Position numbers and translations under genes: made by a program
Assembly (NCBI GenBank): GCA_050010195.1
Contig: JBEKLM010000001.1
Coordinates: forward strand, 129,045-193,044
Length of the DNA stretch: 64,000 nucleotides
Reading direction: 5' to 3'
Origin: Verrucomicrobiia bacterium
GTDB taxonomy: Bacteria > Verrucomicrobiota > Verrucomicrobiia > Palsa-1439
In this document: positions 1 to 64,000 of the stretch, one piece after another
Layout: each line of letters begins with the position of its first letter
Position numbering within the stretch: position 1 is the first letter of the stretch
The notes under the pieces: model-generated
The model's database searches: none
What the model was told of the DNA's origin: nothing
Seen by the model: only the letters and a program-made list of their open reading frames with translations

Positions 1-588
1 CGTGTCCGGGGTGTTGAACCAGATGAACACCGCGCAAACCAGGGCGATACCCGCCGGGACAAAGAAGCACGATCGCCAGCCGAAGCCGAAATAGACGAGG
101 TTGCTGCATAACACCAATATCAGGCCGCCCCCGATGCAGTGCGACGAATTCCAGATCGAAAACTTCGTCGCCATTTCCTTCGGCGGGAACCAGTTCGCCA
201 TCAACCGCGCACAGGGCGGGAACCCCATGCCTTGAAACCAACCGTTAAGCATCCAGATGATGCCCATCGTCAACACCGCGGAACTGAAACCGAACAAGAC
301 GTTCATCAGCGCCGACGCCACGAGGCCGACCGTCAGAAACGCGCGGGAACTCGAGCGGTCGGCGAGAAACCCGTTCCCGAATTTTGAGACGCCGTACAGC
401 AACCCGTGCACCGTCAGAAACAAGCCGAGGTGGGCCTTATCGATGCCGTCCTTTTCCATGTACGGCATGGCGATACTCAGGTTCTTGCGCACGAAATAAA
501 ACGTGGCGTAGCCGATGATGGAAGCAACCAGGACACGGTTCTGCCACGAGTGGTACTTCGCCGAGATCTCCTGCGGATCGGTCAACAT
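1..588 (-). CDS. MFS organophosphate:Pi antiporter, GlpT/UhpC family. Partial: the N-terminal 196 aa are in the window and the gene continues past position 1.
   Basis: Hand translation of the minus strand from the ATG at 588-586 gives MLTDPQEISAKYHSWQNRVLVASIIGYATFYFVRKNLSIAMPYMEKDG...FLADRSSSRAFLTVGL. An in-frame TAG lies just upstream of the start. This is a typical GlpT/UhpC N-terminus. The ORF track does not list it because it runs off the window edge. Confidence 0.6.
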   Translation of the reverse strand, partial: MLTDPQEISAKYHSWQNRVLVASIIGYATFYFVRKNLSIAMPYMEKDGIDKAHLGLFLTVHGLLYGVSKFGNGFLADRSSSRAFLTVGLVASALMNVLFGFSSAVLTMGIIWMLNGWFQGMGFPPCARLMANWFPPKEMATKFSIWNSSHCIGGGLILVLCSNLVYFGFGWRSCFFVPAGIALVCAVFIWFNTPDT

Positions 589-1277
589 CACCGCCGCAGG
601 GGGGTCGGGTTGGAAAACTCCCAGCAACCGGCCGACGACCGGCCGGGACACCGCGCCTGATTCAGATTCGGTTGGCAAGCTCTGGTGCCTCGCTAAGAAA
701 AACAGGTTTCTCTAACCCTTCGTCGAACGCTGACGTCAACCACGTCCACGTGGGATCTCGCCCGCCGAAGCGTGGGCAAGTGGTAACAGAGTGAACGTGG
801 TTCCGCAAGTTCCGAACGCGGAGAATGTCGCGCCCTCGATTTGCTTGCGCGGGGGCGCAAACGTGGCATAACGCCTGATGTATTTTGTCTGGTGTGATCT
901 TGCGCCGACTTCAATCCCGGGATGTTTCGCCGTGGGGTTACTTTTCCGGGTTGCTTTTTTTGAGGGGGATTTTCGGACCGTTCTCCTCAAAACTCGGTCA
1001 CGTGTTTACAAGCACTCGCGAATAGAGCAACGATGCACATCACCACTTGCTCTGCCGAGTTTCGCCCAATCCGCTCTGCCTTGCGCCTGTCGAACTCCGT
1101 TATCCCCTCGACTACCAGGGCGCCTCCGTCCCGCTCCTTTCACCCGGTCACACCAACATGGCTGCCGATGGTCTTCACCATCGCAAGCTCCGGCAAGTCG
1201 ACGAGTTCACCGAGTGCCTTCTTCTCGGAAATGCGCACACCCCCGGGACGAGCGAAGCGATTTGTAGCGGCAGCTTC

Positions 1278-2687
1278 CTACCTGGATACGGGCACCGGTT
1301 CCAACTCGTCCGTGGTTCGCCAGAACCACAGGTACGCGAGTATGACCAGAATGAACCAGGTCAGGTAGCCATAGTCCAGCAACCAGTTGGCAAGCTGTCT
1401 ACCGACCAGGTTTTTCGTCAACACTCCGACGCCAACGCCGATAACCAGCCAGCCGATGCTGGCCGCTGATTTTGGCGCGCGAACCGCACGCGCGGTCAGC
1501 AGCAGGATTGGCAAGATCAGCGAGCAGAGATGGGCCTTGCTCGTCTTGGGTGAAAACAACAGCATCAGACAGAGCACGACAGAGGCATCGTAGCCCGTCA
1601 GGATCAGCGGCGCTTTTGGCCAGCCGTACCAGTGCCCTTGTCGGACTGTTGCCGCGACAATCATCAACAGCGCGGCGATGGCCAGAAACACGATTTGCAC
1701 GCCGCGATGACCCAGTCCCCACAGCAGCGGGCCATGGTCTTCGGCGCCATTAATGAATAACCTTGCCAATAACCCGCCCAGGGATTGGTTCAACTGGGTG
1801 AATTCCTTCCACACGCCCGGCCGCGCGGCGGCGGGGCCATTGGCGACGGCAGGCCTGGCTAACGATTCGATCCACTCGACCGCGTGGAGTTTCGGCAAAG
1901 GACTCGGGAAAATCATCGACGGCGCCAGGTTAAGCACGATGGCGGCAACGACCGCCGCCGTCGCCGCCTTCCATTGCCTCCAGCGCAACAGGAACGGCAC
2001 AAACAATAACGGCGTCGCCTTCAGTCCGATGGCCGCGCCCAAGAGGACCCCCGCGGCGATTGGCCAGCCCATGCCAATCCAGTAGACGGCGGCAAAGCAC
2101 AGCAGCGCGATCATCAGGTCGGTCTGCGCGTTTTCCAGGGGCGACAACAGATGGCGTGCCCCGATCAGCACCGCTGCCCCGACCAGACACACCTGCTGTC
2201 GCGGTGTCAGCGCCGCACGTTCGCGCCGGCTCAACAGCAGCGCCAGATGGATGACCAACACCAGCGCGATTGCCTGTAGTCCGCCCCAAACCCATTGCGC
2301 TGCGCGTTGCGGCATGAACGTCAGCGGCACGCAGACAAAAGCGGCAAAGGGCGGATACGAATACACTTCGTCCGGCACAATCCGGTACAGGTCATCGCCG
2401 TTGCGCAGCCGTTGCGCGGCCAGGTAGTACACCGGGAAATCGCCGCTGCTTCTTCGTCCACCGATGAACAGCGTGGCACTGACCAACAGCGCCACCAAGA
2501 CGAGTTTGTACCAAGGGGAGTTCACGAAGGCGGTCTGATCGGTGTCAGTAGTTTTTTTGACGTGAGTTGTTTTAGGCAACCGCGGGACAATTCTGCGCCA
2601 GCGCTCGAATCTCGTCAAATGCGAAATAAACCTCCTGGCCGCCGCGCCCGTCCCCGCTCGTCCGGTGTGGGCGCCGCGGTCCACCAA
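1278..2687 (-). CDS. Polytopic membrane glycosyltransferase, GT87/DUF2029-like (alpha-1,2-mannosyltransferase-like GT-C fold).
   Basis: 469-aa ORF with about 10 predicted TM helices. It carries the conserved DFPVYYLAAQRLRNGDDLY motif characteristic of DUF2029/GT87. The track start may be a GTG, so the true start is uncertain. Confidence 0.5.
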   Translation of the reverse strand: MVDRGAHTGRAGTGAAARRFISHLTRFERWRRIVPRLPKTTHVKKTTDTDQTAFVNSPWYKLVLVALLVSATLFIGGRRSSGDFPVYYLAAQRLRNGDDLYRIVPDEVYSYPPFAAFVCVPLTFMPQRAAQWVWGGLQAIALVLVIHLALLLSRRERAALTPRQQVCLVGAAVLIGARHLLSPLENAQTDLMIALLCFAAVYWIGMGWPIAAGVLLGAAIGLKATPLLFVPFLLRWRQWKAATAAVVAAIVLNLAPSMIFPSPLPKLHAVEWIESLARPAVANGPAAARPGVWKEFTQLNQSLGGLLARLFINGAEDHGPLLWGLGHRGVQIVFLAIAALLMIVAATVRQGHWYGWPKAPLILTGYDASVVLCLMLLFSPKTSKAHLCSLILPILLLTARAVRAPKSAASIGWLVIGVGVGVLTKNLVGRQLANWLLDYGYLTWFILVILAYLWFWRTTDELEPVPVSR

Positions 2688-2794
2688 GCTCTAGATTTGG
2701 GCGAAGCCCGATACAGCACCGATTATGACCACTTGCTCTACTGGGGTGAACACCCCATATCATCTCTTCATTGTTCCGCATATCTTCCAGGACA

Positions 2795-3127
2795 ATGAAA
2801 GCCGAATTGACAGCAGAAGCCATTCACGTTAACAGCATAGCTCGGTCACGGTTTGACCGTTTATTTGCCGGGAATTGCTTTCTCGAACCAGTCATCGGCA
2901 ACGAAATGGAATGGTTCGTGGACGGCTCGGAGAATTTGCTTGGAACGATTGCGGATGGGCTGTTATTCGACCGTTGGATATATGTCCTCCTGGCAAGGGG
3001 CGGCATAACCGGGTTTCGTATTCTGAGGATGGAATTCGGGGTGTCGACCCGGGATGAAGCAACGGTTCGGTTGCTGCGCATCATGAAGGCATGCGCAACG
3101 CCGACCGCGATAGCGTCGCCGGTATAA
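2795..3127 (+). CDS. Hypothetical small protein (111 aa).
   Basis: ATG at 2795 preceded by AGGA. Non-repetitive sequence MKAELTAEAIHVNSIARSRFDRLF... with no recognisable family. It lies in the gap between two minus-strand genes. Confidence 0.25.
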   Translation: MKAELTAEAIHVNSIARSRFDRLFAGNCFLEPVIGNEMEWFVDGSENLLGTIADGLLFDRWIYVLLARGGITGFRILRMEFGVSTRDEATVRLLRIMKACATPTAIASPV

Positions 3128-3573
3128 ACCAAGACCGCGCAGCGATCCGCCGCGACAAAAGCAGCACAGGGCAGTGTGCCGCTTCAGTTTCCCTCTCGAC
3201 GCCTTTCCCTCACCCGAGGCACGGCTGCGCAGATGGATCGCCCTGGTCTGCACGCACTGGACTCCCCTATGCCCCTTCGGCCCTTACGCTATGCCCCGCG
3301 CATTCGGCCCATACCGACCAACTGCGCCTTACGCCGTCAACAACAACGCTGGCGAACCGCTCAAGACGGCTCCCCGCGCAGGACTCGAGCCGCTCATTCC
3401 GAATCTGTGGAAACTGGTGCCCCCATTTGGCGTAGCGCCCGAATGCGCTGGAAATTGCGCCGTCGGCAAGCATTCGGCGCGTTTGCGACCCAGCACGACA
3501 TGGTCCTGTATCAGTTGCGCCCAAAACGGCGTGGGTGCGGCTACCATCAAAAGGTGGGTATTGCTACGGGCTC

Positions 3574-6500
3574 TTACGGCAATAGGACGCGGACGCGGTA
3601 GAACCGGGTGGGACTGGCCAGTATGTTGGAGTCGGTCATGCTGGTGATGGTGCCGGAGCCGTTGCCGCCGCTGAGGATGTTGGTCTGGCCCGTATCCTGC
3701 CAGCCGCCGTTGGTGTAGCTGCCGTTGGCGGTGCCGGTCATGTAATCCAGCACATTCGTCCGTGATTGGACGCCCGGCACGTAGTTGGTATCCCCGTTGG
3801 CGCCAAGGTAGGTCACGACGACGTTGGTATTGCCCGACAGGAACTGCTCCTGGATGCTGATGACGTGCAGATAGGCCGCCGCGTTGGTGGGGTTGAAGCC
3901 CGCCATGAACTTGTTGGTGTTGCTCATGCCGTCGCCCGTGTAGGAGGCGTTGGGACCACTTGACGCGCCGGTGAGGCCGTAGAACTGCTGCCACTGCGCG
4001 AACGTGTAGGGAGACACGGTAATGGTGCCCATATTGGTGCTGGAGCCGGCCGTGTTGGCCACAATCTGGGTCACCGTGTACGTACCCGGATAATCGTAGG
4101 TGTAGCCCGGGTCCTGCGCGGTGGACGTGCCGGTGCCATCCCCAAACGTCCAACTCCAACTCGTGGGCACGCCGGTCGAGGCATCGTAGAAGTTCACCGT
4201 CAAGGGCGCCGGGCCGCTGGCGGGATTGTTCGTGAAACTCGCCACCGGAGGTGTCGCCGGGTTCGCAACAATCAGGTTCACCTGTCCGGCCGTGTTGGTG
4301 GAGATGGTGTACGTGAAATTCGTGTTGGGCGTCGCGCCGAGGGTGATGCCGCTGTAGGTCAATGCCCCGGTGTAGGTGAACAGCGTGTAGGTGGCGTTCG
4401 AGAACCCGCCGCCATCGAATACATTGAGCGTGCCGGCGAGGGTCAGGTTGCTGGTCACGGCGATCACCGCGGCGTTGGAACCAACCCCGAAGTTCAGCGT
4501 CGATGTGCCGCCCAGATTCAGACTGTTGTTCACCGTGAGGGTGCTGCTGCCCAAGGTGAGCCATGGATCGGAGCCGACCACGTTGGTGTGGGTAATGGCG
4601 GCCTGTGTGTTGAAAAACGCCAGCACGTTGTTGGTCGGCGAAACGGTCAATCCGTCGAGTGTCACCAGATTGGCGACGGGTGTGGTATTGGTCACGGTGA
4701 CCTGGGCGTTGTAGAGCGTCAGCGTGTTGGTGCTGCCATCGGTGGTGAGCTGGGAATTGATGATCTGAATGTCCTGGGCGTTATAGACGTCGAAGGTCTC
4801 TCCGTGGGAGGCGATGTTCACGCCGTACAGCGTGAGGTTGGAAAGGGGCGCTTCCTGGCGGGCCCAAATAACGCCCGTGACATTCACGCCGGCGTTGGCG
4901 GTGGCGGTCAGATTGCTGATGAGAATGTTTTGCCAAAACGGGGTGGTGGTGATGACCGGTTGCGGTCCGTACCCGGCGGCGGTGCTGGGAGTGATGTTGT
5001 TGGGGGTTCCCACCTCGTCGTAGAAGCTCCAGATCAGGATCGGGTAGCCCACGTTGGTCATCGTGATGTCGAGATAGGTGAGATTTTGGACCAACCCGCC
5101 GATATCACGGTCGGACTTCATGCGAATGCCATTCGCCGTGCCGTTGAACGTGCAGTTGCTGACGAGCAGATTGTGGACGCCGCCGGAGGTGATGCTGCCA
5201 ATCGACAGACCGTGGCCGGTGCCGAACGTGCAATTGGAGACGGTGATGTTCGCCGCGGGGCCGGCACTGCCGCCGATCTCGATGTTGTCGTCTCCGTCGC
5301 TGATGGAGCAGTTCTGGATCAGTACGTTGGTCGATTGCAGGTCCATCCCGTCGGTGTTCGGCGAGTTGCCCGGCGTGTTGATCGTCAGATTTTGGATCGT
5401 CAGATTGAGATTGTTTCCCTTCAACACCATATGAAATGTCGGCGGGTTTTGCAGGGTCACGCCTTCGATCAGTATGTTCGAGGAACTGCCCTGGATGTTG
5501 ATAAAATCCGGTCGCTGCGCGGTGGACAGGTTCTGCCCCCACCAGTTCGTCGAACCAAACCCCGCGTGGCCGTCAATCGTTCCGGCCCCGCTGATCTCGA
5601 TGTCGTGAACGCCGTTCGCACTGATGAAGGCCGGCAACGTCCCGGGCCAACTGGACTCGGGGAGCATTTGCAGCATCGCGCCGTCGTCGACCTGCAGATT
5701 AACGCTGCTGGAGAGGGTGATCGGTCCGCTCTCATACGTGCTGAGTGTGCCGGCCGACGGGATCTCGACCGTACCGCCGCCCGCGGCGGCGGCCGCATTG
5801 ATGGTGTTCTGAATCGAGCCGGAGTTGTCTGTCACACCATCCCCGACGGCGCCATAGCTTGTGATCAGGAAGTTGGTGGCCGGAATGACCGGCAGCTGAG
5901 GCGTGTTCGGCAACACGGTGAGGATCGCGTTGGAGCTGGTGGTGGACCCGATCGAGTTGCTGGCGACCAGCGTATAGGTGCCGGCGTTGGTGAACTGCAC
6001 GTTTGAGAGGTTCAGGTTTGATGAGGTCGCGCCGGAAATCGGCGCCCCGTTCTGGTTCCACTGATAGGTAATGGGTGTGGTGCCAATGGCGGTCGCGCTG
6101 AAGCTGGCGTTCCCGCCCGCCATCACACTCACGGACGCCGGTTGCGTCAGAAACAGCGGCGCCACGGGATTAGTATTGACGGTCAGAACCGCATTGGAGC
6201 TGGTGACCGCGCCGACGGGGTTGCTCACGACCACAGAGTAGCTGCCTGCATCGGCGGGTTGAACATTGGTCAGTGTGAATGAGGAACCGGTGGCGCCGCT
6301 GAGCAGCGTGTTGGTGTTCTCATACCACTGGTAACTCAGCGGCTGAGAGCCATTGGCCACCACGGTGAACGTGGCGCTCTGGCCCGGAATGACGGTCTGG
6401 TTTTGCAGGTCGGTGGTGATGAACGGGGCAACATTCGTCACCGCCAATGTCGCCACCACGCTCGTCACCGAGCCGTAGGCATTGGAAATCAGGACCGAGT

Positions 6501-7539
6501 AACCGCCCGCTGCGGCAATCTGAACATTGGTGAGCACCAGCGTAGTGTTGGTGGCGCTGGCCACGGGCGAGTTGGTGTTGTAATACCACTGATAAAACAG
6601 CGGGAGCGTGCCGTTGGGGCCGACGGTGAACGTCGCGGTTTGCCCCGAGGAGAGATCCTGGTCCTGCGGCTGAGTGATGATGGATGGCGCAACGGGCGCG
6701 GACGTGACCTGCACCTCGACTTGTGTAAAGTCGTTTGTGACGGGGGCCTCTGTATTGCCCCCCGGACGATAGGCGATGCCATCAAAACTGAAGTTGGTCG
6801 CCGAGTAGTCGGTCGTCGAATCAGAAAGAGTCGCGCCCGTGACGAAGTTCGACCAGGTGATTGCGATGACCAGCGAAGTAAGGTTCGTCCGTTGGAGAAC
6901 GAACTGCAAACTGTACGGGGTCAGATTGGCAAAGCCGTCAAATGAGTTTGTATTGAGCTGGTCTTTGGCTATTGAAATCCAATCTCCGCTCGCTCCCAGC
7001 AGGCTGCTGTCGGACAGGAGCGTGCGTTTGCGGATATCAATGGGCTGGTTGTCGGCGAACGTCCCGTACACCTTGCCGAACAGCGCGTACCCTTGCACGA
7101 AGAGTCCCTGGGAGCTACTGCTGAACGAGCCGTCGTTCGTCACGCGTAGTGGCACATTGCTTCCGTTGGCAAAATCGAACAACCCGATCCGAAAGCCCTC
7201 CGAAGCGCTCCCGGGAGTTGGCACTCCATTGAAGGTAAAACCGAATGTCGCCGTAAACGTGTCACCAACATTCAACTGGATCGGGGGGCTGTTGGTCGTC
7301 GGAGTGAAATAGGTGATCGCCATGCCAGAGCTGCCCGTCACCTTCATGACCAGAGCGCCGCCGGACGTCGTCAGCGACCCCAAGCTGGAGGCGAACCAGG
7401 CTGACGTGGTCGGCAGGTTTTGACTCGTGCGATTGCCGTTGGTCCAGTTGGTCTGGTTCAGATAAACAGTGGCTTGGCTGGGCAACGCCAGCCCTAAGAC
7501 AGCAACCGAAGCAAGAATGACTATCCCGAATCGCCTCAT
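3574..7539 (-). CDS. Giant secreted multi-domain protein (about 1320 aa). It has an N-terminal lectin-like domain, Ig-like I-set repeats, a GH28 polygalacturonase-type right-handed beta-helix, autotransporter-associated beta-strand repeats and a PKD domain. It ends with the conserved C-terminal domain ...RFYRVRVLLP.
   Basis: Signal peptide MRRFGIVILASVAVLGLALPSQA starts at the ATG at 7539; upstream in-frame starts extend to 7617. GH28 motifs are present in order: NTDG, DGDD, GHG, RMK(RIK). The PKD-like segment is WSWTFGDGTGTSTAQDPGYTYDYPGTYTVT. There are three Ig-like repeats of the form QWYxNTN...TLTNVQ...G.YSV.VSN. Confidence 0.8.
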   Translation of the reverse strand: MRRFGIVILASVAVLGLALPSQATVYLNQTNWTNGNRTSQNLPTTSAWFASSLGSLTTSGGALVMKVTGSSGMAITYFTPTTNSPPIQLNVGDTFTATFGFTFNGVPTPGSASEGFRIGLFDFANGSNVPLRVTNDGSFSSSSQGLFVQGYALFGKVYGTFADNQPIDIRKRTLLSDSSLLGASGDWISIAKDQLNTNSFDGFANLTPYSLQFVLQRTNLTSLVIAITWSNFVTGATLSDSTTDYSATNFSFDGIAYRPGGNTEAPVTNDFTQVEVQVTSAPVAPSIITQPQDQDLSSGQTATFTVGPNGTLPLFYQWYYNTNSPVASATNTTLVLTNVQIAAAGGYSVLISNAYGSVTSVVATLAVTNVAPFITTDLQNQTVIPGQSATFTVVANGSQPLSYQWYENTNTLLSGATGSSFTLTNVQPADAGSYSVVVSNPVGAVTSSNAVLTVNTNPVAPLFLTQPASVSVMAGGNASFSATAIGTTPITYQWNQNGAPISGATSSNLNLSNVQFTNAGTYTLVASNSIGSTTSSNAILTVLPNTPQLPVIPATNFLITSYGAVGDGVTDNSGSIQNTINAAAAAGGGTVEIPSAGTLSTYESGPITLSSSVNLQVDDGAMLQMLPESSWPGTLPAFISANGVHDIEISGAGTIDGHAGFGSTNWWGQNLSTAQRPDFINIQGSSSNILIEGVTLQNPPTFHMVLKGNNLNLTIQNLTINTPGNSPNTDGMDLQSTNVLIQNCSISDGDDNIEIGGSAGPAANITVSNCTFGTGHGLSIGSITSGGVHNLLVSNCTFNGTANGIRMKSDRDIGGLVQNLTYLDITMTNVGYPILIWSFYDEVGTPNNITPSTAAGYGPQPVITTTPFWQNILISNLTATANAGVNVTGVIWARQEAPLSNLTLYGVNIASHGETFDVYNAQDIQIINSQLTTDGSTNTLTLYNAQVTVTNTTPVANLVTLDGLTVSPTNNVLAFFNTQAAITHTNVVGSDPWLTLGSSTLTVNNSLNLGGTSTLNFGVGSNAAVIAVTSNLTLAGTLNVFDGGGFSNATYTLFTYTGALTYSGITLGATPNTNFTYTISTNTAGQVNLIVANPATPPVASFTNNPASGPAPLTVNFYDASTGVPTSWSWTFGDGTGTSTAQDPGYTYDYPGTYTVTQIVANTAGSSTNMGTITVSPYTFAQWQQFYGLTGASSGPNASYTGDGMSNTNKFMAGFNPTNAAAYLHVISIQEQFLSGNTNVVVTYLGANGDTNYVPGVQSRTNVLDYMTGTANGSYTNGGWQDTGQTNILSGGNGSGTITSMTDSNILASPTRFYRVRVLLP

Positions 7540-7898
7540 CCTACATGCCCTTTCCAAACGAAACACTACGGAATCCATGTTCTTACAAGGGAATCTGGGA
7601 CAGTTGCGTCCGAGCAATGACTGGTGGGCTGATAACCGCGACCACCGGGCGCTACCGTCTCACGATTCTTTTCCCGTACTCCCTGTTTAACATATCATCC
7701 GCTGCTCCAGACTGCAATTCGACACAGAGAGCCAAAACGGTCATGGACAGAAAATGCGCTGTAAAACACGGGAACATATGCAGGGAAGACACTTATTACC
7801 AGCTTACCCTGCCATGACAGAACCCATGCTGACCACGCTCCCTGACGGGTCCTGCTCCTTCCCCGTTACGAAGACATCTCCACACGACGTGCCTCGCT

Positions 7899-10800
7899 TT
7901 AGGGAACCAAGCGGACACGATAGTAACGGGATGGATTGTTCGTGGCTCCGCCCGAGTCAACATAATTGGTCGAGGTATCGCCACCAGTACCGGGCAGGAC
8001 CGTCTGCGAAGGCGGGAGGTCCGCAAAGTTGTTGGTGTTGTATCCGCCGTTGGCGTCCCCGCTGGTGACCTGCACCGCATTCGTATGTCCGCCCGCCGTC
8101 GTCCACGTAATCACGACATTGGTGCCCTGCGGCACGACCGAAACGATTCGGAACAGCGAGGCGCTATTGGTCGGATCCAGCCCCACTAGGAATTGGTTGG
8201 TGTTACTCATCCCCTTGCCGAGCGGATCAGCATTCGCTGCCGCTTGCGGACAGATCGCCAAGTTGGTGCAGGCAAAGTACTGCAATTGCCAGCACGTAAA
8301 CGGATCTCCCGGCGTCACACTCGCGCTGCCGTTCATCGTTGCCGTGCACCCGCTGGTCACGTTGGACGCGATCACCGTGTACGTGCCCACCGCCGTTTGG
8401 TCCGTAAACGAAATCGCGCTGCCCGTGCCGGCAACCAACGCACCGGTGGGACTACCGTTCAATTCCAATTGGTAATCCGCGGTCGATTCCGACCCATCCA
8501 AGCCGACTGTCACGCCGCCGCCAGCAGCGCAGTAGGAGCCGCCGCCGGTCACATTGAATGTCGCCGGACCAGCGCTGACCGTCAGTGTGGCCCCGCCGGA
8601 GGTCGCCGGCGGACTGCACGTGCCGCTGACCACACAATCGAAGCTCGCTCCCGAATCGCCAACCGCCGCATTCGAAATCGTCAAGCTCGCTGTGCCCGAG
8701 CCGCTGATGGTGCCGCCGTTGCCGATATTGGAGCCGTTCTTCTGCCATTGATAACTCAGACCCGCGCCGCTGGTTGAGACGGTGAAACTTGCCGACCCGC
8801 CAGCACAGACGGTCTGGGGCGAGGGACCTGAGAGGATGCCCGGGGCGGCATTGACCGCGACGGACAAACTGGAGCCGTTGCCGGTACACCCATTGGCATT
8901 GGCCGGCGTCACCGTCACGCTACCGGCGATCGAACCCCAATTGACCGTGATGGACGTGCTCCCCTGACCACTGATCGTCGCTCCCGACGGCACAGCCCAC
9001 GTGTACGTCGTCGCGCCGTTGACGCTGGAAATCGAATAGCCCACGCCGGTCTGTCCCGCGCAGACGGTGGTCGGGCCGCTGATCGAACCCGCCGCACCCA
9101 CGCCGGTGATGGTGACCGCCAAACTACTGGACGCACCGCTGCAACTGCCGTTGGTGGGGATGACCGTCACATTGCCGCTGGTAGCCGAGCAAGAGTAATT
9201 GACGGTGATCGAGGTCGTGCCCAGACCGCTGGCAACGGACGCTCCTGATGGCACGGTCCACGTGTAGCCGGTTGCGCCACTGACACTGGAGATTGAGTAC
9301 GCCACCCCGCTGCTCCCCGCGTTGACCGAGCTGGACCCGGTGATGGAGCCTGCCGAGCCGACGGAGCAGGGTGTCGCAACGATCAGGTTCACCTGACCGG
9401 ACGTGTTGGTGGAAACCGTGTAGGTGAAGCTCGGATTAGGCGTCGAGCCAACCGTCAGGCCGTTATACGTCAATGTTCCCCCGTAGGTGAACAGTGTGTA
9501 CGCCGTGTTGGTGAATCCGCCGGCATTGGCGACATTCAGCGTGCCGCTCAAGGTCAAATTGCCGGTCACCTCCGTTTTCGTGGCATTTGTCCCCAAGCCG
9601 TAATTCAGCGTGGATGATCCGCCGAGGCTCATGCTGTTGCTCACGGTGAGCGTGCTGCCGGCCAATGTAAGCAACGGATTCGCGCCGAAAGCACCGCTGT
9701 CAGCCGTCTCGGCCAGACCATTGAACAGGGACAGCACGGTGTTGGATGGCGCCCACAATCCGGTCATCGTCACGGTATTGGCGTTGGGGGCGCTATTGGT
9801 AACGGTGAATTGTGCATTATAGAGTGTCAATGTGTTCGTGCTTGTGTTGGGCGCAGTGAGGTTGGAATTAATGATCTGGACGCCGCGGACGTTATACATG
9901 CAGAAGGTTTTCGTCGGGGCGGAGATGTTCACCTTGCACAGCGTGAAGTTGCTGATGGGCGCCTGCGGCAACCCCCAGAACCACCCGGCAACGTTTCCGC
10001 CGATGGTGTACGCGGTCAAATTGCTGACAGTAATGTTTTCGAAGATCGGGGTGTGCGAGCCGCTATCGCTGAACGTGGCTGCGTCCCCCGGGGTATAGTC
10101 GAAGCTGCTTGTTGGGGCTCCGACGGTATTGTAAGTGCTGTAAAACGCGATGGCAAAATTCACGTTGCTCATGACGAGATCCTTATACACGCAGTTTTGG
10201 ATCACGCCCCCGCGGTCGGTGTCCGATTTGCCCTTGATGCCGTACTCCGTCCCGTTCCAGACGCAATTGCTCACGAGAAGATTGTTGACCCCGCCCTCGG
10301 TGTCGCTGCCGATCGACAGGCCGTGTCCGATGCCGAAAGTGCAATTGGACACGGTGATGTTGTTGGCCGGAGCGCCATTGCCTCCAATCTCAAGGTTGTC
10401 GTCTCCGTCGCTGATGTAACAGTTGCGGATCACCATGTTCGTCGAGGAGATGTCCATCCCGTCGGTGTTTGGTGAGGCCGGAGTATTGATGGTCATGTTC
10501 TGGATCGTGACATTGCCATCGCTGTTTTTCAGGTAGAGGGTGAACGTCGGTGGGTTTTGCAGTGTCACACCTTGGATCAGAATCCTCACCGTATGGTCGT
10601 ACTCTATAAAATTCGGTCGCGAACAGCCGCAGGTCCACCAGCCAGAGGACCCCTGGCCGTCGATCGTGCCGCCACCGCTAAGTTCGCAATCATGGAGCGT
10701 GTTTCCTTCCATGAAAGTGGTCGTGCCGGACCAACTGCTCATCGGCAACATCTGGAGCATCGCCCCGGCGTCGATCTGCAGATTGACACTGCTCTTCAGG

Positions 10801-11150
10801 GTGATAGGCCCGGCCAGATACGTGCTCAACGTGCCGTTGGCTGGGATCTCTACCGTGCCGCCGCCGGCCGCGTTGGCTGCAGTGATGGCGTTGTTGATCG
10901 CGGTCGCGTTGTTTGAGACGCCGTTGCCATACGCGCCGAAGCTCAATACATTGAAATTGGTGGTGGGAATGATCGGCAAATCCGGGTCGGCGTGCCCGGA
11001 CTTGGCGACTGCCAGCAACAACAAGACGGCCCAAGCGGTCGTCCTCCGCCAAGAAGCGGCAGGAAACCGCCTGTGCGACCGTTGATTGTTTTGCACTTGG
11101 AGCTTCACCGTGCGCCTCGCCGAACACCGCGTTCCCGTATGCTTTGTCAT
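7899..11150 (-). CDS. Giant secreted GH28-family beta-helix protein (1083 aa) with beta-strand repeats, tandem Ig-like/PKD-like domains and the conserved C-terminal domain ...NNPSRYYRVRLVP.
   Basis: Signal peptide TTAWAVLLLLAVAKSGHA. GH28 motifs NTDG, DGDD, GHG and KGK are present. Repeated about 88-aa Ig-like units carry GxGTTSITVNYSCSATSGNVTV. The C-terminal module is near-identical to that of the gene at 34330-39720. Confidence 0.8.
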   Translation of the reverse strand: MTKHTGTRCSARRTVKLQVQNNQRSHRRFPAASWRRTTAWAVLLLLAVAKSGHADPDLPIIPTTNFNVLSFGAYGNGVSNNATAINNAITAANAAGGGTVEIPANGTLSTYLAGPITLKSSVNLQIDAGAMLQMLPMSSWSGTTTFMEGNTLHDCELSGGGTIDGQGSSGWWTCGCSRPNFIEYDHTVRILIQGVTLQNPPTFTLYLKNSDGNVTIQNMTINTPASPNTDGMDISSTNMVIRNCYISDGDDNLEIGGNGAPANNITVSNCTFGIGHGLSIGSDTEGGVNNLLVSNCVWNGTEYGIKGKSDTDRGGVIQNCVYKDLVMSNVNFAIAFYSTYNTVGAPTSSFDYTPGDAATFSDSGSHTPIFENITVSNLTAYTIGGNVAGWFWGLPQAPISNFTLCKVNISAPTKTFCMYNVRGVQIINSNLTAPNTSTNTLTLYNAQFTVTNSAPNANTVTMTGLWAPSNTVLSLFNGLAETADSGAFGANPLLTLAGSTLTVSNSMSLGGSSTLNYGLGTNATKTEVTGNLTLSGTLNVANAGGFTNTAYTLFTYGGTLTYNGLTVGSTPNPSFTYTVSTNTSGQVNLIVATPCSVGSAGSITGSSSVNAGSSGVAYSISSVSGATGYTWTVPSGASVASGLGTTSITVNYSCSATSGNVTVIPTNGSCSGASSSLAVTITGVGAAGSISGPTTVCAGQTGVGYSISSVNGATTYTWAVPSGATISGQGSTSITVNWGSIAGSVTVTPANANGCTGNGSSLSVAVNAAPGILSGPSPQTVCAGGSASFTVSTSGAGLSYQWQKNGSNIGNGGTISGSGTASLTISNAAVGDSGASFDCVVSGTCSPPATSGGATLTVSAGPATFNVTGGGSYCAAGGGVTVGLDGSESTADYQLELNGSPTGALVAGTGSAISFTDQTAVGTYTVIASNVTSGCTATMNGSASVTPGDPFTCWQLQYFACTNLAICPQAAANADPLGKGMSNTNQFLVGLDPTNSASLFRIVSVVPQGTNVVITWTTAGGHTNAVQVTSGDANGGYNTNNFADLPPSQTVLPGTGGDTSTNYVDSGGATNNPSRYYRVRLVP
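8190..9300. repeat. Dispersed repeat copy A, about 1.1 kb. It matches 34640-35760 at roughly 90% nucleotide identity. Content is the C-terminal Ig-like/beta-sandwich module of a giant pectinase.
   Basis: Spurious plus-strand ORFs are nearly identical in both places: 8554-8751 versus 35003-35200, and 7966-8475 versus 34466-34924. The encoded minus-strand proteins align over more than 330 aa. Confidence 0.6.
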
Positions 11151-11594
11151 CAGAAACCCCTCTCGCTACATGTTCTTGTGCCCGCGCCGTGTTTATCCAA
11201 GAGGGACGCGCCATCATCCGTAGGTACGTCGCCCGCCACAGTGTACATTACATCCCCAGCAAGCTGTTTGCCACTTCACCGCGTTCATTTTCGTGCATCC
11301 CAACAGGTCGTGACGCAAAACGAACGCAATTGATGAACTGATAAGTGGGAGCGGTTTCCCCAGCTCGCATGACATCGGCTGCATAGCCCCTGCAGAATTT
11401 CCCTGACTCCCATAAAAAAACACGGCCTGAACTTGCGCGCGGGAATCTCACCGATTACCTCCACGTTTCGCGCCAGCCATCAGTGTCGGATTCCGTCCTA
11501 ACATCCGACTGTCGCTAATCCATCGCGGCAACAGACGCGTTTGACTTGCGCCTGACTCAACCCGACAACACCGTCCGCATCCAGCAAGTCGTCG

Positions 11595-12320
11595 CTAGTC
11601 GCCCATAAACCAAGTGTTTTGACTCTGGGAAATACTCTTGCACTGGGTGATGACAGCCTGGATTTCGACATATTCCGCATGCCAGTCTGCACGGAGTGTG
11701 TTTATTCCCCCACCATGCCGGTTCATTATTTCTGAAGTCGAAAAGTCGTTCGGCAATTTCGTTTGGTCAAACTCATATTCTTTCCCATCGGTATCACACA
11801 GCACCAGAAATTCAGAGGGCTTGGGCACTGTATCGACACGGTAAAAATATGCAGAGCTATTCGCGGGATTGGGGTTCATGGGTGAGTATGCCCCATTCTG
11901 AAGCAAGTTGGGCTCGTTTTGGGCGAAGGTATATTGTGCCGCATTTGGAGGCATAACACCAGGCAACCCCCCAAGCTGGCTCTCGCGCATCGGACACGTT
12001 CTCATGTCATAAATCTTGCTGAGCGACCCCGAACTCCCCGCCATGTAACGCAGGTAGGCATTCGTGCACTCAGCGCCACTGTAATCTTGAAACGTAGTCG
12101 ATTGCCAATGCACAGGATCATAGAGATAACCGCCGTAATCGTCGGCATACATGGACATCGCGAGGCCCCATTGTTTCAGTCGGGCAAGGCAATTGGCCTG
12201 TTGCGCCTTCGACCGCGCCTTGTTCAGCGCCGGCAACAACATCGCCGCCAGGATGCCGATAATCGCAATGACCACCAGTAGCTCAATGAGGGTAAACGCT
12301 TTGTTCCTGCTCTGTTTCAT
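11595..12320 (-). CDS. Prepilin-type N-terminal cleavage/methylation domain protein of the H-X9-DG (DUF1559) family; T2SS pseudopilin-like.
   Basis: Class III signal [24 protein letters not shown] follows the Met at 12320. C-terminal motif [14 protein letters not shown] matches H-X9-DG. Upstream in-frame ATGs extend to 12416. Confidence 0.75.
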
Positions 12321-13336
12321 TTGCATCGGATCGGCTGCGCCTCCGGTTGTAAAACTATTTACAATAATCTTGCCCCGTCTTCGGTTCATACTCAGACCGC
12401 GCTTGTTCCTGGTCATTGTCGGTCCGCTCTATACTGCCGAAAGCTTACTTTCTTTCAGAGACTTTGCAAGAAATATGCTGTCGCCGGAGATCCGATTTCA
12501 AGAGCCTGTTCCCTCAGCGATTAGGTATGCTACCCCCGATGCGCCTTTGACAAACCGCTTCGGGAGACCAGTATCTTGGGAGAAGGCGTTACGGTTCACA
12601 GCACCCGGCGTCGCAGGCCACGTGTTAAAATGATGGTGCCGCCCGTGTCCTTGGCGACATGAGCCAACAGGGCGGTGTGGTGTGTCGCCGACAGGGATCG
12701 AACCGTAGCCCTGCTTCGTATTGCTAGTGACCGAAATGTGAAACACCACGACTTCGATCCCCCTCCGTGACTGATCGAACCTGCTTTCACTTTTGTATGT
12801 CATCCAATCAGAATGTTTCCGTTGGGAGTGTTAACGTGTCAAGGGCCAGACTCGTGAAAGGCGGACAAGCGACCGAAAACAACGCGGCGGCGGATTCAGT
12901 GAGGCAGGATTTTTCCGGCTGCAGCTTGCCATTGCACAACCCGCCCAATTGGCTTCGGCGCATCCAACCGCCTTAGACTCTGACTCCGGGGCTTTGAAGC
13001 AATGATTACGGCATCACGAACTGCTCTCCTTACTTGCAATCGGTTGCACGAACAGTTATGGAACCGACCCAACTCCCCCAATATACTTCTTGACAAATTA
13101 ATGCCAGCGTAAGGCCGCGTGACTTCCGAAAGTGTCTGTATTGCCGTCAGACCGTGGGATGTGCGTGCTGTCACCCGTGAAGATTGCCGCTAGTGTACTT
13201 GTCGGCAAATTCCGGTAAAATGGCATTCAACCGTTTGCAAAATGCGCCAGTCCGGCGAGGTTCAGGCCTGGTCTCAACTCTGAGAGCTTCCCCTGTCAGT
13301 GATTGCATATGCTAGGCAAGGAACGGTGAATAGGCA

Positions 13337-13363
13337 TTGACATTTCTCCCAATTTTAGTAATG
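13337..13363 (+). promoter_or_regulatory. Sigma70-like promoter candidate upstream of the 13476 gene.
   Basis: TTGACA at 13337-13342, then a 14-15 nt spacer, then TAGTAAT. It sits in a 1-kb noncoding stretch. This is read by eye only. Confidence 0.2.
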
Positions 13364-13475
13364 TGGTTTACAACGAACGGGGTGAGAAGGCATGCGAGAG
13401 CCTCCTACGCTGGTGTATAGTATAAGTTGGGAAAGCGGTGTTAGGGCACCTCAAAACGCGAGGGCTTGAAAAACC

Positions 13476-15404
13476 ATGAGATTCACGATGAATCAGACGG
13501 GAGCAGTCGTGCGCGCATTTCAAAACAATCCTACTAACTCAGTTTCAAAATTTTCTTTGAGGTCACGATCTGCGAAACATATCACCGCCGGAGCGATTGG
13601 CCTCGGCTTGTTGTTCATCGTCGTCGCCAATAGCCAGGCGCAGTCCACGAATTACTGGTGGACGGGTGCCGATAACAATGGCATTTGGGAGGATGCCAAT
13701 AATTGGGTGCTTACGAACGGCGTAGCGGCGACCACGTATCCGGCCAACCCAGTTACGCAACCGCCAGGATCGGAGACCGATGTTGCCATATTTACGAATT
13801 CCGGGACGTACGCGGTAACTGTCACCACTGTCGGCAACCTCAACATCCAAAGCAACTTTTTCAATAACGCGTCGAACAGCACGGCCACGGTCACGCTGAC
13901 CGTGAACAACAGCGGAACGTTCTACTTGCAGGGCGGTGGCACTGACTTTGAAATTGCCGATGGAGTTGACAGCACCTCGATCGTTTATCTGGCGTCTTCC
14001 CCTTCCCCGAACAACGGCCTGATAGTCAAGGGAACGGGCTTTATCGTCGGCCACGATGGCGTTGGCACATTGATCTTCACCAATGGATTTATTAACACCT
14101 CGGCCAGTGTTGTCGTGGACGTGGGATCTGGCGGGGGAAACGGAACGGTCATAATCAGCGGACCGAACACGTATTGGGAAGCCTACCAGTTTGCCATCGG
14201 CGACACGAACGCCAGTTATGGCAATTCCGTCATCATCTCGAATTCAGCGAGCCTTACGGCGGCCAGCACCTTTAGAATCGGCAGCAGCTCCACCACCGGC
14301 TCCAGCAACTGCCTGTTCGTCGTGACCGACGGCGGGTATTTCGCGGTCAACGGAGGCTCGCCGTTGACTGTCGGCAATCGAGGCGGCACGCTTTCTGCCG
14401 CTTCGGCATCGTACAACAATACCGTCATCGTTGGGAATGGCGGCGTTATCAATATTCCCGACCACAGCATTGTCGTGGGAAACTCCGCGACCATGGAATC
14501 GGGAATCAGTTGCAGCAGTTGCGCCGCCGGCGGCACCACCGCCACAGGCAACTTCTTTATAGTCGAGGCCGGCGGTGTGGTGAGTAACGCCACCCAGATC
14601 GCCATCACGACCAGCAACACCCTCGCATTGTACGGTGGGATTTTTGGCGGCGGAAGCCTGACCTACCTCGGAAGCATTACCAACTACGGTGTGTTTCAGG
14701 GCTGGGGCACCATTGTCGGCAGCCTGAATACCGGCAGCAACGTCTTCAACAACGCGCTCGGTTTCACGGCCGTAAGCAACCAGGTCGGAGCGTTGGTTCT
14801 GAGCAATGGCTTCACCACGGCCACGAACACGGTATTGCAAATCTCGTTGGGCACAAATTATTATCCCATTGCGGTCGGATTGGGCCAGGCGGATCCGCCT
14901 GCGAGCGCCTTGGTCTCCAACAACGACCTCGTCCTTAACGGGATCATCAACTTCGTCAACTCGGGCGGGTTCACCGACACCACCTACACGTTGTTTACGT
15001 ATCCAACGTCCCTCGTGGGTGTCAATAGCAACAAGTTCATTTGCGCTCCGGTGATCGGGACAGTTCCAAATCCCAGCCTCACCTACGCAATCAGCACCAG
15101 CACACCCGGTCAGATCAATCTGATCGTTGGCTGCACGAACTGTGCGCCGCCAGTGACGCCAGTGCCGTCGATCACGTCGATCACCCGTGTCAACAGCGGC
15201 CACGACATCTTGCTCCAGTGGAACACGAACGGTACGACGAACAACCACGTGCAGGTCACCACGGGCACGGCGAACGGCAGCTACTCGGCGAGCGGATTCG
15301 CAAACCTGGCCAATATTGTCGTCACCACCGCCACGACCAATTATGTGGATGTGGGTGGAGCAACGAACACCCCGTCCCGGTACTACCGCATCTCGTCACC
15401 GTAA
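13476..15404 (+). CDS. Secreted repeat protein (642 aa) with autotransporter-associated beta-strand repeats and the conserved C-terminal domain ...NTPSRYYRISSP. No catalytic domain was recognised.
   Basis: Signal-like segment HITAGAIGLGLLFIVVANSQAQS. Repeat GFTDTTYTLFTYPTSLVGVNS...LTYAISTSTPGQINLIV. The C-terminal about 90 aa resemble the C-termini of the four giant enzymes. Confidence 0.65.
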   Translation: MRFTMNQTGAVVRAFQNNPTNSVSKFSLRSRSAKHITAGAIGLGLLFIVVANSQAQSTNYWWTGADNNGIWEDANNWVLTNGVAATTYPANPVTQPPGSETDVAIFTNSGTYAVTVTTVGNLNIQSNFFNNASNSTATVTLTVNNSGTFYLQGGGTDFEIADGVDSTSIVYLASSPSPNNGLIVKGTGFIVGHDGVGTLIFTNGFINTSASVVVDVGSGGGNGTVIISGPNTYWEAYQFAIGDTNASYGNSVIISNSASLTAASTFRIGSSSTTGSSNCLFVVTDGGYFAVNGGSPLTVGNRGGTLSAASASYNNTVIVGNGGVINIPDHSIVVGNSATMESGISCSSCAAGGTTATGNFFIVEAGGVVSNATQIAITTSNTLALYGGIFGGGSLTYLGSITNYGVFQGWGTIVGSLNTGSNVFNNALGFTAVSNQVGALVLSNGFTTATNTVLQISLGTNYYPIAVGLGQADPPASALVSNNDLVLNGIINFVNSGGFTDTTYTLFTYPTSLVGVNSNKFICAPVIGTVPNPSLTYAISTSTPGQINLIVGCTNCAPPVTPVPSITSITRVNSGHDILLQWNTNGTTNNHVQVTTGTANGSYSASGFANLANIVVTTATTNYVDVGGATNTPSRYYRISSP

Positions 15405-15711
15405 CGGAAGAAACAGTGGTATATTTTGGAGAATTCAAGCAGCGATCAGCGCAGCCGCACGGAAATGAAAGGTATGACAGCGAATAACAAGTGCCTTCGT
15501 TCACGACTCGGTGAACACCCGGCGGCTGCGCTCTTAATTTGCAGTAGGAATCTGGTGTAATGAAATCTCTCGTCTGGAGAGACGAGAGATGCCCCGCGGT
15601 TCGGGGTCAGAGGGCAAGAAGTAGTAGAAACGTGGAGAATAGGTGTGTGAGGGCTCTAGAGGGTCAAGCACACAAGCAAAACGAGGTATTAAAGAAGGAG
15701 TGGTGAGGGTC

Positions 15712-16731
15712 ATGAAGATAAGGAATCAATGGGTAGTCATGGTAGCCACGATTGCGGCTGCCTCAGCATGCGTCCTGTTCAGCCGGCCGGCGTCAGCGCA
15801 ATATCCGGGACCGGGGCCGACGAATATTTTCGTCGATAATTTCGACAACGGCAGCACAATCAACCAGACGAGCACACCGGGGGGAACACCCGCGGCGTCG
15901 TCGACCAGCTATGATATGACGTCGACCAAGGGCGCCACCGCCTCGATCGCAAGCGGTGATCTGAACATGGAACTGCCATCGTCGAGTTCCACCTTCTTGG
16001 AAGCGGCGGCGATCTTTACGAGCACACCGGTCGTGCTGCAGAACACGGGAGACTACATCGACTTCATTCTCGAGTTCACGGACACCGCCAACCTGACGCC
16101 CAGCAACACTCAAAATGAGTTGGGAATCGGGCTGTTTAATTCCGGCGGGGTTTCCCCGATTACGACCAATATGGGAACCTTCACGGCAACCAGCGGCGGA
16201 GTCCAGGGTTGGACGGGTTATAACAGCCAGATATACGGTTCTGGCGGCACCTCATCGAAAATGAATCAGCGCGCGGCCCAGGCCGTCTCGGCCGGAAGTC
16301 AGGACTTGCTGTTTAATGATGTCGCTTCCAGCACCTACGACAATCCAAAGGGTTCAAACCTTGTCAATGGCGCCTCGGCGTCCACCTTGGCTCTGACAAA
16401 CGGCGCCCAGTACACCGAGGATTTCCGGATTACGCTAACTGGCGCAAGCCAGATCGCTGTGACCAATACGCTGTTTGCGGGTCTCGGCACTGGCGGCACG
16501 GTCGAATATGCCTACGGCGGCTTGAGCAACGTCCTCCCGGCCACAGTCGAATTCGATTCCTTGGCTTTTGGGTTCTTGGAAAAGTCCAGCCTCGTTCAAA
16601 CCCAGGACACCAGTTTGATCGAGATCACCACCGGGAATATCGATAATATCCCCGAGCCATCCACGTGGATGTTGCTCGCGTCTGGCTTCGCGATGATCGT
16701 CGGGCTCGTTGCTCGCCGTCGTCGTAGCTGA
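15712..16731 (+). CDS. PEP-CTERM sorting-domain protein (340 aa).
   Basis: ATG at 15712 with AAGGAG 12 nt upstream. Signal peptide MKIRNQWVVMVATIAAASACVLFSRPASAQ. C-terminus NIPEPSTWMLLASGFAMIVGLVARRRRS is a PEP motif plus TM helix plus basic tail. Confidence 0.75.
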   Translation: MKIRNQWVVMVATIAAASACVLFSRPASAQYPGPGPTNIFVDNFDNGSTINQTSTPGGTPAASSTSYDMTSTKGATASIASGDLNMELPSSSSTFLEAAAIFTSTPVVLQNTGDYIDFILEFTDTANLTPSNTQNELGIGLFNSGGVSPITTNMGTFTATSGGVQGWTGYNSQIYGSGGTSSKMNQRAAQAVSAGSQDLLFNDVASSTYDNPKGSNLVNGASASTLALTNGAQYTEDFRITLTGASQIAVTNTLFAGLGTGGTVEYAYGGLSNVLPATVEFDSLAFGFLEKSSLVQTQDTSLIEITTGNIDNIPEPSTWMLLASGFAMIVGLVARRRRS

Positions 16732-17103
16732 GTTCAAAGTACTACATGACCCTTCAGGAGGGCGTCCCGAATGCGTTCGGGACGCTCTTCCTCTTTTGTG
16801 GGGGTCGGCAACCTTCTCCGTAATTCGGCCTTCCTTCCAGCCATTGTTCGCTTGGCGCTGTCGGGGCCGGCAGGCGACGACGATCACGGAGATCAGGCGG
16901 TTCAACGCCAGCGGCGTGGGCGAGGCCAAAGCGAAGGAGAAATGGGGCGGCTCCGTCAGTTTGAGGAAGTTGGCAGACGGTCGGGTTCAACCTCCCGTTT
17001 ACAAGTTTTGCTGCATGGTGTTTGGGTGCTCTCCCGTCAGCCGGGGACGAAGATGTGCGGGGCCGTGACACTCCGCAAAGACTCCGTCCTCTTTGCCGCC
17101 CAC

Positions 17104-19146
17104 TTATTGACTGTTTTGCAGTCGCGCCAGCGCGTTTCGAGCCGCAGTGAGGTCTGGCCGAAGCCTCAGCGCTTGCTCGTAGTGCTGTATTGCCTCCGGT
17201 GCTCGCCCCGCTTTCTCCAAGGCCACCCCCAGATTGTAGTGTGCCTTGTCGTAATCGGGCTTGATCCGCAACGCCTGTTCATAATGCCCGATGGCATCGC
17301 TGACCTTCCCCTCTTGCAATAAGAGATTTCCCAGATCGACGTGCGCTTGGGGATAATCGGGATTGATCCGCAGGGCCTGCCCGTATTGTGCGATGGCTTC
17401 CTTGATGTTACCCGTCTGCGCCAAAGCGATCCCGAGGTTGTTGTGCGCATCGGCGAGATCGGGCTGGATCCGTAGCGCTTGCTCATAATGCCCGATGGCA
17501 TCCTCGCACTTGCCTGCTTGCTCCAGGGCGACCCCCAGGTCGTTGTGTGCCCCGGCGAAATCGGGCTTGATCCGCAACGCTTGTTCATAATGCTCGATGG
17601 CGTCGCTGACCTTCCCCTGTTGCAAGAAGACAGTTCCCAGATTGAAGTGCGCATCCGCGTGATCGGGATCGATTCGCAGCGCCTGTTGGAACAGCTTTAT
17701 GGCCTCCCTCATCTTGCCCAGTTCCTGCATGGAAGCTCCGGCATAAACGTACACGTCGGCGCAACGCTCGACGCTCACTAACAGGTTGAACGCTACCGAG
17801 AAACCCAGCAGGAGGCCCCACCCCCAGCGTGCCGCACGGCGCCAGTCCGGCTGGTCAGCCAGTGCCCGCTCCAAGCCCAGTATCCCAATCACCGCCAGCA
17901 ACACCAGCGTGGGAAGGATTTCCGTCTCAAATCGATTGCCCGTGTAATAGTACAGGTCAACAATCAATGCGCAAACGCCCCAGAACAGTGTTGCCACCGC
18001 GATGAACCCCTGAAGCAGAGGAGAGCGCGACTCCCGTGTCCGTCCGCGCCACGCCAGGGGCAGAGCCAACGCCAGCCATACCACAGGAATGTCGCACAAG
18101 ATACCAAAGGGATAATCCATCGCCCCGTGCCCCGCAGGGAGGCGTGGCGCGGTGATGTCACGCACAAAGGGGAAATGACGGCCCCACCGGACCGGTTCGA
18201 GGAAATACACCCGGAAATTGAACCACAGGTATCGCAAGCTGAAAAACTGCTGTGTCGTCTGCCGGCCCGAGAGCAGCTGATAGTGAATGCCGAATTCGAA
18301 CGGGCTATCGAACCGCCGTGCGTTGTAGAGCATCAGCCCGAACCCGATCAGTGTGATGGGCACGACCGCCGCCATCAGGAGCGGCCAAACCGTGCGCCGT
18401 TCCCGCCACTCCTGCACCACTGGCGCCAGCAAGATCATCGCACCAAATACCAACGTGGGCCGTGCCCCCAATGCCAGCCCGTACACTACACTGGCCGCCG
18501 CCAGCCACAGCCATCTCCGATCCGGCTGGTGCAAGGCGCAATAGATTGCCCCGAGCGCCAGCATCGTCAGCATGTACGCGCAACTGATTGCCACCTCGTT
18601 ACCCGCGGACCGCGGCAACAGCATCGGCACACCCGTCGCCAGTCCCAGCGCCAGCGCGCCGGCTGCGACGACCCAGACGCTCACGTCGGAAAAATACCGC
18701 CGCCTCAGCGCGCAGAGCATAGCCACGCTGCCCAGAAAACCCAGGGCACAAAAGATCACCACGGCTTGTCCGTCATAAAGGTAATGGCCGGTCAGGGCGA
18801 CGAACGGCCAAAACAACAGCAAGGCGGGCGTAACCCCAAAGTACAAGTACACTTTGCCCTTGTAATAGCTCAGGTCGTACAGCCCATACTTCGCAGTCCG
18901 ATACGGAGCGTTGGCGGTTGGATCATAGGGGTCCGCAAGTTGCGTGAGTCCGGCCGGCACGTCCACCTTCAAGTTGAGCTGGCCGGCCTGAAAGCCCTCC
19001 ACCAATTGATTGTGGAAAGCGTCGGCAGCCTGTTGGCGCGGCCTTGCCATGAAGCCGGAGTAGGCCGCACACACATAGACCCCCACGACCAAGACACACA
19101 CTGCGGCCAATACTCTCCACTCATTCTTCATCGCGCTGGCGGCCAT
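17104..19146 (-). CDS. TMTC-like membrane protein: an N-terminal polytopic GT-C/PMT-like (DUF1736-type) domain fused to a C-terminal TPR array. Putative protein O-glycosyl (mannosyl) transferase.
   Basis: About 11 TM helices in the N-terminal half. At least 6 TPR units in the C-terminal half (AIEHYEQALRIKPDFAGAHNDLGVAL...). ATG at 19146; the track ORF extends to 19197. Confidence 0.7.
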   Translation of the reverse strand: MAASAMKNEWRVLAAVCVLVVGVYVCAAYSGFMARPRQQAADAFHNQLVEGFQAGQLNLKVDVPAGLTQLADPYDPTANAPYRTAKYGLYDLSYYKGKVYLYFGVTPALLLFWPFVALTGHYLYDGQAVVIFCALGFLGSVAMLCALRRRYFSDVSVWVVAAGALALGLATGVPMLLPRSAGNEVAISCAYMLTMLALGAIYCALHQPDRRWLWLAAASVVYGLALGARPTLVFGAMILLAPVVQEWRERRTVWPLLMAAVVPITLIGFGLMLYNARRFDSPFEFGIHYQLLSGRQTTQQFFSLRYLWFNFRVYFLEPVRWGRHFPFVRDITAPRLPAGHGAMDYPFGILCDIPVVWLALALPLAWRGRTRESRSPLLQGFIAVATLFWGVCALIVDLYYYTGNRFETEILPTLVLLAVIGILGLERALADQPDWRRAARWGWGLLLGFSVAFNLLVSVERCADVYVYAGASMQELGKMREAIKLFQQALRIDPDHADAHFNLGTVFLQQGKVSDAIEHYEQALRIKPDFAGAHNDLGVALEQAGKCEDAIGHYEQALRIQPDLADAHNNLGIALAQTGNIKEAIAQYGQALRINPDYPQAHVDLGNLLLQEGKVSDAIGHYEQALRIKPDYDKAHYNLGVALEKAGRAPEAIQHYEQALRLRPDLTAARNALARLQNSQ

Positions 19147-19197
19147 TTCCACACAACCTCGTATTTGTTGAACGAATAACTCCCGCCTGCCTGCCAA

Positions 19198-19495
19198 AGG
19201 TCAAGTCAAAATGGGGCACTGGCACGTTTCTTCGCAGGGCAGCGATGGTGCGCGGCCTCGGACATGCTGTAGCTTCGTCCCATCTGCGGGAGTTCGCCGC
19301 TCCGGAGGCTTGTAATCCGATATTTCCCATAAGATTTACACCCCGCGACTGTCGCGTGGACCATAAACTCTGACCATCGCTCTCAGCATCACTTTTGACA
19401 ATGCTGACAAGCCGATTCTGAGCATTGGTCCTCGCACCGAGTTCGGATTCAGCGTTGCCGTCGTCGTCCGTCCGCTCCGGAACCAATTTCACCCT
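19198..19495. promoter_or_regulatory. Divergent intergenic region between two TMTC-like genes; presumed bidirectional promoters.
   Basis: 298 bp sit between the minus-strand start at 19146/19197 and the plus-strand start at 19496. No ORF was seen. Confidence 0.25.
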
Positions 19496-21436
19496 ATGTC
19501 CTCCGCCGGACGGATACCTTTCAATACCCTGCTAGACTTGACGGGGCGCGACTGTTACCATCCGGCCATGTCGCGGGGTACTACGGCACTCGGGTTTTCC
19601 AAGGTTGTGAAACCCGCTGCCTCACCGCACCGATGGAAGACCATCCTTGGCGGCGGAATGATTGTCCTCGCCGCCCTGGCGGCGTACCACAACAGCTTCG
19701 CGGTGCCACTTCTCCTGGATGATCTTCCCTCAGTTGAGGATAATCCGACCATTCACCATCTGTGGCCGATCTGGAAGGCGCTATCGCCACCCCCCGCCTC
19801 GTTCGTGGGAGGTCGCCCGATCGTAAACCTCTCCCTGGCCGTCAACCATGTGCTGGGGGGGGCGGCCGTTTGGGGGTATCACGCATTTAATCTGGCCGTG
19901 CATGTTCTGGCGGGCTTGACGCTGTATGGCATCGTGCGCCGGACGTTGGTGCGGCCAGGGTTGCGGGAACGATTCGGCGCGGCGGCGGAGTGGGCAGCCC
20001 TGGCGGTGGCGGTCATCTGGACGGTTCATCCGTTGCAGACCGAGGCCGTGACGTACATCTCCCAGCGGTGCGAGTCGTTGATGGGACTGTTCTACCTGCT
20101 GACCCTGTATGGCTTCATCCGGGGTGCGGAATCACGGAGATCGATCGGGTGGTTCACCTTGTCCGTGGCTACGTGTTTCCTGGGCGTGGCGAGCAAGGAA
20201 GTGATGGTGACGGCTCCCGTGATGGTGCTGCTGTACGATAGGACCTTCGTCAGCGGGAGCTTTCGGGAAGCATGGGCGCGACACCGTCGCCTGTATCTGG
20301 GATTGGCCAGCAGTTGGCTGTTGCTGGGCTGTTTGATGGCTGGTTTGCACGACCGCGGCGTCGGCTATGGCCTCGGGATGCTCTGGTGGGCTTATGCGCT
20401 GGCGGAATGTCGAGCGGTCGTGCAGTACCTCGGGCTGGCCCTGTGGCCGCATCCGCTGGTTTTCGACTACGGATTTTATGTGCCGACAGGGCATCTGGCG
20501 GCGGTGGTGCCATACGCACTGATTCTGGCGGTCCTGGCAACCGTCGTTTTGTTCGAGGTGAAGCGGCACCCGGCCATTGGGTACGTTGGGGCCTGGTTCT
20601 TCGTGATTCTGGCCCCGACCTCCAGCGTGGTGCCGATTGTGGGGTCACCGATGGCCGAGCACCGGATGTATCTGCCGTTGGCATCCGTGGTTACGATGAT
20701 CGTGATCGGCGCGGTTGCGCTCGGAAAACGGCTGTTTCACGAGCAGCAGGTCGTTGTGCTTGGATGGGTGGTGGGTGGTTCCGTCGTGGCACTGCTCACA
20801 TCTCTGACAATCCAACGCAATCAGGATTACCACTCGGCGTTGACCCTTTGGCTGGACACCGTGGAGAATGATCCCAACAACTCTCGGGCGCATTCCACCT
20901 TGGGGAGTGTTTTGTTCCAGGCAGGCAAGGTGCAGGAGGCGATCGGGCATTACGAACAGGCGCTGCGGATCCAACCCGATTACGTCACGGCACACAACAA
21001 CTTCGGGGTCGCCTTGGTTCAACAGGGCAGGCTGCCGGAGGCCATTGGCCACTACGAGCAGGCGCTACAGCTCAGGCCCGATTACGCCGAAGCGCACAAT
21101 AATCTGGGGATCGTCTTGATGCGACAGGGCAGGCTGCCGGAGGCCATTGGCCACTACGAGCAGGCGCTACGGCTCAGGCCCGATTACGCCGAGGCGCACA
21201 ATAATCTGGGGATCGCCTTATTTCGGCTGGGCAAGGTGCAGGAGGCCATTGGACATTGGGAGCAGGCTCTGGGCATCAATCCCGATTATGCCGAGGCGCA
21301 CAACAACCTGGGGAATGGCTTGTTTCGGCTGGGCAAAGTGCCAGAGGCCATTGGCCACTATGAGCAAGCGCTGCGGATCAAGCCCGATTATATCCAGGCC
21401 CAAAGTAACTTGGCGCGAGCGCGGGCTGTTCCGTGA
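19496..21436 (+). CDS. TMTC-like GT-C/TPR membrane protein, paralog 2.
   Basis: The DD motif near the first luminal loop, LLLDDLPSVEDNPTI, is typical of PMT/ArnT-type GT-C enzymes. About 10 TM helices are followed by at least 5 TPR units (AIGHYEQALRLRPDYAEAHNNLGI...). Confidence 0.75.
   Translation: MSSAGRIPFNTLLDLTGRDCYHPAMSRGTTALGFSKVVKPAASPHRWKTILGGGMIVLAALAAYHNSFAVPLLLDDLPSVEDNPTIHHLWPIWKALSPPPASFVGGRPIVNLSLAVNHVLGGAAVWGYHAFNLAVHVLAGLTLYGIVRRTLVRPGLRERFGAAAEWAALAVAVIWTVHPLQTEAVTYISQRCESLMGLFYLLTLYGFIRGAESRRSIGWFTLSVATCFLGVASKEVMVTAPVMVLLYDRTFVSGSFREAWARHRRLYLGLASSWLLLGCLMAGLHDRGVGYGLGMLWWAYALAECRAVVQYLGLALWPHPLVFDYGFYVPTGHLAAVVPYALILAVLATVVLFEVKRHPAIGYVGAWFFVILAPTSSVVPIVGSPMAEHRMYLPLASVVTMIVIGAVALGKRLFHEQQVVVLGWVVGGSVVALLTSLTIQRNQDYHSALTLWLDTVENDPNNSRAHSTLGSVLFQAGKVQEAIGHYEQALRIQPDYVTAHNNFGVALVQQGRLPEAIGHYEQALQLRPDYAEAHNNLGIVLMRQGRLPEAIGHYEQALRLRPDYAEAHNNLGIALFRLGKVQEAIGHWEQALGINPDYAEAHNNLGNGLFRLGKVPEAIGHYEQALRIKPDYIQAQSNLARARAVP
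21032..21235 (+). repeat. Near-perfect tandem duplication of a 102-nt (34-aa) TPR unit inside the TMTC-like gene.
   Basis: ccggaggccattggccactacgagcaggcgctac(a/g)gctcaggcccgattacgccga(a/g)gcgcacaataatctggggatcg occurs twice back to back with 2-3 mismatches. Confidence 0.6.
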
Positions 21437-21462
21437 GAGCAGGCTTGGGAAGTGGCACATGA

Positions 21463-23529
21463 ATGGGGCATGCTCCGTCAGCCGCCGACGGCCTACTGAC
21501 AGTGTGGTGGAAACTCAATAATGTGACGAACAGACTGCCATCGCCAATAGAAAAGACCTGGGAATCGGCAGTGTTGCCCGCCGCTCTCATTGTCTTGTTG
21601 ACGATCGTGGCCTACCTGCCCGCGTTCCGAGCCGGGTTTATCATGGATGATGACACCCTCATTGTTAACAATCATCTGATAAAAATGCACGATGGTTTAT
21701 ACCGTTTCTGGTGCACAACGGAACCACCTGATTACTGGCCATTGACCTCGACGACGTGGTGGATGGAATGGCGGTTGTGGGGCAAGAATCCCCTGGGTTA
21801 CCATGTCGTCAACATCATCCTCCACGCGCTGAGCGCCACACTGTGGTGGCGTATCCTGACGAGGCTGAAGGTCCCGGCACCGTGGCTGGCGGCTGCGGTA
21901 TTTGCCGTGCATCCGGTTAATGTCCAGTCTGTGGTCTGGATTGCCGAGCGCAAGAACACGCTCGCGATGCTCTTCCTTGCGTCGACACTGCTCGGGTGGT
22001 TGAAATTTGAAGACACAGGCCATCGGCGCTGGTACTGGCTTGCCCTGGGAACGTTCGCATTGGCGCTCTTGAGCAAGGCGGCGGTCGTCACGCTGCCCCT
22101 GGTGTTGCTGGGAATTGCGTGGTGGCGACGGGGGAAAGTGGACTTGACTGATGCATTGCGCAGCCTCCCGTGTTTCGCGCTTGCAGGCTTGTTGGGTTGC
22201 GTGACGGTCTGGTTCCAAAATCACCGGGCCATCGCCGCCGATATCGTGCGGCAGGACAGCTTCTGGTCACGGCTGGCGGGAGCGGGATGGGCGCTGTGGT
22301 TTTATCTGTACAAGGCACTACTGCCGCTGAACCTGTGCTTCGCTTATCCACGATGGCAGATCGACCCGAACACCCTCCTCTCCTATCTCCCGGGACTGCT
22401 CTGGGCGGCGGGTTTGCTGGTGTGCTGGCATTATCGTCAACGGTGGGGGAGGCCGTGGCTGTTTGGCCTGGGCTATTTCACGATGATGCTCTTGCCGGCC
22501 CTGGGATTCTTCAACGTCTACTTCATGCGATACTCACTGGTCGCTGATCGCTGGCAATACTATTCGATTATCGGCCTGATTGCCCCCGTTGTCGGCGTGG
22601 CCACCATGATTGCCCAGCGGGCCGGCCCGCAAACCCGCGATCTTGGAAAGTTCGCCGCAGCCGTCCTTCTGTTCACGCTGGGAGTCTCGACGTGGAAACA
22701 GGCCCATGTCTATCGGGACCCGGAAACGCTCTGGCGCGATACTTTGGCAAAGAATCCTGATTCCTGGTTGGCGCAGAACAACCTGGGAGTCATATTAAAG
22801 AACAAGGGGATGCTGTCGGAGGCGCGGGAACACTATGAGCAGGCTGTCCGTATCGCGCCCGACAATCTTGAGACACACAACAATCTGGGAAATGTCTTGC
22901 TCCAATTGGGCGAGGTGCCGGCAGCCATCGACGAGTATGAACGCGCGCTGCGAATCAAGTCCAATCAGGCCGAAACCCGCTTCAATCTCGGCAATGCCCT
23001 GCTCCAAATTGGAAACGTGACGAATGCGATCGCCGAGTATGAAGGCGCGTTGCAGATCAAACCCGATTATGCCGTTGCCCACAATAACCTCGGTAACGCC
23101 CTGCTCCAATCCGGCAAGGCAATGGAGGCAATGGCACAGTTCGAGCAAGCGATACGCCTCGATCCCGATCTGGTCGAGGCCCACTACAATCTGGGAGTTG
23201 TCTTTGCGTCCCAAGGACGGCTGGATGAAGCCGTCGAGCAGTACCGGAAAGCCATCCAGATCAAACCGGATTATGCGGACGCGTATGGCAACCTCGCCAA
23301 CGCACTGGCCGCGCAAGATCGTCTCGATGAGGCCATCGAGAATTACCAGCGGATGCTGGTGCTTGTGCCGAATTCCGCCGATGCGCACTACAATCTCGGC
23401 CTCGCGCTGCAGAGTCAGAAAAAGGCTGCGGCGGCGATTACACAATTCCGTGAAGCTTTGCGGATCGACCCAAACCACGAGGATGTCAGGCGGCAGTTGC
23501 GCGCGCTGGGGGCCTTGCCACTGCCGTGA
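21463..23529 (+). CDS. TMTC-like GT-C/TPR membrane protein, paralog 3.
   Basis: [16 protein letters not shown] motif. About 11 TM helices, then 7 TPR units to the C-terminus. It starts 27 nt after paralog 2. Confidence 0.75.
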
Positions 23530-23656
23530 GCCCGCACGATTCACAACCATCGATTTCATCACGTCAACGACCTCCGGTGCAGAATCCCTCAGCTTCGGTT
23601 CGGCACTGATATTCGTGTTGACGGCGGTTTTGCCGGCCAGACATTATGGTCAAATC

Positions 23657-23959
23657 ATGAGACGGATTCTTCTGACCACGCCCTCTTTTCAGGACATCCC
23701 CCGCGAACATCACAAACTGATGGCGGACGCTGGTTTCGAGTTCGTTCGCGGCCGCGGTCCCCTGCCCGAGCCGCGCATGCTGGAACTCGTCAGCAAGGGC
23801 GACTTCGACGGCTGGCTCATCGGCGATGCTGCGATCACCCGCGCCGCCATCGAGAAGTCGCTTCCGCGGCTGAAAGTCATCAGCAAATATAGCGTCGGCC
23901 TCGATAAAGTGGACGTCAAGGCCGCACCGGAACTGAATGGAGACAAGAAATGCCATTGA
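23657..23959 (+). pseudogene. Truncated remnant of a D-isomer-specific 2-hydroxyacid dehydrogenase (substrate-binding N-domain only, 100 aa).
   Basis: MRRILLTTPSF...AITRAAIEKSLPRLKVISKYSVGLDKVDVKAAPELN matches the N-terminal catalytic-domain signature of SerA/2-HADH enzymes. It stops before any NAD-binding GxGxxG. Its 3' end overlaps the kdgK start at 23950. Confidence 0.4.
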
Positions 23960-25041
23960 AACTTCGTGGCAAGTTCACATTTGACCAACTTTCGCTCGGG
24001 GAAATCATGTTGCGGCTCGATCCCGGCGAGGGACGCATCCGCACAGCGCGCGAGTTCAAGGTGTGGGAAGGCGGCGGCGAATACAACGTCGCGCGCGGCC
24101 TGCGCAAATGCTTCGGGTTGAAGACGGCGGTGTGCACGGCATTCGTGGACAACGAAGTCGGCCATCTCATCGAGGATTTCGTCATGCAGGGCGGCGTCGC
24201 CACGGACTACATTCTCTGGCGACCCGACGACGGCATTGGGCGCTCCGTGCGCAACGGGGTCAATTTCACCGAGCGTGGCTTCGGCATCCGCGGGGCGATC
24301 GGTGTGCCGGACCGTGGTCAGACGGCGGCCAGCCAGCTCAAGCCCGGTGATTTCGATTGGGAAAAGATTTTCGGTCACGTCGGCGTGCGCTGGTTCCATA
24401 CGGGCGGCATCTTCGCCGCGTTGAGCGAGAGCACGGCCGCCTTGACCCTTGAAGCCGTCAAGGCCGCCGCCACGCACGGCACGATCGTAAGCTACGACCT
24501 GAATTATCGTCCCAGCTTGTGGAAGAGTATCGGCGGCCAGGCCAGGGCGCGTGAGGTCAACCGTGAGATTGCCAGATACGTGGATGTGATGATCGGCAAC
24601 GAGGAGGATTTCACCGCCGGCCTCGGCTTCGAGGTCGAAGGCATGGACCACAACATCACCAGGATCGAAACCGACGCCTTCAAGAAGATGATCGAGAAGG
24701 CGGTGAGCGAATTCCAGAACTTCAAGGTCGCAGCCACCACGTTGCGCAAGGTCATTACCGCGACTCGGAACGATTGGAGCGCGACTTGTTGGATGGACGG
24801 CAAATTTTACGAGAGCCGCCAGTATCCGGCGTTGGAAATCCTCGACCGCATTGGCGGCGGCGACAGTTTCGCCAGCGGCTTGATTTTCGGTCTCCTGAAG
24901 ACGGGTGACCCGCAACAGGCGGTGGACTATGGCGCGGCGCACGGCGCGCTGGCCATGACCACCCCCGGCGACACCTCCATGGCCACACAACAGGAAGTGG
25001 AAAAGGTCATGGGGGGCGGCAGCGCGCGCGTCCAGCGATAA
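23950..25041 (+). CDS. kdgK: 2-dehydro-3-deoxygluconokinase (KDG kinase), PfkB family.
   Basis: GEIMLRLDP N-terminus. PfkB signatures are present (GGGDSFASGLIFGLL; DxxGAGD-like GAAHGALAMT). It sits directly upstream of kduI-kduD. Confidence 0.85.
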   Translation: MPLKLRGKFTFDQLSLGEIMLRLDPGEGRIRTAREFKVWEGGGEYNVARGLRKCFGLKTAVCTAFVDNEVGHLIEDFVMQGGVATDYILWRPDDGIGRSVRNGVNFTERGFGIRGAIGVPDRGQTAASQLKPGDFDWEKIFGHVGVRWFHTGGIFAALSESTAALTLEAVKAAATHGTIVSYDLNYRPSLWKSIGGQARAREVNREIARYVDVMIGNEEDFTAGLGFEVEGMDHNITRIETDAFKKMIEKAVSEFQNFKVAATTLRKVITATRNDWSATCWMDGKFYESRQYPALEILDRIGGGDSFASGLIFGLLKTGDPQQAVDYGAAHGALAMTTPGDTSMATQQEVEKVMGGGSARVQR

Positions 25042-25062
25042 CACCAGACGGCCACCACAACC

Positions 25063-25893
25063 ATGGAACTCAGATACGCACCCGACATCGAGCGTTATTC
25101 GCACCTGACAACCGATGAACTTCGTGCCGGCTTCCTCGTGCCGAATCTGTTTCAGACGGGAATGATTCAATTGGTTTACGCGGATTTGGACCGAGCGGTG
25201 ATCGGCGGCGCTGTGCCAACTTCGGGAAAACTCGTATTGGGTGCGGCAAAAGAACTTGCATCGACGTATTTTACCGAACGGCGTGAGATCGGTGTCATCA
25301 ACGTCGGCGGAACGGGTTCGATTACCGTCGACGGCAAAGAGTTTGCCCTCGCAAAACTCGATTGTCTCTACATCGGTCGTGGAAGCAAACAGGTCGAGTT
25401 CGCAAGCGGGAGTGCACAAGACCCTGCCTGGTTCTATTTTATCAGTTACCCGGCCCACGCGGCACATCCGACACGCCTGGCGACCGCCGCCAAAGCTGCT
25501 GCGGTAGAGCTTGGTACACAACGTGATGCAAATCAGCGCACCATTCGCAAATACATCCACAAAGATGGAATTCAAAGCTGTCAGCTCGTCATGGGCTTCA
25601 CGGAATTAAAGGAAGGCAGCATCTGGAACACAATGCCGCCGCACACGCACGGGCGGCGGTCGGAGATCTACCTGTATTTTGATTTGCCAGCGGACTCCGC
25701 GGTATTTCACTTCATGGGCAACGCGACGGAGACGCGGCATCTCGTCGTGCGCAACGGCGAAGCCGTGTTGTCGCCGCCATGGTCCGTTCACTGTGGTGCG
25801 GGAACGCGACATTACTGTTTCGTGTGGGCGATGGGCGGGGAAAACCAGGAGTTCACCGACATGGACCAGATCGCCGTCAAGGATTTGAAATGA
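25063..25893 (+). CDS. kduI: 5-dehydro-4-deoxy-D-glucuronate isomerase (4-deoxy-L-threo-5-hexosulose-uronate ketol-isomerase).
   Basis: Full-length collinear similarity to E. coli KduI: [60 protein letters not shown]-like C-terminus. Confidence 0.9.
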   Translation: [276 protein letters not shown]

Positions 25894-26657
25894 TTCTCGA
25901 TCAATTCCGACTGGATGGTCAAACTGCCCTGGTGACGGGATGCCGGCGCGGCATCGGAATGGCGCTCGCCGAAGCGCTGGCCGAAGCGGGAGCGGACATT
26001 ATTGGCGTGAGCACTTCGCTGCGGAAAAGCGGCGAAGAAGTGGCCGCGCGCGTGACCAGGCTGGGGAGGAAGTTTCACGGATTCACTTGCGATTTCGCCG
26101 ACAGAAAGGCTCTTTACCAGTTCATTCGTGAAGTCACGACGTCTGGCGGGCCGATCGATATTTTGGTGAACAACGCCGGCATGATCCGTCGCGCGCCGGC
26201 GGCCGAGCATTCCGATGAGGACTGGGACCGCGTGATCGAGGTGAACCTCAACGCGCAGTTTGTTCTCGCCCGCGAGATTGGCAAACGAATGCTTGAGCGC
26301 GGCCAGGGAAAGATCATCTTCATCGCCTCCCTGTTGTCGTTTCAGGGAGGCATCACGATACCGGGGTACGCCGCGAGCAAGGGTGGGATCGCGCAACTGA
26401 CGATGGCCCTGTCCAACGAATGGGCTGGCAAGGGCGTCAACGTCAATGCGATTGCACCCGGCTACATCGAAACCGACAACACGGCGCCGTTGCGCGCGGA
26501 TCCCGCGCGCGCGAAGGCGATTCTGGACCGAATTCCCGCCGGGCGCTGGGGACGACCGGAAGATTTGCAGGGCGCGGTGGTCTTTCTGGCTTCGCGCGCT
26601 GCGCAGTACGTGAACGGCACGATCCTGACCGTGGACGGCGGCTGGATGGGACGCTAG
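25890..26657 (+). CDS. kduD: 2-dehydro-3-deoxy-D-gluconate 5-dehydrogenase (SDR family).
   Basis: MILDQFRLDGQTALVTG...ILVNNAGMIRR...IIFIASLLSFQGG...YAASKGG...VNAIAPGYIETDNT...VDGGW collinear with E. coli KduD. The ATG overlaps the kduI stop (ATGA). Confidence 0.9.
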   Translation: MILDQFRLDGQTALVTGCRRGIGMALAEALAEAGADIIGVSTSLRKSGEEVAARVTRLGRKFHGFTCDFADRKALYQFIREVTTSGGPIDILVNNAGMIRRAPAAEHSDEDWDRVIEVNLNAQFVLAREIGKRMLERGQGKIIFIASLLSFQGGITIPGYAASKGGIAQLTMALSNEWAGKGVNVNAIAPGYIETDNTAPLRADPARAKAILDRIPAGRWGRPEDLQGAVVFLASRAAQYVNGTILTVDGGWMGR

Positions 26658-26684
26658 GACAACATCACGAGCAGAGGATAAATA

Positions 26685-28052
26685 ATGAGATCTGACATGA
26701 CCCCGGCAACCGGTTCCGCAACGACGCCCGATGCGCAGAGAATGACGAACTACCGGTGGGTGATCTGTGCGCTGTTGTTCTGGGTCACGACCGCCAACTA
26801 CATTGACCGCGGCGTCTTTGGCAACCTGGCTCCCGAACTGCGAAAGACCTTCGGTTGGACCGAAGAGAATTACTGGAACATGCAGGTGGCCTTCAGCGCC
26901 GCCTACGCGGTCAGCATGCTCGTCATGGGCCGGTTGATGGACGTGATGGGCTTGCGCTGGGGATTCGTCTTTGCCTGTGCCTTCTGGGGGCTGGCGTCGA
27001 TGTCTCATGCGTTTGCGCCCGAGATCGGGCACGTGTTCGGCAGTGCCGTCACCGGCTTCCTCATCTGCCGCATCCTGCTCGGCCTGGGTGAGGGCGGCAA
27101 TTTCCCCGCCGCCATCAAGACGACCGCCGAATGGTTCCCCAAACGCGAGCGTGCCCTGGCCACCGGTCTGTTTAATTCCGGTTCCAACGTCGGCGGGATT
27201 CTCGTGCCCTGGGGTCTTCCCTTCGTCGTGACACAATTCTCCGCGATCACCATTGCCGGCACCACGGTGGGTTGGCGAGGCGCGTTTATCATCACGGCCG
27301 TCATCGATCTCCTGTGGATCGTCGCCTGGCTGGCCATTTACCGAAAACCCGAAGATCATCCGCGGGTCAACAAGGAAGAGTTGGCGTACATCCAGGGCGA
27401 CACCGTCGAGCCCTCTGTCAAGATCCCGTGGCGCCGGCTGTTCCCTCACAAACAGACCTGGGCCTACGCCACCGCCAAGCTCATGACGGACTGTTTTTGG
27501 TGGTTCTACCTGTTCGGCTCGCCGGACTTTTTTAATACAAAATTCCACCTGGACCCCAAAGGCCGCGAATACCAGATCATGCTCATCTATGTCGTCGCCT
27601 CCGTGGGCAGCATCGCCGGCGGCTGGCTGGCGGGGTCCTTCATGAAACGCGGCTGGACCACCAACAAAGCCCGCAAGATCACGCTCCTGATCTGCGCGGC
27701 GTTTGTCGTGCCCGTGGCGTTCTCGACCACGACCGACAACAAGTGGGTGGCCGCGATTCTCATCACGATTGCCGCATCGGCCCACCAGGCATGGTCGGCC
27801 AACGTCTTCAGTCTCGCCGGCGACATGTTCCCCAAGCGCCTCGTCGGTTCGGTCACGGGCCTCGGCGGCTTTTTCGGCGCGATCGGCGGACTCATCTTGT
27901 TCTTCGTCACGGGCAAAGTCCTCAAACACACGGGCAACTATTTCCCCGTCTTCCTCATGGGCAGCATCGCCTACCTCCTCGCGTTGCTGATCGTCCACGT
28001 CCTCGTCCCCAACCTCGAAGTGGCCGATATCGAGGACAAGGCTGCCGCCTAG
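26685..28052 (+). CDS. exuT: MFS hexuronate (galacturonate/glucuronate) transporter.
   Basis: 12-TM MFS protein. Similar to ExuT: TTANYIDRGVFGNLAPEL, FPKRERALATGLFNSGSNVGG, KPEDHPRVNKEELAYIQG. Fits the locus context. Confidence 0.8.
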   Translation: MRSDMTPATGSATTPDAQRMTNYRWVICALLFWVTTANYIDRGVFGNLAPELRKTFGWTEENYWNMQVAFSAAYAVSMLVMGRLMDVMGLRWGFVFACAFWGLASMSHAFAPEIGHVFGSAVTGFLICRILLGLGEGGNFPAAIKTTAEWFPKRERALATGLFNSGSNVGGILVPWGLPFVVTQFSAITIAGTTVGWRGAFIITAVIDLLWIVAWLAIYRKPEDHPRVNKEELAYIQGDTVEPSVKIPWRRLFPHKQTWAYATAKLMTDCFWWFYLFGSPDFFNTKFHLDPKGREYQIMLIYVVASVGSIAGGWLAGSFMKRGWTTNKARKITLLICAAFVVPVAFSTTTDNKWVAAILITIAASAHQAWSANVFSLAGDMFPKRLVGSVTGLGGFFGAIGGLILFFVTGKVLKHTGNYFPVFLMGSIAYLLALLIVHVLVPNLEVADIEDKAAA

Positions 28053-28199
28053 TTCGCGGCGGAGTGAAGCGCCGAAGGGAACACGGTGGTGTGGTGTGCC
28101 TTTGGGCCAACCCGGCGCACAACCGACATTCCCCCATCCGGCGTGAACTTTTCGGGTTCGGCTTGCAACTACTCAGAGAGAGGAGACAATCTCAGAGAG

Positions 28200-28688
28200 G
28201 TGCAATCCGACACGGATACCATTGGCCGGTTGTATGGGCAGCACGCGGGCGAACTGTACCACTACCTCGCGCGGCGATGTCCCGATGCCGCGACCGCGGG
28301 CGATCTCTTGCAGGAAACCTTCCTGCAGGTCGTCCGCCAGTCCGATCAACTGGCCAAGGTGGCCATCCCCCGCGCCTGGCTGTTCGCCATCGCCCGCAAT
28401 ATGTTGGCCCGCCACTACCGCCGCCAACGCGATCCTGAGCCCGTCGCGCAGCTCTGGTACGAACCTGCCGAGAAGAAGGACGACCGCCTCGCCGTCATGC
28501 GGGAGGCCATCGGCAGTTTGTCCACCGAATTGCGCGATACCCTCGAGTTGCGGCTGGAACAGGAATTGTCCTACGAAGAAATCGCCCATGTGCTGGATGT
28601 CCCGGTCGGGACGGTCCGTTCGCGCTTGCACAACGCCGTGCGCCAGTTGCGCGACCTCATGAACCAGCAGGAGGAAACCAACCCATGA
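28200..28688 (+). CDS. ECF (sigma-70 family, group IV) RNA polymerase sigma factor.
   Basis: Region 2 (GDLLQETFLQVVRQ) and region 4 (LSYEEIAHVLDVPVGTVRSRLHNAVRQL) are present. Probable GTG start at 28200 after AGGAGA; the track ORF extends to 28086. Confidence 0.75.
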   Translation: MQSDTDTIGRLYGQHAGELYHYLARRCPDAATAGDLLQETFLQVVRQSDQLAKVAIPRAWLFAIARNMLARHYRRQRDPEPVAQLWYEPAEKKDDRLAVMREAIGSLSTELRDTLELRLEQELSYEEIAHVLDVPVGTVRSRLHNAVRQLRDLMNQQEETNP

Positions 28689-29170
28689 AACCGGATGTCA
28701 TCGAACGTTTGCTACTGGACCGTGCGCTGGGACGCCTCGATCCCGACGTCGACGCGCTGCTGGCGGATTACCTGGCCGACGACGCACCCGCGGCGACCCG
28801 GGCCCGGGAATTTCAGGGCGTGGTGCATCTGGCCAGCGAGGCCGTTCGTCAACCCGTGCTCGCCATCGAGCCGCCCAATCAAATCCATCGGCTCGTCTGG
28901 CGTCATCGCGCCGAACGAGCGCTGGCCCTCGCCGCCTCGTTTGTGATCGGCGCAGGCATCACCGCGCTGGCACTCCGCGCCAGCCTCCGGCACGAGGACA
29001 ACACAGTCTCACTCGCGCCATCGGTCCAAAGCGTATCGATGCCGTCGTCACGCCGCGCCGCCCTCGTAAAAAGCAAGATCGAGTCTCTTCCCTTCTGGTC
29101 AAACCAACGGCTGTACCTGCTCGCATCGGCGGCAGCCGCCGACGCGAACGCAAAGGAGATAGTGAAATGA
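28685..29170 (+). CDS. Putative anti-sigma factor (single-pass membrane protein).
   Basis: Its start overlaps the sigma-factor stop (ATGA). One TM helix ALALAASFVIGAGITALAL. This matches the size and position of ECF anti-sigma partners. Confidence 0.5.
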   Translation: MKPDVIERLLLDRALGRLDPDVDALLADYLADDAPAATRAREFQGVVHLASEAVRQPVLAIEPPNQIHRLVWRHRAERALALAASFVIGAGITALALRASLRHEDNTVSLAPSVQSVSMPSSRRAALVKSKIESLPFWSNQRLYLLASAAAADANAKEIVK

Positions 29171-30600
29171 ATTCTGGCAAATTACTCTCACAATGGTTTC
29201 TTCTGGCAGTCTCCGGCCTTCTCGTGCTTTGCGCCGGCTGCGACCCGACGGACTGGGTTTGTTGGGCGCCGGATGGTGAGCACGCGTTCGTGCAGGGGGC
29301 GGACAATACCACCTTCCTGATTGACCGTACCGGCAAGGTCCTGGGCAACGCGACCGACGCGAAAGCCTGGCTTCCGGATTCGCGGCGGGTCGTTGCCGTT
29401 CACACGGTGAAACCCACCAGTTGGGATGAATACGCCAAATTGCTCGGCCCCGACCGCGCCGGGAAGACAACCAATGCCGCCGCGAGCATGGTGGAGGTGA
29501 TCCAGGCGTACCATGGTGATTGGGCCAAGTTCGGCGATTCGCCCGAGTACAAGAAATGGGAGAACGACGTCGTCGGGCAGACGTACAACGCCGAATGGCT
29601 CACACGATCGGTCGCGCTGTATCTCCAACAAACAAACCCCAAAATTCTTGCCCCCATTCTCACCGCAAGCTCCATCTCCATAACGAATCTTATCCCCGAC
29701 ATCTACGAACTTGGCACCCGCAATGCCCTGCCGTCTGACCCGCCAGCCGAGCAGTTGCTGGCCCGTGTCCCGGACGAGATCATCGCGGTGTTTCCCTCGC
29801 CGAGCAGGCAGGCCATCGCCTTTGCCGTCGGACAACCCGACCGCCCGGCCCTCTACGTCATCCCGCAATCCACAAACAGTTCTCCCATGAGGGTGGACGA
29901 AGATGTAACCGAAGCCGCTTGGTCGACGGACGGCCAGGACCTCGTCTACCCCAAGACCACGGTTCCCTACGACTTGCTTCAGAAAAGTACTCAACTTGGG
30001 ACCATCACGAGCCGCCGCGTTTGCGGGACCAATGGACTCCTGCTGGCCAAGTTCGAGGATCCCAAGGACGTCGCCGGAATAATCCTAGGACAGACCTTCA
30101 CTCGCGTGGCGTGTCTCCCCGACGGTCGGATTCTCTTCGCCGCAGCCCCGATTCGTTTGCCGGCGCTAACTTCCGATGAGCCGAGCCACCTGACGCTGTT
30201 TGCCATTCGACCTGGCGCGACACCAACCCTGGAGTCGATCGTGCATCCCGCCGACATCTCACGGCTTCCAGACCGGGTGGACCGCTTTGCGCTGAGCCCT
30301 GACAAGAAGCGGGCGTCCATCGTCGACGAACAGGGACACGTGAGTATCGTGTCCCTGGATACCGGGGAATTACTGGCGATCCAGGCAGCAACCGTCTATT
30401 CCAACACCGACAAATACACGCAACTCATCCCGGCCTGGCGAACCACCAACGAAGTCACGTGCCTTGTCCCGATCGGCGATCCTTCTGGGAGCACGGCGCG
30501 CGTGGAGGTTGTCCTGGCGAACTTGAACGGTCAGAAGACCGCCATCAGCCGGTCCTGGTCAAACGCGACGATGAAGGGACTGCTGTTGCCCAGCGAATGA
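29167..30600 (+). CDS. Lipoprotein, probably a beta-propeller (TolB/WD40-like), co-transcribed with the ECF sigma/anti-sigma pair.
   Basis: The start overlaps the anti-sigma stop. Signal plus lipobox-like LVLCAGC. Repeated ...SPDG/STDG... strands. Confidence 0.5.
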   Translation: MNSGKLLSQWFLLAVSGLLVLCAGCDPTDWVCWAPDGEHAFVQGADNTTFLIDRTGKVLGNATDAKAWLPDSRRVVAVHTVKPTSWDEYAKLLGPDRAGKTTNAAASMVEVIQAYHGDWAKFGDSPEYKKWENDVVGQTYNAEWLTRSVALYLQQTNPKILAPILTASSISITNLIPDIYELGTRNALPSDPPAEQLLARVPDEIIAVFPSPSRQAIAFAVGQPDRPALYVIPQSTNSSPMRVDEDVTEAAWSTDGQDLVYPKTTVPYDLLQKSTQLGTITSRRVCGTNGLLLAKFEDPKDVAGIILGQTFTRVACLPDGRILFAAAPIRLPALTSDEPSHLTLFAIRPGATPTLESIVHPADISRLPDRVDRFALSPDKKRASIVDEQGHVSIVSLDTGELLAIQAATVYSNTDKYTQLIPAWRTTNEVTCLVPIGDPSGSTARVEVVLANLNGQKTAISRSWSNATMKGLLLPSE

Positions 30601-30607
30601 TCCCCGG

Positions 30608-31489
30608 TCAGTGCGACGCATTGCGCGAGTTCCGGCCTTCGCCGACCGACTTCGGGCTCCTGCCGACAAATTGCTTGAACGCCCGGCTGAAATCGTTCGG
30701 GTGCTTGTACCCCAACGCGTACGCAATTTCTTTGACGGAGAAGCGTTCGGTCTCCAACAATTCCTGGGCCCTCGCCATTTTGAGACGCTGGTGATAGACC
30801 GCCGGCGATTCCCCGTGGTGCATTTGAAACATCCGCACCACCGTGGCCGGAGAAATTTGCAGGTACTCGCAGAGCGCCGTGACCGGATTCGGTTCGGCCA
30901 GGTTCTGGGCCATCCAGCGCACGGCCAACTCCATCCGCAACGAGGGTTCAGGCGGCCCGATTTTGCGCTGGACATGCCGGGCCACGGTGACGTCAATGGC
31001 CAGATGCAACTGCTCAATCGCGAGTTTGGTCAATTCGTCGGGTCGCTCCACTTCCTGGCGACACAACCCGTGAAGCTGTTCCAGCTTGTGCCACAGGCGC
31101 GTGCCAATCGTCCATTGCCGATAGCCTCCCGATTCCACGGCGCACTCCGGACAACGCGGGCCGCTTCGCCAGATCCACACCAGAAGGTCCGCCACGCCAT
31201 CGGGTCGGTCCGTCCAACCGCTGGCGCAATCGGGGTCGACGACCAAAAAGTCGCCGGCACTGAGCGTCCTTTGCTCGTCTTCGAGGACCAACGTTGGCTT
31301 GCCCCGATTCACCAATACATAATGCCAGCCGGGATGCCGGGACACAGGGATGGAGTTTTGGCCATATTGCCGATGTCCCCACGCCAGATACAACAGATCA
31401 AGCTGGGCGCTTTCCGGACAAACCCAACGCGGGCGCCCAGGTGGCGGTAAATGTAACGCCTTCGGGAGCAAGCTCATACACGCATCCAA
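30608..31489 (-). CDS. AraC-family transcriptional regulator with an N-terminal cupin sensor domain.
   Basis: C-terminal HTH: ALCEYLQISPATVVRMFQMHHGESPAVYHQRLKMARAQELL...EIAYALGYKHPNDFSRAFKQFVGRSP. Divergent from uxaE. Confidence 0.8.
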   Translation of the reverse strand: MDACMSLLPKALHLPPPGRPRWVCPESAQLDLLYLAWGHRQYGQNSIPVSRHPGWHYVLVNRGKPTLVLEDEQRTLSAGDFLVVDPDCASGWTDRPDGVADLLVWIWRSGPRCPECAVESGGYRQWTIGTRLWHKLEQLHGLCRQEVERPDELTKLAIEQLHLAIDVTVARHVQRKIGPPEPSLRMELAVRWMAQNLAEPNPVTALCEYLQISPATVVRMFQMHHGESPAVYHQRLKMARAQELLETERFSVKEIAYALGYKHPNDFSRAFKQFVGRSPKSVGEGRNSRNASH

Positions 31490-31604
31490 GTAGTCTCAAC
31501 AATCATGATGCAACAAGATATGCGAATCGCATTGGCGAGTGAACCATTCCGTCGTAAGATGTAATTGGACCGACATATGTCCCGATAACTTATTGTGACA
31601 CCTA
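31490..31604. promoter_or_regulatory. Divergent regulatory region between the AraC regulator and uxaE-uxaC.
   Basis: 115-bp gap between divergently oriented genes. This is the likely operator/promoter region. Confidence 0.3.
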
Positions 31605-32849
31605 ATGAATACGACATCACCTGCTGGCCCCGCAACAAGAAAAACGACCCCTGCTGTCCCGTTCCTCGCCAGACCCGTGGCGTCCCCCACGACACTGGGT
31701 CTCGTGAAATCTTTTGGGTTCGGTGATCGCTTCGGGTTGGCCACGCCGGGGCACCTTGCGGCGGCGCAGAAATTCGATTTCGCCCCGATCTTCGCGCAGC
31801 AATCCATTCGCGAATTGGAACGCACGCAGCGCACGGCCCAGCAGGTCATCAAGGCCGCCATCACCGCGCTCGCGCAGCACGGCTACAGCGGCAAGTGGGG
31901 AGCCGACGCGGACCATTTGAAGACGACCGAACATGTCGACCGGATGGCGGCGGCCGGTTTCTGCTTCTTCACGATCGATCCTTCCGAACACGTCGGCAAA
32001 GGCACGGTCAAGGCCGAGTTGGAATCGGCGTACCTGGGACGCAAGTTCGATGTCCCCAATGTTGGGAAGCTGCAATTCGATGCCCAGTCACTGCGGAGCG
32101 CCGCGATAAAATACGGGCGTGCCCTCGAGCACGTCAGCCTCATGGGCCGTCACATCGCCAAGACGATGGACACGCGCCCGTTCGAGATCGAAGTCAGCGT
32201 GGACGAGACCAGTGAGCCAACCAGCGTGCTGGACCATTTGTTCATCGGCTTGGAACTTCGCCGCCTGGCGGTTCCCCGCGTGATCAGCGTCGCCCCTCGG
32301 TTCATTGGCGATTTTGAAAAGGGCATCGACTACAAGGGCGACGTGAAGGCATTCGAGGCGTCCCTGCGCGACCACCTCGAGATTGCGCGGTATTGCGGCC
32401 CCTACAAAATCAGCGTTCACAGCGGCTCGGACAAATTTGCGATTTATCCCATTCTCGGCCGCGTATGCGGTCCCTTGCTCCACGTGAAAACATCGGGAAC
32501 CAGTTACCTCGAAGGCTTGCGCGTCGTGGCCCGTACGACCCCGCAGGTATTCGCCGAGATCGTCGAGTTTTGCCGCGGCCGGTTCGAGATGGATCGCCAG
32601 AGCTACCACATCTCCACCACGCTGGCGCACGTCAAGGCCCTGCCGAAGTTCACCGGGCCCAAGGAAGAACCCCTGTTCCTGGACGAAGTGGCGGGCCGAC
32701 AACTGTTGCATGTGACCTTTGGCTCGGTGCTCACGCACCCGACTTACAAGCCGCGGATCCTGGAAATACTGGAGAACCACACTGCGCTGCACGAAGAATT
32801 GGTGGAGCGACACCTGACGAAGCACCTTTCGCTGTTGGCGAATGGATAA
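31605..32849 (+). CDS. uxaE: Tagaturonate/fructuronate epimerase (UxaE family).
   Basis: SFGFGDRFGLATPGH motif. The size (414 aa), the 8-nt overlap with uxaC and the pectin context fit the UxaE pathway (galacturonate -> tagaturonate -> fructuronate). Confidence 0.6.
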   Translation: MNTTSPAGPATRKTTPAVPFLARPVASPTTLGLVKSFGFGDRFGLATPGHLAAAQKFDFAPIFAQQSIRELERTQRTAQQVIKAAITALAQHGYSGKWGADADHLKTTEHVDRMAAAGFCFFTIDPSEHVGKGTVKAELESAYLGRKFDVPNVGKLQFDAQSLRSAAIKYGRALEHVSLMGRHIAKTMDTRPFEIEVSVDETSEPTSVLDHLFIGLELRRLAVPRVISVAPRFIGDFEKGIDYKGDVKAFEASLRDHLEIARYCGPYKISVHSGSDKFAIYPILGRVCGPLLHVKTSGTSYLEGLRVVARTTPQVFAEIVEFCRGRFEMDRQSYHISTTLAHVKALPKFTGPKEEPLFLDEVAGRQLLHVTFGSVLTHPTYKPRILEILENHTALHEELVERHLTKHLSLLANG

Positions 32850-34251
32850 GTCCATGCGGGCGTTCATTACCGAGAACTTTCTCCTGGAAACCCCGGTCGC
32901 GCGCGAGTTGTATCACGAGATCGCGGCGCACGAACCGATTTTTGATTATCATTGCCATCTCCCTCCCGACCAGATCGCGGCGAACAAGCAATTCCGCAAC
33001 CTTTATGAAATCTGGCTCGCCGGCGACCATTACAAGTGGCGGGCCATGCGCTCGGATGGCGTGCCCGAGAAATACTGCACCGGCGACGCCAGCGATTGGG
33101 AGAAATTCCTCGCCTATGCCCGCACCGTTCCGCACACGCTGCGCAACCCGCTCTATCACTGGACCCACATCGAGCTGAAACGCTTCTTCGGCATCACCAA
33201 ACTCCTCGACGAAAGCACGGCGAAAGAGATCTGGGACGAAGCGAATGAGAAGCTGGCCTCGATGCCCGTGCAGCGGATTCTCGAAACCAACCGGGTCGTC
33301 GTGGTGTGCACGACGGACGATCCGACCGACTCTCTCGAGCATCACCGGCGAATTCGCGAATCGGGCGCCCTGCGCACCCGGGTATATCCGACGTTTCGTC
33401 CCGACAAGGCGCTGGCGGCAGACCAACCCACGGCGTGGACGGCGTGGGTGAGCAAGCTTGGTGACTGCCCGACGTTCTCCGCGTTCCTCGGGGAATTGGT
33501 GAAGCGGCTCGATTTCTTCCACACGAACGGCTGCCGATTGTCCGATCACGGGTTGAATCATATCTACGCCGACGATTGCACCGAAACCGAAGCGGCGCGG
33601 GTGTTCGACGCGGCGCGGGCGGGGCGGACCGTGTCGCGCGCGGAGGCGGACAAGTTTCGCAGTTTCATCCTGCTGTGGCTGGGCGAACAATATCACGCCC
33701 GCGGCTGGGTCATGCAATTCCACCTCGGTGCCATGCGCAACAACAATACCCGAATGATGCGCACGCTGGGACCCGACACCGGCTTTGACTCGATTGGCGA
33801 CTGGCCGCAGGCGGAGCCGGTGGCCCGCTACCTTGACAAGCTCGACCAGAAAGACCGGCTGCCGAAGACCATCCTGTACAACCTGAATCCCGCCGACAAT
33901 TATGCGTTCGCCACCATGCTCGGGAATTTCCAGGACGGGAGCGTCCCGGGCAAGCTCCAGTTGGGCAGCGGTTGGTGGTTCCTCGACCAGCAGGAAGGCA
34001 TGGAGTGGCAGATCAACGCGCTATCGAACCTCGGCTTGCTCAGCCGGTTTGTCGGGATGATTACCGACTCGCGGAGCTTCCTCTCCTACTCCCGCCACGA
34101 ATATTTCCGCCGACTCCTCTGCCATCTCATCGGGCGCGATGTTGCCAATGGCAACCTGCCGCACGACAGGGAGATGTTGGCGGAGCTTGTTCGTAACGTC
34201 TGCTATCACAACGCAAAAAACTATTTCGGCCTTGAACCGGGCACGTTGTAG
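32842..34251 (+). CDS. uxaC: Glucuronate isomerase (uronate isomerase).
   Basis: Collinear with E. coli UxaC: ENFLLETPVARELYHE...PIFDYHCHLPP...NLYEIWLAGDHYKWRAMR...NPLYHWTHIELKRFFGI...LLSRFVGMITDSRSFLSYSRHEYFRRLLC. Confidence 0.92.
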   Translation: MDKSMRAFITENFLLETPVARELYHEIAAHEPIFDYHCHLPPDQIAANKQFRNLYEIWLAGDHYKWRAMRSDGVPEKYCTGDASDWEKFLAYARTVPHTLRNPLYHWTHIELKRFFGITKLLDESTAKEIWDEANEKLASMPVQRILETNRVVVVCTTDDPTDSLEHHRRIRESGALRTRVYPTFRPDKALAADQPTAWTAWVSKLGDCPTFSAFLGELVKRLDFFHTNGCRLSDHGLNHIYADDCTETEAARVFDAARAGRTVSRAEADKFRSFILLWLGEQYHARGWVMQFHLGAMRNNNTRMMRTLGPDTGFDSIGDWPQAEPVARYLDKLDQKDRLPKTILYNLNPADNYAFATMLGNFQDGSVPGKLQLGSGWWFLDQQEGMEWQINALSNLGLLSRFVGMITDSRSFLSYSRHEYFRRLLCHLIGRDVANGNLPHDREMLAELVRNVCYHNAKNYFGLEPGTL

Positions 34252-34329
34252 CGCAGTCCCCTGCGTCCGGAAACAGACCGGAACCGCCAGCCACCCCCCC
34301 GCCTTCTCTCCTCGCATCGAGGGACCGCG

Positions 34330-37300
34330 CTACGGTCCGAGACGAATGCGGTAGTACCGATTCGTCCCACCGGCATCCGGGTAGTTCGTCACCGTGTCGC
34401 CACGCGGCATAACGATCAACGGGCCGCTAATATCGCCGAAGCTGGTGCTGTAGCCGCCGCTGGCCGTGCCTACCGACCCTTGCACGATGTTGGTGATCAC
34501 GGTCGGGCCGTTGAATGATGCGGCGTTCAGGTCGCCGCCGGACGTCTTCCACGTCACCGTGTTGGTGCCGCCCGTCTGGCCGATCGCGATGATCCGGAAC
34601 ACCGAAGCCGGATTCGTGGGGTTCAGCCCCAGCAGGAACTGGTTGGTATTGCTAATGCCCTTGCCGGAGGGATCCGCGTTTGCCGCGGCTTGCGTACAAA
34701 GGGTACCGTCATTGGTGCAACCGAAGTACTGGAATTGCCAGCACGTAAACGGATCGCCCGGCGTCACACTCGCGCTGCCGTTCATCGTCGCCGTGCATCC
34801 GCTGGTCACGTTGGACGCGATCACCGTGTACGTGCCCACCGCCGTCTGGTTCGTGAACGAAATCGCGCTGCCCGTGCCCGCGACCAGCGTACCGGTGGGA
34901 TTGCCGTTCAGTTCCAACAGGTAATCCGCGCTCGATTCCGATCCATCCAGGCCGACCGTCACGCCGCCGCTGGCCGCGCAGTAGGAACCGCCGCCGGTTA
35001 CATTGAATGTCGCCGGACCGGCGTTGACCGTCAGCGTCGCTCCGCCGGAGGTCGCGGGCGGGCTGCACGTGCCGCTGACCACGCAATCGAAGCTCGCTCC
35101 CGAATCGCCCGTGCCCACGCCGGTGAGCGTCAACGTGGTCGTGGTCGAGCCGTTGACGGTGCCGCCGTTGCTGATATTCGAGCCGTTCTTCTGCCATTGA
35201 TAACTCAGACCTGCGCCGCTGGCTGAGACGGTGAAACTTGCCGACCCGCCATTACAGACGGCCTGTGGCGAGGGACCCGACACGATGCCCGGGGCGGCAT
35301 TGACCGCCACGGACAAACTGGAGCCACTGCCGGCGCACCCGCTGGCGGACGGCGTCACTGTCACGCTACCGGCGTTCGAACCCCAGTTGACCGAGATTGA
35401 CGTGCTGCCCTGGCCGCTGGCGACCGTCGCTCCGGTCGGCACGGTCCATGCGTAGGTCGCCGCACCACTGACGCTGGAAATCGAATAGCCCACGCCGGTC
35501 TGTCCCGTGCAGACGGTGGTCGGGCCGCTGATCGAGCCCGCCGCACCGACGCTGGTGACGGTGACTGGCAGACTGCTGGCCGTGCTGCTGCAACTGCCGT
35601 TGGAGGGCGTGACTGTGACGCTGCCGCTGGCAGCCGAGCAAGAGTAATTGACGGTGATCGAGGTTGTACCCTGCCCGCTGGCGATGGACGCGCCCGATGG
35701 CACGGTCCAGGTATAGGTGGTTGCGCCGCTGACGCTGGCGATGGAGTATGCCACGCCGCTGCTGCCCGCGCCGACCGCGCTGGATCCAGTGATCGAGCCC
35801 GCCGCGCCCACGCCGGTGACGGTGACCGACAGACTGCCGGCCGTGCCGTTGCAACTGCCGTTGGAGGGCGTGACTGTGACACTGCCGCTGGCAGCCGAGC
35901 ACGCGTAGTTGACGGTGATCGAGGTGGTGCCCTGGCCGCTGGCGATGGACGCGCCCGACGGCACGGTCCAGTTGTAGGTGGATGCGCCGCTGACACTGGC
36001 GATGGAGTACGCCACGGCGCTGGCCCCGGCGTTGACCGCGCTGGATCCGGTGATCGAGCCCGCCGCGCCGACGGGGCACGCGTTGGAAACCAGCAGGTTC
36101 ACCTGCCCGGCTGTGCTCGTGGAAATCGCATAGGCATACCCGGCGTTGGGCGTCGTGCCAATGGTCAGTCCGCTGTAGCTCAACGCGCCACTATAGGTGA
36201 ACAGCGTGTAGGTCCCGGTGGTGAATCCGCCACCGTCGCTGATGTTGAGCGTGCCACCCAAAGTCAGACTGCCGGTCGCGGCGATCTTCGCGGTGTTGGT
36301 GCCGAGCAGGAAGTTCAGCGTCGCGCCGCTTAGATTTACGGCGTTACTCACCGTGAGCGTGCCACTGCCCACCGTGAGAACTTGATCAGGGCCGAGCACG
36401 CTGGCATCGCCAATCGTGGCGACCCCGTTAACGAGGCCGATGATGTTGTTGGTCCCCGGCACAACCGCTCCGCACACTGTCACCACATTGGTGCTGGGAA
36501 CGCTGTTGGTGATGGTGACCTGCGCGTTAAACAGGGTAAGAGCGTTTGTCTTGATCGGGGTACCCAGGTTGGAGTCGATGATCTGGACAGCCTGGGCATT
36601 AAAGACAGTGAACGTCCGATTGGTAGGCACGATGTTCACGGCGTCGAAGACGAGGTTGGAAATCGGCACTTCCAATCGTCCCCAAATCATTGCCGAAACA
36701 TGCTGCCCCAAGCTCGACACCGTCGCCGTCACGTTGCTGAAGGTAATGTCGCGATAGATCACGCAGTTGTTGGTGGAATCCACGTCCTCGCCGGCCGCGT
36801 CCTCGGGACTGATGTCGTCGGGGGTGCCCTCTTCGTTGTAATAGCTGTACATCACGATCGGATACTCCACGCTGTTCATGGTGAGATCGCAATACCTGAG
36901 ATTCTGCACCAAACCACCCGAGCCGCTGCCGCTAGCGGCATTGTCGGACTTACAACGAATGCCGTAGATGGTGGTGTTCCAGGTACAATTGCTCACGGTG
37001 AAGTTCTTTAACCCGCCGGAAATGTTGCTGCCGACCGATATGCCGTGACCGCCGTTAAACGTGCAGTTGGAAACGACGATATTCGCCGAGGGGAGGCCCG
37101 TATCATTTTTGATGCAAATGTCGTCGTCCCCATCCTGGATCCAACAGTTCTGGATCAGGCAGTTGGTGACCGAGACATCGACTCCGTCGGTGTTGGGTGA
37201 ATTGGTCTCGGTGTTGATGGTAATGTTCTGGACCGTAATGTCGCCGTTTCCGCCGATCAGCCTGAAATGGTAAAAGGCCGGGTTTTGCGCCGTGACGTTC

Positions 37301-39720
37301 TGGATGAGGATCCGCTCGGTCGCAGCCATCTGGACAAGGGGCGGCCGCGTTGCGCCGGAATCTGGCCACCAGCCGGAGCCCTGGCCGTCAATGACACCCG
37401 ATCCATCGATCGCGACATCGTGAACGTTCGTCGCGGTGATGAATGCCGTATTGGCATTGGGCCAACTAGCTTTCGGGAGCGCCTGCAACATCGCACCGCT
37501 GCTAATCAGCAGGCTGACGTTATTGGTCAGGTTGATGGGCCCGCTCAAATAGTTGGTCAGCATGCCAACGGATGACACGATGACCGTGCCACCGCCCGCG
37601 GCGGCGGCGGCATTGATCGTGTTTTGAATCGAGCCGGAGTTGTCCGTCACACCATCGCCGACAGCGCCGTAGTTGGTGATGTAAAACGTATTGGTGGGAA
37701 TGTTGGGCAGCGCCGGGACGACGTTGGCCGATGGCACGGTGACCTGCAAGGTGGCGCTGTTGGTCGCTTCGCCATACGCGTTGCTGGCGATGATGGAATA
37801 GACGTAGCCGTTCTGCGAGAGCTGCACGTTGGTCAGGACCAGCGGGGTGCCGGTCGCGCCCGGTATATTGACGTTGTTTTGCTGCCACTGGATCGCGGGC
37901 GCGGGTGTGCCCGAGACCGAGGCACTGAACGTCGCTGTGTTCCCCTGGACGACGTTTTGATTGCTCGGGCCGATGATGGTGGGCGGCGTGGGCCCGCCCG
38001 AGACTGACAAGAGCATGCAATTGGTGATGGCACCGTTGGTATTGGTGGCCATGAGGCAATACTGGCCGGCGTCGCCCGGTTGCACGTTGGAAATCGTCAA
38101 GGTGCTGGTGAGACTGCCCGTAATGCTGGAGCCGCCGTTGGTGGTGGGACCATCCGACAGGTCGTTGCCGTTGAGTTCCCATTGCAACGAGGGCGCGGGA
38201 TTGCCGGTGACGACGGTGCTGATCGTGACAGTGGCGCCGACGACGACGGACTGATTCGTCGGACCGGTCACGCTCAGCCCGGTCGATACGGAAATGATGC
38301 CGGCGGATCCCAACAGCGCGGTGTTCCAATTCAGACCGGAAGCCAGTGATGGAAGATTGGTGGCGGCGAAATTGCCGGTTGGAGTTGCCGAGGAGAATAT
38401 CTGGAAGATCTCTCCCCCGGTGAGCGGCACGCCCACGTTGGTGATCATCAAAGTGCCGGCTTCGGTCAGGGCGCCAGCGACGTTAAGGAAGTCGTTGCTG
38501 CCGATCTGGTTCTTGTCCAGTTTGATGGTGGTCGTGGTACCGGAGGCGAGCGTCAAGTCGTTGGATGCAACGATAGTTCCGACGGTGCTTCCGAAGCCCG
38601 GGGTCAAGGTTCCGGTGCCGGTAAATATAGTTTCGCCGATCACGGTGCCGAACCCGGCGACGGTGCCCGAGGCATTGGTAATGCCCATTGCTGCCTGGAC
38701 CACACCGCCGGAAAGGATCAGCGAGTTGGCCGGTGCGATGGTCACGGTCAGCGCGTTGGATACGGTTCCGTTCATACCGATCGTGACCGAATTATTCGCT
38801 CCGTTGCTTCCGATTGCGAGGGGGGTGTTTCCGAGATCCCAAATGGCGCCATTCCGCACCGTGGCGGAATTGCCGGCACCCGCGCTGGTGCCAACATTGG
38901 CGCCGACACCGGTGACGAACAACTGGCCACCCGAGTCCAACAGGAGCGAATTTGGGCCGGAAGCAGCGCCGCCCACCGAGAGCGAGGCACCCACGCAGGT
39001 CATCGAAGCCGAATTGGAAATGATCAGGGAGTTTCCATACGATGAGGAGTCGTTGCCGATGAGGATGGCGGCGTTGTTGGACCAGGAGACAGTGGGGCCG
39101 CTGAGCACGAGCGTGCCACTGGAACTGGAGCCGCCATTGTTGCCCAGTACCAACTGATTGCCACTGACCCCGGCCGCCCCTATCTGGACAAACCCGTTGG
39201 TCACGATCATCAGCCCCGTCGTGTCGTCACCAATCGTCGCCCGCTGGGAAACGGCGTTGGTGACGAACAAGCCTTCCCCCACACCGGTGGAAGAGCAGAG
39301 GTACAGGGTGTTGTTGCCGCTACTGGAACCTCCGACAAAAAACGCCGTGGGACTTGACGAGCTGGGTTTGATCAGGGACAACGAATTCCCGTTCAAATTC
39401 AGCGTGAGGACGACGTTGCTGCTCGAATGAGCGTTTACGTCAAGGTTACTGACAATGACGCTGTTGGTGAACGTGACCGTGTACGTGCCACGGGTGGTGA
39501 AGCTGGCCGTGTCGGATGGACCCGGGACGCCGTTCGGGCTCCACGACAAGGGAGACGACCAAACGCCTCCGACGGTATTTGTCCAATTGTATGCGGTCGC
39601 CTGGGCGCTCTCGACGCCAATGGACAATCCCAGCGCCAATGCCAAGGCGCCGGCCACGAAGCTCCTGATTGATTTGGGGGGACTCGATCGTAAAGCCGGA
39701 AAGCGATTTACCGAGATCAT
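34330..39720 (-). CDS. Giant secreted GH28-family beta-helix protein (1796 aa) with beta-strand repeats and tandem Ig-like/PKD-like domains. It ends with the conserved C-terminal domain ...TNRYYRIRLGP.
   Basis: Signal peptide FVAGALALALGLSIGVESAQA. GH28 motifs NTDG, DGDD, GHG and RCK. Tandem 88-aa units (GAAGSITGSSAV...TSITVNY.CSAASGSVTVTPSNGSC) x3. The C-terminal module is near-identical to the 7899-11150 gene. Confidence 0.8.
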   Translation of the reverse strand: MISVNRFPALRSSPPKSIRSFVAGALALALGLSIGVESAQATAYNWTNTVGGVWSSPLSWSPNGVPGPSDTASFTTRGTYTVTFTNSVIVSNLDVNAHSSSNVVLTLNLNGNSLSLIKPSSSSPTAFFVGGSSSGNNTLYLCSSTGVGEGLFVTNAVSQRATIGDDTTGLMIVTNGFVQIGAAGVSGNQLVLGNNGGSSSSGTLVLSGPTVSWSNNAAILIGNDSSSYGNSLIISNSASMTCVGASLSVGGAASGPNSLLLDSGGQLFVTGVGANVGTSAGAGNSATVRNGAIWDLGNTPLAIGSNGANNSVTIGMNGTVSNALTVTIAPANSLILSGGVVQAAMGITNASGTVAGFGTVIGETIFTGTGTLTPGFGSTVGTIVASNDLTLASGTTTTIKLDKNQIGSNDFLNVAGALTEAGTLMITNVGVPLTGGEIFQIFSSATPTGNFAATNLPSLASGLNWNTALLGSAGIISVSTGLSVTGPTNQSVVVGATVTISTVVTGNPAPSLQWELNGNDLSDGPTTNGGSSITGSLTSTLTISNVQPGDAGQYCLMATNTNGAITNCMLLSVSGGPTPPTIIGPSNQNVVQGNTATFSASVSGTPAPAIQWQQNNVNIPGATGTPLVLTNVQLSQNGYVYSIIASNAYGEATNSATLQVTVPSANVVPALPNIPTNTFYITNYGAVGDGVTDNSGSIQNTINAAAAAGGGTVIVSSVGMLTNYLSGPINLTNNVSLLISSGAMLQALPKASWPNANTAFITATNVHDVAIDGSGVIDGQGSGWWPDSGATRPPLVQMAATERILIQNVTAQNPAFYHFRLIGGNGDITVQNITINTETNSPNTDGVDVSVTNCLIQNCWIQDGDDDICIKNDTGLPSANIVVSNCTFNGGHGISVGSNISGGLKNFTVSNCTWNTTIYGIRCKSDNAASGSGSGGLVQNLRYCDLTMNSVEYPIVMYSYYNEEGTPDDISPEDAAGEDVDSTNNCVIYRDITFSNVTATVSSLGQHVSAMIWGRLEVPISNLVFDAVNIVPTNRTFTVFNAQAVQIIDSNLGTPIKTNALTLFNAQVTITNSVPSTNVVTVCGAVVPGTNNIIGLVNGVATIGDASVLGPDQVLTVGSGTLTVSNAVNLSGATLNFLLGTNTAKIAATGSLTLGGTLNISDGGGFTTGTYTLFTYSGALSYSGLTIGTTPNAGYAYAISTSTAGQVNLLVSNACPVGAAGSITGSSAVNAGASAVAYSIASVSGASTYNWTVPSGASIASGQGTTSITVNYACSAASGSVTVTPSNGSCNGTAGSLSVTVTGVGAAGSITGSSAVGAGSSGVAYSIASVSGATTYTWTVPSGASIASGQGTTSITVNYSCSAASGSVTVTPSNGSCSSTASSLPVTVTSVGAAGSISGPTTVCTGQTGVGYSISSVSGAATYAWTVPTGATVASGQGSTSISVNWGSNAGSVTVTPSASGCAGSGSSLSVAVNAAPGIVSGPSPQAVCNGGSASFTVSASGAGLSYQWQKNGSNISNGGTVNGSTTTTLTLTGVGTGDSGASFDCVVSGTCSPPATSGGATLTVNAGPATFNVTGGGSYCAASGGVTVGLDGSESSADYLLELNGNPTGTLVAGTGSAISFTNQTAVGTYTVIASNVTSGCTATMNGSASVTPGDPFTCWQFQYFGCTNDGTLCTQAAANADPSGKGISNTNQFLLGLNPTNPASVFRIIAIGQTGGTNTVTWKTSGGDLNAASFNGPTVITNIVQGSVGTASGGYSTSFGDISGPLIVMPRGDTVTNYPDAGGTNRYYRIRLGP
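34640..35760. repeat. Dispersed repeat copy B (partner of 8190-9300).
   Basis: See copy A. Spurious ORF pairs and the encoded protein segments are near-identical. Confidence 0.6.
35340..36110 (-). repeat. Intragenic tandem repeat: about 264 nt (88 aa) x3, encoding Ig-like/PKD-like domains.
   Basis: Protein repeats VGAAGSITGSSAV[NG]AG[AS]S[AG]VAYSIASVSGA[ST]TY[NT]WTVPSGASIASGQGTTSITVNY[AS]CSAASGSVTVTPSNGSC. The third copy is diverged. Confidence 0.5.
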
Positions 39721-40072
39721 CTCTTATCCCTTTCTAAAAACGTCTGCATTGTTTATCCCGAGCACGGACTATGCCTATACATCATTGGCTATCGGAGGAT
39801 TGCTCACCCCATTCGCGGATGCGTCCCTGCCAGAAGCGCAAATACACCGACGCCTGTTTTTGTACCTCCGTCACAGCCAAAAGTCGATGTTGGAAGCATA
39901 GCAAGCCCGTTCATTGAATGACCGCGCTCTTGTGTAAAGGCTGGCTTCTGGCCAAGCAATGAGACACCGGATTCTGGTTGCCACGGGCCATCGTGCTCAC
40001 GCGCAGTCAAAAAAATAAGAGGGGAGCCCCGAAAACGAGGCGGCCCCGAGAGTCTTCAAAAAACACGCTCCC

Positions 40073-40966
40073 TCAGCGACAGCGGCGACGAACCAGTCCG
40101 ATCATCAGGGCGAGGCCCGTTGCGAGCAGCGCCAACGCCGACGGTTCGGGGATACTCGTGGTGATTGTGACGGAATCGACGTCCATGGCCGACGGAACGT
40201 CGGCCCCGTTCGAATACCAACCGAACGCCAGACCATCGAAGGTGCTGGTCAGATTAGTGGCACCCCCGGCGGTGCCGAACGTCTGCGAGAGAACACTCCC
40301 GCCGCTGGACAGGGTATTGGTGATGGAGAGCACACCGGCGGCACTGATCCATATTCTGAGGTCGTTCGTGTACGTGCTGCCCTTGGTCAACGCCGCTGAG
40401 GATGTTGCAGTGGCACCGTTTACTATTACTCCCTGGGGATTCTTGTATGCGAAACTGGAACTGTTCCCATTGCCGAGTAGATCCTGCTCATTTCCAGATG
40501 TCTGTGCCGGGCGGGTGAAGATCTGCGAAGCCCCGTTGTTCGTGGCCGTCATCCCTACGTACCCCAGCCAGTTCTGAACGCCGCCCGTATTGGTCACGGT
40601 GTCTGAATTGTCTGTGAGGGGCGCAACGCCACCGGAATTGTACAGTCCCATGTAGAGTTGCGCGCTTGTGCCGGCCAAAAGGTTCGAGGTGTCGTTGAAC
40701 ACCAATTGAAAATCAATAAAACCACCGACGTTCTGCAGCGCGACCGGCGAGGTGGTAAACAACGCCTGCGCTTCGACGCCGACGCCCGCCCTTTCTTCGC
40801 ACCGAGGGACCGCGCTACGGTCCGAGACGAATGCGGTAGTAGCGGGACGGGTTGTTGGTCGCGCCGCCCACATCACGATAACTGTTCGTCGCGTTTCCGC
40901 TTCCCGGAACGGCCAGCGGCCCACTGATGTCCAAGAAGTTGGTGGCGTAATTGCCACTGACATCAC
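40073..40966 (-). CDS. PEP-CTERM protein, paralog of 15712-16731. It appears N-terminally truncated (no signal peptide) and may be a pseudogene.
   Basis: C-terminus SIPEPSALALLATGLALMIGLVRRRCR. The body aligns with the 15712-16731 protein (FTSTPVVLQNTGDYIDF versus FTTSPVALQNVGGFIDF). Its 5' end is overlapped by 150 nt of the 3' end of the 40815-44483 gene. Confidence 0.45.
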   Translation of the reverse strand: MMSVAITPPTSWTSVGRWPFREAETRRTVIVMWAARPTTRPATTAFVSDRSAVPRCEERAGVGVEAQALFTTSPVALQNVGGFIDFQLVFNDTSNLLAGTSAQLYMGLYNSGGVAPLTDNSDTVTNTGGVQNWLGYVGMTATNNGASQIFTRPAQTSGNEQDLLGNGNSSSFAYKNPQGVIVNGATATSSAALTKGSTYTNDLRIWISAAGVLSITNTLSSGGSVLSQTFGTAGGATNLTSTFDGLAFGWYSNGADVPSAMDVDSVTITTSIPEPSALALLATGLALMIGLVRRRCR

Positions 40967-43900
40967 CGCTGGTCGCCTGGACCACGTTCGATGGCCCGGC
41001 GCCCGTTGCCCATGTGATCATCATTTCGCCATTGGTTTGTGGCACGACGCTGAGAATCCGGAACACCGAAGACGGATCGGTCGGGTTCAGGCCCAGCAGG
41101 AACTGGTTGGTGTTGCTGATGCCCTTGCCAAGCGGGTCCGCGTTTGGCGCTGCCTGTGGGCAACTGACGCACCCGAAGTAGTTTGACTGCCAAGAGGAGA
41201 ACGGATCTGCCACGGGGATCGTCAGCATCGCCGGGCTGCTGGTGGCGGCGCTCACGCTGTTGCTGACCACAACGGAATAGGCGCCCACATTGGTCGACTG
41301 GACACTCGTGACGGTCAGCGTCGAATTGGTCGCATTGGCGATGGGTGTATTCGTGTTGAAGTACCATTGGTAACTCAACGGCGCGCTGCCGCCGGCAACC
41401 ACGGTGAAGGTGGCGCTTTGGCCCGTCGAAACGGCCTGGCTTTGCGGACTGGCGACGATCATCGGCCCCGTCGGCGCATAGGACGTCACCAACCAGTTGG
41501 TCTTGTTCCACGTGAGCACGCCCGCGCCGGCGCCCGCCGTGGGGCTGGTGACGATGGCTTGCAGTTGGCCCGGATCATCCGGGTAATACGTGTAGGGCAA
41601 TTGGTTGCCCGTCAAATTCCACGAGAAGGGAATGATCGGCGCCTGGGCTGGACCGAAGTCGGCGAATCCGGTGGCATTCGTGCTGTCGCCCCGGTAATCC
41701 GTGGTCGAGCCATCGGTATTGTCAAAGTGATAGATCGAATCGAGCGCCATGATCTTGCCGGTGTATTCCGGATCCGACGGATCGGTCTGGTTGTTGCGAA
41801 GTGGGGTTATGCAATCGATATACACCGATTTCTCTACCAAAATGGCTCCGCTTTCCGTGGAGATCGTGCCGTTGACGGGTGGTTCAAAACTATAGGTGTT
41901 GTTGAGCGTATTTTGATCGGCGGTGCTCATGGTGGCCGCAATCGAATCGCGCAGGCGCCTAGCCGCCAGAACCAACGTGTCGTCCACATAGAGATTGTAA
42001 TCATGCACGTTGCCGGCCCGCAGGCGCGGCACGCAGCGATCCCAGACGCCCAAGTGCAGGTGGTGGAAGGTCATCGAGATGGTCGCGTTATTCGGGTCGA
42101 GATCATTTTGACCCGCCAGGTGCGTCTTGTCATGCGCTTGCATGATCGTGACGATGTTGGTGGTGCTGTAACCATGGGTGCGAAGGAAATTATACATCGG
42201 ATAGCTGGACGGACTCTGTTCCAAATAATTGATCTGCTGCCAGACCCAACTATTGGGATTGGTGGCGCCATCGTCGCCGACGTAATTGCACCAGGAAATG
42301 GTGATGCCCGAGCACCCGGCCTTGGTATCGAGATTGCCGTCGTAAGATTTCGTGAACGTGCAGTGATCCACCCAGATGTTGCTCACCGCACCGCCGTCGC
42401 CCAGCGTGATGAAATCCCAGTCATTTCGATCGTATTGTCCCTTGGTCGACTCATCCCATTCCCACAGTTGGTCGAACTTGAGATTGCGGACGATGATGTT
42501 GCTGCAGTTCTTGATGTTCAACTTGGCGTGATGGATGGCTGAACCGTTTGCGGAGAAAATCGTCAGGCCGTTTTTCTTTTGGACATCAACGTCGCTTTCG
42601 CCGGTCACCAGCAACACGGGATGAAGCAATGGTGTTTCACCGGAGCGGAAAGGTTCGCTGTTGGTTTTCGCAGACGCTTCGATTTCGTCATATCCAAGAT
42701 TGAGGTCGTTCATGATCTCAATGACCTTAACGGTCTTGCTGTTGAGCGCGTTCGCAAGGTCGGTCGCCGTATAAACCTTCGCGTAGTTGGGATCCGTGTC
42801 CACCAGCACGCCGCCGCCGGTCGTCCCCTGGGCAAAGCCGACCAGATTATACTCCGTGTTGACCACGGGCACGGTCGGTGTCACGGTCAGGAAGGCCGTG
42901 GTACTGGTCGCCATGCCTACGCTGTTGGAGGCCGTGACGTAGTAGCTGCCATCGGCGGTTGTCTGGACGTTGGGTAGGGTCAGAGTGGACGAAGTCGCAC
43001 CCGAAATCGGTACATTGTTGAGATACCATTGGTAGCTGATGGGCGCGGTACCGTCGGCGGACGAGGTGAGCGTGGCCGTGCTACCCGCCAAGACCACCTG
43101 CGAAGCCGGCTCCGAAGTAAACATCGGCGCCACGGGGTTTGTGTTCACATTGAGCATCGCGTTGGAACTGGTGGTACTGCCCGCGAGGTTGCTGACGACA
43201 ACGGAGTACAAGCCGGCAGCACCGGACTGAACATTGGTCAGAGTCAACGTGCTGTCGGTGCCGCCAGCCACCGGCGTGCTCGTGTTGAAGTACCACTGGT
43301 AGCTCAGGGGTTCGGAACCGCCAGCTTCGACGGTAAAGGTCGCCGTGTCTCCGGGCAAAACGGTCGTATCCTGCGGCTGCGTGATGATCGTCGGAGGATC
43401 GGGAGTGGTCACGGACAACTGGGCCACCGAACTGGTCACCACCCCGTATACGTTGGACACGATGACAGAATAGCCGCCGGCATCCGTCAACTGCGCGTTT
43501 GTGATTGTGATTGAGAAACTTGTGGCATTGGTCAGAAGCGAGTTGGTGTTGTAATACCATTGATAGAAAAGTGGCAACGTCCCACTGGCCAGAACGCTGA
43601 ACGAGGCCGTCTGGCTCACGAAGACTTGTTGGTCCTGCACATCTTCCGTGATCGAGGGAGCCGTAGCCCCGGGGATGTATTCCACTTTGACTTCCTGGAA
43701 TACGGTACTGGATGCTGCCTGGGTCGCCTCCGACGGACGGAAGCCAATCCCGTCAAAGTTGAAATTCGTGGCGTTGGTGTCGGTCACGGAAGTCAACAGA
43801 GTCGCGCCGTTGGTGGCATTCAACCAGGAGACGGTAACCGCCATCGCGTTGCTTGCGGTTCGTTGGAAGGCATACTGCAACGTGTAGGTCGTGCCATTGA

Positions 43901-44483
43901 CGAACCCGCTGAAGTTGTTCGTATTGCCGGGACCGGTCCCCAAAGACGTGTAGTCTCCCGACGTTCCCAATAGTGATGAGTCCGAGACATTCGTGCGTGC
44001 ACGAATGTCCATCGGTGTGGTGTTGTTGAATGCGGTCCCCATGTTCTGGAACAACGCGTATCCTTGGACTCCGGCACCCTGCGAGCTGTTGCTACTGAAG
44101 TCTGCGGCTACACGGTTGGAGCCGAACTCATAGACGCCCAACCGAAAGCCCTCTGAAGAATTCACGGCAGCCACACCATTGAAAGTAAACGTAATCGTCG
44201 TCAAAAGAGTGTCCCCGATTGTGAGTTGGACAGGGCTGGCGGCATTGGTCGTGAAATAGGAGACCGCCAGGACGGCGCTGCTGCCGATCGTAAGGGTCAT
44301 GGAATTCGTCGCGGTGGTTAGCGCGGAACCGTTGGAGGCATACCACGCGGCGTTCGTTGGCAAGCTGGTGTTATTGCGGTTTCCGTCAGCCCACGTATCG
44401 TCCAGAATGACGACGGCATGGCTGGGTGTCGCAAGGCCGACCATTGCGGCCATAACAAAAACACTGCGAAAAAGATGCTTCAT
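40815..44483 (-). CDS. Giant secreted PL1-family pectate lyase (about 1220 aa). It has an N-terminal lectin-like domain, Ig-like I-set repeats on both sides of the catalytic beta-helix, and the conserved C-terminal domain ...NNPSRYYRIRLGP.
   Basis: Signal peptide MKHLFRSVFVMAAMVGLATPSHA at the ATG at 44483. PL1 motifs: vWiDH (NIWVDHCTF), DGNLDTK, R.PR.R.G..H..NN (RCVPRLRAGNVHDYNLY). Ig-like units QWY[FY]NT...TLTNVQ. Confidence 0.8.
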   Translation of the reverse strand: MKHLFRSVFVMAAMVGLATPSHAVVILDDTWADGNRNNTSLPTNAAWYASNGSALTTATNSMTLTIGSSAVLAVSYFTTNAASPVQLTIGDTLLTTITFTFNGVAAVNSSEGFRLGVYEFGSNRVAADFSSNSSQGAGVQGYALFQNMGTAFNNTTPMDIRARTNVSDSSLLGTSGDYTSLGTGPGNTNNFSGFVNGTTYTLQYAFQRTASNAMAVTVSWLNATNGATLLTSVTDTNATNFNFDGIGFRPSEATQAASSTVFQEVKVEYIPGATAPSITEDVQDQQVFVSQTASFSVLASGTLPLFYQWYYNTNSLLTNATSFSITITNAQLTDAGGYSVIVSNVYGVVTSSVAQLSVTTPDPPTIITQPQDTTVLPGDTATFTVEAGGSEPLSYQWYFNTSTPVAGGTDSTLTLTNVQSGAAGLYSVVVSNLAGSTTSSNAMLNVNTNPVAPMFTSEPASQVVLAGSTATLTSSADGTAPISYQWYLNNVPISGATSSTLTLPNVQTTADGSYYVTASNSVGMATSTTAFLTVTPTVPVVNTEYNLVGFAQGTTGGGVLVDTDPNYAKVYTATDLANALNSKTVKVIEIMNDLNLGYDEIEASAKTNSEPFRSGETPLLHPVLLVTGESDVDVQKKNGLTIFSANGSAIHHAKLNIKNCSNIIVRNLKFDQLWEWDESTKGQYDRNDWDFITLGDGGAVSNIWVDHCTFTKSYDGNLDTKAGCSGITISWCNYVGDDGATNPNSWVWQQINYLEQSPSSYPMYNFLRTHGYSTTNIVTIMQAHDKTHLAGQNDLDPNNATISMTFHHLHLGVWDRCVPRLRAGNVHDYNLYVDDTLVLAARRLRDSIAATMSTADQNTLNNTYSFEPPVNGTISTESGAILVEKSVYIDCITPLRNNQTDPSDPEYTGKIMALDSIYHFDNTDGSTTDYRGDSTNATGFADFGPAQAPIIPFSWNLTGNQLPYTYYPDDPGQLQAIVTSPTAGAGAGVLTWNKTNWLVTSYAPTGPMIVASPQSQAVSTGQSATFTVVAGGSAPLSYQWYFNTNTPIANATNSTLTVTSVQSTNVGAYSVVVSNSVSAATSSPAMLTIPVADPFSSWQSNYFGCVSCPQAAPNADPLGKGISNTNQFLLGLNPTDPSSVFRILSVVPQTNGEMMITWATGAGPSNVVQATSGDVSGNYATNFLDISGPLAVPGSGNATNSYRDVGGATNNPSRYYRIRLGP

Positions 44484-44834
44484 AGAAAAACCCTTTACTG
44501 GATGCGTGCAAGGCATACGTTACGCATTCACTCTGTCTTCCGTCGTAAGTGACTATCCCACAGATGATTCCCCTCAAGACTGCTGCGGAGAACCTCGCAG
44601 CTCACCATAGCACTATTTATACCTTGAGTCCCGCCACAAGTCGATGCTGGAGGCGTAGCAAGTCCGTTCATTGAGTGAAAACGCTCGCATACGAAGAAAT
44701 CCGGCATGTTCTCACCAGCGAGAGACAGCGTTCTGATTGTGTCCGGAGGCTGTCCCCACGCCATCATGGGAAAGCAAAGAGGGCGTCCCAAACGTATTCG
44801 GGACGCCCTCCGGAGGTTTCTTTACAAGTCCGTG

Positions 44835-45650
44835 TTAGCGACGACGGCGAGCCAGGCCGATCATCAGCGCCAAGCCCGATCCAACCAACATCCATGTGGA
44901 CGGTTCAGGGACTGGAGTCACATCCGCCCATGTCGTGCCAATAAGAAGGTTGTCAACGAGATAACTGCCCGTGGTGGCGGCAGCCTGAGCTTTGAAACCC
45001 ACATTGTCGATCGCTGTCGCTGTGCTTCCTGCCAAACTCAACGTGGCCGCCGGCATGGCGCCGCCGGGGGTCGGATTCAAGTACAGGTAGGCGGTCGATG
45101 CCGAAAAATCAAATTCCTCAACCACGAAATACGTCGTATTTAGCGACAACGGGCCGCTTGTCACCGTACTTTTACCGGCCGTTCGCAATCCAATGTTACC
45201 GTTGGAATAGAGATAACAGTCAATGGCGTCGGCGCTGCCACTCGGAGCTGTCGTGCTCGGATTCATCGCGGTGAAGTACTGATTGCCACTGTCCGGGGTA
45301 ACCACATCAAGGAGAAAGGAATAGTAGATCTGTCCACTGGTCTGATTTGCGAATGTATTAATGGAACTTGTAGCGCTCCCGTTGGTGATGGAAAGTTCGT
45401 TGCCGCCCTGATCGGCCAAACCTGGATAAGTCAGGTCGCCGCTGGTAATGCTCAAAGTGGTGGCTGCAGTTGTCCATGCTGTGCTATTGCCAGGGTTTGT
45501 TTTGCCAGCAAGAGCCCCCGGCGAGTAGTTGAATGCCTCCGAAAAGAGAAGTGTGGCGCTGGCGCTCTGCAAGAGCAAACAACTCACACCTAGGACGGCA
45601 ACCCACAACTGAATTTTCGAAGGCTGTATCGGATGATTTAGCATTCCCAT
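44835..45650 (-). CDS. PEP-CTERM sorting-domain protein (271 aa).
   Basis: Signal LWVAVLGVSCLLLQSASA. C-terminus VPEPSTWMLVGSGLALMIGLARRRR. Confidence 0.7.
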   Translation of the reverse strand: MGMLNHPIQPSKIQLWVAVLGVSCLLLQSASATLLFSEAFNYSPGALAGKTNPGNSTAWTTAATTLSITSGDLTYPGLADQGGNELSITNGSATSSINTFANQTSGQIYYSFLLDVVTPDSGNQYFTAMNPSTTAPSGSADAIDCYLYSNGNIGLRTAGKSTVTSGPLSLNTTYFVVEEFDFSASTAYLYLNPTPGGAMPAATLSLAGSTATAIDNVGFKAQAAATTGSYLVDNLLIGTTWADVTPVPEPSTWMLVGSGLALMIGLARRRR

Positions 45651-46026
45651 ATGCTTCTCCCTAAGTTTTCCACAGCTTGTTTAGCAAACCCCTGTACCCC
45701 GACAGCAAATTTGCACGGCCCACTCGCATGGCTGGCTTCGTCGGAACCGCAGTAAATCACATTGCTACTGAATAATTTATAGCGCAAAGCCTCGCACAAA
45801 GTCGATGCCCGATGCGTAGCACATTCGCTCATATCGCGAACCCGCTCTTATCCAGGGGTCGCCACGGACCACCGTCAACCAAGTGCGACCAGACCTATCG
45901 ACTAGTGGGTGTAGGTGTAGTTCCAGAAACTTCAATTATAGTGGAGCGGAGCATGTTGTACACTTGGATCCCCGCAAGGATTAAAGCGCCGACACTTCGA
46001 GACACTTGCGCCGGCACCCCACATTG

Positions 46027-47394
46027 TCATTTCTGGACCGGATCTTTCCAACCGTCCACCTCGGCGTTCTCGGTCAGAAGCGGAGGGCCCTCCCTGTTGG
46101 TCAACTGGACGTTCTTGAATTGAATCCCCTTGGCGTTTTTGACTGACAGGCCGGTCGTGGCCGCGGCGATCTGGACGTTTTCCAGAAAGACATTCGAGAT
46201 CTCACTCTCTGGCAACCCGATGATGATGCCGGCTGACTTCTGGCAGGTGGCTTTCACGTTGTTGAAGTAGATGTTTCGAAAGATCGGTGTTCGTTCCGAC
46301 TTCGCTTGCGCGGGGTCAACTTTCGGAGGCGATTGCGGTACTCGATCACCCGATGAATTGTTCATATAATAGCACGTCAACGTGATCGCGGGATCCACGT
46401 TATTCATGGTGATATCAGTGTAGCGAATGTTCTCCACCACGCCACCTCGCCCTCGAGCCGATTTGATGCGAAGCCCGTTTTCGGTGTCTTGAAAGGTACA
46501 GTTTGTCACCAACACGTTGTGCACGCCGCCGGATGTTTGACTGCCAATGGACATGCCATGCCCGTGTAAAAACATGCAATCCGAGACCGTGATGTTTTCG
46601 GAGGCAAACTCGCGCCCCGCAACCTTGTGGGTGGCATTGATGGCGACGTTGTCATCCCCCACGTCGACATGGCACTTGGTGATCAGGACGTTCTTGCAGC
46701 AAATGGGATCGATGGCGTCGGTGTTGGCGGAATGCGCCGGCGCTTGAACCGTCACATTGGAAATGATCACGTTCTCGCAATCCGTTGGCACGAGGTGCAT
46801 GCACGGGGAATTCTGCAAGGTCACGTCGCTCACGAGGAGGTTCTTGCAGCCCGTGATAACGATCAGCCGTGGTCGGGGCAGCGTGTAGCCCGGCGTCTTG
46901 CGCCGGGCTTCTTCGGCCGGAATCCACCACTTCGCTCCCGCGCCGTCAATCGTGCCCGGGCCGACGATCGCGACATCGTGAATATCTCTCCCGTTCACGA
47001 ACGCGATGAACGAATTCGTCCGTTCGGGATTCACGAAATCCGCGGTTTCATCCGTCGTCTGGAGGACCGCACCCGCGTCCAGTTTCACCGTCGTGCTGCT
47101 GTGCAGGAAAATGGGCTTGCTCAAGTAGCTGCCCGGGGGAAACTGCACGGTGCCGCCACCGGCGTTCCCGCACTCGTCGAGGGCCTTCTGGATCGCCCCG
47201 GTATCCAGCGTCTTGCCATCCCCTTTCGCGCCAAATGCTCGGACATTAAACACTTTGCCGGACGCGCTGGCGGCCGGTGTGGCGGTATCCGCCGCCCAAC
47301 CGCTGAGGATGGGCAGACATACCCCTGACAGCAGTAAGCACAGCTTCGCGTGAAAAGCCCGCTTCCACTTCATCGAATCGTTCATAATTCTCAT
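46027..47394 (-). CDS. Glycoside hydrolase family 28 (polygalacturonase / exo-poly-alpha-galacturonosidase).
   Basis: Signal peptide. GH28 motifs SANTDAIDP, VGDDNVAI, HGHGMSIGS, GLRIKS. The protein is of canonical size (455 aa). Confidence 0.85.
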   Translation of the reverse strand: MRIMNDSMKWKRAFHAKLCLLLSGVCLPILSGWAADTATPAASASGKVFNVRAFGAKGDGKTLDTGAIQKALDECGNAGGGTVQFPPGSYLSKPIFLHSSTTVKLDAGAVLQTTDETADFVNPERTNSFIAFVNGRDIHDVAIVGPGTIDGAGAKWWIPAEEARRKTPGYTLPRPRLIVITGCKNLLVSDVTLQNSPCMHLVPTDCENVIISNVTVQAPAHSANTDAIDPICCKNVLITKCHVDVGDDNVAINATHKVAGREFASENITVSDCMFLHGHGMSIGSQTSGGVHNVLVTNCTFQDTENGLRIKSARGRGGVVENIRYTDITMNNVDPAITLTCYYMNNSSGDRVPQSPPKVDPAQAKSERTPIFRNIYFNNVKATCQKSAGIIIGLPESEISNVFLENVQIAAATTGLSVKNAKGIQFKNVQLTNREGPPLLTENAEVDGWKDPVQK

Positions 47395-47430
47395 TCTTGA
47401 TACTGACTCCTTTCACTCGAAAGCATTGAA

Positions 47431-48306
47431 TCATTTCTTTACGGCCAACTTCTGTTCCAGCCACGCGATCAGCTTTTCCTTGTAGCTCGGGTCGAACTTG
47501 TCCCACTCGGTGATCCGGTGTGGCGCGCCTTTGATTGTGACGATGTCGTTCATGACGCCGTTTCCCTTGAGCTTCGACATGAACTTGAGGGTTTGATCAT
47601 ACGGAACGGTCTTGTCAACATCGCCCTGGACGAAGAGAAATGGCGGCAGGCCCGGCTTGACATAGGTGATTGGCGACATTTCCTTCAGCAGCACTCTCGT
47701 CGGATCATCCGCCGTTTCGCGGCCAAACAAGGCTTGCAGCGATTGGCTAAGGCCGCCACGTCGTTCCGTGTCGGCAACCATGTCCGTCGGCGGCGAAAAA
47801 CCGACCACGGCTTGCACGCGGGTGTCTTCCTTGGCCAGCACGGCAGCCAGACAGGCCAATTGTCCACCGGCCGAGTATCCCATCAGGGCCACACGCTGTG
47901 GGTCGCCCTTGTACTCCGTGGCGTGAGCCTTGGCCCAGCGAATGGCCGTCTGCACGTCCTCGAAGCACGCGGGCCAGTGGTTCGTCGGTGCCATGCGGTA
48001 GTTGATTGAGAACCACGTGAACTTCCCGGATTTCGTCAGTGGCTCCAGGACCACGGTTACATCCTTGTGCTTGTCACCGCTGGTCCAGCCACCGCCGTGT
48101 ACCATGATGACCATGGGGAACGGCCCGCTGCCATCGGGGATGTGCGCGTCCAACCGCAGGCTCTCACCCGCTGCCCGGCCATATTCGATGTCCGGTTTGT
48201 CCTCGGCGAATACAATGCCCCCGAACAAGGCGGCCAGCGACAGCACTGCTCGAAACGTTCTGATGGAGGCTCCCGTCATGCGACGATTTCTCTTGCGCCA
48301 AATCAA
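47431..48306 (-). CDS. Secreted alpha/beta-hydrolase esterase (carbohydrate esterase-like; candidate pectin acetyl/methyl-esterase or carboxylesterase).
   Basis: Signal peptide. Oxyanion HGGGW, nucleophile elbow GYSAGG, acid/His region GDVDKTVP...HR. The start may be the internal Met at 48279. Confidence 0.7.
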   Translation of the reverse strand: MIWRKRNRRMTGASIRTFRAVLSLAALFGGIVFAEDKPDIEYGRAAGESLRLDAHIPDGSGPFPMVIMVHGGGWTSGDKHKDVTVVLEPLTKSGKFTWFSINYRMAPTNHWPACFEDVQTAIRWAKAHATEYKGDPQRVALMGYSAGGQLACLAAVLAKEDTRVQAVVGFSPPTDMVADTERRGGLSQSLQALFGRETADDPTRVLLKEMSPITYVKPGLPPFLFVQGDVDKTVPYDQTLKFMSKLKGNGVMNDIVTIKGAPHRITEWDKFDPSYKEKLIAWLEQKLAVKK

Positions 48307-48351
48307 AACCCTTCCCAGACTGTTTGGGAAGTTGAATCAAGGAGCATTTTC

Positions 48352-48984
48352 ATGCAGTCGATATTTCTGAGACGAATCGTCCCCGTGGTCGTCATCGACA
48401 AGGCGGAAGACGCCGTGCCGCTGGCCGAGGCCTTGCTCGCCAGTGGGCTCGACGTGATGGAGGTCGCGTTCCGGACACCCGCAGCCGCGGCAGCAATCCG
48501 CAACGTCCGCGAGACATTCCCGGCGATGTTCGTGGGGGCGGGCACGATCCTCGACGAGGATCAACTCCACCGCGCCGTGGATGCGGGCGCACAATTCGGC
48601 GTCGCTCCCGGACTCAACGAGACGATCGTTTTAAAGGCCCTCGCTTTGAAACTGCCGTTCGTCCCCGGCGTGATGACGCCCTCCGATGTCGAACGTGGCC
48701 TCACCCTGGGCTGCAAACTCCAGAAGTTCTTCCCCGCCGAAGCCGCCGGTGGCGTGAAGATGCTCCAAGCATTCGCGGGCCCGTTCGGGCCGACCGGTGT
48801 GAAGTTCGTCCCCTTGGGTGGCATCAACACAAGCAACGCCGGCCACTATCTGGCGATACCGATTGTCGCGGCCATCGGCGGGTCGTGGATGGTCGATCGC
48901 AAACTGATTGCGGAGAAACACTGGAAGACCATCCGCGATCTGACTGCCGAAGCGGTACGAATCGCGGCTCCATCTGCCGTTTAA
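48352..48984 (+). CDS. eda: 2-keto-3-deoxy-6-phosphogluconate (KDPG) aldolase.
   Basis: ATG at 48352 with AAGGAG upstream. VPVVVIDKAEDAVPLAEALLASGLDVMEVAFRT...FFPAEAAGGVKMLQAFAGPF...GGSWMV collinear with E. coli Eda. Confidence 0.88.
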   Translation: MQSIFLRRIVPVVVIDKAEDAVPLAEALLASGLDVMEVAFRTPAAAAAIRNVRETFPAMFVGAGTILDEDQLHRAVDAGAQFGVAPGLNETIVLKALALKLPFVPGVMTPSDVERGLTLGCKLQKFFPAEAAGGVKMLQAFAGPFGPTGVKFVPLGGINTSNAGHYLAIPIVAAIGGSWMVDRKLIAEKHWKTIRDLTAEAVRIAAPSAV

Positions 48985-49641
48985 GCGGTAGCGTTTTTCT
49001 ACATTCGCGCAGTGGGCCTAACCGACGATGCTGACTGCAAGAAACGAAGACGAATCTGTCGTAGATGAAGCGCAGTTGGCCCGGTCCGATACCCACGTAA
49101 TTCCCCAACAGGCTCCGCAACGAAGCCCGAGCAGCCATAAACCGCCTAGCATCCACACTGTTCAGGAATCGACTGGCGCGTTCTTGCTCGTCAGGCGACA
49201 GAATCGACCGAAAGCCTGGCAATCGCTCCGGCACGAGGTCGAGAGCAACGACCCACAGCTGCGCCTCGGCATCGCCCAGGTCGCCCGGTCGGTTGCGGAA
49301 CGGCCACGGACTCGTCATGGTTTGGATGCTTTCGATACCATTGACCTGGCCATGAGAGAAAGGTTAGAAGTCGTCCGGGTGTAACGGATGAAGGGGCAAA
49401 GGCCATCAGCGATACCAGACTCATGACGATGCGCGGCGTGGCATTGCCGACGCGCAGCGAGTTCCGCGGGTGGGCCAGATCCTCCATGCTGGTCTGGATC
49501 TACTCGCGGCGCCACTTTCGAAGTTTCATTATCTCCTTGTGTTACTGCTGCCAATGATGGCAAAGGTGTTCCGTACCCGGCTCCTGCCGAACAAATGGAA
49601 ATGGCTCGCGTTAATTGCCGGAGTTGTTAGTTTCGGCAACG

Positions 49642-51192
49642 ATGACTAAGCGGGTGGAAATAGCGCTGCTGCTGGCGATCATTGTGGTCGGGTTCGTCCT
49701 TCGCTGGACGGGACTGGAGTGGGGCGAAGGCTACCAACCGTCCGCCATCGGCGACGAGATCGAAGCATACCGCGTCGGGCTGGGACTCGTACACGGTGAG
49801 CGGCAGGCATTTTATCTTGGCGAACCGGAGGACTCCGGCGTGCACGTGGCCGGGCCGCTCTTCGCGTTGTGCTGGGCGGGGCTGCTGTTGGCCGGCGGCG
49901 GACCGGACGCGATGACGGCCACGATCATCGTGTTGAGCATGTTCGGCATCATTCTTGTGTATCTGCTCGCCAAGAGACTTTTCAACGGCCCAGTCGCGTT
50001 GTGGGCGAGCTTGTTTTGCGCGACGTCGCCATGGCCGGTGTATAACAGCGTCGGCTGCTGGAGTCCACCGTTCATGGCCGTATTGGGCGCGGCACTGTAT
50101 CTGGCCTTGTGGGACGTGATGACGCGGCCCAGGTCAGCACAGGTGTTTTGGGTGATGTTGATCCCGGCGGCGATGCTGCAGTTTCACATGTTCGGGATGT
50201 TTCTGCTGCCGGGTATTCTCGTACTGCTCGGCTTGCGGTTCCCCGAGGTGAACCGACGTTGGTTGATCGCCGGACTGGTGGCCGCCGTGCTGCTGTACGT
50301 GCCCTACGTCGTTGGCGAGACACTGAATGACTGGGAGAACACTCGCAAGTTCCTCAGTGTGCATAATTCATTTTCGGTCGCCTCGTTCAAAAGTCTGTCG
50401 TTGCCGGTTGCGGCCATGAGCAGTTACTTCGCCAGCGCCGTTGGCGGACGTTTTGCGGAATACGGGCAGTTCGGTGATGACATGTTCGGTTCGTTCGGGG
50501 TGGTGTTGACGTTCAACGCGCTCTCGATCGTGTTAGCTGTTGTGTTTGTCGCACACTTTGTGCGCCGGCTGATTGCCGCGCTTCGGGGGAACTGGTGGGC
50601 GCCGCGCCGAGCATGGGCGGCGGCTCCGGCGACGGTTTTTGCCGGCGTGCTGCTGCTGACGCCGCTGCTGTTGTTCGCGCTCATCGGCCGCAATTACGCC
50701 AGCCGGTACGTCATCGTTGAGTATCCGCTGTTGTTTCTGCTGCCCGCGCTGTTTCTGACGGCGCCGATTGGGCCGCGCTGGCGCAAGCTGATCGGCGCGG
50801 CGGTGACGCTGACCGTCGGCTTCAACCTCCTGCTGACGCCAGCGTTCTTCCGGTACCAGCGAAACCTCATCGACCACGGCGATTACTTTGTTGCGAGTTT
50901 TCGCCGGATGGAGCAGGTGCATCAACAGCTCGTCGCCGACGCCGGGCCGGCGTGCCGCGTGCGTGTGGATCCGGCGGCGTTCGCGGGGCCACGGTTTGCC
51001 AGCACCAATTGCGGTCCTTGGCTCCTGGCGACGTACGTGGACGTGGTCGAGCATTACGACCCGCAGCGGCAAGCAGCGCAGCAGGTGCAGGTGTACCGCG
51101 CCGAGCGGCTTGCCAATTTGGCGGAAGGCCGGGCGGCGGTCGTTTATGCAGGACACGGAATCGCGCTGGTGAAAGCGCCACACCAACGGTAA
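49642..51192 (+). CDS. ArnT/PMT-like GT-C polyprenyl-phosphate-sugar dependent glycosyltransferase (polytopic membrane protein).
   Basis: About 13 TM helices. N-terminal loop with an acidic motif (GDEIEAY). Overall resembles ArnT/LgmB 4-amino-arabinose/glucosamine transferases. ATG at 49642; the track ORF begins at a TTG at 49615. Confidence 0.55.
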   Translation: MTKRVEIALLLAIIVVGFVLRWTGLEWGEGYQPSAIGDEIEAYRVGLGLVHGERQAFYLGEPEDSGVHVAGPLFALCWAGLLLAGGGPDAMTATIIVLSMFGIILVYLLAKRLFNGPVALWASLFCATSPWPVYNSVGCWSPPFMAVLGAALYLALWDVMTRPRSAQVFWVMLIPAAMLQFHMFGMFLLPGILVLLGLRFPEVNRRWLIAGLVAAVLLYVPYVVGETLNDWENTRKFLSVHNSFSVASFKSLSLPVAAMSSYFASAVGGRFAEYGQFGDDMFGSFGVVLTFNALSIVLAVVFVAHFVRRLIAALRGNWWAPRRAWAAAPATVFAGVLLLTPLLLFALIGRNYASRYVIVEYPLLFLLPALFLTAPIGPRWRKLIGAAVTLTVGFNLLLTPAFFRYQRNLIDHGDYFVASFRRMEQVHQQLVADAGPACRVRVDPAAFAGPRFASTNCGPWLLATYVDVVEHYDPQRQAAQQVQVYRAERLANLAEGRAAVVYAGHGIALVKAPHQR

Positions 51193-51420
51193 GACGACGT
51201 GAACCGGCGATTGGCCGCCGCGGTCGCATGACGAACGGAATGCGGACGGCGCTGCTGGTCCTTGTGATCGCCGCGGACCTATCGATGCAGAATTAACTTG
51301 TCAGCAGTCTCAATGGCGATACGATGGCTGCTCGCAAGCCGTCGTGCAGAACAACCGACGAAACAGCACAAAGCTGATGCCGCTGAAGAAGACGATTTGC
51401 AATTGCACGATTGACCTGTC

Positions 51421-52458
51421 ATGACCAGTTCCAAGGCGCTCAAGCTTCTGACAGTTGTGACCGCGGCCCATAATGAGGCGGTCAACTTGCGGCCGCTGGT
51501 GGACCGGCTTAGCGTCGTGGCCGGTACGTTGGACGAATGGGAAGTGGCATTGCTGGTCGTGGACGATGGCAGCCGCGACAACAGCATTGCCGTGTTGGAT
51601 CAGTTGCGCGGCGAAGGTCAACCGGTCGGTTACTTGCGGTTGGCGCGAAATTTCGGCCATCAAGCGGCCTTGCAGGCCGGCGTGGCCGCCGCACGCGGCG
51701 ATGCCGTGCTGACCATGGATGCGGACCTGCAACATCCGCCCGAATGCATTCCGCAGATGCTGCAGGCGTTCGCGCGGGGAGCCGATGTGGTGCACATGGT
51801 CCGCAACCGTCCAGCGTCCGGCAATAAGGGACGTCTATCGCGGCTGTTTTACCGGATCTTCGCTGTGCTGGCGCACAGCGAGATTGTTCCCGAAGCGGCT
51901 GACTTCCGTTTGTTGAGCCGCCGCGTCGTGGAGGTGCTCAAGCAGATTCCCGAGCGGGAAAAATTTCTGCGCGCGTTGATTCCCTCTCTGGGCTTTCGCC
52001 AAACGGTGCTCCAGTTTGATGAGGATTGCCGTCAAGGCGGCGATCCGAAATACAGTTTCATGCGCTCGTTGGGCCTCGCACAAAAGGCGTTGTTCGACTT
52101 CAGCACGATCCCATTGCGGCTGGTGTTTTGGGCGGGAACCTTTTTGGCGCTGACCAGCTTCTGTTGGGGGATCGGCCATCTCGTCAAAAAGCTGGTTGCC
52201 TGGGAGTCCATCACCCCTGGGTTTACCGACATCATTACCTCGATTCTGTTCTTGTCAGGTTGCATCCTGGCTGCGATTGGAATACTCGGTCGATACCTGA
52301 TTCTGATTCTTGAACAAGTTCGGGGGCGACCGGACTTCATCGTGATGGAGAAGGTCGAAGCCGGCCCGCTGTCGAGTCAGAGCCGCCGGCCGCGGAATGG
52401 AGCACGAATTCTTGGTGCCGTTTCCGACCCGGCCGCCGGCTTGCGTCACCACAGATGA
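51421..52458 (+). CDS. GT2 polyprenyl-phosphate sugar synthase (ArnC/DPM1/LgmA-like) with 2 C-terminal TM helices.
   Basis: LTVVTAAHNEAVNL...VVDDGSRDNS...DADLQHPPE...RLLSRRVV. This matches the GT2 DXD/ED architecture of ArnC-like enzymes. Confidence 0.8.
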   Translation: MTSSKALKLLTVVTAAHNEAVNLRPLVDRLSVVAGTLDEWEVALLVVDDGSRDNSIAVLDQLRGEGQPVGYLRLARNFGHQAALQAGVAAARGDAVLTMDADLQHPPECIPQMLQAFARGADVVHMVRNRPASGNKGRLSRLFYRIFAVLAHSEIVPEAADFRLLSRRVVEVLKQIPEREKFLRALIPSLGFRQTVLQFDEDCRQGGDPKYSFMRSLGLAQKALFDFSTIPLRLVFWAGTFLALTSFCWGIGHLVKKLVAWESITPGFTDIITSILFLSGCILAAIGILGRYLILILEQVRGRPDFIVMEKVEAGPLSSQSRRPRNGARILGAVSDPAAGLRHHR

Positions 52459-52459
52459 A

Positions 52460-53320
52460 GTGAAGCAACTCGTCATCAACGCCGACGATTTCGGGCTCGA
52501 CCCGGCCGTCAACGCGGCGATCGCCAAAGCCCACACGGACGGCCTGTTGACCAGCGCCAGTTTGCTGATCGCCGCACCGCACGCGGCCGAGGCCATCGAG
52601 TTTGCCAGGTTCCACCCGCACCTTGGCGTCGGCCTTCATCTTTGCCTGGTGGACGGTCGCTCCGCGGCGCTGCCGGACAAAATCCCGTCGCTGGCAACGG
52701 CCATGGGTCAGTTGCCGCCGAGTCCGTTCGCTCTCAGCGTCCGATTGTCGTCCAATAAACAATTGGAGACCGACATCGAAATCGAACTCCGCGCGCAAAT
52801 CAGCCAGTTCATGACGACCGGCCTGCGTCCAACCCATTTCGATACACATCAGCATACGCATCTCCACCCGCGCGTGCGGACCATCGTCGCCCGCCTCGCG
52901 CGCGAGTATGGCGTCACCTACATCCGCGCACCGGTCGAACCCCTGTGGCCGGCCCTCTGCTGCAACCGGCAGCGCCTGCCGCGGAAACTCGTCCGCTGGA
53001 CGATCTTTTCCACGCTCGGCTCGTGGACGAAACGGCAACTGCGGCAACAGGGTTTCCGCACGGTCGACCGCGCGGTCGGTGTCCTTGACCCCGGGCATCT
53101 GACCGAGGAATTTCTCGCACCCTACCTGCGCCGATTGCCGGACGGTCTTACCGAGGTGTTCTTCCACCCCGCCGATCGACCGGCCGAACCTCTTCTCCAG
53201 ATGCAGCGCGGCTACGAACACGCCGCCGAACTCCAGGCCCTCTGTAGCCCGCAGTTGCGCCAGCTCATCAACGACTCCGGCATCCGCCTCACCAATTTCC
53301 GAGAATTGGCCCTGCCCTGA
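52460..53320 (+). CDS. YdjC/ChbG-family carbohydrate deacetylase (HpnK/LgmC-like).
   Basis: LVINADDFGLDPAVNAAIAKAH...FHPHLGVGLHLCLVDG...HFDTHQHTHLHP. A GTG start at 52460 sits 2 nt after the GT2 stop; the track ORF begins further upstream, inside the GT2 gene. Confidence 0.75.
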   Translation: MKQLVINADDFGLDPAVNAAIAKAHTDGLLTSASLLIAAPHAAEAIEFARFHPHLGVGLHLCLVDGRSAALPDKIPSLATAMGQLPPSPFALSVRLSSNKQLETDIEIELRAQISQFMTTGLRPTHFDTHQHTHLHPRVRTIVARLAREYGVTYIRAPVEPLWPALCCNRQRLPRKLVRWTIFSTLGSWTKRQLRQQGFRTVDRAVGVLDPGHLTEEFLAPYLRRLPDGLTEVFFHPADRPAEPLLQMQRGYEHAAELQALCSPQLRQLINDSGIRLTNFRELALP

Positions 53321-53334
53321 GCTTGTCGAAGGGT
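53315..53334 (+). repeat. 20-nt direct repeat copy 1 (CCCTGAGCTTGTCGAAGGGT), flanking an AT-rich island.
   Basis: A second copy at 53748-53767 differs at a single position. Both contain the short inverted repeat CCCT...AGGG. Confidence 0.5.
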
Positions 53335-53709
53335 TCGATTGGCTGAATTCAGCCACCTCGGACGCCCATTCGAACCCCAAACGAACCCAACACAAAACAG
53401 CCCTATCATATCGCCGTAACTCCTTGTCCCCCAACCGCCGAAAAGCCAGATTTTTGTCCATTATAATTGGCTTCGTTTTGCCGAATTACACATATGGGGC
53501 GTTCCCCCTGCCCATTGGCCTCATCAATTCCCAACTCTGAACCCCGAACCGTTAACCTTGAACATCGGTCCGCCCTCTATTTCAAAGAACCATAACGGTA
53601 CCCATCATACACTACCGCATATCGCTTGTCTATATAAATCTATCGGCACACCGATTTCCGTAGAAACCATCCGCCCGAGGACCCGGAAATAACCGCTCGC
53701 CGCGCCTAG

Positions 53710-54027
53710 CAAGCGCGGACCCGCCGCCTTTGCCGTTCCGGTTGTCACCCTGAGCCTGTCGAAGGGTCTCTGTCGTTCGCCGTTCCCGCTGGGTCAGCGT
53801 TTAAGGACGAAGATGTCGCTGAGATCGGCAATCTTCTATTCATCAACGATAAGTTGAACAACAAATTGAAGAGGAAGCCATTTTTTGAAAAGCTCGCGGC
53901 TCTGAAAGCGTCGCAAGTGTGGCTTGATGATTACCTGAAATTTCAAACTGCTTGGAGCCCGTCACAGATACGCAAGCGCTCAGATCGCCTGGCTCATCTG
54001 GCATATAGGGACGTGTGGAAATTGTAA
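53710..54027 (+). pseudogene. Start-less C-terminal ORF remnant of unknown family, in lower-GC sequence.
   Basis: Open frame from a TAG at 53707-53709 to a TAA at 54025-54027, encoding ...NDKLNNKLKRKPFFEKLAALKASQVWLDDYLKFQTAWSPSQIRKRSDRLAHLAYRDVWKL. There is no in-frame ATG. Its AT-rich composition differs from the rest of the window. Confidence 0.3.
53748..53767 (+). repeat. 20-nt direct repeat copy 2 (CCCTGAGCCTGTCGAAGGGT).
   Basis: See copy 1. Confidence 0.5.
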
Positions 54028-54174
54028 ACCAAGATCGTAGACGGGTTCACCGTTTTACAATTTACAATGTTGGGCTCACCTCTCAACCTCGCCCCATCGC
54101 ATCACTGTCACACCCGCCTCGCGCCGCAGAGCCGCGACTGCGCGGAGACGCCGTTGCGTGGGTTCAACCCGGAC

Positions 54175-54798
54175 TCAGATCGACTTGCGGAACCAAGTCG
54201 GATCGGCCTTGTCCGTCGTGAACCCCATCTTGCGCAGATACCCCTGATGGGCCTTGACGCCACTGCACGCCGCGAACGTGCGAAATCCCTGCTCGCGCAA
54301 TGTCGTCTGGTTGGCAGCGTAAAAAAACCGCGCGTTCTTGAGATCCCGATAGTCGGGAATGACGTAGTCCATTACGATATTGACCACTCCGGCCGACTGC
54401 GGTTCGTAGACGAAGAGCCCGACGGGCATGAGATTTCGCAGAACGAAGATGGACTGCGGCTGGCTCAGTCGCCTCCAGTCGAATTCCGGAAAATACCGCG
54501 CAATGTCCGCCCGGTAGTATTTCAGGAATTCATCGCGAATTGCCGACCGATCCGGGGCGATCGGCACCAGGCTGAAGTAATCGCGCCGCGTCGAGATCCG
54601 ATACAGGTAATAGGCGTCCGCCCCGGCGATAAACGCGTTCAGCAACAACACCGGATACGACCGCAAGCACAGTCCATACACCGTAAACAGCAGCGCGCCG
54701 GCCAGATTGATCCAACGCAGCTTCCAAATGTTGTCCATCAACAATGATGCGGCGATCAATATCGAGCCAGCGTAACCAATCCATTCCGTCCGTTGCAT
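54175..54798 (-). CDS. Hypothetical membrane-anchored protein: an N-terminal YgjV-like 2-3 TM segment plus a soluble C-terminal domain.
   Basis: MQRTEWIGYAGSILIAASLLMDNIWKLRWINLAGALLFTVYGLCL... Its amino-acid composition is protein-like, unlike the overlapping plus-strand ORF 54067-54747. Confidence 0.4.
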   Translation of the reverse strand: MQRTEWIGYAGSILIAASLLMDNIWKLRWINLAGALLFTVYGLCLRSYPVLLLNAFIAGADAYYLYRISTRRDYFSLVPIAPDRSAIRDEFLKYYRADIARYFPEFDWRRLSQPQSIFVLRNLMPVGLFVYEPQSAGVVNIVMDYVIPDYRDLKNARFFYAANQTTLREQGFRTFAACSGVKAHQGYLRKMGFTTDKADPTWFRKSI

Positions 54799-55013
54799 CC
54801 TGCCAGACTAGCAACTCCATGGCAAAAAACCAAATACCACTTGTTCGCGGGGTATGGCGACGCGACACCAACGAATCCGACAGGGAAGATGGGGTCAGAC
54901 CCACCCCGGCCCCATCGCATCGCCGTCACACCCGAGCGGATGTTACCCCGATTTTTTACCCCGAATTCTTTTCGGGGCGAGATCGGGGCTGCGTGAGAGA
55001 ATCCGCCTTCTGC

Positions 55014-56531
55014 CTACTTCCCCCCAGAAGATTCACGAGACAGCGCCCGGTCCAGATTGATTTGCGCGTCCATGTAATCGGGCTTGATTCGCAAGGCCTG
55101 ACGGTACTGCTCGACCGCCTCCGGCACCTTCCCCGCCTGCAGCAAAGCCGTCCCCAGATAGTTGTGCGCCTCCGCAAAATCAGGTTTGAGCTCCACCGCT
55201 CGTTGGAAGTGCGCGATCGCAGGAGAAATTTTCCCCGACCTCCCCAGCGCCAGCCCCAGGTTGTATTGCGCCATCCACGCCTCGGGGTTCTTGGTCACGG
55301 TATCGAGCCACAGAGTTTCGCTGGTGGCGTAAACCCCGGCCCGCACCCACGTGCCAACCTCCAACGCCATCAGTACAACCACGCCCACCACCATGCCCAA
55401 GGTCTTCCCCAGCCCGCTGAGCTTGCGGACAAGCACAACCCCGCCCGACACGACCAGCGCGACGATTCCGATGATCGAGTAGTACTGCCAGTGGTCCGCC
55501 ACCAGCGAGTAGTCGTAAAACCCTTGATCGAAAAATCCCAACACCGGGAACAGCGTCACCACAAAATACCCCACACCGAACAACAACGGTCGCCCCCACG
55601 TCTTTCGCTTCCACCAAAACAGCGCCAGGCATCCCACCAGCAACAACAACGGAAGCCAGGACGTCCCCCGAGATGCATCGATGTTCCACTTCGGATAGAT
55701 CACGGACAAATTGACCGGCCATAGCACCTTGCCCAGGTAAAACCAAATCGCCCAACCTGCTTCCGCCAGTCGTGAAAGAAACCCTCCCGCTCGGAACGTG
55801 GTCCCTCTCAAGACACGATGATACTGAAACCAAACGGTCGCCAAGCCGAACAGAAGCGACAACGCGAAAATTGGCGCGCCGCGCAGCCAGTCTTTCCATC
55901 GTAATCGGCCATGCAACCACCACACGCATCCCAACAGCGCGACCGGCAGCATGACCACCGCCGTCTTGCTGAATAACGCCAGCAGAAACGCTCCCAACGA
56001 CAACCCATAATAGTCCCACCGGCTTTCTGCGTCGAACCTCAGGTACAACAGGATCGCCACGCAGAAAAACAGCATGGACAACGTGTTCTTCTGCTCGCTG
56101 ATCCACGCCGCCGTGGCCACGTTCACCGGATGAATCGCAAACACCAGCGCCGCCAGCCACGCGCCCGGAATGTTCAGCCGACACAGGATGATCCAGACCA
56201 GCACGGCATTGGCGGCGTGCAAGAGAACGTTAAGCACGTGATAACCCGCCGCGTGATCGCCCCACCACCGCCATTCCAGCCACCACAAACTGCCCGTCAG
56301 CGGATAGTAGTCCGCCGCACCCGCCCCGGACCACAACAGGCGGATTCCATTGTCCGCCCGCACCATTCCGTTTTCCGTGATGAGCGGATAATCATCGAAA
56401 ACGAACCCGCCGCGCAACGCGGGCAGGTAGACGGCGAACGTGATCAGAACAATCAGCCCCGCTTTGGGCAGGAACGCCGGCCGGAACATCGTCGGGCACC
56501 GCGGATATTGGACTGCGGGGACAGTTTGCAA
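55014..56531 (-). CDS. TMTC-like GT-C/TPR membrane protein, paralog 4.
   Basis: DD motif GFVFDDYPLITENGMV. About 11 TM helices. C-terminal TPRs AIAHFQRAVELKPDFAEAHNYLGTALLQAGKVPEAVEQYRQALRIKPDY. Confidence 0.7.
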   Translation of the reverse strand: MQTVPAVQYPRCPTMFRPAFLPKAGLIVLITFAVYLPALRGGFVFDDYPLITENGMVRADNGIRLLWSGAGAADYYPLTGSLWWLEWRWWGDHAAGYHVLNVLLHAANAVLVWIILCRLNIPGAWLAALVFAIHPVNVATAAWISEQKNTLSMLFFCVAILLYLRFDAESRWDYYGLSLGAFLLALFSKTAVVMLPVALLGCVWWLHGRLRWKDWLRGAPIFALSLLFGLATVWFQYHRVLRGTTFRAGGFLSRLAEAGWAIWFYLGKVLWPVNLSVIYPKWNIDASRGTSWLPLLLLVGCLALFWWKRKTWGRPLLFGVGYFVVTLFPVLGFFDQGFYDYSLVADHWQYYSIIGIVALVVSGGVVLVRKLSGLGKTLGMVVGVVVLMALEVGTWVRAGVYATSETLWLDTVTKNPEAWMAQYNLGLALGRSGKISPAIAHFQRAVELKPDFAEAHNYLGTALLQAGKVPEAVEQYRQALRIKPDYMDAQINLDRALSRESSGGK

Positions 56532-56672
56532 GCATCTGGTTTATACGGCGGCCCGATTCGCCACCGCCAGCGAAAACGTCAACCGCTGCGACTCGCTGTC
56601 GCCGTCATGTTCTTTCGCGCGAAGTGCCGCACGGATACAAGCCGCAACCAGCACACTTCTGAACCAGTTGTG

Positions 56673-58496
56673 CTACACCTTCGCCTCAACCGGACGGGCT
56701 GGCGATGACTGGCGGGGCGAGGCGGCATGAAGACCGATGGCTTCTGTGACGGCGGCGCGCAGGCCGTCAATGGTTATCGGCTTGGTGACGACCAAATCCA
56801 CGCCGGTGGGTTTTTCGTTGACGTCCTTCATCATGGCACCGAATCCTGTAAGCATAACGATGGTTACGGTTGGATCAGCCAATCGGATGGCCGTTGCCAC
56901 CCGGTCGCCGTTCATGTCGGGCATGGCGCGATCGACAACCACGAGATCGAACTGGCCGTTGTGAAACTTCTCCAGTCCGTCGCGCCCGCTGTCGGCAACC
57001 TCCACGGTGTGCCCGTCATTTTTTAAATATTCACCAATGATCGTGCGCACCATCGCTTCGTCGTCCACTACGAGCACGCGCAAGTGCTCGAGCGCCTTCA
57101 CCGGCTGCGCCGAGGGCACAGATTGCGGGTTGGCTGACTGGAGCGGAAAGCGGACGATGAAGGTCGAGCCCTTGCCAACCTCACTGCTAATGTCAATCGT
57201 GCCTTGGTGGCGTTGCACGATGCCATACACCATGGACAATCCCAAACCGGTGCCATGCGTCCCCTTGGTCGTGAAGAACGGTTCGAGACAGCGCTGGCGC
57301 ACGTCGTCGGTCATGCCGACGCCCGTGTCGCTGACTTCGAGCGTGACCTGACTGTCGTCGCCACGCGTGCGGACGATGATGGTTCCACCTCGCGGCATCG
57401 CCTCGACCGCGTTAAAGATCAGATTCGTCAGCACTTCGCGCAACTCGCCTGCGTCGCCGGCCACTGGTGGAACGTTCTGGAAATCCTTTTGCAGGGTGAT
57501 GGAGATGGTTTTGGCCTCCGCTTGTGTCTTCCACATTGGTTGCGTTAGCGAAATGGTATCCTCGACAAGCTGGTTCAGGTCAACCCCCCCAAATACTTCC
57601 CGCCCCTCGCGGTGACGGTAAAACTCACGGAGACGATTCACGACATTACCGGCATCCTTGGCGCTGGTGTTGATCATCTCCACGTAGCGCTTCAGCTTTT
57701 GTTTGTCATCCAGGTTCTCCGGGTGGTGCAGCAACAGTTCACTCAAACCCAGGATGCCGACGAGAGCGTTATTGAAATCGTGGGCGATACCGCTGGCCAT
57801 GCCGCCCAGCGCCCGCAGGCGCTCCTGCTGAATGATCCGCTGCTGGGTGTTCCTCAGCTCTTCGAGCACGAGTTTCAGTCGCTGCTCGCTTTCGCGGTGC
57901 TCGGCGATTTCGATAAGAAGCCTGTCATTCGTTACCTGAAGCTGTTGGGTTCGTTCGCTAACGATTCTTTCCAGATCGGCCATTTGGTTCCTCACCTGGC
58001 GGATGAGGCGCCACTTCTCCGTCAGCGCATTGGCCAATTGCAGGATTTCCACCGTGTCAAAGGGCTTCTTGAGAAACAGCAGACGATCCGAGTTCCCCAG
58101 CTTCGCAATGATCTCGTCCCACGAATAATCCGAGTACGCGCTGCAGATCACCACCTGGAGATCGGAATCAACTTCCCAAAGCTTCTGCGTGGTCTCAATT
58201 CCGTCCCAACCGGGCGGCATTCGTACATCCACAATCGCGATCGCGTAAGGCCGCCCACTTTGGAGGGACTGACGAACCCGCTTCAACCCCTCCTCGCCTT
58301 GATAGGCCGAGTCGATCTCGAAGACCGCTGATTGGCGGGCACGGGTCGGTTCGTCGAACAGTTTTGCCTCCGCTTCCCCCAGCGCCGTTGTGTCGGCAGA
58401 GGGTGGGCAAAGGATTTTCCGAGAATCTTCGTGAATGGCGCGATTGTCGTCGATCACCAGAATTCGATAGCTCTTATTGGAATCTTGATTGTTCAT
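56673..58496 (-). CDS. Hybrid sensor histidine kinase/response regulator with the architecture REC - HisKA - HATPase_c - REC.
   Basis: N-terminal REC (ILVIDDNRAIHED...IVDVRMPPGWDG). H-box ALGGMASGIAHDFNN. HATPase G-boxes (DTGVGM; GTGLGLSMV). C-terminal REC (VLVVDDEAMVR...VVDRAMPDMNG). Confidence 0.85.
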   Translation of the reverse strand: MNNQDSNKSYRILVIDDNRAIHEDSRKILCPPSADTTALGEAEAKLFDEPTRARQSAVFEIDSAYQGEEGLKRVRQSLQSGRPYAIAIVDVRMPPGWDGIETTQKLWEVDSDLQVVICSAYSDYSWDEIIAKLGNSDRLLFLKKPFDTVEILQLANALTEKWRLIRQVRNQMADLERIVSERTQQLQVTNDRLLIEIAEHRESEQRLKLVLEELRNTQQRIIQQERLRALGGMASGIAHDFNNALVGILGLSELLLHHPENLDDKQKLKRYVEMINTSAKDAGNVVNRLREFYRHREGREVFGGVDLNQLVEDTISLTQPMWKTQAEAKTISITLQKDFQNVPPVAGDAGELREVLTNLIFNAVEAMPRGGTIIVRTRGDDSQVTLEVSDTGVGMTDDVRQRCLEPFFTTKGTHGTGLGLSMVYGIVQRHQGTIDISSEVGKGSTFIVRFPLQSANPQSVPSAQPVKALEHLRVLVVDDEAMVRTIIGEYLKNDGHTVEVADSGRDGLEKFHNGQFDLVVVDRAMPDMNGDRVATAIRLADPTVTIVMLTGFGAMMKDVNEKPTGVDLVVTKPITIDGLRAAVTEAIGLHAASPRQSSPARPVEAKV

Positions 58497-60118
58497 ACGT
58501 TCTCATGCTCCTGATGGAATGGCAGGGACAACGTAAATGTCGCCCCTTGACCCGGACCGTCGCTGTGTACGCTCAAGCTCCCGCCCATCTCCTTTGCCGC
58601 GAGGGCGCCGCTGTGCAGGCCAAACCCGTGTCCGTTTTTTCGCGTTGTGAATCCATACGAGAAGATTCGTGTCAGATTCTCCGGCGGTATTCCCACGCCG
58701 TTGTCAATTACGAGGATCTTCACAAAACCGTCGCTGTCGGTCGCCACGCGAACAGTCAACAGCTTGTCTTTTCGCCCACCGTCATCCAGGGCGTACTTGG
58801 CGTTTCGCACCAGATTCACCAGAATCTGTAATACTTTGTGCTTATCCACAGGAACCGACGGCGTGGCGATATACTCACGCACCACTTGCACCTCATGGCG
58901 CACGAGCGCGCCGTTATTCATGCGGAGTGCGTCTTCCACCAAATCCACAATCGGCAGTGTGTCCACGATGCCGGCTGCTCGCGCATAGCTTTGCTGCATG
59001 GTCACGATTTCCCTGATGTGTTCGACATTGGCACTCAGGGATTCGATCTCTTTGAGCATCCCTGTTTGTTCTTTGCCCAGGTATTGAGCCAGATTGTCCA
59101 AGTAGTCACACAACTGCATGCCTTTCGTATCCTGGGTAAAGAAGGCCGCCAGGTCGTTCTGGTGCGCACGCATCAACGCCACAGCTTTTGCCAGACTTGA
59201 TACCCTGGATTCTCGAATCTTCTCGGAGACCAGGGCCGTGGAAACGTTGACGCTGTTGAGCACATTGCCAACGTTATGCAGGACATTCGTGGCCACCTCG
59301 GCCATGCCCGCGTCGCGCGAAATATCCAGGAGTTGTTTGTGCATATTCTCCAGCTCGAGGGTGCGATCCTTCACGCGCAGTTCCAGAGTTTGCTGGTAGT
59401 TGAGAATCTCCGCATGCGACTGCTGAAGCGACCCGGCCATCTCGTTGAACGCGCGGGCCAGTTCCCCAAATTCGTCGGTACTCGCGGCCGCGACGCGAAC
59501 GCTCAGATTGCCCGCGGCCAACTCCTGCGTGCCCGTCACCAGGCCACTGAGCGGTTCCGAAATGAAGTATTGTAGTTTTCGAGACAGGAACAGGGCCGCC
59601 AGCAAGGAGGCCCCCATGACACACAGCAGAATCGTCACCGCGCGTTTCAGATACGCCACAACTTCCGGGGCGATGTCGGCCTGCAGGCACAACGTCCCAA
59701 TGTTCCGTCCGTTCAGCATGACACTTCGCGACAGCGTCAGGTGATTGTATTCGAAAGTACCCGAACCGCCGGGCGCAGCCGTCGCGGGGCAGGATTGACC
59801 GCTGCCGTCCCGCGCATAGGTGGCAAACAGGGTCCCATCCTGCGCATACAGACAGGCATTCAGGATGCTCGGCTCGGCCTTGAGACCCCGGAGGGTTTCC
59901 TCCGCCGAGCTTTGGTCCCGAAAGGACAGCGCCGCCGTGGAATTCGCGGCAATGACGTCGCCCACGGTCGCCAGATTCTGTTTCTCGTCCCGAATATAAC
60001 TGAGCAGTTGGTAGCCCACAAAACCCACGCAGGACAACAACAGCGCCGCGCTGCAGGTCAACATCATGACCGCCATCAGCTTGGCCTTAATGGGAAGATT
60101 CTGAAACGATCGATTCAT
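58493..60118 (-). CDS. Membrane sensor histidine kinase with a periplasmic sensor domain, HAMP, HisKA and HATPase_c.
   Basis: Two TM helices flank a periplasmic domain of about 150 aa. HAMP (LAAGNLSVRVAAASTDEFGELARAFNEMAGSL). H-box MAEVATNVLHNVGN. G-boxes DNGVGI and GHGFGL. It overlaps the downstream hybrid kinase by 4 nt. Confidence 0.85.
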   Translation of the reverse strand: MNRSFQNLPIKAKLMAVMMLTCSAALLLSCVGFVGYQLLSYIRDEKQNLATVGDVIAANSTAALSFRDQSSAEETLRGLKAEPSILNACLYAQDGTLFATYARDGSGQSCPATAAPGGSGTFEYNHLTLSRSVMLNGRNIGTLCLQADIAPEVVAYLKRAVTILLCVMGASLLAALFLSRKLQYFISEPLSGLVTGTQELAAGNLSVRVAAASTDEFGELARAFNEMAGSLQQSHAEILNYQQTLELRVKDRTLELENMHKQLLDISRDAGMAEVATNVLHNVGNVLNSVNVSTALVSEKIRESRVSSLAKAVALMRAHQNDLAAFFTQDTKGMQLCDYLDNLAQYLGKEQTGMLKEIESLSANVEHIREIVTMQQSYARAAGIVDTLPIVDLVEDALRMNNGALVRHEVQVVREYIATPSVPVDKHKVLQILVNLVRNAKYALDDGGRKDKLLTVRVATDSDGFVKILVIDNGVGIPPENLTRIFSYGFTTRKNGHGFGLHSGALAAKEMGGSLSVHSDGPGQGATFTLSLPFHQEHENV

Positions 60119-60122
60119 GGTT

Positions 60123-60689
60123 TTAGGGTTTGATGGTTCTGGCCAGCTTCAACAACTGGGAGCTGATGGTCAGGTGCGCCCGTTGCGCCGCGTCCATGTT
60201 CACCTCAAATCGGACTTTCTTGCCCTCAATCAACAACCGGATCACGCCGCCCACGTCCAAAAAGTCGTCCGACTCCCCCACCGTGAGCACGCCCGGTCCT
60301 GACAGATGTTTCAGCACAGCGGTAGCGTCCACCGATTTCGGAATGAACAGTATCCGGCACGGGGAAAGATCTTCCGAAAGTGCCAACCGCTTCACGACAA
60401 TCGGTCGGGTCCCAATCGTCTCGCCCGCGACCAACTGATCCAAGGCGGACCCGAAGGGATCCTCCCCGACAATGCCAATGGTGACGGGGGTATTGGTGGC
60501 CGCAACCTCTTCCGCCGGCCATTTGGTGAATTTGGCAAAATTCAGTAAGAACGCCCCTTTGACCTTGTATTCCAGTGCCGTGGGAGATTCCGCAAGTCCC
60601 ATGCCGGGGCTGACCGTCAACACCAGCGCCGCGACCAGCATCCCGACCGCGGCAAGACGGCGGCAGCCCAATCGTCGAGCTGACCGCAT
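60123..60689 (-). CDS. YfiR-family (DUF4154) periplasmic protein.
   Basis: Signal peptide MRSARRLGCRRLAAVGMLVAALVLTVSPGMGLA. Then YKVKGAFLLNFAKFTKWP...TIGIVGEDPFG...ILFIP, as in YfiR. It ends 4 nt before the HK start. Confidence 0.65.
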   Translation of the reverse strand: MRSARRLGCRRLAAVGMLVAALVLTVSPGMGLAESPTALEYKVKGAFLLNFAKFTKWPAEEVAATNTPVTIGIVGEDPFGSALDQLVAGETIGTRPIVVKRLALSEDLSPCRILFIPKSVDATAVLKHLSGPGVLTVGESDDFLDVGGVIRLLIEGKKVRFEVNMDAAQRAHLTISSQLLKLARTIKP

Positions 60690-60742
60690 ATCGCGTTGTC
60701 GACTATGACATGTGAAAATCACGTTCACTCTTGCTTCGCAGG

Positions 60743-62671
60743 TTAAAAGGTCCAGGTGATCTTGCCGTAAATACTGCGTCCGACCTCCGTTGTTTGTGAC
60801 TGGAACGACGGGGCAAACTCCAGATGCTCGCTGTCCAGCAAATCCTGGCCGACAACCGAGAATTCCAGATTCTTTCTCGGCTTCCACGCCAGCCGCAGAT
60901 CGAGTGAGAAATACTGGGGCACAGGCAGGACGGTGGTACTGGTACTGGTCACCGTCGTGATGGTCACCCTGTCCACGTACCGCAGCGTGGCGTCAAATTG
61001 GACCTGATGGGGCAGATCCATCACCGAGCGCACGGAGAACTGCTGTTGCGGGCTCCCGCCCGGGTCGATTTCCGGACGCGTGGTGGCGGCGTCGTCGACG
61101 TGAAGCTGCACGTGGAGATCCGTGTACGTGGCCTGCCACCGCCACCAATCCAGCATCTGCCAGTTGCCCGCGGCCTCGAGTCCATAGGTCTGGGCGGATG
61201 AATCGTTGCCGGGCGTGCCGGTCGTGGTCGTCGCCAACTTGGAATAATCATTATAGAATGTCGCAAAGTCTAGCGACACCCGTTCGCAGGGGCGTACCCG
61301 ATAACCGAGTTCATACGCCAGCAGGTCTTCCGAACCGAAAGCCTTATTGCCTTCGGAATCCGATGGTGTGCGGACCGCGCGGGAAACCGCCGCCCAGACA
61401 GTTTGATGGACCGTCGGCGTCCACGAGACCCGCCCGCTGGGTTCCACTTCAAATCCTGTGAAATCATTGTGTTCGAGTTTGGTGCCCAGCGTCAGTTTCA
61501 ACCGTTCCGGTATCAGGGTCACTTCATCCTGAATGAAGCCGCTGAACAATTGCCGGTCGGTGTGGACGGTGGAACTGTTCCTGATGGTTTCATCCTCCAG
61601 CCGGTAGCCCAGACCCGCGATCACCTCCTGCCGCGAGCCAATCTGCCGGTCATACTGCAAATCGACATCGAACGTGTCGAGGTTGTCCCCGACGATCGTC
61701 ATATCACGCACGGTCTTGTCATAGTACGTCTGCAGTTTGATCTCCGACCCGTTCGCCAGCGTATGCGTCCAGCGGCCAAGAACGTCGCCGCCGGAGATGT
61801 CGGTGTCCCGGGTCAATTGTTGCGTATAGGGCGGCGTGTTTGTGCTCACGCTTTCGACCTGGCCCTCGGTGCCATCGTAGGCATCTCCTTGGACGGTCAG
61901 CAGGTTGTCGCGAGACGGTTGCCAGTCCATCCGGAACCCGCCGCGGCCCTGCTGCCAGCCGTCGCGGCCGTTGCCACCACCCAGCTTCTCGGAATCAGCA
62001 TGGTCAAAGTACGTGCCGTACAGCCGATAATACAGGTCGTCACCATGTGAACCGCCGTAGCGAAACTCCCCAAAGCCCCGGTCCTGATTGCCGCCGCCGC
62101 CGCTGAGCAGCCAGCCTTGTGTGTCTTTGGCGCTCTTGGTGATGATATTGATCACGCCGTTGACCGCGTTGGCGCCCCACATCGTGGCGCCGGGGCCGCG
62201 GATCACCTCGATCCGGTCCACATCCTCCAGCATCGGACTCTGCACGTCCCAAAACACACCCGAAAACAGCGGCGTATACACGCTGCGCCCGTCGATGAGC
62301 ACGAGCAGTTTGTCGGCAAATTCACTATTGAACCCGCGTGAGCTGATCGCCCACGTGTGGGCGTCGATGCGCGCCACGTCCAGGCCGGGCACCAGCCGCA
62401 GGGCCTCGGGGATGCTCGTGGCTCCAGACCGGTGGATATCCTCTTGCGTGAGCACGTACACCGCGGCCGGCGCTTCGGTGAGTTTCTCCTCTTTCTTCGA
62501 TACCGAGGTGATCTCGACGTTCATCAGATCGTCGAGGCTCATTCGCTTCAGGGATTGGATGGAGTTGGTGTCGCCCATTGATTCGGCGCGTACGGTGATT
62601 GTTGCCAGTAATAGAATGCTCAGGAATTGGCTCGCCATGAACCAACCGCACTGCTTGAATCGGGCCCTCAT
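60743..62671 (-). CDS. TonB-dependent outer-membrane receptor.
   Basis: Signal peptide. Plug domain (TEAPAAVYVLTQEDI...IPEALRLVPGLDV...DKLLVLIDGRSVYTPLFSGVFWD...IEVIRGPGATMWGANAVNGVINIITK). 22-strand barrel region. C-terminal aromatic residue ...KITWTF. Confidence 0.85.
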   Translation of the reverse strand: MRARFKQCGWFMASQFLSILLLATITVRAESMGDTNSIQSLKRMSLDDLMNVEITSVSKKEEKLTEAPAAVYVLTQEDIHRSGATSIPEALRLVPGLDVARIDAHTWAISSRGFNSEFADKLLVLIDGRSVYTPLFSGVFWDVQSPMLEDVDRIEVIRGPGATMWGANAVNGVINIITKSAKDTQGWLLSGGGGNQDRGFGEFRYGGSHGDDLYYRLYGTYFDHADSEKLGGGNGRDGWQQGRGGFRMDWQPSRDNLLTVQGDAYDGTEGQVESVSTNTPPYTQQLTRDTDISGGDVLGRWTHTLANGSEIKLQTYYDKTVRDMTIVGDNLDTFDVDLQYDRQIGSRQEVIAGLGYRLEDETIRNSSTVHTDRQLFSGFIQDEVTLIPERLKLTLGTKLEHNDFTGFEVEPSGRVSWTPTVHQTVWAAVSRAVRTPSDSEGNKAFGSEDLLAYELGYRVRPCERVSLDFATFYNDYSKLATTTTGTPGNDSSAQTYGLEAAGNWQMLDWWRWQATYTDLHVQLHVDDAATTRPEIDPGGSPQQQFSVRSVMDLPHQVQFDATLRYVDRVTITTVTSTSTTVLPVPQYFSLDLRLAWKPRKNLEFSVVGQDLLDSEHLEFAPSFQSQTTEVGRSIYGKITWTF

Positions 62672-63352
62672 ACGATTTACCTTTTCGTGCTTCGGCAAGG
62701 CGGCGACAAAGACACAGCCGACAGGCTGCGGAGATCTGACCCTGCGATATACCTGCACACAGAAACTTCGGAGCGCATTTCTGCTGAATCGTGCGCATCT
62801 TCCATGCCTGCGACCATACTGGAAACTACCTAGGGATGGCCCACGAGAGACCGCATGGTTCAGGTCGCGAAAACCCCTGCCCCGTCCAAAAATGTTCGCA
62901 CAGGAGATGTGCGGTAGGGGAAGTCCCCATACGAGGTTGTATGTAATTCCTGTCGCTCAGAAGGAATAGCTATCACATCTCATAAGGCACCAGAAATTGC
63001 TGTTGGTGAAGCCGAGCGATAAGGATGCCCGCTACGATTATGTTTCCAATGAGTTGAAATACGACCCCTATTTGCACGTCCCCGAGATCCGCGTCCACAC
63101 GATCGCACAATTTCGTACGGCCAGCTCATAATGGACCCTCGCAACTTGGAAGTCGGCGACTCGGAGGACGAGGAGCCTCTGCAAAGATTGCGATGACTCT
63201 GTCGCGAAGGCTTTTCATCAGACCGCGGATTGACATGCGCGCATCTCAGCCTGGTGCTACCGGTCGAAAGTCGACTAAGGGTGTGGGCTGCCGAGGCCCG
63301 ATGGCCGAAGAGTCGCGCTGATGGGGTTGAAGCGGATGCGCCAATTGCCAGG

Positions 63353-64000
63353 CTACGACACCCCAAACGCCCGCAGCCCCTGAAAGACAAGCAGCGAAGC
63401 GACGTAGGCCAGTACCGTCATGTACCCGAGTTGAAAGACGGGCCATTTGAGACTGTTGGTTTCACGGCGCGTGATGGCTTGCGTCGCCAGACATTGCATC
63501 GCGAGGACGTAGAACACCAACAGGCTCGCGCAGGTGGCGGTCGTGAACACTTTGGTACCGTTGGTTCGCTGGGCGCGCCGCAGGGAATCGTAGAGCGATT
63601 CCGGGTTCTTCTCGGCGGCGTCTTCGCCCACGCCGTACACAACGGCCAGCGTCGAGACCACGACTTCGCGCGCGGCGAAGGAGCTGACGATGCCGATCCC
63701 AATTTGCCAATCGAACCCCAGCGGGCGGATGGCGGGCTCGATCCAACGACCGAGACGGCCCGCCGCCGAGTTCGCCAGCGCGGAATGACTGATGAGTCGG
63801 CCCGCTTGTTCCCGCAATGCGTCGGCGGACGGCCCGGCCAGTTTCGCGGCCTGTTCCTGCAAGGCGACGGCTTCGGGGGGCGGCGCGCTCTTGGGATAGG
63901 TCGCCAGCGCCCACAACGCGATGGAAATCAACAGAATCACCGTCCCGGCTTTCCGGATAAAGACCCACGCCCGATCCAGCATCAGCAGAACCGCCGTCCG
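63353..64000 (-). CDS. feoB: Ferrous iron transporter FeoB, C-terminal membrane (gate) region. Partial: the gene continues beyond position 64000.
   Basis: FIRKAGTVILLISIALWALATYP...YVLAMQCLATQAITRRETNSLKWPVFQLGYMTVLAYVASLLVFQG matches the conserved FeoB C-terminus. The ORF is open to the window edge. Confidence 0.7.
   Translation of the reverse strand, partial: RTAVLLMLDRAWVFIRKAGTVILLISIALWALATYPKSAPPPEAVALQEQAAKLAGPSADALREQAGRLISHSALANSAAGRLGRWIEPAIRPLGFDWQIGIGIVSSFAAREVVVSTLAVVYGVGEDAAEKNPESLYDSLRRAQRTNGTKVFTTATCASLLVFYVLAMQCLATQAITRRETNSLKWPVFQLGYMTVLAYVASLLVFQGLRAFGVS

Follow-up and report, generated by a model that had tools for sequence, protein, structure and literature searches.

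Among described pectinases, the best solved relative of one of the GH28 catalytic domains considered here (that of G2, below) is PehA of Pectobacterium carotovorum (PDB 1BHE), a 376-aa single-domain enzyme with which its NTD, GDD, GHG and R/K-x-K segments align. For the PL1 lyases, the corresponding reference is the alkaline pectate lyase PelN of Paenibacillus sp. 0602 (PDB 5GT5), in which the key residues are the Ca2+ ligands D152, D174 and D178, together with K245, R276 and R281 (PMC8091735). At the level of the locus, the pectin PULs of Bacteroides thetaiotaomicron provide a parallel, in that several GH28 paralogues (among them BT4146, BT4153 and BT4155 in one locus) lie together with lyases, esterases and genes for uronate catabolism. 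The Bacteroides GH28 enzymes are lipoproteins or periplasmic proteins of ~450 aa, without Ig arrays. In the T9SS cargo of Bacteroidota, a small C-terminal beta-sandwich (the CTD) is found on many unrelated secreted hydrolases and adhesins within one lineage, and among the dockerin-bearing cellulosomal enzymes, diverse CAZymes encoded in clusters share a C-terminal module that has a Ca2+-loop-type motif.

The window analyzed here, a 64-kb stretch of DNA, is a soil-type Verrucomicrobia genome fragment from a 283-kb contig of a Verrucomicrobiia MAG (JGI 3300038619, Ga0427940_0000017), with its nearest relatives among named MAGs in the Limisphaerales/subdivision 3. It carries five pectinase ORFs, all on the minus strand, of which four encode giants of 1083–1796 aa: the GH28 proteins G1 (3574..7539, 1321 aa when counted from the ATG at 7539, as in public gene calls, and identical to GenBank MGD0057892.1; a longer ORF, 3574–7617, gives 1347 aa from the TTG at 7617), G2 (7899..11150, 1083 aa, or 1041 aa in the public gene call) and G3 (34330..39720, 1796 aa), and the PL1 pectate lyase G4 (40815..44516, 1233 aa). 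The fifth is a small canonical GH28 enzyme of 455 aa (46027..47394) with an ordinary amino acid composition, whereas the giants are very low in Lys and Glu and rich in Ser, Thr, Gly and Asn. An earlier, sequence-only reading of this DNA had described three GH28 giants and one PL1 giant within about 40 kb, alongside a canonical GH28, and this agrees with our measurements, in which G1–G4 span 40.9 kb. In comparison to PehA, the giants add 700–1400 aa of accessory modules.

The giants sit in a pectin-utilization locus. Between them lies a block for galacturonate and unsaturated-uronate catabolism (23950..34251, plus strand; kdgK, kduI, kduD, an MFS transporter, uxaE and uxaC), with an AraC regulator inside it on the minus strand (30608–31489), and beyond the small GH28 are a BD-FAE-type esterase (47431–48306, minus strand) and a KDPG aldolase gene, eda (48067–48984, plus strand; its true start is probably 3' of the overlap with the esterase). 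Unlike the Bacteroides PULs, no SusC/SusD pair flanks the giants, although NCBIfam models built on the B. thetaiotaomicron GH28s are the next-best partial matches. Directly upstream of G2, on the same strand, is a protein with a prepilin-type N-methylation motif (11595..12416, minus strand), homologs of which recur next to carriers of the C-terminal tail discussed below in other loci.

All four GH28 domains match Glyco_hydro_28 (PF00295) above the gathering score, with Pfam E-values of 6.5e-51 (G1), 2.8e-39 (G2), 3.2e-45 (G3) and 1.2e-58 (the small enzyme), and each contains one copy of NTD, GDD and GHG. The motif forms, NTDGMD/GDDN/GHG in G1 and G2 and NTDGVD/GDDD/GHG in G3, all align to 1BHE, and in the case of the G2 catalytic domain the match to the endo-polygalacturonase PehA has an E-value of 3e-25 with the three motifs in register. 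In G1, the motifs lie on the minus strand at 5341–5358 (NTD), 5284–5295 (GDD), 5194–5217 (GHG) and 5113–5130 (GIRMKS). The RIK-like motif reads RMK in G1, RCK in G3 and RIK in the small enzyme, whereas the G2 counterpart of PehA GLRIKS is GIKGKS (10224..10241, minus strand), where the Arg is replaced by Lys. Thus, the GH28 core proposed to be intact in the sequence-only reading is so with respect to NTD, GDD and GHG in all domains, but not with respect to the RIK arginine of the 1083-aa protein. In work on A. niger PGII, both the Arg and the Lys of RIK reportedly bind a substrate carboxylate, and the Arg-to-Lys change in G2 is conservative. In a census of the four window domains and 90 homologs, Lys replaces this Arg in about 9 of the 94 aligned domains, as it does in G2 (KGK), and His does so in four.

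We also considered whether the beta-helices are non-catalytic scaffolds, such that the giants would be surface adhesins derived from pectinases. The adhesin-like repeats and skewed composition, the RIK substitution in G2, and a related giant that is broken by a stop codon and a frameshift all fit this reading. However, the Asp triad and His are kept in G1–G3 and in the 90 homologs (650–1956 aa, all of them, like every relative of the giants, MAG or metagenome sequences), as is the Lys, with evident purifying selection; the PL1 residues of G4 are fully conserved; and the genes lie within a complete locus for galacturonate catabolism. Substitution of the catalytic residues (the GH28 Asp triad, the PL1 Arg/Lys) was looked for in all giants, and these residues are intact throughout; the scaffold reading is therefore unsupported, and we regard it as very improbable. 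G1–G3 are instead predicted to be catalytically competent, polygalacturonase-type GH28 hydrolases. NCBIfam equivalog models score at most 126 bits against cutoffs of 500–800, such that no GH28 specificity is assigned, be it endo or exo action, or homogalacturonan or a substituted galacturonan as the substrate.

In the case of G4, Pectate_lyase_4 (PF00544) scores 43.9 bits against a gathering cutoff of 24, and the catalytic region aligns with the full chain of PelN (5GT5, E = 2.8e-132). All six key residues listed above for PelN are conserved in this alignment, with the Ca2+-ligand and catalytic motifs at 42402–42425, 42321–42347, 42111–42137 and 41994–42044 (minus strand), and we thus predict G4 to be a PelN-like PL1 pectate lyase. 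It differs from PelN in a one-residue insertion in the R-x-P-R-L-R segment and in the modules around its catalytic part, which are a lectin-fold domain, four Ig domains and the tail.

The accessory modules of the giants are adhesin-type beta-sandwich repeats, with I-set/Ig_3, PKD and PKD_6 far over the Pfam thresholds, in line with the Ig I-set and PKD-like arrays read from the sequence previously. An iterative profile search counts three Ig and one PKD in G1, two PKD_6 and one Ig in G2, three Ig and three PKD_6 in G3, and four Ig in G4. G1 comprises, in order, a signal peptide, a ConA-like domain, three Ig I-set domains (5932..6687; aa 311–387, 398–474 and 487–562), the GH28 beta-helix (4693..5880; aa 580–975), a cap module (4240..4554; aa 1022–1126, '..TYTLFTY..GQVNLIV'), a PKD domain (4015..4251; aa 1123–1201) and the tail, all on the minus strand. 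G2 runs from a signal peptide to GH28 (aa 56–445), cap (496–600), two PKD_6 (594–760), Ig (770–852), a beta-repeat (851–946) and tail (947–1083), and G3 from a signal peptide to a beta-rich region (aa 42–481), two Ig, GH28 (672–1065), cap, three PKD_6, Ig, beta-repeat and tail (1654–1796). In G4, a signal peptide is followed by a ConA-like domain (aa 35–285), three Ig, PL1 (556–1015), a further Ig and the tail (1100–1233). The beta-helix cap is common to G1, G2, G3 and the ORF at 13476–15404, and the G2 beta-repeat module recurs in up to ~40 copies in proteins of 3000–7000 aa.

These modules behave as cassettes: G1 aa 34–619 and G4 aa 19–598 are 50% identical even though the catalytic domains differ, and G2 aa 596–1020 matches G3 aa 1303–1728 at 83.7% nucleotide identity, whereas blastn gives no alignment between the GH28 parts of the two. 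The size of the giants comes from these shuffled accessory cassettes, without additional catalytic units. We propose that the Ig I-set, PKD/PKD_6 and unclassified beta-sandwich repeats serve as spacers or adhesive modules.

The lectin-like N-terminal domain attributed to the giants is found in G1 (6703..7467, minus strand; aa 51–305, ~50% identical to its G4 counterpart) and G4 (aa 35–285), but not in G2, which opens straight with GH28 after its signal peptide, nor in G3, where a different 440-aa beta-rich region takes this position. An AF2 model of G4 aa 35–282 (pLDDT 91.5, pTM 0.91) is a jelly-roll beta-sandwich, for which the best Foldseek matches are legume lectins (E = 1.2e-7, probability 1.0, TM ~0.5; 77 matches at E ≤ 1e-3), at sequence identities of 9–15%. 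The domain has no Pfam or NCBIfam match at E ≤ 10, including to Lectin_legB. It is probably glycan-binding. We note that the ConA/legume-lectin fold is also found in lyases and glucanases, and that this domain also occurs as stand-alone proteins of ~290 aa, some with PEP-CTERM.

All four giants have signal-peptide-like N-termini and no second hydrophobic segment, and look secreted. None of the giants carries a known surface anchor among those searched for (PEP-CTERM, C-terminal TM segment, lipobox, autotransporter barrel or T9SS CTD); in particular, the PEP motif, TM helix and basic cluster of PEP-CTERM are absent from their C-termini, which have no hydrophobic segment. PEP-CTERM-bearing proteins do occur elsewhere in the window (15643–16731 and 44835–45650). 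The earlier proposal of cell-surface-tethered, multivalent pectinases therefore finds no sequence basis in any known anchor, which leaves tethering hypothetical, and multivalency is a conjecture, since there is one catalytic domain per protein and never more than one domain of the lectin-like type.

The same reading had assigned autotransporter-associated beta-strand (PATR) repeats to the giants. These would suit type V, autotransporter-like surface proteins in which PATR-type repeats deliver the enzyme to the outer membrane or across it, and there is some evidence in this direction: some homologous giants of Verrucomicrobiota (P0183, P0229 and P0234 carry PATR) have a single PF12951 repeat between GH28 and the cap, just upstream of the latter, PATR is present in 23 of 87 tail carriers, and a W-rich motif that we take to be typical of PATR-type proteins stands at the start of the N-terminal region in G3. 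However, although the cap is present in G1–G3, PF12951/TIGR02601 is undetectable in any window protein at permissive thresholds (Pfam E ≤ 0.01 for whole proteins and ≤ 10 for isolated segments; NCBIfam E ≤ 1 and ≤ 10). Nor do the giants have a Pfam match to a 12-strand autotransporter beta-barrel, and their C-terminal module, at only ~135 aa, is predicted to be a five-strand sandwich plus helices rather than such a barrel. We consider this route highly doubtful.

All four giants instead share this C-terminal tail, a degenerate TSP3-like motif followed by a beta-sandwich and ending in RYYRVRLVP. In G1 it lies at 3577..4005 (minus strand; aa 1205–1347, ending RFYRVRVLLP-stop) and in G2 at 7902..8312 (minus strand), the latter being our query for the family analysis and for an AF2 model (pLDDT 84). 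The fifth carrier in the window is a non-catalytic 642-aa protein (13476..15404, plus strand), comprising a signal peptide, a G3-like beta-rich region, the cap and a beta-sandwich ending in RYYRISSP, without the TSP3-like motif. The tail has no Pfam, NCBIfam or PDB match; a first protein search with it gave 90 matches, none with a Pfam assignment, and those that are named are all from Verrucomicrobiia or Verrucomicrobiota. In metagenomes, it is found on 133 ORFs in 75 loci, and 131 of these have their last residue no more than 3 aa from the module end, with the near-invariant ending P-[SA]-R-[YF]-Y-R-[IV]-R-L-[VG]-P (82 of 87 non-redundant carriers finish with Pro). Signal-like N-termini are present in 81 of 84 carriers. 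The passengers among the 87, in a census that is biased because the loci were retrieved with a tail closest to G2 and are mostly pectin loci, include GH28 (28), PL1 (5), PL4-type (~5), PL11 (3), PL9 (2), CE8 (5), GH5 (2), GH30 (1), GH2 (1), Endonuclease_NS (2) and Phosphoesterase (2). From the diversity of these passengers we infer that the tail is not a module for binding substrate but may act as a lineage-specific tag for sorting, retention or assembly.

How such a tag would act can be approached through the systems introduced above. One conserved C-terminal module on many clustered polysaccharide-degrading enzymes is the dockerin pattern, and a bacterial TSP3-type Ca2+-loop motif opens the tail (DPDGDG in homologs) and a non-catalytic carrier lies in the same locus, such that GH28, PL, CE and GH carriers might dock onto a surface scaffold or each other in a cell-associated "pectinosome". 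If true, this would supply the tethering proposed previously. However, the tail has one degenerate TSP3-like loop rather than a duplicated F-hand, neither a profile match to Dockerin_1 (PF00404) or cohesin nor a possible scaffold protein bearing several receptor modules turned up, the window tails (DPLGKG) have lost the Asp residues that would bind Ca2+, the tail is also on nucleases and phosphoesterases, and its fold has no specific structural match: the model, two short helices and a five-strand sandwich, is generically Ig/FN3-like, without a significant Foldseek neighbor (best E = 0.018). A dockerin-like module is thus decidedly unlikely.

Another reading is a secretion or sorting signal that a machinery specific to the lineage would use for export across, or attachment to, the outer membrane, much as the CTD serves in T9SS, as the tail is a small, strictly C-terminal beta-sandwich with a near-invariant ending, diverse cargo, signal peptides on nearly all carriers and named matches confined to the one phylum. 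The recurrent prepilin-type gene beside carriers would agree with this, but is weak evidence, since that family is very abundant in PVC genomes. Against this, the tail has no sequence or profile similarity to the T9SS CTD (no match in the giants to Por_Secre_tail, TIGR04183 or the type B CTD in Pfam or NCBIfam), and no matching machinery is known; T9SS is not known in Verrucomicrobiota. Taking this into account, such a secretion or sorting signal seems to us unlikely.

Alternatively, the giants could be freely diffusing secreted enzymes in which the Ig, PKD and tail modules are stabilizing or solubilizing spacers without a targeting role, in line with the generic beta-sandwich folds and the lack of a known anchor motif; modular spacers are common in CAZymes. 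However, a passive spacer would hardly show such extreme conservation of its final 10 residues or so strict a terminal position, and one tail on unrelated passengers suggests a common process. We consider free diffusion somewhat unlikely. In a bolder reading, which we regard as less likely than not, the tail, with its TSP3-like loop, beta-sandwich and near-invariant ending PSRYYRVRLVP-COOH, would be an undescribed C-terminal sorting/assembly domain of a Verrucomicrobiia lineage. In each genome it would direct dozens of secreted hydrolases into a pathway of their own for export, retention at the surface or multi-enzyme docking. Were this so, the tail would do the work that the CTD does in T9SS or that dockerins do in cellulosomes, and the giant pectinases would be one type of cargo among others in a new system of surface display.

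Overall, we find it probable that these proteins are competent secreted GH28 and PL1 giants with accessory cassettes and a lineage-specific tail as a tag. Each giant would be made with a Sec-type signal peptide, exported, and taken across the outer membrane by a presumed route to attack homogalacturonan outside the cell. The hydrolase and lyase products would then be trimmed by the esterase and the small GH28, the latter as a putative periplasmic or oligomer-acting partner, imported through the MFS transporter, and catabolized by UxaC/UxaE and KduI/KduD/KdgK/Eda, with the tail serving as the putative sorting, retention or assembly tag.

The giant GH28 architecture is not rare, with dozens of relatives of 1200–1950 aa in Verrucomicrobiota MAGs. 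Several-fold enzyme redundancy is usual in Bacteroides pectin PULs, and the redundancy of this locus, previously called unusual, is typical of its clade, as 35 of the 75 related metagenome loci hold two to five such proteins within 20 kb.

The window encodes four giant, putatively pectin-active proteins, all on the minus strand and clustered inside 40.9 kb: three with a GH28 domain, G1 (3574-7617; 1347 aa from a TTG start, or 1321 aa from an ATG at 7539), G2 (7899-11150; 1083 aa) and G3 (34330-39720; 1796 aa), and one PL1 pectate lyase, G4 (40815-44516; 1233 aa). Pfam matches Glyco_hydro_28 to G1 (E = 6.5e-51), G2 (2.8e-39), G3 (3.2e-45) and a canonical 455-aa enzyme at 46027-47394 (minus strand; 1.2e-58), hereafter the small GH28, assigns Pectate_lyase_4 to G4, and gives strong I-set/Ig_3, PKD or PKD_6 matches in all four giants. 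The domain boundaries were set by an iterative profile search restricted to the window. Each giant begins with a signal peptide, followed in G1 by a 255-aa N-terminal domain, three Ig domains, GH28, a module that we call the cap, PKD and a C-terminal tail; in G2 by GH28, cap, two PKD_6, Ig, a beta-repeat (aa 851-946) and the tail; in G3 by a 440-aa beta-rich region, two Ig, GH28, cap, three PKD_6, Ig, the beta-repeat and the tail; and in G4 by the G1-type N-terminal domain, three Ig, PL1, Ig and the tail. The sizes, Ig/PKD arrays and clustering that the sequence-only reading had described are therefore real, and that reading is largely correct, with corrections concerning autotransporter-associated repeats, the extent of a lectin-like domain and one motif in G2. 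Long ORFs of up to 472 aa that overlap the giants in other frames or strands (4588-6006, plus; 3329-4564, minus; 41367-42542, plus) are probably shadow ORFs of this 60% GC DNA, and the public gene calls place no overlapping ORF across G1 and G2.

It had been proposed that the catalytic cores are intact, and the residues that would be expected to be substituted in mere scaffolds are in place. We aligned the four GH28 domains of the window with those of 90 GH28-bearing homologs (650-1956 aa, median 1363); all four window domains, and nearly every homolog, retain the NTD Asp, both residues of DD, the His and the RIK Lys. Against the endo-polygalacturonase PehA (1BHE), G2 aligns at E = 3e-25 with NTD, GDD and GHGxSIGS in register, and the sole deviation in the window is its GIKGKS (10224-10241, minus strand), compared to GLRIKS in PehA, in which Arg is replaced by Lys. 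This replacement occurs in about 9 of the 94 aligned domains (Arg to His in 4), and may alter the +1 subsite. The GH28 survey of Markovic and Janecek reportedly found the co-occurrence of four segments to be typical of polygalacturonases rather than rhamnogalacturonases; the NCBIfam equivalog models give only subthreshold matches to the window GH28 domains, and we therefore assign no specificity to them. G4, in turn, aligns with the full length of the PelN structure 5GT5 (E = 2.8e-132). In PelN, an alkaline pectate lyase of Paenibacillus sp. 0602, D152, D174 and D178 are Ca2+ ligands and K245, R276 and R281 are catalytic-site residues (PMC8091735). With the numbering recounted on our alignment, all six are conserved in G4, which has one additional residue in R-C-V-P-R-L-R. 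A description of the giants as putatively active, secreted, adhesin-decorated pectinases finds support in the analysis as a whole.

A homologous terminal module of about 135 aa, the tail, closes five ORFs of the window, namely the four giants and a noncatalytic, secreted protein of 642 aa (13476-15404, plus strand), which consists of a G3-like beta-rich region, the cap and a sandwich ending in RYYRISSP, and in which we found no Pfam match, catalytic domain or TSP3-like motif. These five are exactly the window ORFs that end in [RK][YF][YF]R[IVL], followed by zero to six residues and the stop codon. The G2 tail, used as a protein query, returned 90 relatives, nearly all without a Pfam assignment there and, where named, from Verrucomicrobiia, and their alignment shows a TSP3-like motif, then a variable sandwich, and then an almost invariant end. 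The TSP3-like motif reads DPDGDGMSNTNEF in many homologs as compared to DPLGKGxSNTNQF in the window. Its loop occurs in two states, an acidic DPDGDG in many homologs and DPLGKG, DPSGKG or YTGDG in the four giants; the latter forms lack acidic ligands, and Ca2+ binding by the loop may have been lost in this organism. An AlphaFold2 model of the tail (pLDDT 84) comprises two short helices and a five-strand sandwich, for which Foldseek found no specific relative in the PDB (best match E = 0.018, among assorted Ig/FN3 sandwiches), and the tail profile matched no PDB sequence at E ≤ 1.

Scanning metagenomes with the tail gave 401 relatives, from which 75 loci were retained. These contain 133 tail-carrying ORFs, in 131 of which no more than three residues separate the module end from the stop codon, and 35 of the 75 loci hold two to five carriers each, so that the redundancy of giants, previously thought unusual, is normal for the clade. 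Among 87 nonredundant, 5'-complete carriers (98-2398 aa), a Pfam census that is biased toward pectin loci identified as catalytic passengers GH28 (28), pectinesterase (5), PL1 (5), PL4-type (about 5), PL11 (3), PL9 (2), GH5 (2), GH30 (1), GH2 (1), Endonuclease_NS (2) and Phosphoesterase (2), with PKD (32), the autotransporter-associated beta-strand repeat PATR (23) and Ig (about 18) as accessory domains. Pro is the final residue in 82 of the 87. Of the carriers that reach 300 aa or more (84), 81 begin with a signal-like N-terminus and 2 contain another TM-like segment. Given its strictly terminal position, its strong conservation and its unrelated secreted passengers, a sorting, retention or docking tag is a likelier reading of the tail than a substrate-binding domain. 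Two apparent groups were rejected: among stand-alone "tail-only" proteins of 100-240 aa, at least one cluster (P0017) derives from a giant gene that has been disrupted, and a 185-aa "family" in 8 loci is a shadow ORF antisense to the conserved tail.

The N-terminal domain common to G1 and G4 has no Pfam or NCBIfam match, and about 50 database relatives, including stand-alone proteins of about 290 aa, some with PEP-CTERM. Its AlphaFold2 model, built from 32 sequences (pLDDT 91.5, pTM 0.91), has 77 PDB neighbors at E ≤ 1e-3, with legume lectins best (peanut lectin, E = 1.2e-7) and ERGIC-53/Emp46 and an alginate lyase also among them. The lectin-like domain that had been ascribed to the giants hence holds at the level of the fold in G1 and G4, and does not extend to the other two. 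Two PEP-CTERM proteins adjoin the giants (15643-16731, plus; 44835-45650, minus); their beta-rich, otherwise unassigned bodies look by eye like jelly-roll or lectin-type domains, but the HMM of the lectin-fold domain does not match them at E ≤ 0.01, and we claim no homology.

Autotransporter-associated beta-strand repeats (PF12951/TIGR02601) had also been ascribed to the giants; none were detected in the window proteins by Pfam or NCBIfam at permissive thresholds. As candidates, the N-terminal region of G3 and the post-GH28 module gave no match in either database even at E ≤ 10, and BLAST against PATR-positive homologs aligns the cap alone and not the PATR repeat. Three homologs of G1-like architecture carry one 30-aa PATR repeat between GH28 and the segment matching the cap; the window proteins keep the cap, with its motif '..TYTLFTY..GQVNLIV', without a recognizable PATR. 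GH28 and cap recur as one block in many representatives. The N-terminal region of G3 shares 30% identity with its counterpart in ORF 13476-15404, which leads straight into a cap. In the closest genome relative (L001), a 1007-aa protein (207-3230) combines cap and tail with no Pfam-recognizable catalytic domain, and is directly followed by a stand-alone lectin-fold protein (3317-4354). The G2 beta-repeat occurs in up to about 40 copies in proteins of 3000-7000 aa, a recurrence that fits the "adhesin-like" description.

The accessory regions appear to have moved between paralogues. The PKD_6-Ig-beta-repeat cassettes of G2 (8090-9365; aa 596-1020) and G3 (34537-35814; aa 1303-1728), lie 26 kb from each other and are 83.7% identical in nucleotide sequence across 1286 nt, and the GH28 parts of the same two genes are too diverged to give a blastn alignment, which suggests recent cassette exchange or gene conversion. 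The lectin plus three-Ig cassettes of G1 (GH28) and G4 (PL1) are 50% identical, and two PKD_6 units within G3 share 81% DNA identity. Cassette exchange and tandem duplication among paralogues would explain the sizes of the giants.

The giants are surrounded and separated by genes for kdgK, kduI, kduD, an MFS transporter, an AraC regulator, uxaE, uxaC, a BD-FAE esterase, KDPG aldolase and the small GH28, and the locus is coherent for homogalacturonan use, with a hydrolytic route (UxaC/UxaE) and a lyase route (KduI/KduD). The N-termini of the giants are signal-peptide-like and end in A-x-A-type sites. Their composition (Lys 0.6-1.6%, Glu about 1-2%, Ser+Thr+Gly+Asn about 39-48%) contrasts with the ordinary one of the small GH28 (Lys 5.5%, Glu 3.7%), and low Lys and Glu are also found in 84 tail carriers; we infer from this contrast an extracellular as opposed to a periplasmic location. 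Tethering to the cell surface and multivalency, both suggested earlier, are conjectural. The giants have no known anchor: by eye there is no Cys near the signal-peptide cleavage site, and hence no lipobox, nor is there a second hydrophobic segment or a match to anchor-type profiles. Before its hydrophobic core, the G2 N-terminus (10989-11150, minus strand) has Arg-Arg twice (SHRRF, SWRRTTAW), and is in this loosely twin-arginine-like. The public gene call starts 42 codons downstream, within that core, giving 1041 aa; this later start would truncate the signal peptide.

A protein with a prepilin-type N-methylation motif (11595-12416, minus) is encoded on the G2 strand, 445 bp upstream of that gene. 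Of the 75 metagenome loci with the tail, 11 contain homologs, always 61-1065 bp away from a carrier, making this the commonest recurrent non-CAZyme neighbor of the carriers. This adjacency may be due to chance, given how abundant the family is in PVC genomes and that carriers take up over half of those loci.

Verrucomicrobiota are abundant polysaccharide degraders of soil and peat, and we know of almost no biochemistry behind their genomes. From Met27, G1 is 100% identical to GenBank MGD0057892.1 ('MAG: glycosyl hydrolase family 28 protein [Verrucomicrobiia bacterium]'), and JGI names it 'polygalacturonase/PKD repeat protein' (metagenome 3300038619, 282,802-nt contig Ga0427940_0000017). The best 120 matches to G1 include some 70 clusters of GH28 proteins that are 1000-1950 aa long and have Ig arrays, in part with added RCC1 and FN3, all from MAGs or metagenomes and autoannotated as GH28 or polygalacturonase. 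The best genome match to the window UxaC is an uncultured Verrucomicrobiota MAG (79%), followed by Verrucomicrobia MAGs including subdivision 3 and Limisphaerales, and a G4-like protein with a 71% identical PL1 part is found in a MAG of Limisphaerales (isolate palsa_1371, locus L005). Our literature search found no description of giant verrucomicrobial GH28 enzymes or of the tail; the enzymes are already in databases but uncharacterized, and the tail, lectin-fold domain, cap and beta-repeat are unannotated modules. The proteins suggest that one lineage assembles extracellular pectin-degrading enzymes from a shared kit, joining GH28, PL and CE catalytic domains to a lectin-fold domain, to Ig/PKD spacers and to a C-terminal tail common to all of them. 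What gives the finding weight is chiefly the tail, a candidate for a lineage-specific tag. If it is a sorting or docking tag, the secreted degradome of uncultured Verrucomicrobiia could be recognized by a simple sequence marker, and the tail would offer a way to find their outer-membrane export or display machinery and to test whether Gram-negative soil bacteria beyond Bacteroidota use cell-associated enzyme display; if not, this is an ordinary, though large, modular pectinase set.

In locus L157 (ENA ERZ19978090, c_000000022269), a related RCC1+fn3+lectin-fold+Ig+GH28+cap+tail giant (1586-6414), whose gene is present on 8 contigs, is called as three genes. Its lectin-fold domain has an in-frame TGA exactly at the conserved Trp, and its reading frame shifts before the cap; both changes are identical in independent assemblies. 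It is either a pseudogene or a case of recoding. Within the window, three neighboring proteins of about 650-700 aa at 17104-23529 (one minus, two plus) have C-terminal TPR arrays, and N-terminal regions of about 400 aa with no Pfam match; more PMT_2-like/TPR and glycosyltransferase genes lie at 49615-56531.

Follow-up and report, generated by a model that had tools for sequence, protein, structure and literature searches.

Several described systems come close to the protein module analysed here. T9SS C-terminal domains (CTDs; Por_Secre_tail, TIGR04183, type B, including the Fibrobacter BTD/Fpm-1) are folded beta-sandwiches, about 80-100 aa in length, found at the very C-terminal end of Sec-exported multi-domain CAZymes and adhesins; they occur in many copies per genome on diverse cargo, and are often preceded by PKD or Ig domains. 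The 'basic terminal domain' (BTD) of Fibrobacter succinogenes CAZymes was long unexplained and was later proposed as a T9SS signal (PMC3079729; PMC6851124), and T9SS and BTD domains are described as strongly basic with a pI >9 (PMC6851124). Dockerins, usually C-terminal appendages on the secreted polysaccharide-degrading enzymes of cellulosomes, contain calcium-loop-plus-helix units in two repeated loops and serve docking, not catalysis. C-terminal sorting signals in general are characterized by their C-terminal position, multiple occurrences per genome, signal peptides, and varied cargo (bioRxiv 10.1101/2023.06.07.544157). Tripartite signals of this kind (LPXTG, PEP-CTERM, GlyGly-CTERM, MYXO-CTERM) combine a motif, a transmembrane helix, and an Arg cluster, and those of the PEP-CTERM type comprise 20-35 aa. 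Finally, FN3 domains of bacterial glycoside hydrolases (e.g., C. thermocellum 3mpc; CtXyl5A 5g56) are mostly internal linkers.

Analysis of the window, i.e., the whole 64-kb stretch of DNA studied here, revealed a pectin-degradation locus of soil Verrucomicrobia in which five exported proteins end in a common module with the terminal pattern R[FY]YR[VI]..P-stop, namely a 642-aa repeat protein and four large pectinases, of which three belong to GH28 and one to PL1. All five ORFs of the original prediction were found to exist and to end as quoted, all carry Sec-type N-terminal signal peptides as judged by eye, and the three PEP-CTERM proteins that had been reported for the window are present, each flanking a module gene. 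The modules were scored with an HMM built from homologues. The window contains the following features:

3574-7617, minus strand: gene A, likely ATG at 7539; signal peptide, N-terminal region without family match, three Ig, GH28, PKD, module; protein end ...PTRFYRVRVLLP before the stop
3577-4005, minus strand: module of A (HMM E=3e-36), divergent sub-family with the end RFYRVRVLLP
7899-11150, minus strand: gene B; signal peptide, GH28, PKD_6 and Ig domains, module; protein end ...NNPSRYYRVRLVP before the stop
7902-8309, minus strand: module of B, 136 aa (HMM positions 2-130, E=1e-61; AF2 pLDDT 90.3)
8160-8309, minus strand: N-terminal sub-module of B, about residues 1-50, predicted helices H3-12 and H36-41
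7902-8159, minus strand: FN3-like beta-sandwich of B, about residues 51-136
7902-7928, minus strand: tail RYYRVRLVP of B, last beta-strand (model residues 128-135) and terminal Pro; stop codon at 7899-7901
13476-15404, plus strand: gene E, 642 aa; signal peptide, repeat region without Pfam match, beta-only module; protein end ...NTPSRYYRISSP before the stop
15150-15401, plus strand: partial module of E (HMM positions 43-127, E=4e-20) with the end RYYRISSP
15643-16728, plus strand: PEP-CTERM protein flanking a module gene
34330-39720, minus strand: gene C; signal peptide, repeat region, Ig domains, GH28, three PKD_6, module; protein end ...TNRYYRIRLGP before the stop
34333-34755, minus strand: module of C (HMM E=4e-49)
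40076-41017, minus strand: PEP-CTERM protein flanking a module gene
40815-44516, minus strand: gene D, likely ATG at 44483; signal peptide, N-terminal region without family match, Ig domains, pectate lyase, Ig, module; protein end ...NNPSRYYRIRLGP before the stop
40818-41207, minus strand: module of D (HMM E=8e-58)
44838-45680, minus strand: PEP-CTERM protein flanking a module gene

The region 7899-8300, from which the original prediction started, coincides with the 3' end of gene B, which is encoded on the minus strand. A six-frame scan of the window for R[FYW][FY]R[VILMA] resulted in five module sites, each 3-5 residues ahead of a stop codon, and in a sixth, unrelated match, which lies 49 residues ahead of the stop in an open frame of 116 codons. 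A full module of about 120 aa had been assigned to all five proteins; it was identified in A, B, C, and D, and E revealed the beta-sandwich half only, the W..YF...GKG.SNTN part being absent. The module of A shared 27-34% identity with the other window modules, and its ...RVRVLLP sub-family was found again in other genomes. The cargo, previously described as otherwise divergent, turned out to be partly homologous: A and D have about 600 N-terminal residues in common (49% identity), the GH28 domains of A and B are 59% identical, the last 500 residues of B and C 75%, and the N-terminal 400 aa of E revealed 30% identity to the N-terminus of C. Since the five proteins are mosaics with homologous cargo, the module is not their best-conserved part, and the catalytic domains were better conserved in this comparison within the window.

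What the proteins have in common is not a peptide tag but an autonomous extracytoplasmic domain, about 130 aa long and made up of two parts. A short helical hairpin, composed of a W-Q-x-Q-Y-F helix, usually a CxxC pair, and a loop plus helix derived from a bacterial thrombospondin type 3 (TSP3) calcium loop, is packed on an FN3-like beta-sandwich, as in the confident AF2 model of the B module. The final strand of the sandwich is formed by R-Y-Y-R-[IV]-R-L, after which only [VG]-P precedes the stop codon. In B, the N-terminal sub-module runs from the WQLQYF helix via a Cys-containing loop to the degenerate TSP3-like loop ADPLGKGMSNTNQF with its helix and to GLDPTN. Cys14 and Cys17 were both present in 253 sequences and both absent in 92, with only one of them in 21, a pattern which would fit a disulfide formed in an oxidising compartment. 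The tail, which had been regarded as invariant and as a sorting signal, is the last beta-strand of a folded domain in the model, and conservation is spread over the whole module (2.9 bits per position in the N part, 2.6 in the beta core, 3.25 in the tail), with Y124, R125, and R127 among the best-conserved positions. Structurally, the module superposes on FN3 domains, and its fold matches are generic FN3 and Ig, including Fn3 modules of cellulosomal enzymes, GH3 C-terminal domains, and the FN3-like domain of a pectate lyase (4u49). A Foldseek comparison with the PDB gave no match at E<=1e-3, and a profile search of PDB sequences with the module yielded one chance match only (E=0.55). Such a sandwich is generic and elsewhere in bacteria often a spacer or glycan binder, which we count against the docking role considered below.

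With this anatomy, it is extremely improbable that the last ~12 residues act as a short linear sorting signal processed by a sortase-, exosortase-, or rhombosortase-like enzyme. The module does share the four attributes listed above for C-terminal sorting signals, and PEP-CTERM proteins, which show the same attributes, occur in the same genomes and at the same locus. However, the reading is already contradicted by the missing transmembrane segment, as predicted from hydropathy: the maximal 19-residue Kyte-Doolittle mean is <=1.15 in the modules, whereas the tail of one of the window's PEP-CTERM proteins reaches 1.62. In addition, the Arg residues lie inside a predicted beta-strand, homology reaches about 130 aa upstream, and, unlike the tripartite signals, this folded domain of 130 aa does not combine a motif with a transmembrane helix and an Arg cluster.

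Scanning full proteins and isolated modules against Pfam and NCBIfam at E<=10 assigned no model to the window modules, in agreement with the novelty claimed for them, and the ends of the carrier proteins are therefore left unannotated at present. The sole exception in these scans were weak TSP3_bac and Amuc_1099_fam matches of a relative with a DPDGDG loop. Specifically, no match to fn3 or related Pfam models was obtained at E<=10, and neither a Pfam CBM family nor a Pfam dockerin model matched the module. Likewise, isolated modules revealed no match to T9SS sorting domains at E<=10 (TIGR04183, TIGR04131, and the Pfam equivalent), and the searched literature, including work on Verrucomicrobia sorting, TSP3, and T9SS distribution, holds no description of the module. 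The proposed distinction from PEP-CTERM, LPXTG, and T9SS CTDs was supported.

These searches also bear on the idea of a cleaved secretion domain of T9SS-CTD type, recognised and removed by an outer-membrane translocon during surface attachment. A C-terminal beta-sandwich on CAZymes with signal peptides, often located after PKD or Ig domains, is what T9SS cargo displays, and the BTD of F. succinogenes offers a precedent (PMC3079729; PMC6851124). Nevertheless, we consider this quite improbable, given the missing sorting-domain matches, the additional helical TSP3-like hairpin, and the acidic character of the module: the median pI of 366 modules was 4.6 with only 4% above pI 9, the opposite of the strongly basic character described for T9SS and BTD domains. 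The window modules ranged from pI 4.8 to 6.2, and the beta-only part of E had a pI of 8.8. SprA/Sov, PorV, PorU, and GldKLMN were not noticed within the 64-kb window. The secretion system itself is described from Bacteroidota and the FCB group, and Verrucomicrobiota are not known to possess it.

Beyond the window, uncultured Verrucomicrobiia from soil and peat encode a large family of such modules, in which old paralogues are numerous within single genomes. A profile search of 1.84 billion representatives was performed using an alignment that included about 75 upstream Ig/PKD columns; its counts (14,735, 3,385, and 803) were too high owing to Ig/PKD arrays (P0126, P0136, and P0142 among them), and the matches were therefore re-scored with a module-only HMM. 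Up to 16 copies were found in the sampled parts of one assembly, compared with five in the window. For 88 of 110 modules, the nearest relative was found in another assembly, and mean identity was 56% within and 54% between assemblies; on sequence comparison, the copies are old paralogues under selection. As nearest neighbours were mostly found in other genomes, we rejected the idea that the conserved tail results from gene conversion or from a recent duplication. A homologous sister family ends in FYRI[DN]ISLP-stop, with about 60 of 68 matches ending in ISLP directly before the stop. Though sharing <30% identity, both families aligned over the whole module including the tail in a profile-profile comparison (99.2% probability, E=8e-20), and the AF2 model of the sister family (pLDDT 93.9) displayed the same helix-helix-sandwich topology as that of B.

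Carriers of the module are Sec-exported, non-lipoprotein, multi-domain polysaccharide-degrading enzymes and adhesin-like proteins, in which the module is often preceded by PKD or Ig domains. Their cargo is very diverse (70 Pfam families in 59 carrier proteins) and comprises both pectin-active types (GH28, PL1, PL9, pectinesterase, RGL11, apiosidase-like) and others, e.g., GH5, chondroitinase-B-like, LamG, PATR repeat, DUF11, and RCC1 proteins. A gene encoding the module alone was not found, and the shortest carrier has 473 aa. Signal peptides were detected by a strict heuristic in at least 83 of 118 complete carrier ORFs, a lower bound because the heuristic is crude (M starts only, ORFs broken by MAG frameshifts), and further ones were visible by eye.

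The proposed positional constraint was borne out as well. In 73 genome loci and the window, 133 of 135 complete copies end 0-4 aa ahead of the stop codon, and 138 of 145 representatives (50% clusters) end in a full module located <=6 residues from the C-terminus, so that the module nearly always comes last among the domains of its protein, unlike the FN3 linkers of glycoside hydrolases. Homologs with the domain in an internal position, which the original prediction had named as evidence against a terminal signal, do exist in about 10% of the proteins, but almost only beside a canonical terminal copy, the exceptions being probable fragments or frameshifted sequences. Internal copies (n=19, a small sample partly related by descent) keep W7, D25, G28, G30, N33, P43, D112, Y124, and R125 (>=89%) as well as the core [RA]FYR[VI], but lose R127 (from 99% to 32%), T73/N74, Y87, F91, and P130. 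Since internal copies exist, the fold and the FYR strand do not need a free C-terminus.

This pattern is relevant for the simplest alternative, namely that the module is an ordinary accessory FN3-like domain, a spacer, cap, or glycan binder, whose terminal position results from ancestry and domain shuffling at 3' ends; for example, the conserved Tyr/Arg could bind polygalacturonate, the exposed face of the last strand being judged from residue alternation only. The generic FN3/Ig fold, the many pectin-active carriers, the existence of internal copies, a conservation not above that of the cargo, and neighbourhoods in which no partner was found (see below) all agree with such a domain. Nothing about a binder or spacer, however, would require it to come last in about 96-98% of cases, and neither the exact end at the stop codon in two families sharing <30% identity nor the loss in internal copies of positions kept in terminal ones is explained. 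Moreover, the non-pectin carriers argue against a substrate-specific module. On balance, we regard an accessory domain as somewhat unlikely.

The loop and helix of the hairpin are, judging from their residues, a degenerate descendant of the bacterial TSP3 calcium loop. A relative with the loop DPDGDGxxNxxE matched the bacterial TSP3 repeat of Pfam (TSP3_bac, PF18884) with E=3.4e-5, just below the gathering cut-off (24 versus 25 bits), while the window modules themselves revealed no TSP3_bac match. The modules of B, C, and D show a joint exchange of the acidic ligands (DPDGDG..E to DP[LYF]GKG..Q), and the three sites covary perfectly, with D/D/E in 142 sequences versus [LYF]/K/Q in 184. The TSP3 motif is also present alone and internally in related proteins. 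TSP3_bac covers only about 20 of the 130 module residues.

To search for a possible partner, neighbours were clustered in 73 loci within 20-kb neighbourhoods, which revealed no candidate outer-membrane or processing protein. Recurrent neighbours were pectin-catabolism genes, AraC regulators, TPR/PMT-like and prepilin-like genes, and small PEP-CTERM proteins, none of which is an obvious sorting machine, and no binding partner, cleavage site, or secretion component for the module was identified in the loci examined. The calcium-loop-plus-helix unit of TSP3/dockerin type, together with the PEP-CTERM proteins, raises the idea of a dockerin-like module that would plug the enzymes onto small PEP-CTERM-anchored surface proteins encoded beside them, so that a multi-enzyme complex for pectin degradation forms on the cell. 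Each of the three PEP-CTERM proteins of the window flanks a module gene. Among 16 PEP-CTERM-like ORFs of the sampled loci, 10 are located <=1.5 kb from a module gene, compared with about 5 by a rough estimate of chance, in a sample of loci picked around module genes from genomes in which PEP-CTERM proteins are abundant. However, adjacency was found in only 8 of 74 loci. Unlike dockerins with their two loops, the module possesses one, fused to an FN3-like sandwich, and its calcium ligands are exchanged for [LYF]/K/Q in about half of the family, including B, C, and D. As no cohesin-like family was recognised either, we consider such a complex improbable.

Taken together, the interpretation given in the original prediction is partly supported. 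Our leading reading, held tentatively, is that the module is a new, almost always C-terminal docking or retention domain. Once exported via Sec, it would attach to a single, shared component of the envelope, either a glycan of the surface or a protein of the surface or outer membrane, and this binding would hold the enzymes at the cell surface or pass them to an export step. The candidate contact surface would be formed by the positions conserved only in terminal copies, namely T73/N74, Y87, F91, R127, and the terminal L-V-P. By analogy, the role of the docking or retention domain would most likely be comparable to that of a dockerin or a T9SS CTD, without homology to either. Considerably more speculative and rather unlikely is that the module represents the recognition domain of an undescribed secretion or surface-attachment route specific to Verrucomicrobia, an independently evolved functional counterpart of the T9SS-CTD system. 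If true, such a route would explain how dozens of large polysaccharide-degrading enzymes are displayed without lipid anchors, and the sister family ending in FYRIDISLP would be its second class of cargo.

Soil and peat Verrucomicrobiia are major polysaccharide degraders, almost none of which have been cultured, and the module is carried by hundreds of distinct protein clusters. As a defined family, it provides a model for annotators and an experimental handle on envelope targeting in Verrucomicrobia. Even without any partner, it is a clean new domain family with an unusual switch from a calcium loop to Lys, and a dedicated partner, if real, would make it part of a new sorting system.

All five open reading frames of the original prediction were found in the window with the C-termini quoted there (genes A to E, C-terminal residues up to the stop codon):

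3574-7617 (-), gene A, ...RFYRVRVLLP
7899-11150 (-), gene B, ...RYYRVRLVP
34330-39720 (-), gene C, ...RYYRIRLGP
40815-44516 (-), gene D, ...RYYRIRLGP
13476-15404 (+), gene E, ...RYYRISSP

A six-frame scan of the window for R[FYW][FY]R[VILMA] returned only these sites, each 3–5 residues from the stop, and one unrelated match. Pfam revealed a GH28 domain in A, B, and C, a pectate lyase in D, and Ig and PKD arrays in all four, and gave no match for E. All five proteins carry a Sec-type signal peptide and none a lipobox. The C-terminal module of about 130 aa, consisting of a helical hairpin with a TSP3-like loop and an FN3-like beta-sandwich, is indeed common to A–D, but E has the beta half only (HMM positions 43–127). 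Generally, the five are mosaics, in which the identity of other common blocks exceeds that of the module. Thus, A and B share GH28 (59% identity), and A and D about 600 aa at the N-terminus (49%), the first 300–400 residues of which had no match in Pfam or NCBIfam and are a further uncatalogued domain on module-bearing enzymes; the module of A is merely 27–34% identical to the others in the window. The last c. 500 aa of B and C (PKD_6 array and module; 7899-9400(-) vs 34330-35830(-)) are 75% identical, while their N-terminal parts are unlike, evidence that paralogues have exchanged 3' gene segments as blocks. With so much else shared by the five, the first description, of an invariant motif on cargo that otherwise diverges, overstates the case within the window.

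A profile of 366 non-redundant terminal modules showed conservation spread over the entire domain (2.90 bits per position in the N-terminal part, 2.63 in the beta core, and 3.25 in the last 12 positions), with W7, D25, G28, G30, N33, G40, P43, T73, N74, Y124, R125, and R127 among the best-conserved residues. The tail is a strand of a folded domain and not the short tag initially proposed, and a linear sortase-type tag is hardly credible; no transmembrane-like segment was found in the module, which is acidic (median pI 4.6). Judged by sequence, its N-terminal loop appears to descend from a bacterial thrombospondin-type-3 calcium loop; relatives with DPDGDGxxNxxE matched Pfam TSP3_bac (E=3.4e-5) with 24 bits, just short of the cut-off of 25. 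In B, this loop lies as follows:

8196-8225, TSP3-like loop of B, residues about 29–38, including module HMM positions 27, 29, and 36

These three positions covary perfectly between two discrete states, almost without intermediates, namely D27/D29/E36 (142 sequences) and [LYF]27/K29/Q36 (184 sequences, the state of B, C, and D). The acidic loop would bind Ca2+, and in the other state the lysine would have taken the place of the ion. Of the two cysteines C14 and C17, 253 sequences have both, 92 have neither, and only 21 have one; such pairing fits a disulfide, which would place the module outside the cytoplasm.

The predicted positional constraint was borne out: in 73 loci and the window, 133 of the 135 domain matches reaching the HMM end stop 0–4 residues before the stop codon, and 138 of 145 cluster representatives have the full module as C-terminus. 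In about one protein in ten, one or two further full copies are internal, as in P0121, a representative with three modules in tandem, or in a related locus (L068, 6197-10375), where the internal copy ends CRFYRVAAEGSS and is followed by another domain. Such proteins have a canonical copy at the end too, and the few without resemble fragments or frameshifts. The N-terminal sub-module by itself also occurs internally, with PKD domains after it. In 19 internal copies, the N-terminal signature and Y124/R125 were kept at 89% or more, so that the [RA]FYR[VI] core belongs to the structure of the last strand as such. R127, however, fell from 99% in terminal to 32% in internal copies and T73/N74 from 98/97% to 53/42%, and Y87, F91, and the terminal V-P were also lost, leaving a further set of positions conserved solely in terminal modules. 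That the module is simply an FN3-like spacer or binds glycans, for which the internal copies and the generic fold speak, is rather unlikely. Altogether, the module is a folded, extracytoplasmic, obligately terminal domain of Sec-exported non-lipoprotein enzymes. We tentatively suggest that it docks its carriers to one shared envelope partner, the contact face being the surface conserved in terminal copies alone; docking would result in retention at the surface or hand-over to an export step.

The profile of the five window modules matched at least 514 proteins in a 90%-clustered collection, and nearly all of the 120 matches listed end in RYYR[IV]RL[VG]P. A profile search of 1.84 billion 50%-cluster representatives gave 803 matches at E≤1e-30, a number somewhat inflated because the profile used there took in upstream Ig/PKD columns; a module-only HMM confirmed the module in 142 of 145 new top representatives. 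One peptide pattern recovered 279 confirmed copies from GTDB species genomes, the best 80 of which belong to 22 assemblies; these are without exception MAGs of uncultured 'Verrucomicrobiia' or 'Verrucomicrobiae' and come from soil, peat, and palsa. The closest locus, in MFD01223.bin.2.30, and the window are syntenic, with 81–96% nucleotide identity, so that the two organisms are related. One assembly encodes at least 16 modules in its sampled parts alone. For 88 of 110 modules the nearest relative lies in another assembly, and mean identity is 56% within and 54% between assemblies, which rules out recent duplication or gene conversion as the source of conservation. By these comparisons the paralogues are old, and the module is kept by purifying selection across many of them.

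Across 59 full-length representatives, the cargo of the module comprises 70 Pfam families: PKD in 33, typically immediately upstream, further Ig, PATR repeats, LamG, DUF11, and RCC1, and catalytic GH28, PL1, PL9, pectinesterase, RGL11, apiosidase-like, GH5, and chondroitinase-B-like domains. No stand-alone module gene was found, carriers having at least 473 aa. In the window, 3574-48306 forms an island for the utilisation of pectin and hexuronates, in which the GH28 genes A, B, and C are joined by a fourth (the first below), the PL1 pectate lyase gene D, and:

46027-47394, GH28
47431-48306, BD-FAE esterase
25063-25893, KduI
25779-26657, SDR
23950-25041, PfkB kinase
26685-28052, MFS transporter
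31605-32849, UxaE
32842-34251, UxaC

An ECF sigma factor gene (28086-28688) is followed by ORFs 28685-29170 and 29167-30600 without Pfam match (28086-30600(+)), the latter of a family present in four loci; this may be a pair of anti-sigma factor and sensor by which the pectin genes are controlled. Farther along, 56673-62758(-) holds abutting or overlapping same-strand genes for a hybrid histidine kinase/response regulator, a CHASE8-HAMP histidine kinase, a YfiR/HmsC-like protein, and a TonB-dependent receptor.

Clustering of the neighbours in 73 loci identified catabolic proteins, AraC regulators, PMT-like/TPR membrane proteins, prepilin-like N_methyl proteins, and small PEP-CTERM proteins as the only recurrent families, and no candidate translocon or peptidase among them. 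The most novel of the readings, an independent Verrucomicrobia-specific secretion or attachment route, is improbable. Three adjacent paralogues of about 650–700 aa with C-terminal TPR arrays (17104-19197(-), 19496-21436(+), 21463-23529(+)) have 14 family members in 7 of 73 related loci, and a related protein of locus L031 begins with a multi-pass membrane region. A protein with a prepilin-type methylation motif at its N-terminus (11595-12416(-)) is encoded immediately upstream of B, and 9 of 73 related loci contain a similar family, whose C-terminal part is H-X9-DG-like. The PEP-CTERM proteins of the window, of c. 270–360 aa and without other Pfam domains, each adjoin a module gene, two of them flanking D:

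15643-16728 (+), PEP-CTERM protein
40076-41017 (-), PEP-CTERM protein
44838-45680 (-), PEP-CTERM protein

In 8 of 74 loci, a PEP-CTERM protein is encoded no more than 1.5 kb from a module gene; all three of the window are counted here, and the enrichment is weak. These neighbours may serve as surface partners or bind substrate. Dockerins have a Ca-loop-plus-helix unit and a C-terminal habit in common with the module, but their two-repeat structure has no counterpart in it, and a dockerin-like link to the PEP-CTERM proteins is distinctly improbable.

Of the attributes that Haft lists for small C-terminal sorting signals (bioRxiv 10.1101/2023.06.07.544157), the module shows four, namely its position, the number of copies, a signal peptide on the carrier, and the diversity of the cargo, but it has neither the transmembrane helix nor the terminal Arg cluster by which such signals are defined. 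T9SS C-terminal domains have the same architecture, a terminal beta-sandwich on CAZymes, though curated sorting-domain models in Pfam and NCBIfam gave no module match even at E≤10, and a T9SS is not known in Verrucomicrobiota. In contrast to the acidic module, the T9SS and BTD domains of Fibrobacter are described as highly basic (PMC6851124). A cleaved T9SS-like signal is very unlikely. The novelty originally claimed for the domain stands, as it is uncatalogued and its family large; its fold is familiar, and so is its likely function class, that of an accessory or targeting domain at the end of CAZymes. The Fibrobacter BTD, a lineage-specific C-terminal CAZyme domain long termed an anchoring domain with its mechanism unknown (PMC3079729) and later proposed as a secretion signal (PMC6851124), is a useful precedent for the module.

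Follow-up and report, generated by a model that had tools for sequence, protein, structure and literature searches.

Proteins that join an N-terminal GT-C glycosyltransferase domain to a C-terminal arm of tetratricopeptide repeats (TPR) are known from eukaryotes and from bacteria. The eukaryotic O-mannosyltransferases TMTC1-4 (CAZy GT105) have a GT-C domain of about 11 transmembrane (TM) helices followed by a non-cytoplasmic TPR arm, and display the motifs M1 DD, M2 SHKSYRP, M3 RxD, M4 KE(T/Q)xxT and M7 ERxxY (PMC7801869, Table 4). TfpW of Pseudomonas aeruginosa, a pilin O-arabinofuranosyltransferase of 646 aa, starts in the cytoplasm, is predicted to cross the membrane with 11 TM helices and ends in a periplasmic TPR region, with a DDx motif in periplasmic loop 1; it uses a polyprenyl-P-sugar donor, and its acceptor is Ser/Thr of an exported protein (bioRxiv 10.1101/2020.04.19.049825). 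The O-mannosyltransferase TMEM260 (DUF2723) is an independent GT-C and TPR fusion with 11 TM helices and distant bacterial homologs. PMT/POMT (GT39), ArnT (GT83) and other members of the Pfam PMT_2 clan are also among the closest known systems. The TMTC and TMEM260 clients are Ig-like folds, namely cadherin EC domains (PMC13123603) and IPT domains.

Here four TM-TPR genes, termed A to D, are described from a 64,000 nt stretch of a Verrucomicrobiia contig (the window). The initial annotation regarded bacterial counterparts of the TMTC proteins as essentially uncharacterised. This was overstated, since TfpW is a studied GT-C and TPR pilin O-glycosyltransferase and some homologs of the genes described here are already named "protein O-mannosyl-transferase" in JGI/IMG.

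Gene models and TPR arms

All four ORFs that had been proposed as TM-TPR genes are present, and in each the C-terminal part is strongly recognised by Pfam as a TPR array (E 1e-16 to 1e-64). Gene A (17104-19146, minus strand) encodes 680 aa, or 697 aa from an alternative upstream TTG at 19197, with a polytopic membrane domain at nt 17773-19146 and the TPR array at nt 17107-17772. It is divergent from gene B (19496-21436, plus strand; 646 aa, with the JGI start at 19658), in which the GT-C domain spans nt 19496-20791 and the TPR array nt 20792-21433. Gene C (21463-23529, plus strand; 688 aa) has its GT-C domain at nt 21463-22719 and its TPR array at nt 22720-23526. Gene D (55014-56531, minus strand; 505 aa) is a paralog of C with a GT-C domain at nt 55317-56531 and a short TPR arm of 2-3 repeats at nt 55017-55316. 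It closes a co-directional run formed by a TonB receptor, a YfiR-like protein, two histidine kinases and D itself. A PMT/ArnT-like GT-C domain had been assigned to all four proteins; the assignment holds for B, C and D, and is not confirmed for A, whose membrane domain is different and has no Pfam match.

The GT-C domain of B, C and D

The three proteins are homologous by BLASTP: C and D share 49% identity (E 1e-116), B and C 27% (E 1e-14), and B matches D at E 1e-9 to 1e-11. The acidic motifs that had been quoted from the sequence are found as LLLDDLP in B (residues 72-78, nt 19709-19729), FIMDDD in C (residues 59-64, nt 21637-21654) and FVFDDYP in D (residues 43-49, nt 56385-56405). In a 33-sequence alignment of the C family, D63 never varies and the conservation of D62 is 90% or higher; the conserved loop residues of the family are the DD pair, K205, D362 and Y366. 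When aligned to the C family, B keeps DD, HP, SK and (D/E)-(R/H)-x-x-Y.

Comparison with TMTC was made at the level of the published motifs (PMC7801869). B, C and D all carry the DD of M1, in extracytoplasmic loop 1. A FAVHP(I/V)-type motif in helix 3 is represented by WTVHPLQT in B (20018-20041), FAVHPVNV in C (21901-21924) and FAIHPVNV in D (56118-56141); that of C resembles LFAVHPIHT of TMTC3 (PMC7801869). The loop-3 Lys of M4 is conserved in an SK(E)xxVT context. SKEVMVT of B (20192-20212) keeps the Glu and Thr of M4 as well, whereas the metal-binding Glu is missing from SKAAVVT of C (22072-22092) and SKTAVVM of D (55950-55970). M7, in loop 5 with the form (E/D)(R/H)xxY, is found within AEHRMY of B (20654-20671), ADRWQY of C (22543-22560) and ADHWQY of D (55482-55499). 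Of M2 only a part is kept (YWPL in C, YYPL in D, GRP in B), and M3 reads RCE in B, while C has RKN.

Profile searches of the N-terminal halves had been proposed as a check. C (23.8 bits) and D (24.1 bits) match PMT_2 (PF13231) at E ~5e-5, just below the gathering threshold of 26.1, and B and A have no match at E <= 10; the membrane half of B has no Pfam match of any kind. The DUF1736 model (PF08409), which covers the TM7-TM8 loop and is the TMTC signature, is not matched at E <= 10 by any of the four membrane domains, a difference from TMTC. A precomputed PF13231 assignment is available for many homologs close to C, and thus the C family is at the edge of the PMT_2 model.

In the structure model, the membrane domain of C has the GT-C fold and superposes on solved GT-C enzymes. 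It has 11 TM helices when the helix at 267-286 is counted as juxtamembrane. The cytoplasmic loops are positively charged, from which we infer an N-in, C-out topology for C that would place the TPR arm outside the cytoplasm, as in TMTC and TfpW. By their motifs and homology, B, C and D are most likely GT-C glycosyltransferases of the PMT_2/TMTC type.

Gene A belongs to a second TM-TPR family

Although a DD/DE motif had been claimed for every GT-C domain, A has no DD. At the level of BLAST its membrane domain is unrelated to those of B, C and D (E > 0.4), and it has no Pfam or NCBIfam match. Its loop 1 has D91 of an HDxSYY motif, at least 90% conserved in the family, and the other conserved loop residues are E184, R229, N275, R278 and R405. 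The conserved loop motifs in gene A are DPYDP (18919-18933), YDLSYY (18862-18879) and LGARP (18457-18471).

A remote relationship to the C family is suggested by profile comparison. With hhalign, the A profile gives a collinear match to the C family with a score of 38 (E 5e-4), while reversed or block-shuffled controls score 17-22 (E 0.08-0.28). Relatives of A match PMT_2, DUF6541 and DUF2142, all below threshold. A fold match for A was sought and none could be shown. TMEM260 offers a parallel, as a separate membrane family joined to the same kind of arm; however, its DUF2723 model is not matched by A or the relatives tested. A is not detectably a member of the TMTC group. The second TM-TPR family, to which A belongs and which is the larger one, is probably a very divergent GT-C type.

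Family size, distribution and neighbors

All four are members of a multigene family, greatly expanded in Verrucomicrobiota and Planctomycetota, whose genes are usually found in tandem arrays. The C type comprises at least 2820 clusters at 90% identity from at least 583 genome stretches, and the A type 4415 clusters at 50% identity. C-type relatives are found in several phyla; the A-type matches that carry a name are from Verrucomicrobiia. Some metagenome-assembled genomes (MAGs) carry 10-15 copies or more, tandem arrays reach 9 genes, and 41 of 79 homolog loci have two or more paralogs (up to 9 in some). Several paralogs per genome are also a feature of TMTC, but the bacterial copy number is far higher and the genes are arrayed. 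TfpW, which is bacterial, of similar size and, in a comparison limited to architecture, of the same design, differs in being single-copy and outside arrays.

A-type genes adjoin C- or B-type genes in 7 of the 79 loci. Small GT2 genes flank TM-TPR arrays in five loci on four contigs (L005, L012, L019, L043 and L071, with L012 and L019 on one contig), and YfhO-like genes cluster with TM-TPR genes in 3 loci. Apart from the TM-TPR genes themselves, no gene family is present in more than 7 of the 79 loci.

Neighboring genes in the window

The other genes named in the initial annotation are largely as it described them. The GT87 protein at 1278-2687 is confirmed (Pfam E 2e-25), and PEP-CTERM proteins are present at 15643 and 44835, with a third at 40073-41017. 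The lipid-linked sugar cassette is found at 49615-53320 and consists of a GT-C protein with a weak PMT_2 match, a GtrB/ArnC-type GT2 and a YdjC protein. The GT2 (51421-52458, plus strand) matches Pfam Glycos_transf_2, the GtrB structure 5ekp (E 1e-54) and ArnC (9bhc, E 7e-35). By these similarities it is a candidate polyprenyl-phosphate monosaccharide synthase and a candidate source of lipid-linked donor for GT-C enzymes. Most probably it directly serves the adjoining GT-C at 49615-51192; it could also supply A to D. The sole prepilin-type gene in the window (11595-12416, Pfam N_methyl) is ~4.7 kb from A with two genes between, unlike pilA, which has tfpW directly downstream. N_methyl homologs are near only 6 of the 79 homolog loci.

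The giant secreted proteins are GH28 and pectate-lyase proteins with Ig/PKD domains, and their richness in S+T (23-25%) and N (8-10%) is as claimed. An excess of N-x-S/T sequons is not found: the counts of 34, 25, 33 and 26 are those predicted from composition (28.5±4.5, 22.6, 37.8 and 21.4, respectively), and the quoted string NATNFS is in none of the six frames. N-sequons are in any event not an acceptor motif for an O-glycosyltransferase. No S/T/P-rich linkers are found in the giants.

Possible functions of the TM-TPR proteins

The reading that we prefer, with a probability of about 0.55, is that A to D are inner-membrane, periplasm-facing glycosyltransferases that depend on polyprenyl-phosphate sugars and recruit acceptors by the TPR arm, and that they are members of an expanded multigene family whose position at this locus is a matter of synteny. 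A GtrB/ArnC-type GT2, such as the one at 51421-52458, would attach a monosaccharide to polyprenyl phosphate on the cytoplasmic side, and the lipid-linked sugar would be flipped to the periplasmic face. The carrier would thus be bacterial polyprenyl phosphate, not dolichyl phosphate as for TMTC, which takes mannose from Dol-P-Man for Ser/Thr of cadherin-type domains. The GT-C domain would then transfer the sugar by means of the acidic DD pair of the first loop, with the phosphate held by the conserved Lys of loop 3 and the Arg/His of loop 5. By analogy with TMTC1-4, TMEM260 and TfpW, the acceptor recruited by the TPR arm would most likely be Ser/Thr of exported proteins.

The acceptor might instead be a non-protein one, such as an envelope or capsular polysaccharide, LPS/lipid A or a peptidoglycan-linked glycan, with the TPR arm docking on periplasmic or outer-membrane assembly machinery. 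This is a tenable alternative, if a doubtful one. Glycans or lipids are the substrates of many bacterial GT-C enzymes (ArnT, Emb/Aft, PimE and the three-component side-chain glycosylation systems), with lipid A, arabinan and teichoic acids among them, and TPR arms also scaffold polysaccharide export. Arrays of tandem paralogs are a typical feature of loci that diversify glycans, and other GT-C genes are near TM-TPR genes: in the window the GT87 gene and one that is ArnT-like, and elsewhere the YfhO-like genes. The polysaccharide-export TPR proteins BcsC, PgaA and VexE are among the weak NCBIfam TPR matches; however, these matches are generic and far under the cut-offs. Genes for the synthesis or export of polysaccharides (Wzx/Wzy/Wza, ABC transporters) do not recur beside the arrays, and the characterised GT-C and TPR fusions found in the literature (TMTC1-4, TMEM260 and TfpW) all glycosylate proteins. 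It is highly improbable that the proteins have lost transferase activity and serve as non-catalytic TPR scaffolds or chaperones anchored in the membrane. The idea applies above all to A, given its lack of a DD motif and of a demonstrable fold match, and the absence of the M4 Glu from C and D is in its favor. However, the loop residues are strongly conserved over hundreds of clusters in both the C and A families, and an active site therefore fits better than a passive anchor.

The initial annotation proposed a dedicated O-glycosylation system for the GH28 and pectate-lyase giants, in which each TPR arm could have its own client; PEP-CTERM proteins might be further clients. TM-TPR and pectinase genes are interleaved in the window, and B and C run in the same direction as kdgK, kduI, kduD and an MFS transporter gene. 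GH28 is the third commonest neighbor family among the homolog loci, TM-TPR arrays lie beside GH28 or pectate lyase genes in L005, L006, L017, L023, L026, L035 and L047, and the presumed clients are rich in Ig-like/PKD domains, the kind of fold on which TMTC and TMEM260 act. The comparative test that had been proposed nevertheless went against such a system. GH28 is within 10 kb in only 6 of the 79 homolog loci, all from Verrucomicrobiae (a raw count of loci), and kduI, kdgK, uxaC and uxaE are in none. Of the 6 orthologous GH28-giant loci in the reciprocal search, 2 have TM-TPR genes beside them (L081 and L085, both metagenome contigs); L083 and L084, with full flanks, are without them, as are all 74 other loci from the same query, which match only its Ig/PKD region. 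The positive cases are close relatives and not independent, and chance adjacency is likely in GH28-rich genomes because of the many tandem paralogs per MAG. D is beside signalling genes and not pectinases, the giants have neither S/T/P-rich linkers nor surplus sequons, and near TM-TPR genes PEP-CTERM proteins are roughly as dense as in the background (1.39 and 1.02 per 100 kb, respectively). These results come near to the outcome that the initial annotation had named as speaking against its own reading, in which such genes are ubiquitous in the genome with no association to secreted-protein loci. A system dedicated to pectinases is thus not supported and is distinctly unlikely, and the position of A to D in a pectin-utilisation locus is taken as lineage-specific synteny. 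There may still be a local functional link in this lineage, since TM-TPR genes are kept beside the orthologous pectinase block in L081 and L085, and lie beside GH28 or pectate lyase genes in several Verrucomicrobiae MAGs (L005, L006, L017, L023, L026 and L035).

Implications

At this locus the pectin-utilisation genes require no special glycosylation account. A broader picture, speculative and on balance unlikely, is that Verrucomicrobiota and Planctomycetota run a large periplasmic O-glycosylation network of two remotely related, TPR-fused GT-C-type families, the A type being undescribed. Each genome would carry 10 or more paralogs, every one with an arm that selects a class of exported folded domain, as TMTC1-4 and TMEM260 do with cadherin and IPT domains in animals, and A, B and C would serve the Ig/PKD-rich pectinases and conserved neighbors in this lineage.

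The label "tetratricopeptide repeat protein" masks thousands of probable membrane glycosyltransferases, and the A-type family, at its present size and with no Pfam or NCBIfam model, merits a family definition of its own. If the proteins are protein O-glycosyltransferases, PVC bacteria would have by far the largest known TMTC-like expansions, and would offer a tractable bacterial system in which to ask how a TPR arm chooses the clients of its GT-C domain, a question that human TMTC1-4 and TMEM260 pose as well.

Gene models and domain layout

The window derives from a 282.8-kb contig of JGI metagenome 3300038619, and a Verrucomicrobiia MAG at NCBI encodes the same proteins. Four genes of the window, termed A, B, C and D, encode proteins whose N-terminal half is polytopic and whose C-terminal part is a TPR array (Pfam E values of 1e-16 to 1e-64), an architecture abbreviated here as TM-TPR. 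All four open reading frames are found where the initial annotation placed them: A at 17104-19146 (minus strand, 680 aa in the NCBI and JGI gene models, or 697 aa with an alternative TTG start at 19197), B at 19496-21436 (plus strand, 646 aa), C at 21463-23529 (plus strand, 688 aa) and D at 55014-56531 (minus strand, 505 aa). A, B and C do exist as neighbors, but A is divergent from B, and thus they are not three co-directional genes. A JGI-called gene of 158 aa (23483-23959, plus strand) has a match to the 2-Hacid_dh N-terminal domain. It shares 47 bp with the 3′ end of C, borders on the PfkB kinase gene and is possibly a remnant.

Gene D does not have pectinases as neighbors. Just upstream, at 56673-62758 (minus strand), co-directional genes encode a TonB-dependent receptor, a YfiR/HmsC-like DUF4154 protein, a histidine kinase and a hybrid kinase/response regulator. 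D ends this run and may be the final gene of a signaling operon.

GT-C assignment of proteins B, C and D

The membrane domains of C and D are 49% identical, and that of B is 25-27% identical to both (BLAST E values of 1e-14 to C and 1e-9 to 1e-11 to D). C and D match Pfam PMT_2 with ~24 bits, just under the cut-off of 26.1, and the B membrane domain gives no match to this model. As a yardstick we took the seven motifs that Eisenhaber et al. (PMC7801869) give for TMTC. The DD pair (M1), already quoted for B, C and D in the initial annotation, is real and conserved, and the B/C/D family also keeps the Lys and Thr of M4 and the (D/E)(R/H)xxY of M7; the Glu of M4 is kept in B as well. Motifs M2 and M3 are kept in part only, and a FAVHP(V/I) segment resembles the LFAVHPIHT of TMTC3 (PMC7801869). 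The DUF1736 loop model matches none of the A-D membrane domains, none of them is covered by a model in NCBIfam, and sequence and profile searches of the PDB with the C, B and D membrane domains found nothing. C has 11 TM helices if helix 267-286 is counted as juxtamembrane, as in TMTC; the loops predicted to be cytoplasmic are positively charged, and the TPR arm would be periplasmic. We assign B, C and D to the PMT_2/TMTC kind of GT-C enzyme.

The A-type family

A DD motif had been ascribed to every GT-C domain, but A does not have one. Its membrane domain displays no BLAST similarity to those of B, C and D and is without a match in Pfam, NCBIfam or the PDB. In structure comparison both result lists were filled by TPR matches, and the structural model of A is weak between residues 305 and 410. 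An hhalign comparison of A with C did not reveal similarity with shallow alignments (probabilities of 0.7% and 5.6%). With deep profiles the alignment is collinear and covers both membrane domains (score 38.4, E 4.8e-4, probability 32%), and reversed and block-shuffled control profiles score 17-22 (E 0.08-0.28); the signal is usable only with these deeper profiles and controls. Single A-type members show sub-threshold matches to PMT_2 (0.011), DUF6541 (4e-5 to 0.02) and DUF2142 (0.04). A is probably a very divergent putative GT-C, with a likelihood that we place at about 75-80%.

The A-type family, to which A and its relatives belong, is very large. Clustering at 90% identity gave no fewer than 1839 clusters; at 50% identity there were 4415 representatives, and 751 of these had E below 1e-30. 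The matches that have a name are from Verrucomicrobiia. Conservation is strong in the predicted periplasmic loops, i.e., DPYDP, HDxSYY, E184, G(A/S)RP, YNxxRFxxPxEFGxxYQ and RY405-406.

Distribution and gene neighborhoods

The C-type family (relatives of C) comprises at least 2820 clusters. Among species-representative genomes no fewer than 583 stretches match it, from Verrucomicrobiota, Planctomycetota, several deltaproteobacterial lineages, Sumerlaeota and others. Earlier work already pointed to homologs of TMTC in prokaryotes (PMC7801869), and some homologs carry the IMG label “protein O-mannosyl-transferase”. The bacterial analogue TfpW has also been studied (bioRxiv 10.1101/2020.04.19.049825), thus it is not accurate to call the bacterial counterparts essentially uncharacterized. 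The literature search turned up no paper about the PVC expansions, and none about the A-type family.

Two or more TM-TPR paralogs are found within ±10 kb in 41 of the 79 best homolog loci, single MAGs have at least 10-15 copies, and A-type genes adjoin B/C/D-type genes in seven loci. One Pirellulales locus has nine match clusters, a part of them perhaps fragments of a single gene. Tandem arrays of six to nine match clusters in ~20 kb are present in fetched loci L063 and L070 (Pirellulales) and L005, L015, L031 and L048 (Verrucomicrobiia); the arrays are mostly co-directional in L005, L031 and L070, and some near-contiguous clusters (L060 and L063) could be fragments of the same gene. In L004, L030 and L071, TM-TPR genes have YfhO-like GT-C genes as companions, and in L005, L012, L043 and L071 small Dpm1/GtrB-like GT2 genes. 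With L019, which is on the contig of L012, small GT2 genes are found beside TM-TPR arrays in five loci on four contigs.

When all ORFs of the 79 loci were clustered, only the TM-TPR family recurred widely (195 ORFs, 76 loci). The next most frequent neighbor families are a PEP-CTERM protein (7/79 loci) and GH28 (6/79, all Verrucomicrobiae), and none of the loci has kduI, kdgK, uxaC, uxaE or eda.

The pectin locus and its secreted proteins

The window is a pectin and galacturonate utilization locus. Ig/PKD domains are found in three giant GH28 proteins and a pectate-lyase protein (the giants), which are accompanied by a small GH28 protein and an esterase. The catabolic genes encode a KdgK-like PfkB kinase, KduI, a KduD-like SDR, an MFS transporter, UxaE, UxaC and KDPG aldolase, and regulation is represented by an ECF sigma factor and an AraC protein. 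The stretch at 28086-30600 (plus strand), which separates the kdu genes from the AraC gene, encodes the ECF sigma factor and then proteins of 161 and 477 aa that have no significant family match and are possibly an anti-sigma factor and its partner. The GT87 gene is present as annotated (E 2e-25), and three PEP-CTERM proteins are in the window. The third PEP-CTERM ORF (40073-41017, minus strand), ending ...IPEPSALALLATGLALMIGLVRRRCR, is directly downstream of the pectate-lyase gene, whose 3′ end is overlapped by its longest reading frame.

A C-terminal module of ~110 aa is common to five secreted proteins: the three GH28 giants, the pectate-lyase protein and a 642-aa protein (13476-15404, plus strand). 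The copies are at 3577-3906, 7902-8231, 34333-34662 and 40818-41147 (minus strand) and 15072-15401 (plus strand), with the consensus NADPxGKG(M/I)SNTNQFLxGLNPTNxxSxFRI ... and the end RYYR(I/V)R..P. No Pfam family covers the module, nor does an NCBIfam family in the one protein scanned; a role in sorting or anchoring is possible. The 642-aa protein, itself without a family match, and a prepilin-type N_methyl protein (11595-12416, minus strand) adjoin GH28 giants also in L081 and L085, with 50-63% identity to their counterparts there. This block is separate from the TM-TPR genes.

Are the pectinases the substrates?

The initial annotation proposed a dedicated glycosylation system for the giant pectinases. 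This is unsupported, as only the TM-TPR genes themselves recur widely and GH28 is near them in just 6/79 loci. The proposed co-occurrence with giant proteins across genomes was assayed reciprocally, with the GH28 giant at 7899-11150 as query. A metagenome scan gave six true orthologous loci: TM-TPR genes are at the syntenic position in two (L081 and L085), absent from two with full flanks (L083 and L084), and two are too short to judge. A further 74 loci, a loose comparison set that matches only the Ig/PKD part of the query, have no TM-TPR neighbors (0/74). From these counts, together with GH28 in 6/79 loci, the association looks like inherited synteny in one lineage, whose genomes are rich in both gene types, and not functional coupling, although a local functional link may exist in this lineage.

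The giants are indeed rich in S/T (23-25%) and N (8-10%), but the alleged richness in N-x-S/T sequons is not borne out, as counts equal the expectation from composition, and the quoted string NATNFS is absent in all frames. N-sequons are not the acceptor motif of O-glycosyltransferases. N-glycosylation of the giants was rejected, with sequons at composition level and this kind of GT-C being an O-transferase. S/T/P-rich (mucin-like) linkers, as targets of PMT-type enzymes, are essentially missing from the giants. PEP-CTERM proteins were considered as the true clients because they are the commonest non-TPR neighbor family; their density near TM-TPR genes is close to that in the comparison loci (1.39 versus 1.02 per 100 kb), thus this was rejected as unsupported.

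Three co-directional genes at 49615-53320 (plus strand) encode a GT-C with a weak PMT_2 match, a GtrB/ArnC-type GT2 and a YdjC-family deacetylase. We take this combination to resemble the lipid A aminosugar modification systems LgmABC of Bordetella and FlmF2/NaxD/FlmK of Francisella, and by this likeness the cassette is more likely an envelope-lipid system than one for protein glycosylation.

Proposed mechanism and acceptor

In the mechanism that we propose, a GtrB/ArnC-type GT2 would make a polyprenyl-phosphate monosaccharide; the cassette gene at 51421-52458 (PDB 5ekp, E 1e-54) is a candidate. The lipid-linked sugar would flip to the other side of the membrane, the GT-C domain would hand it over at the periplasmic face by means of the acidic pair of loop 1 and basic residues of loops 3 and 5, and the TPR arm would present the acceptor. 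By analogy the acceptor would be a protein, since the characterized GT-C+TPR fusions found, TMTC1-4 (PMC7801869), TMEM260 (PMC10214176) and Pseudomonas TfpW (bioRxiv 10.1101/2020.04.19.049825), all have protein substrates. The chief competing explanation is that the acceptor is a glycan or lipid and that the TPR arm serves as a scaffold. Cyanobacterial Ogt (pilin) was set aside as a comparison, being a cytoplasmic GT41 enzyme. B, C and D would in our reading work like TMTC or TfpW without being TMTC orthologs, and the A-type proteins form an under-described sister family.

Follow-up and report, generated by a model that had tools for sequence, protein, structure and literature searches.

A chimeric glycosyltransferase–deacetylase cassette in a Verrucomicrobiia bacterium, and its possible role in lipid-carrier amino-sugar transfer

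Layout of the cassette

The window (the whole 64-kb stretch of DNA that was analysed) carries three open reading frames, all on the + strand, for a GT-C fold glycosyltransferase, a GT2 glycosyltransferase and a YdjC-family deacetylase. An earlier sequence-only reading had placed the three genes at these coordinates, and the ORFs were confirmed there. The cassette and its surroundings comprise:

49285-49610, + strand: remnants of a GT87-family GT-C pseudogene plus upstream region, located by tblastn and blastn against a related locus (L006)
49642-51192, + strand: GT-C fold membrane glycosyltransferase (GT-C), ATG start, 516 aa
51193-51420: spacer of 228 nt between the GT-C and GT2 genes, with one weak sigma-70-like site at 51298-51325
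51421-52458, + strand: GtrB/ArnC-type polyprenyl-phosphate glycosyltransferase (GT2), 345 aa
52390-52459, + strand: 3' recombination junction; the match to GT2 homologs runs out near 52388, and from 52460 on the sequence resembles the relatives' locus
52460-53320, + strand: YdjC-family deacetylase (YdjC) of the 'YdjC_A' clade, auto-annotated HpnK, GTG start, 286 aa
54175-54798, − strand: ORF of 207 aa, hydrophobic at its N-terminus and lacking any family match, kept together with the following gene in locus L009
55014-56531, − strand: second GT-C (PMT_2-like) with C-terminal TPR repeats (GT-C/TPR), with Pfam matches to TPR and to PMT_2 (7.2e-5)

The description of the genes as tightly linked fits GT2 and YdjC, where the TGA stop (52456-52458) is separated by one base from the GTG at 52460, and does not fit GT-C and GT2, which lie 228 nt apart. 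A near-identical cassette (~99% identity) is present in an independent metagenome assembly (L093). A long antisense ORF (52337-53461) had no family match and was set aside as a shadow ORF.

Properties of the three proteins

A TTG at 49615 is a possible start for the GT-C ORF, and homologs start at the ATG position. The proposal that this protein is ArnT/LgmB-like did not hold up: a search of the ArnT/PMT Pfam family PF02366 gave no match (E. coli ArnT scores 2.4e-62), the match to PMT_2 was below threshold (21.7 bits; cutoff 26.1), and hhalign against ArnT found no match (probability 0.1). The nearest outgroup proteins matched PMT_2 in 20 of 39 cases and PF02366 in one of 39. With only 96 cluster representatives found at E≤1e-30 among 1.84 billion, GT-C is a member of a small uncharacterised family within the PMT_2 assemblage.

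An AF2 model of GT-C (pLDDT 83.7, pTM 0.86) returned GT-C enzymes as its top 17 Foldseek matches. The best was ArnT (5EZM, TM 0.53/0.51), with OST, ALG and PMT enzymes close behind, and the strong fold matches all use lipid-phosphate-linked donors. The model thus points to a likeness to ArnT at the fold level only. The multi-span fold also shows a trait of the GT-C superfamily, acidic residues in its first loop on the extracytoplasmic side: D38-E39 lies in a helix after TM1, with D38 invariant and E39 found in at least 90% of sequences. The C-terminus is a small α/β domain, and neither Pfam nor the AF2 model revealed a TPR or other protein-binding domain.

GT2 matches Pfam Glycos_transf_2 (1.3e-28), and the DXD and DDGS motifs are invariant in its alignment with homologs. 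It had been called ArnC-like; the GtrB/ArnC family assignment stands, although the protein is closer to GtrB, its best solved relative being GtrB sll0501 (5EKP, 1e-54), with ArnC next at about 1e-34, both matched over the full length. The C-terminal region aligns with the GtrB membrane hairpin. The best NCBIfam match was PgfS (1e-60), followed by ArnC (1e-39), both far under the equivalog cutoffs. Homologs (73, 59 and 60% identical) lack its final 20-25 residues, which are a read-through extension, and GC3 of the gene is 0.705 vs 0.78-0.79 in its two neighbours.

YdjC matches the Pfam family of that name at 3.5e-68. The metal-binding and catalytic residues D9-D10 (NADDFG), H60 and H126/D128/H130 are invariant, so that the Asp/His residues, whose loss would have spoken against a YdjC deacetylase, are all kept. 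Neither a signal peptide nor a TM segment was found in the protein. Starting from an in-frame ATG at 52397, the protein would be 307 aa long; the orthologs all begin with GTG at the matching position.

Chimeric origin of the cassette

In a relative with ~86% DNA identity, the same site holds a GT87 gene, a short GT2 gene and YdjC. Remnants of the GT87 gene remain upstream of GT-C in the window: tblastn with the L006 GT87 protein placed residues 1-23 at 49423-49491 and residues 327-364, in a different frame, at 49500-49610, and blastn aligned L006 5705-5910 with window 49285-49490 and L006 6807-6891 with window 49487-49570. At the other end, homology to the relatives' locus restarts at precisely the first codon of YdjC. 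The GT2-YdjC junction is therefore a recombination scar left where a recent gene replacement ended, and the one-base spacing, which could have been taken for old translational coupling, is that boundary instead.

The cassette is accordingly an evolutionary chimera, a recent patchwork of two versions of a pathway in which GT-C and a GtrB-type GT2 displaced a GT87 protein and a short GT2 without TM segments that lay directly upstream of a resident YdjC. The YdjC clade that usually partners this GT2 is 24-27% identical to the window YdjC, and the short GT2 usually paired with the window's YdjC clade is 21-24% identical to the window GT2.

YdjC has a dN/dS of 0.20-0.22 against L006 and L009, equal to the value for comparisons among relatives in which the short GT2 is retained. 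Against the near-identical assembly L093, YdjC has seven differences, five of them nonsynonymous, compared with five differences in 2589 nt for the GT-C and GT2 genes together (Fisher p=0.014 for the YdjC excess); the L093 protein carries R170P and R204C, both at conserved sites. Constraint on YdjC may have relaxed after the swap.

Linkage in other genomes

A YdjC gene directly follows GT2 homologs of 57-73% identity, at 0-105 nt, in five of the six loci examined (L089, L090, L091, L127 and L129). Three of these five are flanked by a membrane protein (Mannosyl_trans2, DUF2079 and one unclassified), two of which, Mannosyl_trans2 and DUF2079, are GT-C-type. Members of the window's own YdjC clade (51-86% identity) always have the short GT2 upstream and often a GT-C gene (L006-L010, L095, L103). 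The GT-C family itself adjoins the short GT2 in eight loci (L007, L095, L103, L107, L108, L111, L115 and L126); most homologs at 44-47% identity are solitary, with neither GT2 nor YdjC. Because the same three gene types are linked again in unrelated loci, their linkage exceeds chance. The logic proposed from sequence, of a lipid-carrier HexNAc synthase with a deacetylase and a GT-C transferase, is in this way borne out by independent comparative evidence.

LPS genes lie near only a few loci, with unrelated neighbours at others. A GT-C homolog sits inside a WaaA/Kdo-kinase/heptosyltransferase cluster (L004, L116), and a short GT2-YdjC pair adjoins LpxK and GT9 (L008, L010). ArnE-like genes accompany other YdjC clades.

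A possible lipid-carrier amino-sugar pathway

We consider it slightly better than an even bet that this chimeric cassette encodes a lipid-carrier amino-sugar pathway running from GT2 through YdjC to GT-C and a periplasmic acceptor. Going by its family, GT2 would work on the cytoplasmic side of the inner membrane, loading an N-acetylhexosamine from a nucleotide sugar onto polyprenyl (undecaprenyl) phosphate. YdjC, presumably cytoplasmic, would then convert this to polyprenyl-P-hexosamine, as NaxD/LgmC do, a step suggested by its family, intact catalytic residues and linkage. A flippase encoded outside the cassette would move the lipid to the periplasmic face, where GT-C, as its fold and linkage suggest, would pass the cationic hexosamine to the acceptor. 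There is precedent for such chemistry: NaxD, a YdjC enzyme, deacetylates Und-P-GalNAc ahead of its transfer to lipid A (PMC11279074), and lipid A phosphates receive GlcN via LgmB (PMC11401268). Lipid A or the LPS inner core would be the most plausible acceptor; a protein or some other glycan is a less plausible one. Genomic context gives weak hints to LPS and also to the neighbouring GT-C/TPR protein.

Several observations speak against the pathway: the cassette has no GtrA- or ArnE/F-like flippase gene, GT-C lies outside the ArnT family by sequence, most of its 44-47% homologs are solitary, LPS genes adjoin only a few loci, YdjC shows an excess of differences from L093, and YdjC is nearer in sequence to HpnK-context proteins than to anything that could be tied to NaxD/LgmC. 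The pathway also assumes that GT2 and YdjC, which come from different module lineages, are compatible; if so, the chimera implies that parts of both module versions are functionally interchangeable.

Alternative explanations

The cassette might instead be an accidental juxtaposition, in which GT-C and the GtrB-type GT2 form an ordinary two-part pair making a polyprenyl-P-hexose (Gtr or CsbB/YfhO-type) and YdjC, having lost its short-GT2 partner in the replacement, does not act on the new GT2's product and is decaying or idle. The junction, being a recombination scar, shows no conserved coupling, and each of GT2 and YdjC usually has a different partner, at the low identities given above. The excess of mostly nonsynonymous YdjC differences from L093, some striking conserved residues there, and the pairing of distant GT-C relatives with GtrB and GtrA and no deacetylase, also fit an orphan YdjC. 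However, five of the six close relatives of GT2 examined have YdjC directly downstream, so that the product of the GT2 clade is very probably a HexNAc lipid requiring deacetylation. Moreover, the YdjC ORF was kept from its first codon through the replacement, at 1-nt spacing; the window protein retains all conserved residues and a dN/dS of 0.2 against L006 and L009; and the arrangement is retained in at least two assemblies. We regard an orphan YdjC as unlikely.

It is distinctly unlikely, in our estimate, that the lipid-linked hexosamine pathway is real and serves an acceptor other than lipid A or LPS, that is, a protein or glycan reached, for example, through the GT-C/TPR protein and its three paralogs. 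The lipid-linked donor might alternatively be used by the GT-C/TPR protein, and the 207-aa ORF is possibly an accessory gene. The GT-C/TPR gene has orthologs in L009 (87%) and L093 (99%); it lies beside YdjC exactly where GT87 is truncated (L009 and the window) and is missing from L006, whose GT87 is intact. Elsewhere (L086), a GT-C/TPR homolog is directly upstream of a YdjC plus ArnE-like pair. The window holds four GT-C/TPR paralogs, PMT and OST enzymes rank near ArnT in the fold search, and the best NCBIfam match of GT2, far under its cutoff, is to PgfS of a protein-glycosylation system. On the other hand, the protein substrates are putative, the cassette GT-C has no TPR or similar domain of its own, LPS-gene contexts are known for both halves of the module, and the GT-C/TPR gene is convergent with the cassette and 1.7 kb away.

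The automatic annotation suggests that YdjC is a true HpnK, deacetylating N-acetylglucosaminyl-bacteriohopanetetrol in the hopanoid side-chain pathway. YdjC scores 257.9 bits against NCBIfam HpnK (TIGR03473), above the cutoff of 232.6; its relatives at 33-40% identity sit in genuine HpnI-HpnJ-HpnK(-HpnL) clusters; and HpnD-YdjC-ArnE-like sets exist in other Verrucomicrobiota. Among more distant YdjC loci, HpnI and HpnJ each occur in 24 of 73. The model is, however, of the 'hypothetical equivalog' type and also catches Veillonella-type proteins, and the HpnD-linked verrucomicrobial YdjCs form a separate clade (34-35% identical). No HpnI, HpnJ, HpnL, HpnD or shc-type gene occurs within the 64-kb window, nor do such genes occur within 8-10 kb of YdjC clade members L006-L010; the partner GT2s are not HpnI, and a GT-C enzyme has no role in the known hopanoid route. 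A hopanoid survey has remarked on spurious HpnK matches (bioRxiv 10.1101/2025.07.29.667474). A hopanoid role is thus very improbable, and because linked hopanoid genes are lacking, the 'HpnK' label is an over-annotation here.

Relation to known systems

Compared at the level of enzyme classes, the cassette resembles Bordetella LgmABCD in its three classes and inferred logic. It differs in that its GT-C falls outside the ArnT/PMT Pfam family and in having no LgmD/ArnEF-like flippase gene. The Bordetella locus comprises lgmA (GT2), lgmB (GT-C), lgmC (deacetylase) and lgmD, so that the gene order, which had been equated with that of Lgm loci, is also different from the GT-C, GT2, YdjC order found here. 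In the Arn system of E. coli (ArnC-ArnD-ArnT-ArnEF, adding L-Ara4N to lipid A), the amino sugar is loaded on Und-P by a GT2 in blocked form, freed of its blocking group by a cytoplasmic hydrolase and then transferred by a GT-C enzyme; the hydrolase, ArnD, is a deformylase whose fold family differs from that of YdjC. ArnC is a solved relative of GT2 and ArnT the best fold match of GT-C, yet ArnT belongs to PF02366, where GT-C has no match. The lipid A galactosamine system of Francisella and Acinetobacter (FlmF2-NaxD-FlmK) offers NaxD deacetylation as a parallel to the proposed second step; NaxD is set beside YdjC by description, and YdjC groups with 'HpnK-like' proteins. The cassette thus shares the GT2 and YdjC classes with the Lgm/Arn/Flm systems and differs in lacking an ArnT-family transferase and a flippase within the locus, and an 'LgmABC/ArnT' label is not warranted.

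HpnI-HpnK, which produce bacteriohopanetetrol glucosamine, include the nearest annotated relatives of YdjC and deacetylate lipid-bound GlcNAc, the chemistry proposed for YdjC; the window differs in its GT2, its GT-C and its want of linked hopanoid genes. In GtrABC, CsbB-YfhO and PgfS-PgfM, as in the proposed pathway, a GtrB-family GT2 works with a GT-C transferase. These systems have no deacetylase and usually have a GtrA flippase. The window, in contrast, has YdjC, and tblastn found no GtrA-like gene in it; likewise, no ArnE-like family was found among the ORFs scanned around the cassette. The GtrB-GtrA-GT-C pattern occurs only in the distant GT-C clade (34-38% identity).

A broader and rather doubtful possibility is that sets of GT2, YdjC and GT-C are a mix-and-match toolkit, widespread in Verrucomicrobiota, Planctomycetota and Acidobacteriota, that places free-amine hexosamine onto envelope components which are not lipid A phosphates, e.g., secreted proteins or PEP-CTERM proteins, by way of GT-C enzymes that carry TPRs. 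Were this so, the window would be a natural part-swap demonstrating that the parts are interchangeable. Counted for such a toolkit are GT2 enzymes of two non-orthologous types, YdjC proteins from two clades, GT-C enzymes from at least four families and one unclassified membrane protein.

Cassette genes and predicted fold of the GT-C protein

The three open reading frames (ORFs) first described for the cassette exist as described:

49642-51192, plus strand: GT-C protein, 516 aa; sub-threshold match to Pfam PMT_2
51421-52458, plus strand: GT2, 345 aa; full-length alignment to GtrB (1e-54) and to ArnC (about 1e-34)
52460-53320, plus strand, GTG start: YdjC deacetylase; Pfam YdjC 3.5e-68

One base separates the GT2 stop from the YdjC start, and a check of residues showed that YdjC retains the family Asp/His set, in keeping with the deacetylase assignment of the sequence-only reading. 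The GT-C protein, which is 100% identical to NCBI MAG protein ABSD58_00735, scored 21.7 bits against PMT_2, under the cutoff of 26.1, and a sequence search of PDB chains gave zero matches even at E ≤ 10. Its AlphaFold model is confident (pLDDT 83.7, pTM 0.86, 15 homologs in the alignment), and strong Foldseek matches to the model were GT-C enzymes exclusively; the best TM score was to ArnT (5EZM, 0.53/0.51), with ALG12, Pmt4, ALG9 and STT3/AglB next. D38 is invariant and E39 is present in at least 90% of sequences, both in the helix that follows TM1, where the catalytic acidic residues of GT-C enzymes usually sit. The protein had been called ArnT-like, but placement in the ArnT family failed by Pfam, hhalign and outgroup comparison; hhalign comparisons of the GT-C family with E. 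coli ArnT and with the neighboring GT-C/TPR protein gave no informative match.

The cassette is preceded by a pectin-degradation region (GH28 enzymes, UxaC, UxaE, KDPG aldolase, PEP-CTERM proteins) and followed by regulatory genes, with a hybrid histidine kinase, a CHASE8 kinase, a YfiR-like protein and a TonB-dependent receptor. Promoter and terminator scans found no signal over shuffled background. A 374-aa antisense ORF (52337-53461) was judged to be a shadow ORF and set aside. The GT-C/GT2 spacer holds a 22-codon mini-ORF (51228-51296) encoding a hydrophobic peptide, MTNGMRTALLVLVIAADLSMQN, which may be a gene remnant or due to chance.

Recurring linkage of the three functions

By neighborhood counts that are approximate because our home-made gene caller was crude (it missed the KDPG aldolase gene, for example), a YdjC of a different clade (255-265 aa) lies directly 3' of the GT2 gene in five of the six GT2 homolog loci examined (57-73% identity). 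The three of these YdjCs that were aligned are 24-27% identical to that of the window. A membrane protein flanks three of the five pairs, two being of GT-C type (Mannosyl_trans2, DUF2079) and one without known family.

The GT-C family is small, with 96 cluster representatives at E ≤ 1e-30 among 1.84 billion. It is linked in eight loci to the short GT2, a TM-less, non-orthologous GT2 that normally lies upstream of window-type YdjC, and three of these eight also have window-type YdjC; a gene of another GT-C family, GT87, lies downstream in three loci, and the GT-C gene is alone in about 15. The 34-38% identity clade has GtrB-GtrA-GT-C sets beside heptosyltransferase, WaaA and Kdo-kinase genes. 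Across these loci the module parts comprise two types of GT2, two clades of YdjC and four or more GT-C families, besides one membrane protein that is unclassified.

Loci of the 44-47% identity GT-C clade (L001, L094, L096-L098, L100, L102, L110, L117, L119 and L124) usually have, upstream of the GT-C gene on the opposite strand, a gene for a 205-aa protein with an HNH-endonuclease domain (87-100% conserved). It adjoins the GT-C gene in most such loci, is about 4 kb off in L096 and L110, and in L008 an HNH gene is 3' of YdjC.

Chimeric origin of the cassette

The same locus was compared in the window and in two relatives, L006 and L009.

Gene order around YdjC in three versions of the locus
L006, upstream: UxaE, intact GT87-family GT-C (419 aa), short TM-less GT2 (281 aa)
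L006, downstream: about 120 bp, then kinase genes
L009, upstream: 5'-truncated GT87, short GT2
L009, downstream: about 3 kb including 207-aa ORF and GT-C/TPR gene
Window, upstream: UxaE, 16.3-kb pectin island, GT87 fragments, GT-C, GtrB-type GT2
Window, downstream: 3.4 kb including 207-aa ORF and GT-C/TPR gene

L006 and the window are collinear on either side of the cassette, with 85-89% DNA identity within aligned blocks. GT87 is reduced in the window to two fragments in different frames (aa 1-23 and aa 327-364), its 3' end and the short GT2 are replaced by the GT-C and GtrB-type GT2 genes, and homology to L006 restarts exactly at the YdjC GTG. The short GT2 and the window GT2 share only 21-24% identity. 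To judge from these alignments, the cassette is a chimera whose halves come from different module lineages. This replacement, together with the L009 and window states, therefore marks the locus as a rearrangement hot spot in which YdjC is the constant element. In the window GT2 the original stop is gone, and the frame stays open for about 22 further codons until a TGA immediately ahead of the YdjC start; the GC3 of this gene, 0.705, is below the 0.78-0.79 of its neighbors.

The downstream segment holds one further ORF, conserved with the GT-C/TPR gene in L009, in a region near-identical in L093, a sister strain with the same arrangement:

54175-54798, minus strand: 207-aa ORF; hydrophobic N-terminal third, zero Pfam matches

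The 16.3-kb block (32972-49284) is an inserted or lost pectin-utilization island, since it is missing from the otherwise collinear L006. It carries UxaC, a 1796-aa GH28/PKD/Ig protein, a 1233-aa Ig/pectate-lyase protein, a PEP-CTERM protein, GH28, an esterase and KDPG aldolase. A second, intact GT87-family gene (1278-2687, minus strand; Pfam GT87 1.9e-25) is a distant paralog (23-26% identity, tblastn) of the one destroyed beside the cassette.

Proposed pathway and alternatives

The donors of GT-C enzymes are lipid-phosphate-linked, and GtrB/ArnC-type GT2s synthesize such compounds. The three functions co-occur despite repeated non-orthologous gene replacement, which argues for a functional module, not chance adjacency. 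A direct precedent for coupling a cytoplasmic YdjC to a GtrB/ArnC-type GT2 is NaxD, whose deacetylation of Und-P-GalNAc serves lipid A modification (PMC11279074); Bordetella Lgm provides another precedent (PMC11401268). The module argument and these precedents lead us to favor, with slightly better than even confidence, a pathway in which polyprenyl-P-HexNAc would be converted to polyprenyl-P-HexN, followed by periplasmic transfer. By analogy, the cassette may work like the Lgm, Flm/Nax and Arn systems, but it has no flippase gene, unlike Lgm/Arn-type systems. GlcN-PG synthesis (GpgSDF) was rejected as the family, having a GT4 and a COG3233 deacetylase where the cassette has GT2 and YdjC.

YdjC might instead be an orphan. 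The L093 YdjC (10819-11676) shows seven differences from that of the window, five of them nonsynonymous (T141N, N169S, R170P, R204C, L285P), versus five in 2589 nt of GT-C plus GT2 (p=0.014). Two of these hit residues conserved across the family (R170 and R204), possibly a sign of relaxed constraint; the changes may also be assembly errors. This excess keeps an orphaned YdjC a live rival, albeit an unlikely one: the dN/dS of the window YdjC versus L006 and L009 is about 0.2, equal to the L006-L009 value. Far less probable is a true hopanoid deacetylase. YdjC passes the NCBIfam cutoff for HpnK, the hopanoid deacetylase label, and HpnI and HpnJ each occur in 24 of the 73 loci from a YdjC profile search, but neither is ever present in loci of the window's clade (≥51% identity), and a hopanoid survey reports spurious HpnK matches (bioRxiv 10.1101/2025.07.29.667474). 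The HpnK name is systematically misapplied: many of the proteins that bear it are encoded away from hopanoid clusters and probably serve other lipid-linked HexNAc pathways.

As to the acceptor, the GT-C/TPR gene, convergent to the cassette, occurs in L009 and the window, whose GT87 is degraded, and is missing from L006, whose GT87 is intact; in L086, a locus from other Verrucomicrobiota, a homolog lies directly upstream of YdjC. On this distribution a protein or glycan acceptor is a conceivable though distinctly unlikely reading. The gene context of L004, L116, L008 and L010 gives weak hints for lipid A or LPS core. Neighbor scans of further GT-C loci gave no consistent LPS context, and the Akkermansia LOS literature held nothing decisive on free-amine sugars.

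Cationic amino-sugar decoration of the envelope governs surface charge, antimicrobial-peptide resistance and immune recognition. To our knowledge, it has been characterized in a few Proteobacteria only. The present data suggest that uncultured Verrucomicrobiia of soil and peat follow the same three-step logic, using non-orthologous parts that appear to be swapped as cassettes round a fixed deacetylase gene; GT2 plus YdjC is a concrete, testable enzyme set.

Other contexts of YdjC and the TPR paralogs

Another YdjC context in Verrucomicrobiota is HpnD, YdjC and an ArnE-like protein. HpnD (presqualene diphosphate synthase) accompanies a YdjC of 34-35% identity in L086 (7794-10807), L071, L082, L049, L042 and L059; the ArnE-like small membrane protein follows YdjC in most of these loci but was not detected in L059, and in L086 HpnD and YdjC are separated by the gene for a 728-aa GT-C/TPR protein. 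In a further set, mostly Acidobacteriota (L015, L031, L035, L039, L046, L050, L067, L079), YdjC is followed by a GtrB-like GT2 (330-353 aa). This pair adjoins HpnI or HpnJ in L035 and L079, where hopanoid and polyprenyl-linked pathways may therefore not be sharply separated. In Negativicutes (Veillonella, Phascolarctobacterium, Anaerovibrio; L052, L054, L063, L070, L030, L073, L088), an 'HpnK-like' YdjC precedes a UPF0104/TIGR00374 flippase-like gene that weakly matches the GlcN-PG flippase model, which suggests an uncharacterized amino-glycolipid pathway in non-hopanoid bacteria.

The window encodes four TPR-array paralogs, all membrane proteins with C-terminal TPR:

17104-19197, minus strand: similar to the 55014-56531 protein only in the TPR region
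19496-21436, plus strand: similar to the 55014-56531 protein only in the TPR region
21463-23529, plus strand: 49% identical to the 55014-56531 protein over near full length
55014-56531, minus strand: the GT-C/TPR gene; weak PMT_2 (GT-C) match

These four are probably the 'many GT-C protein glycosyltransferases' of the sequence-only reading.
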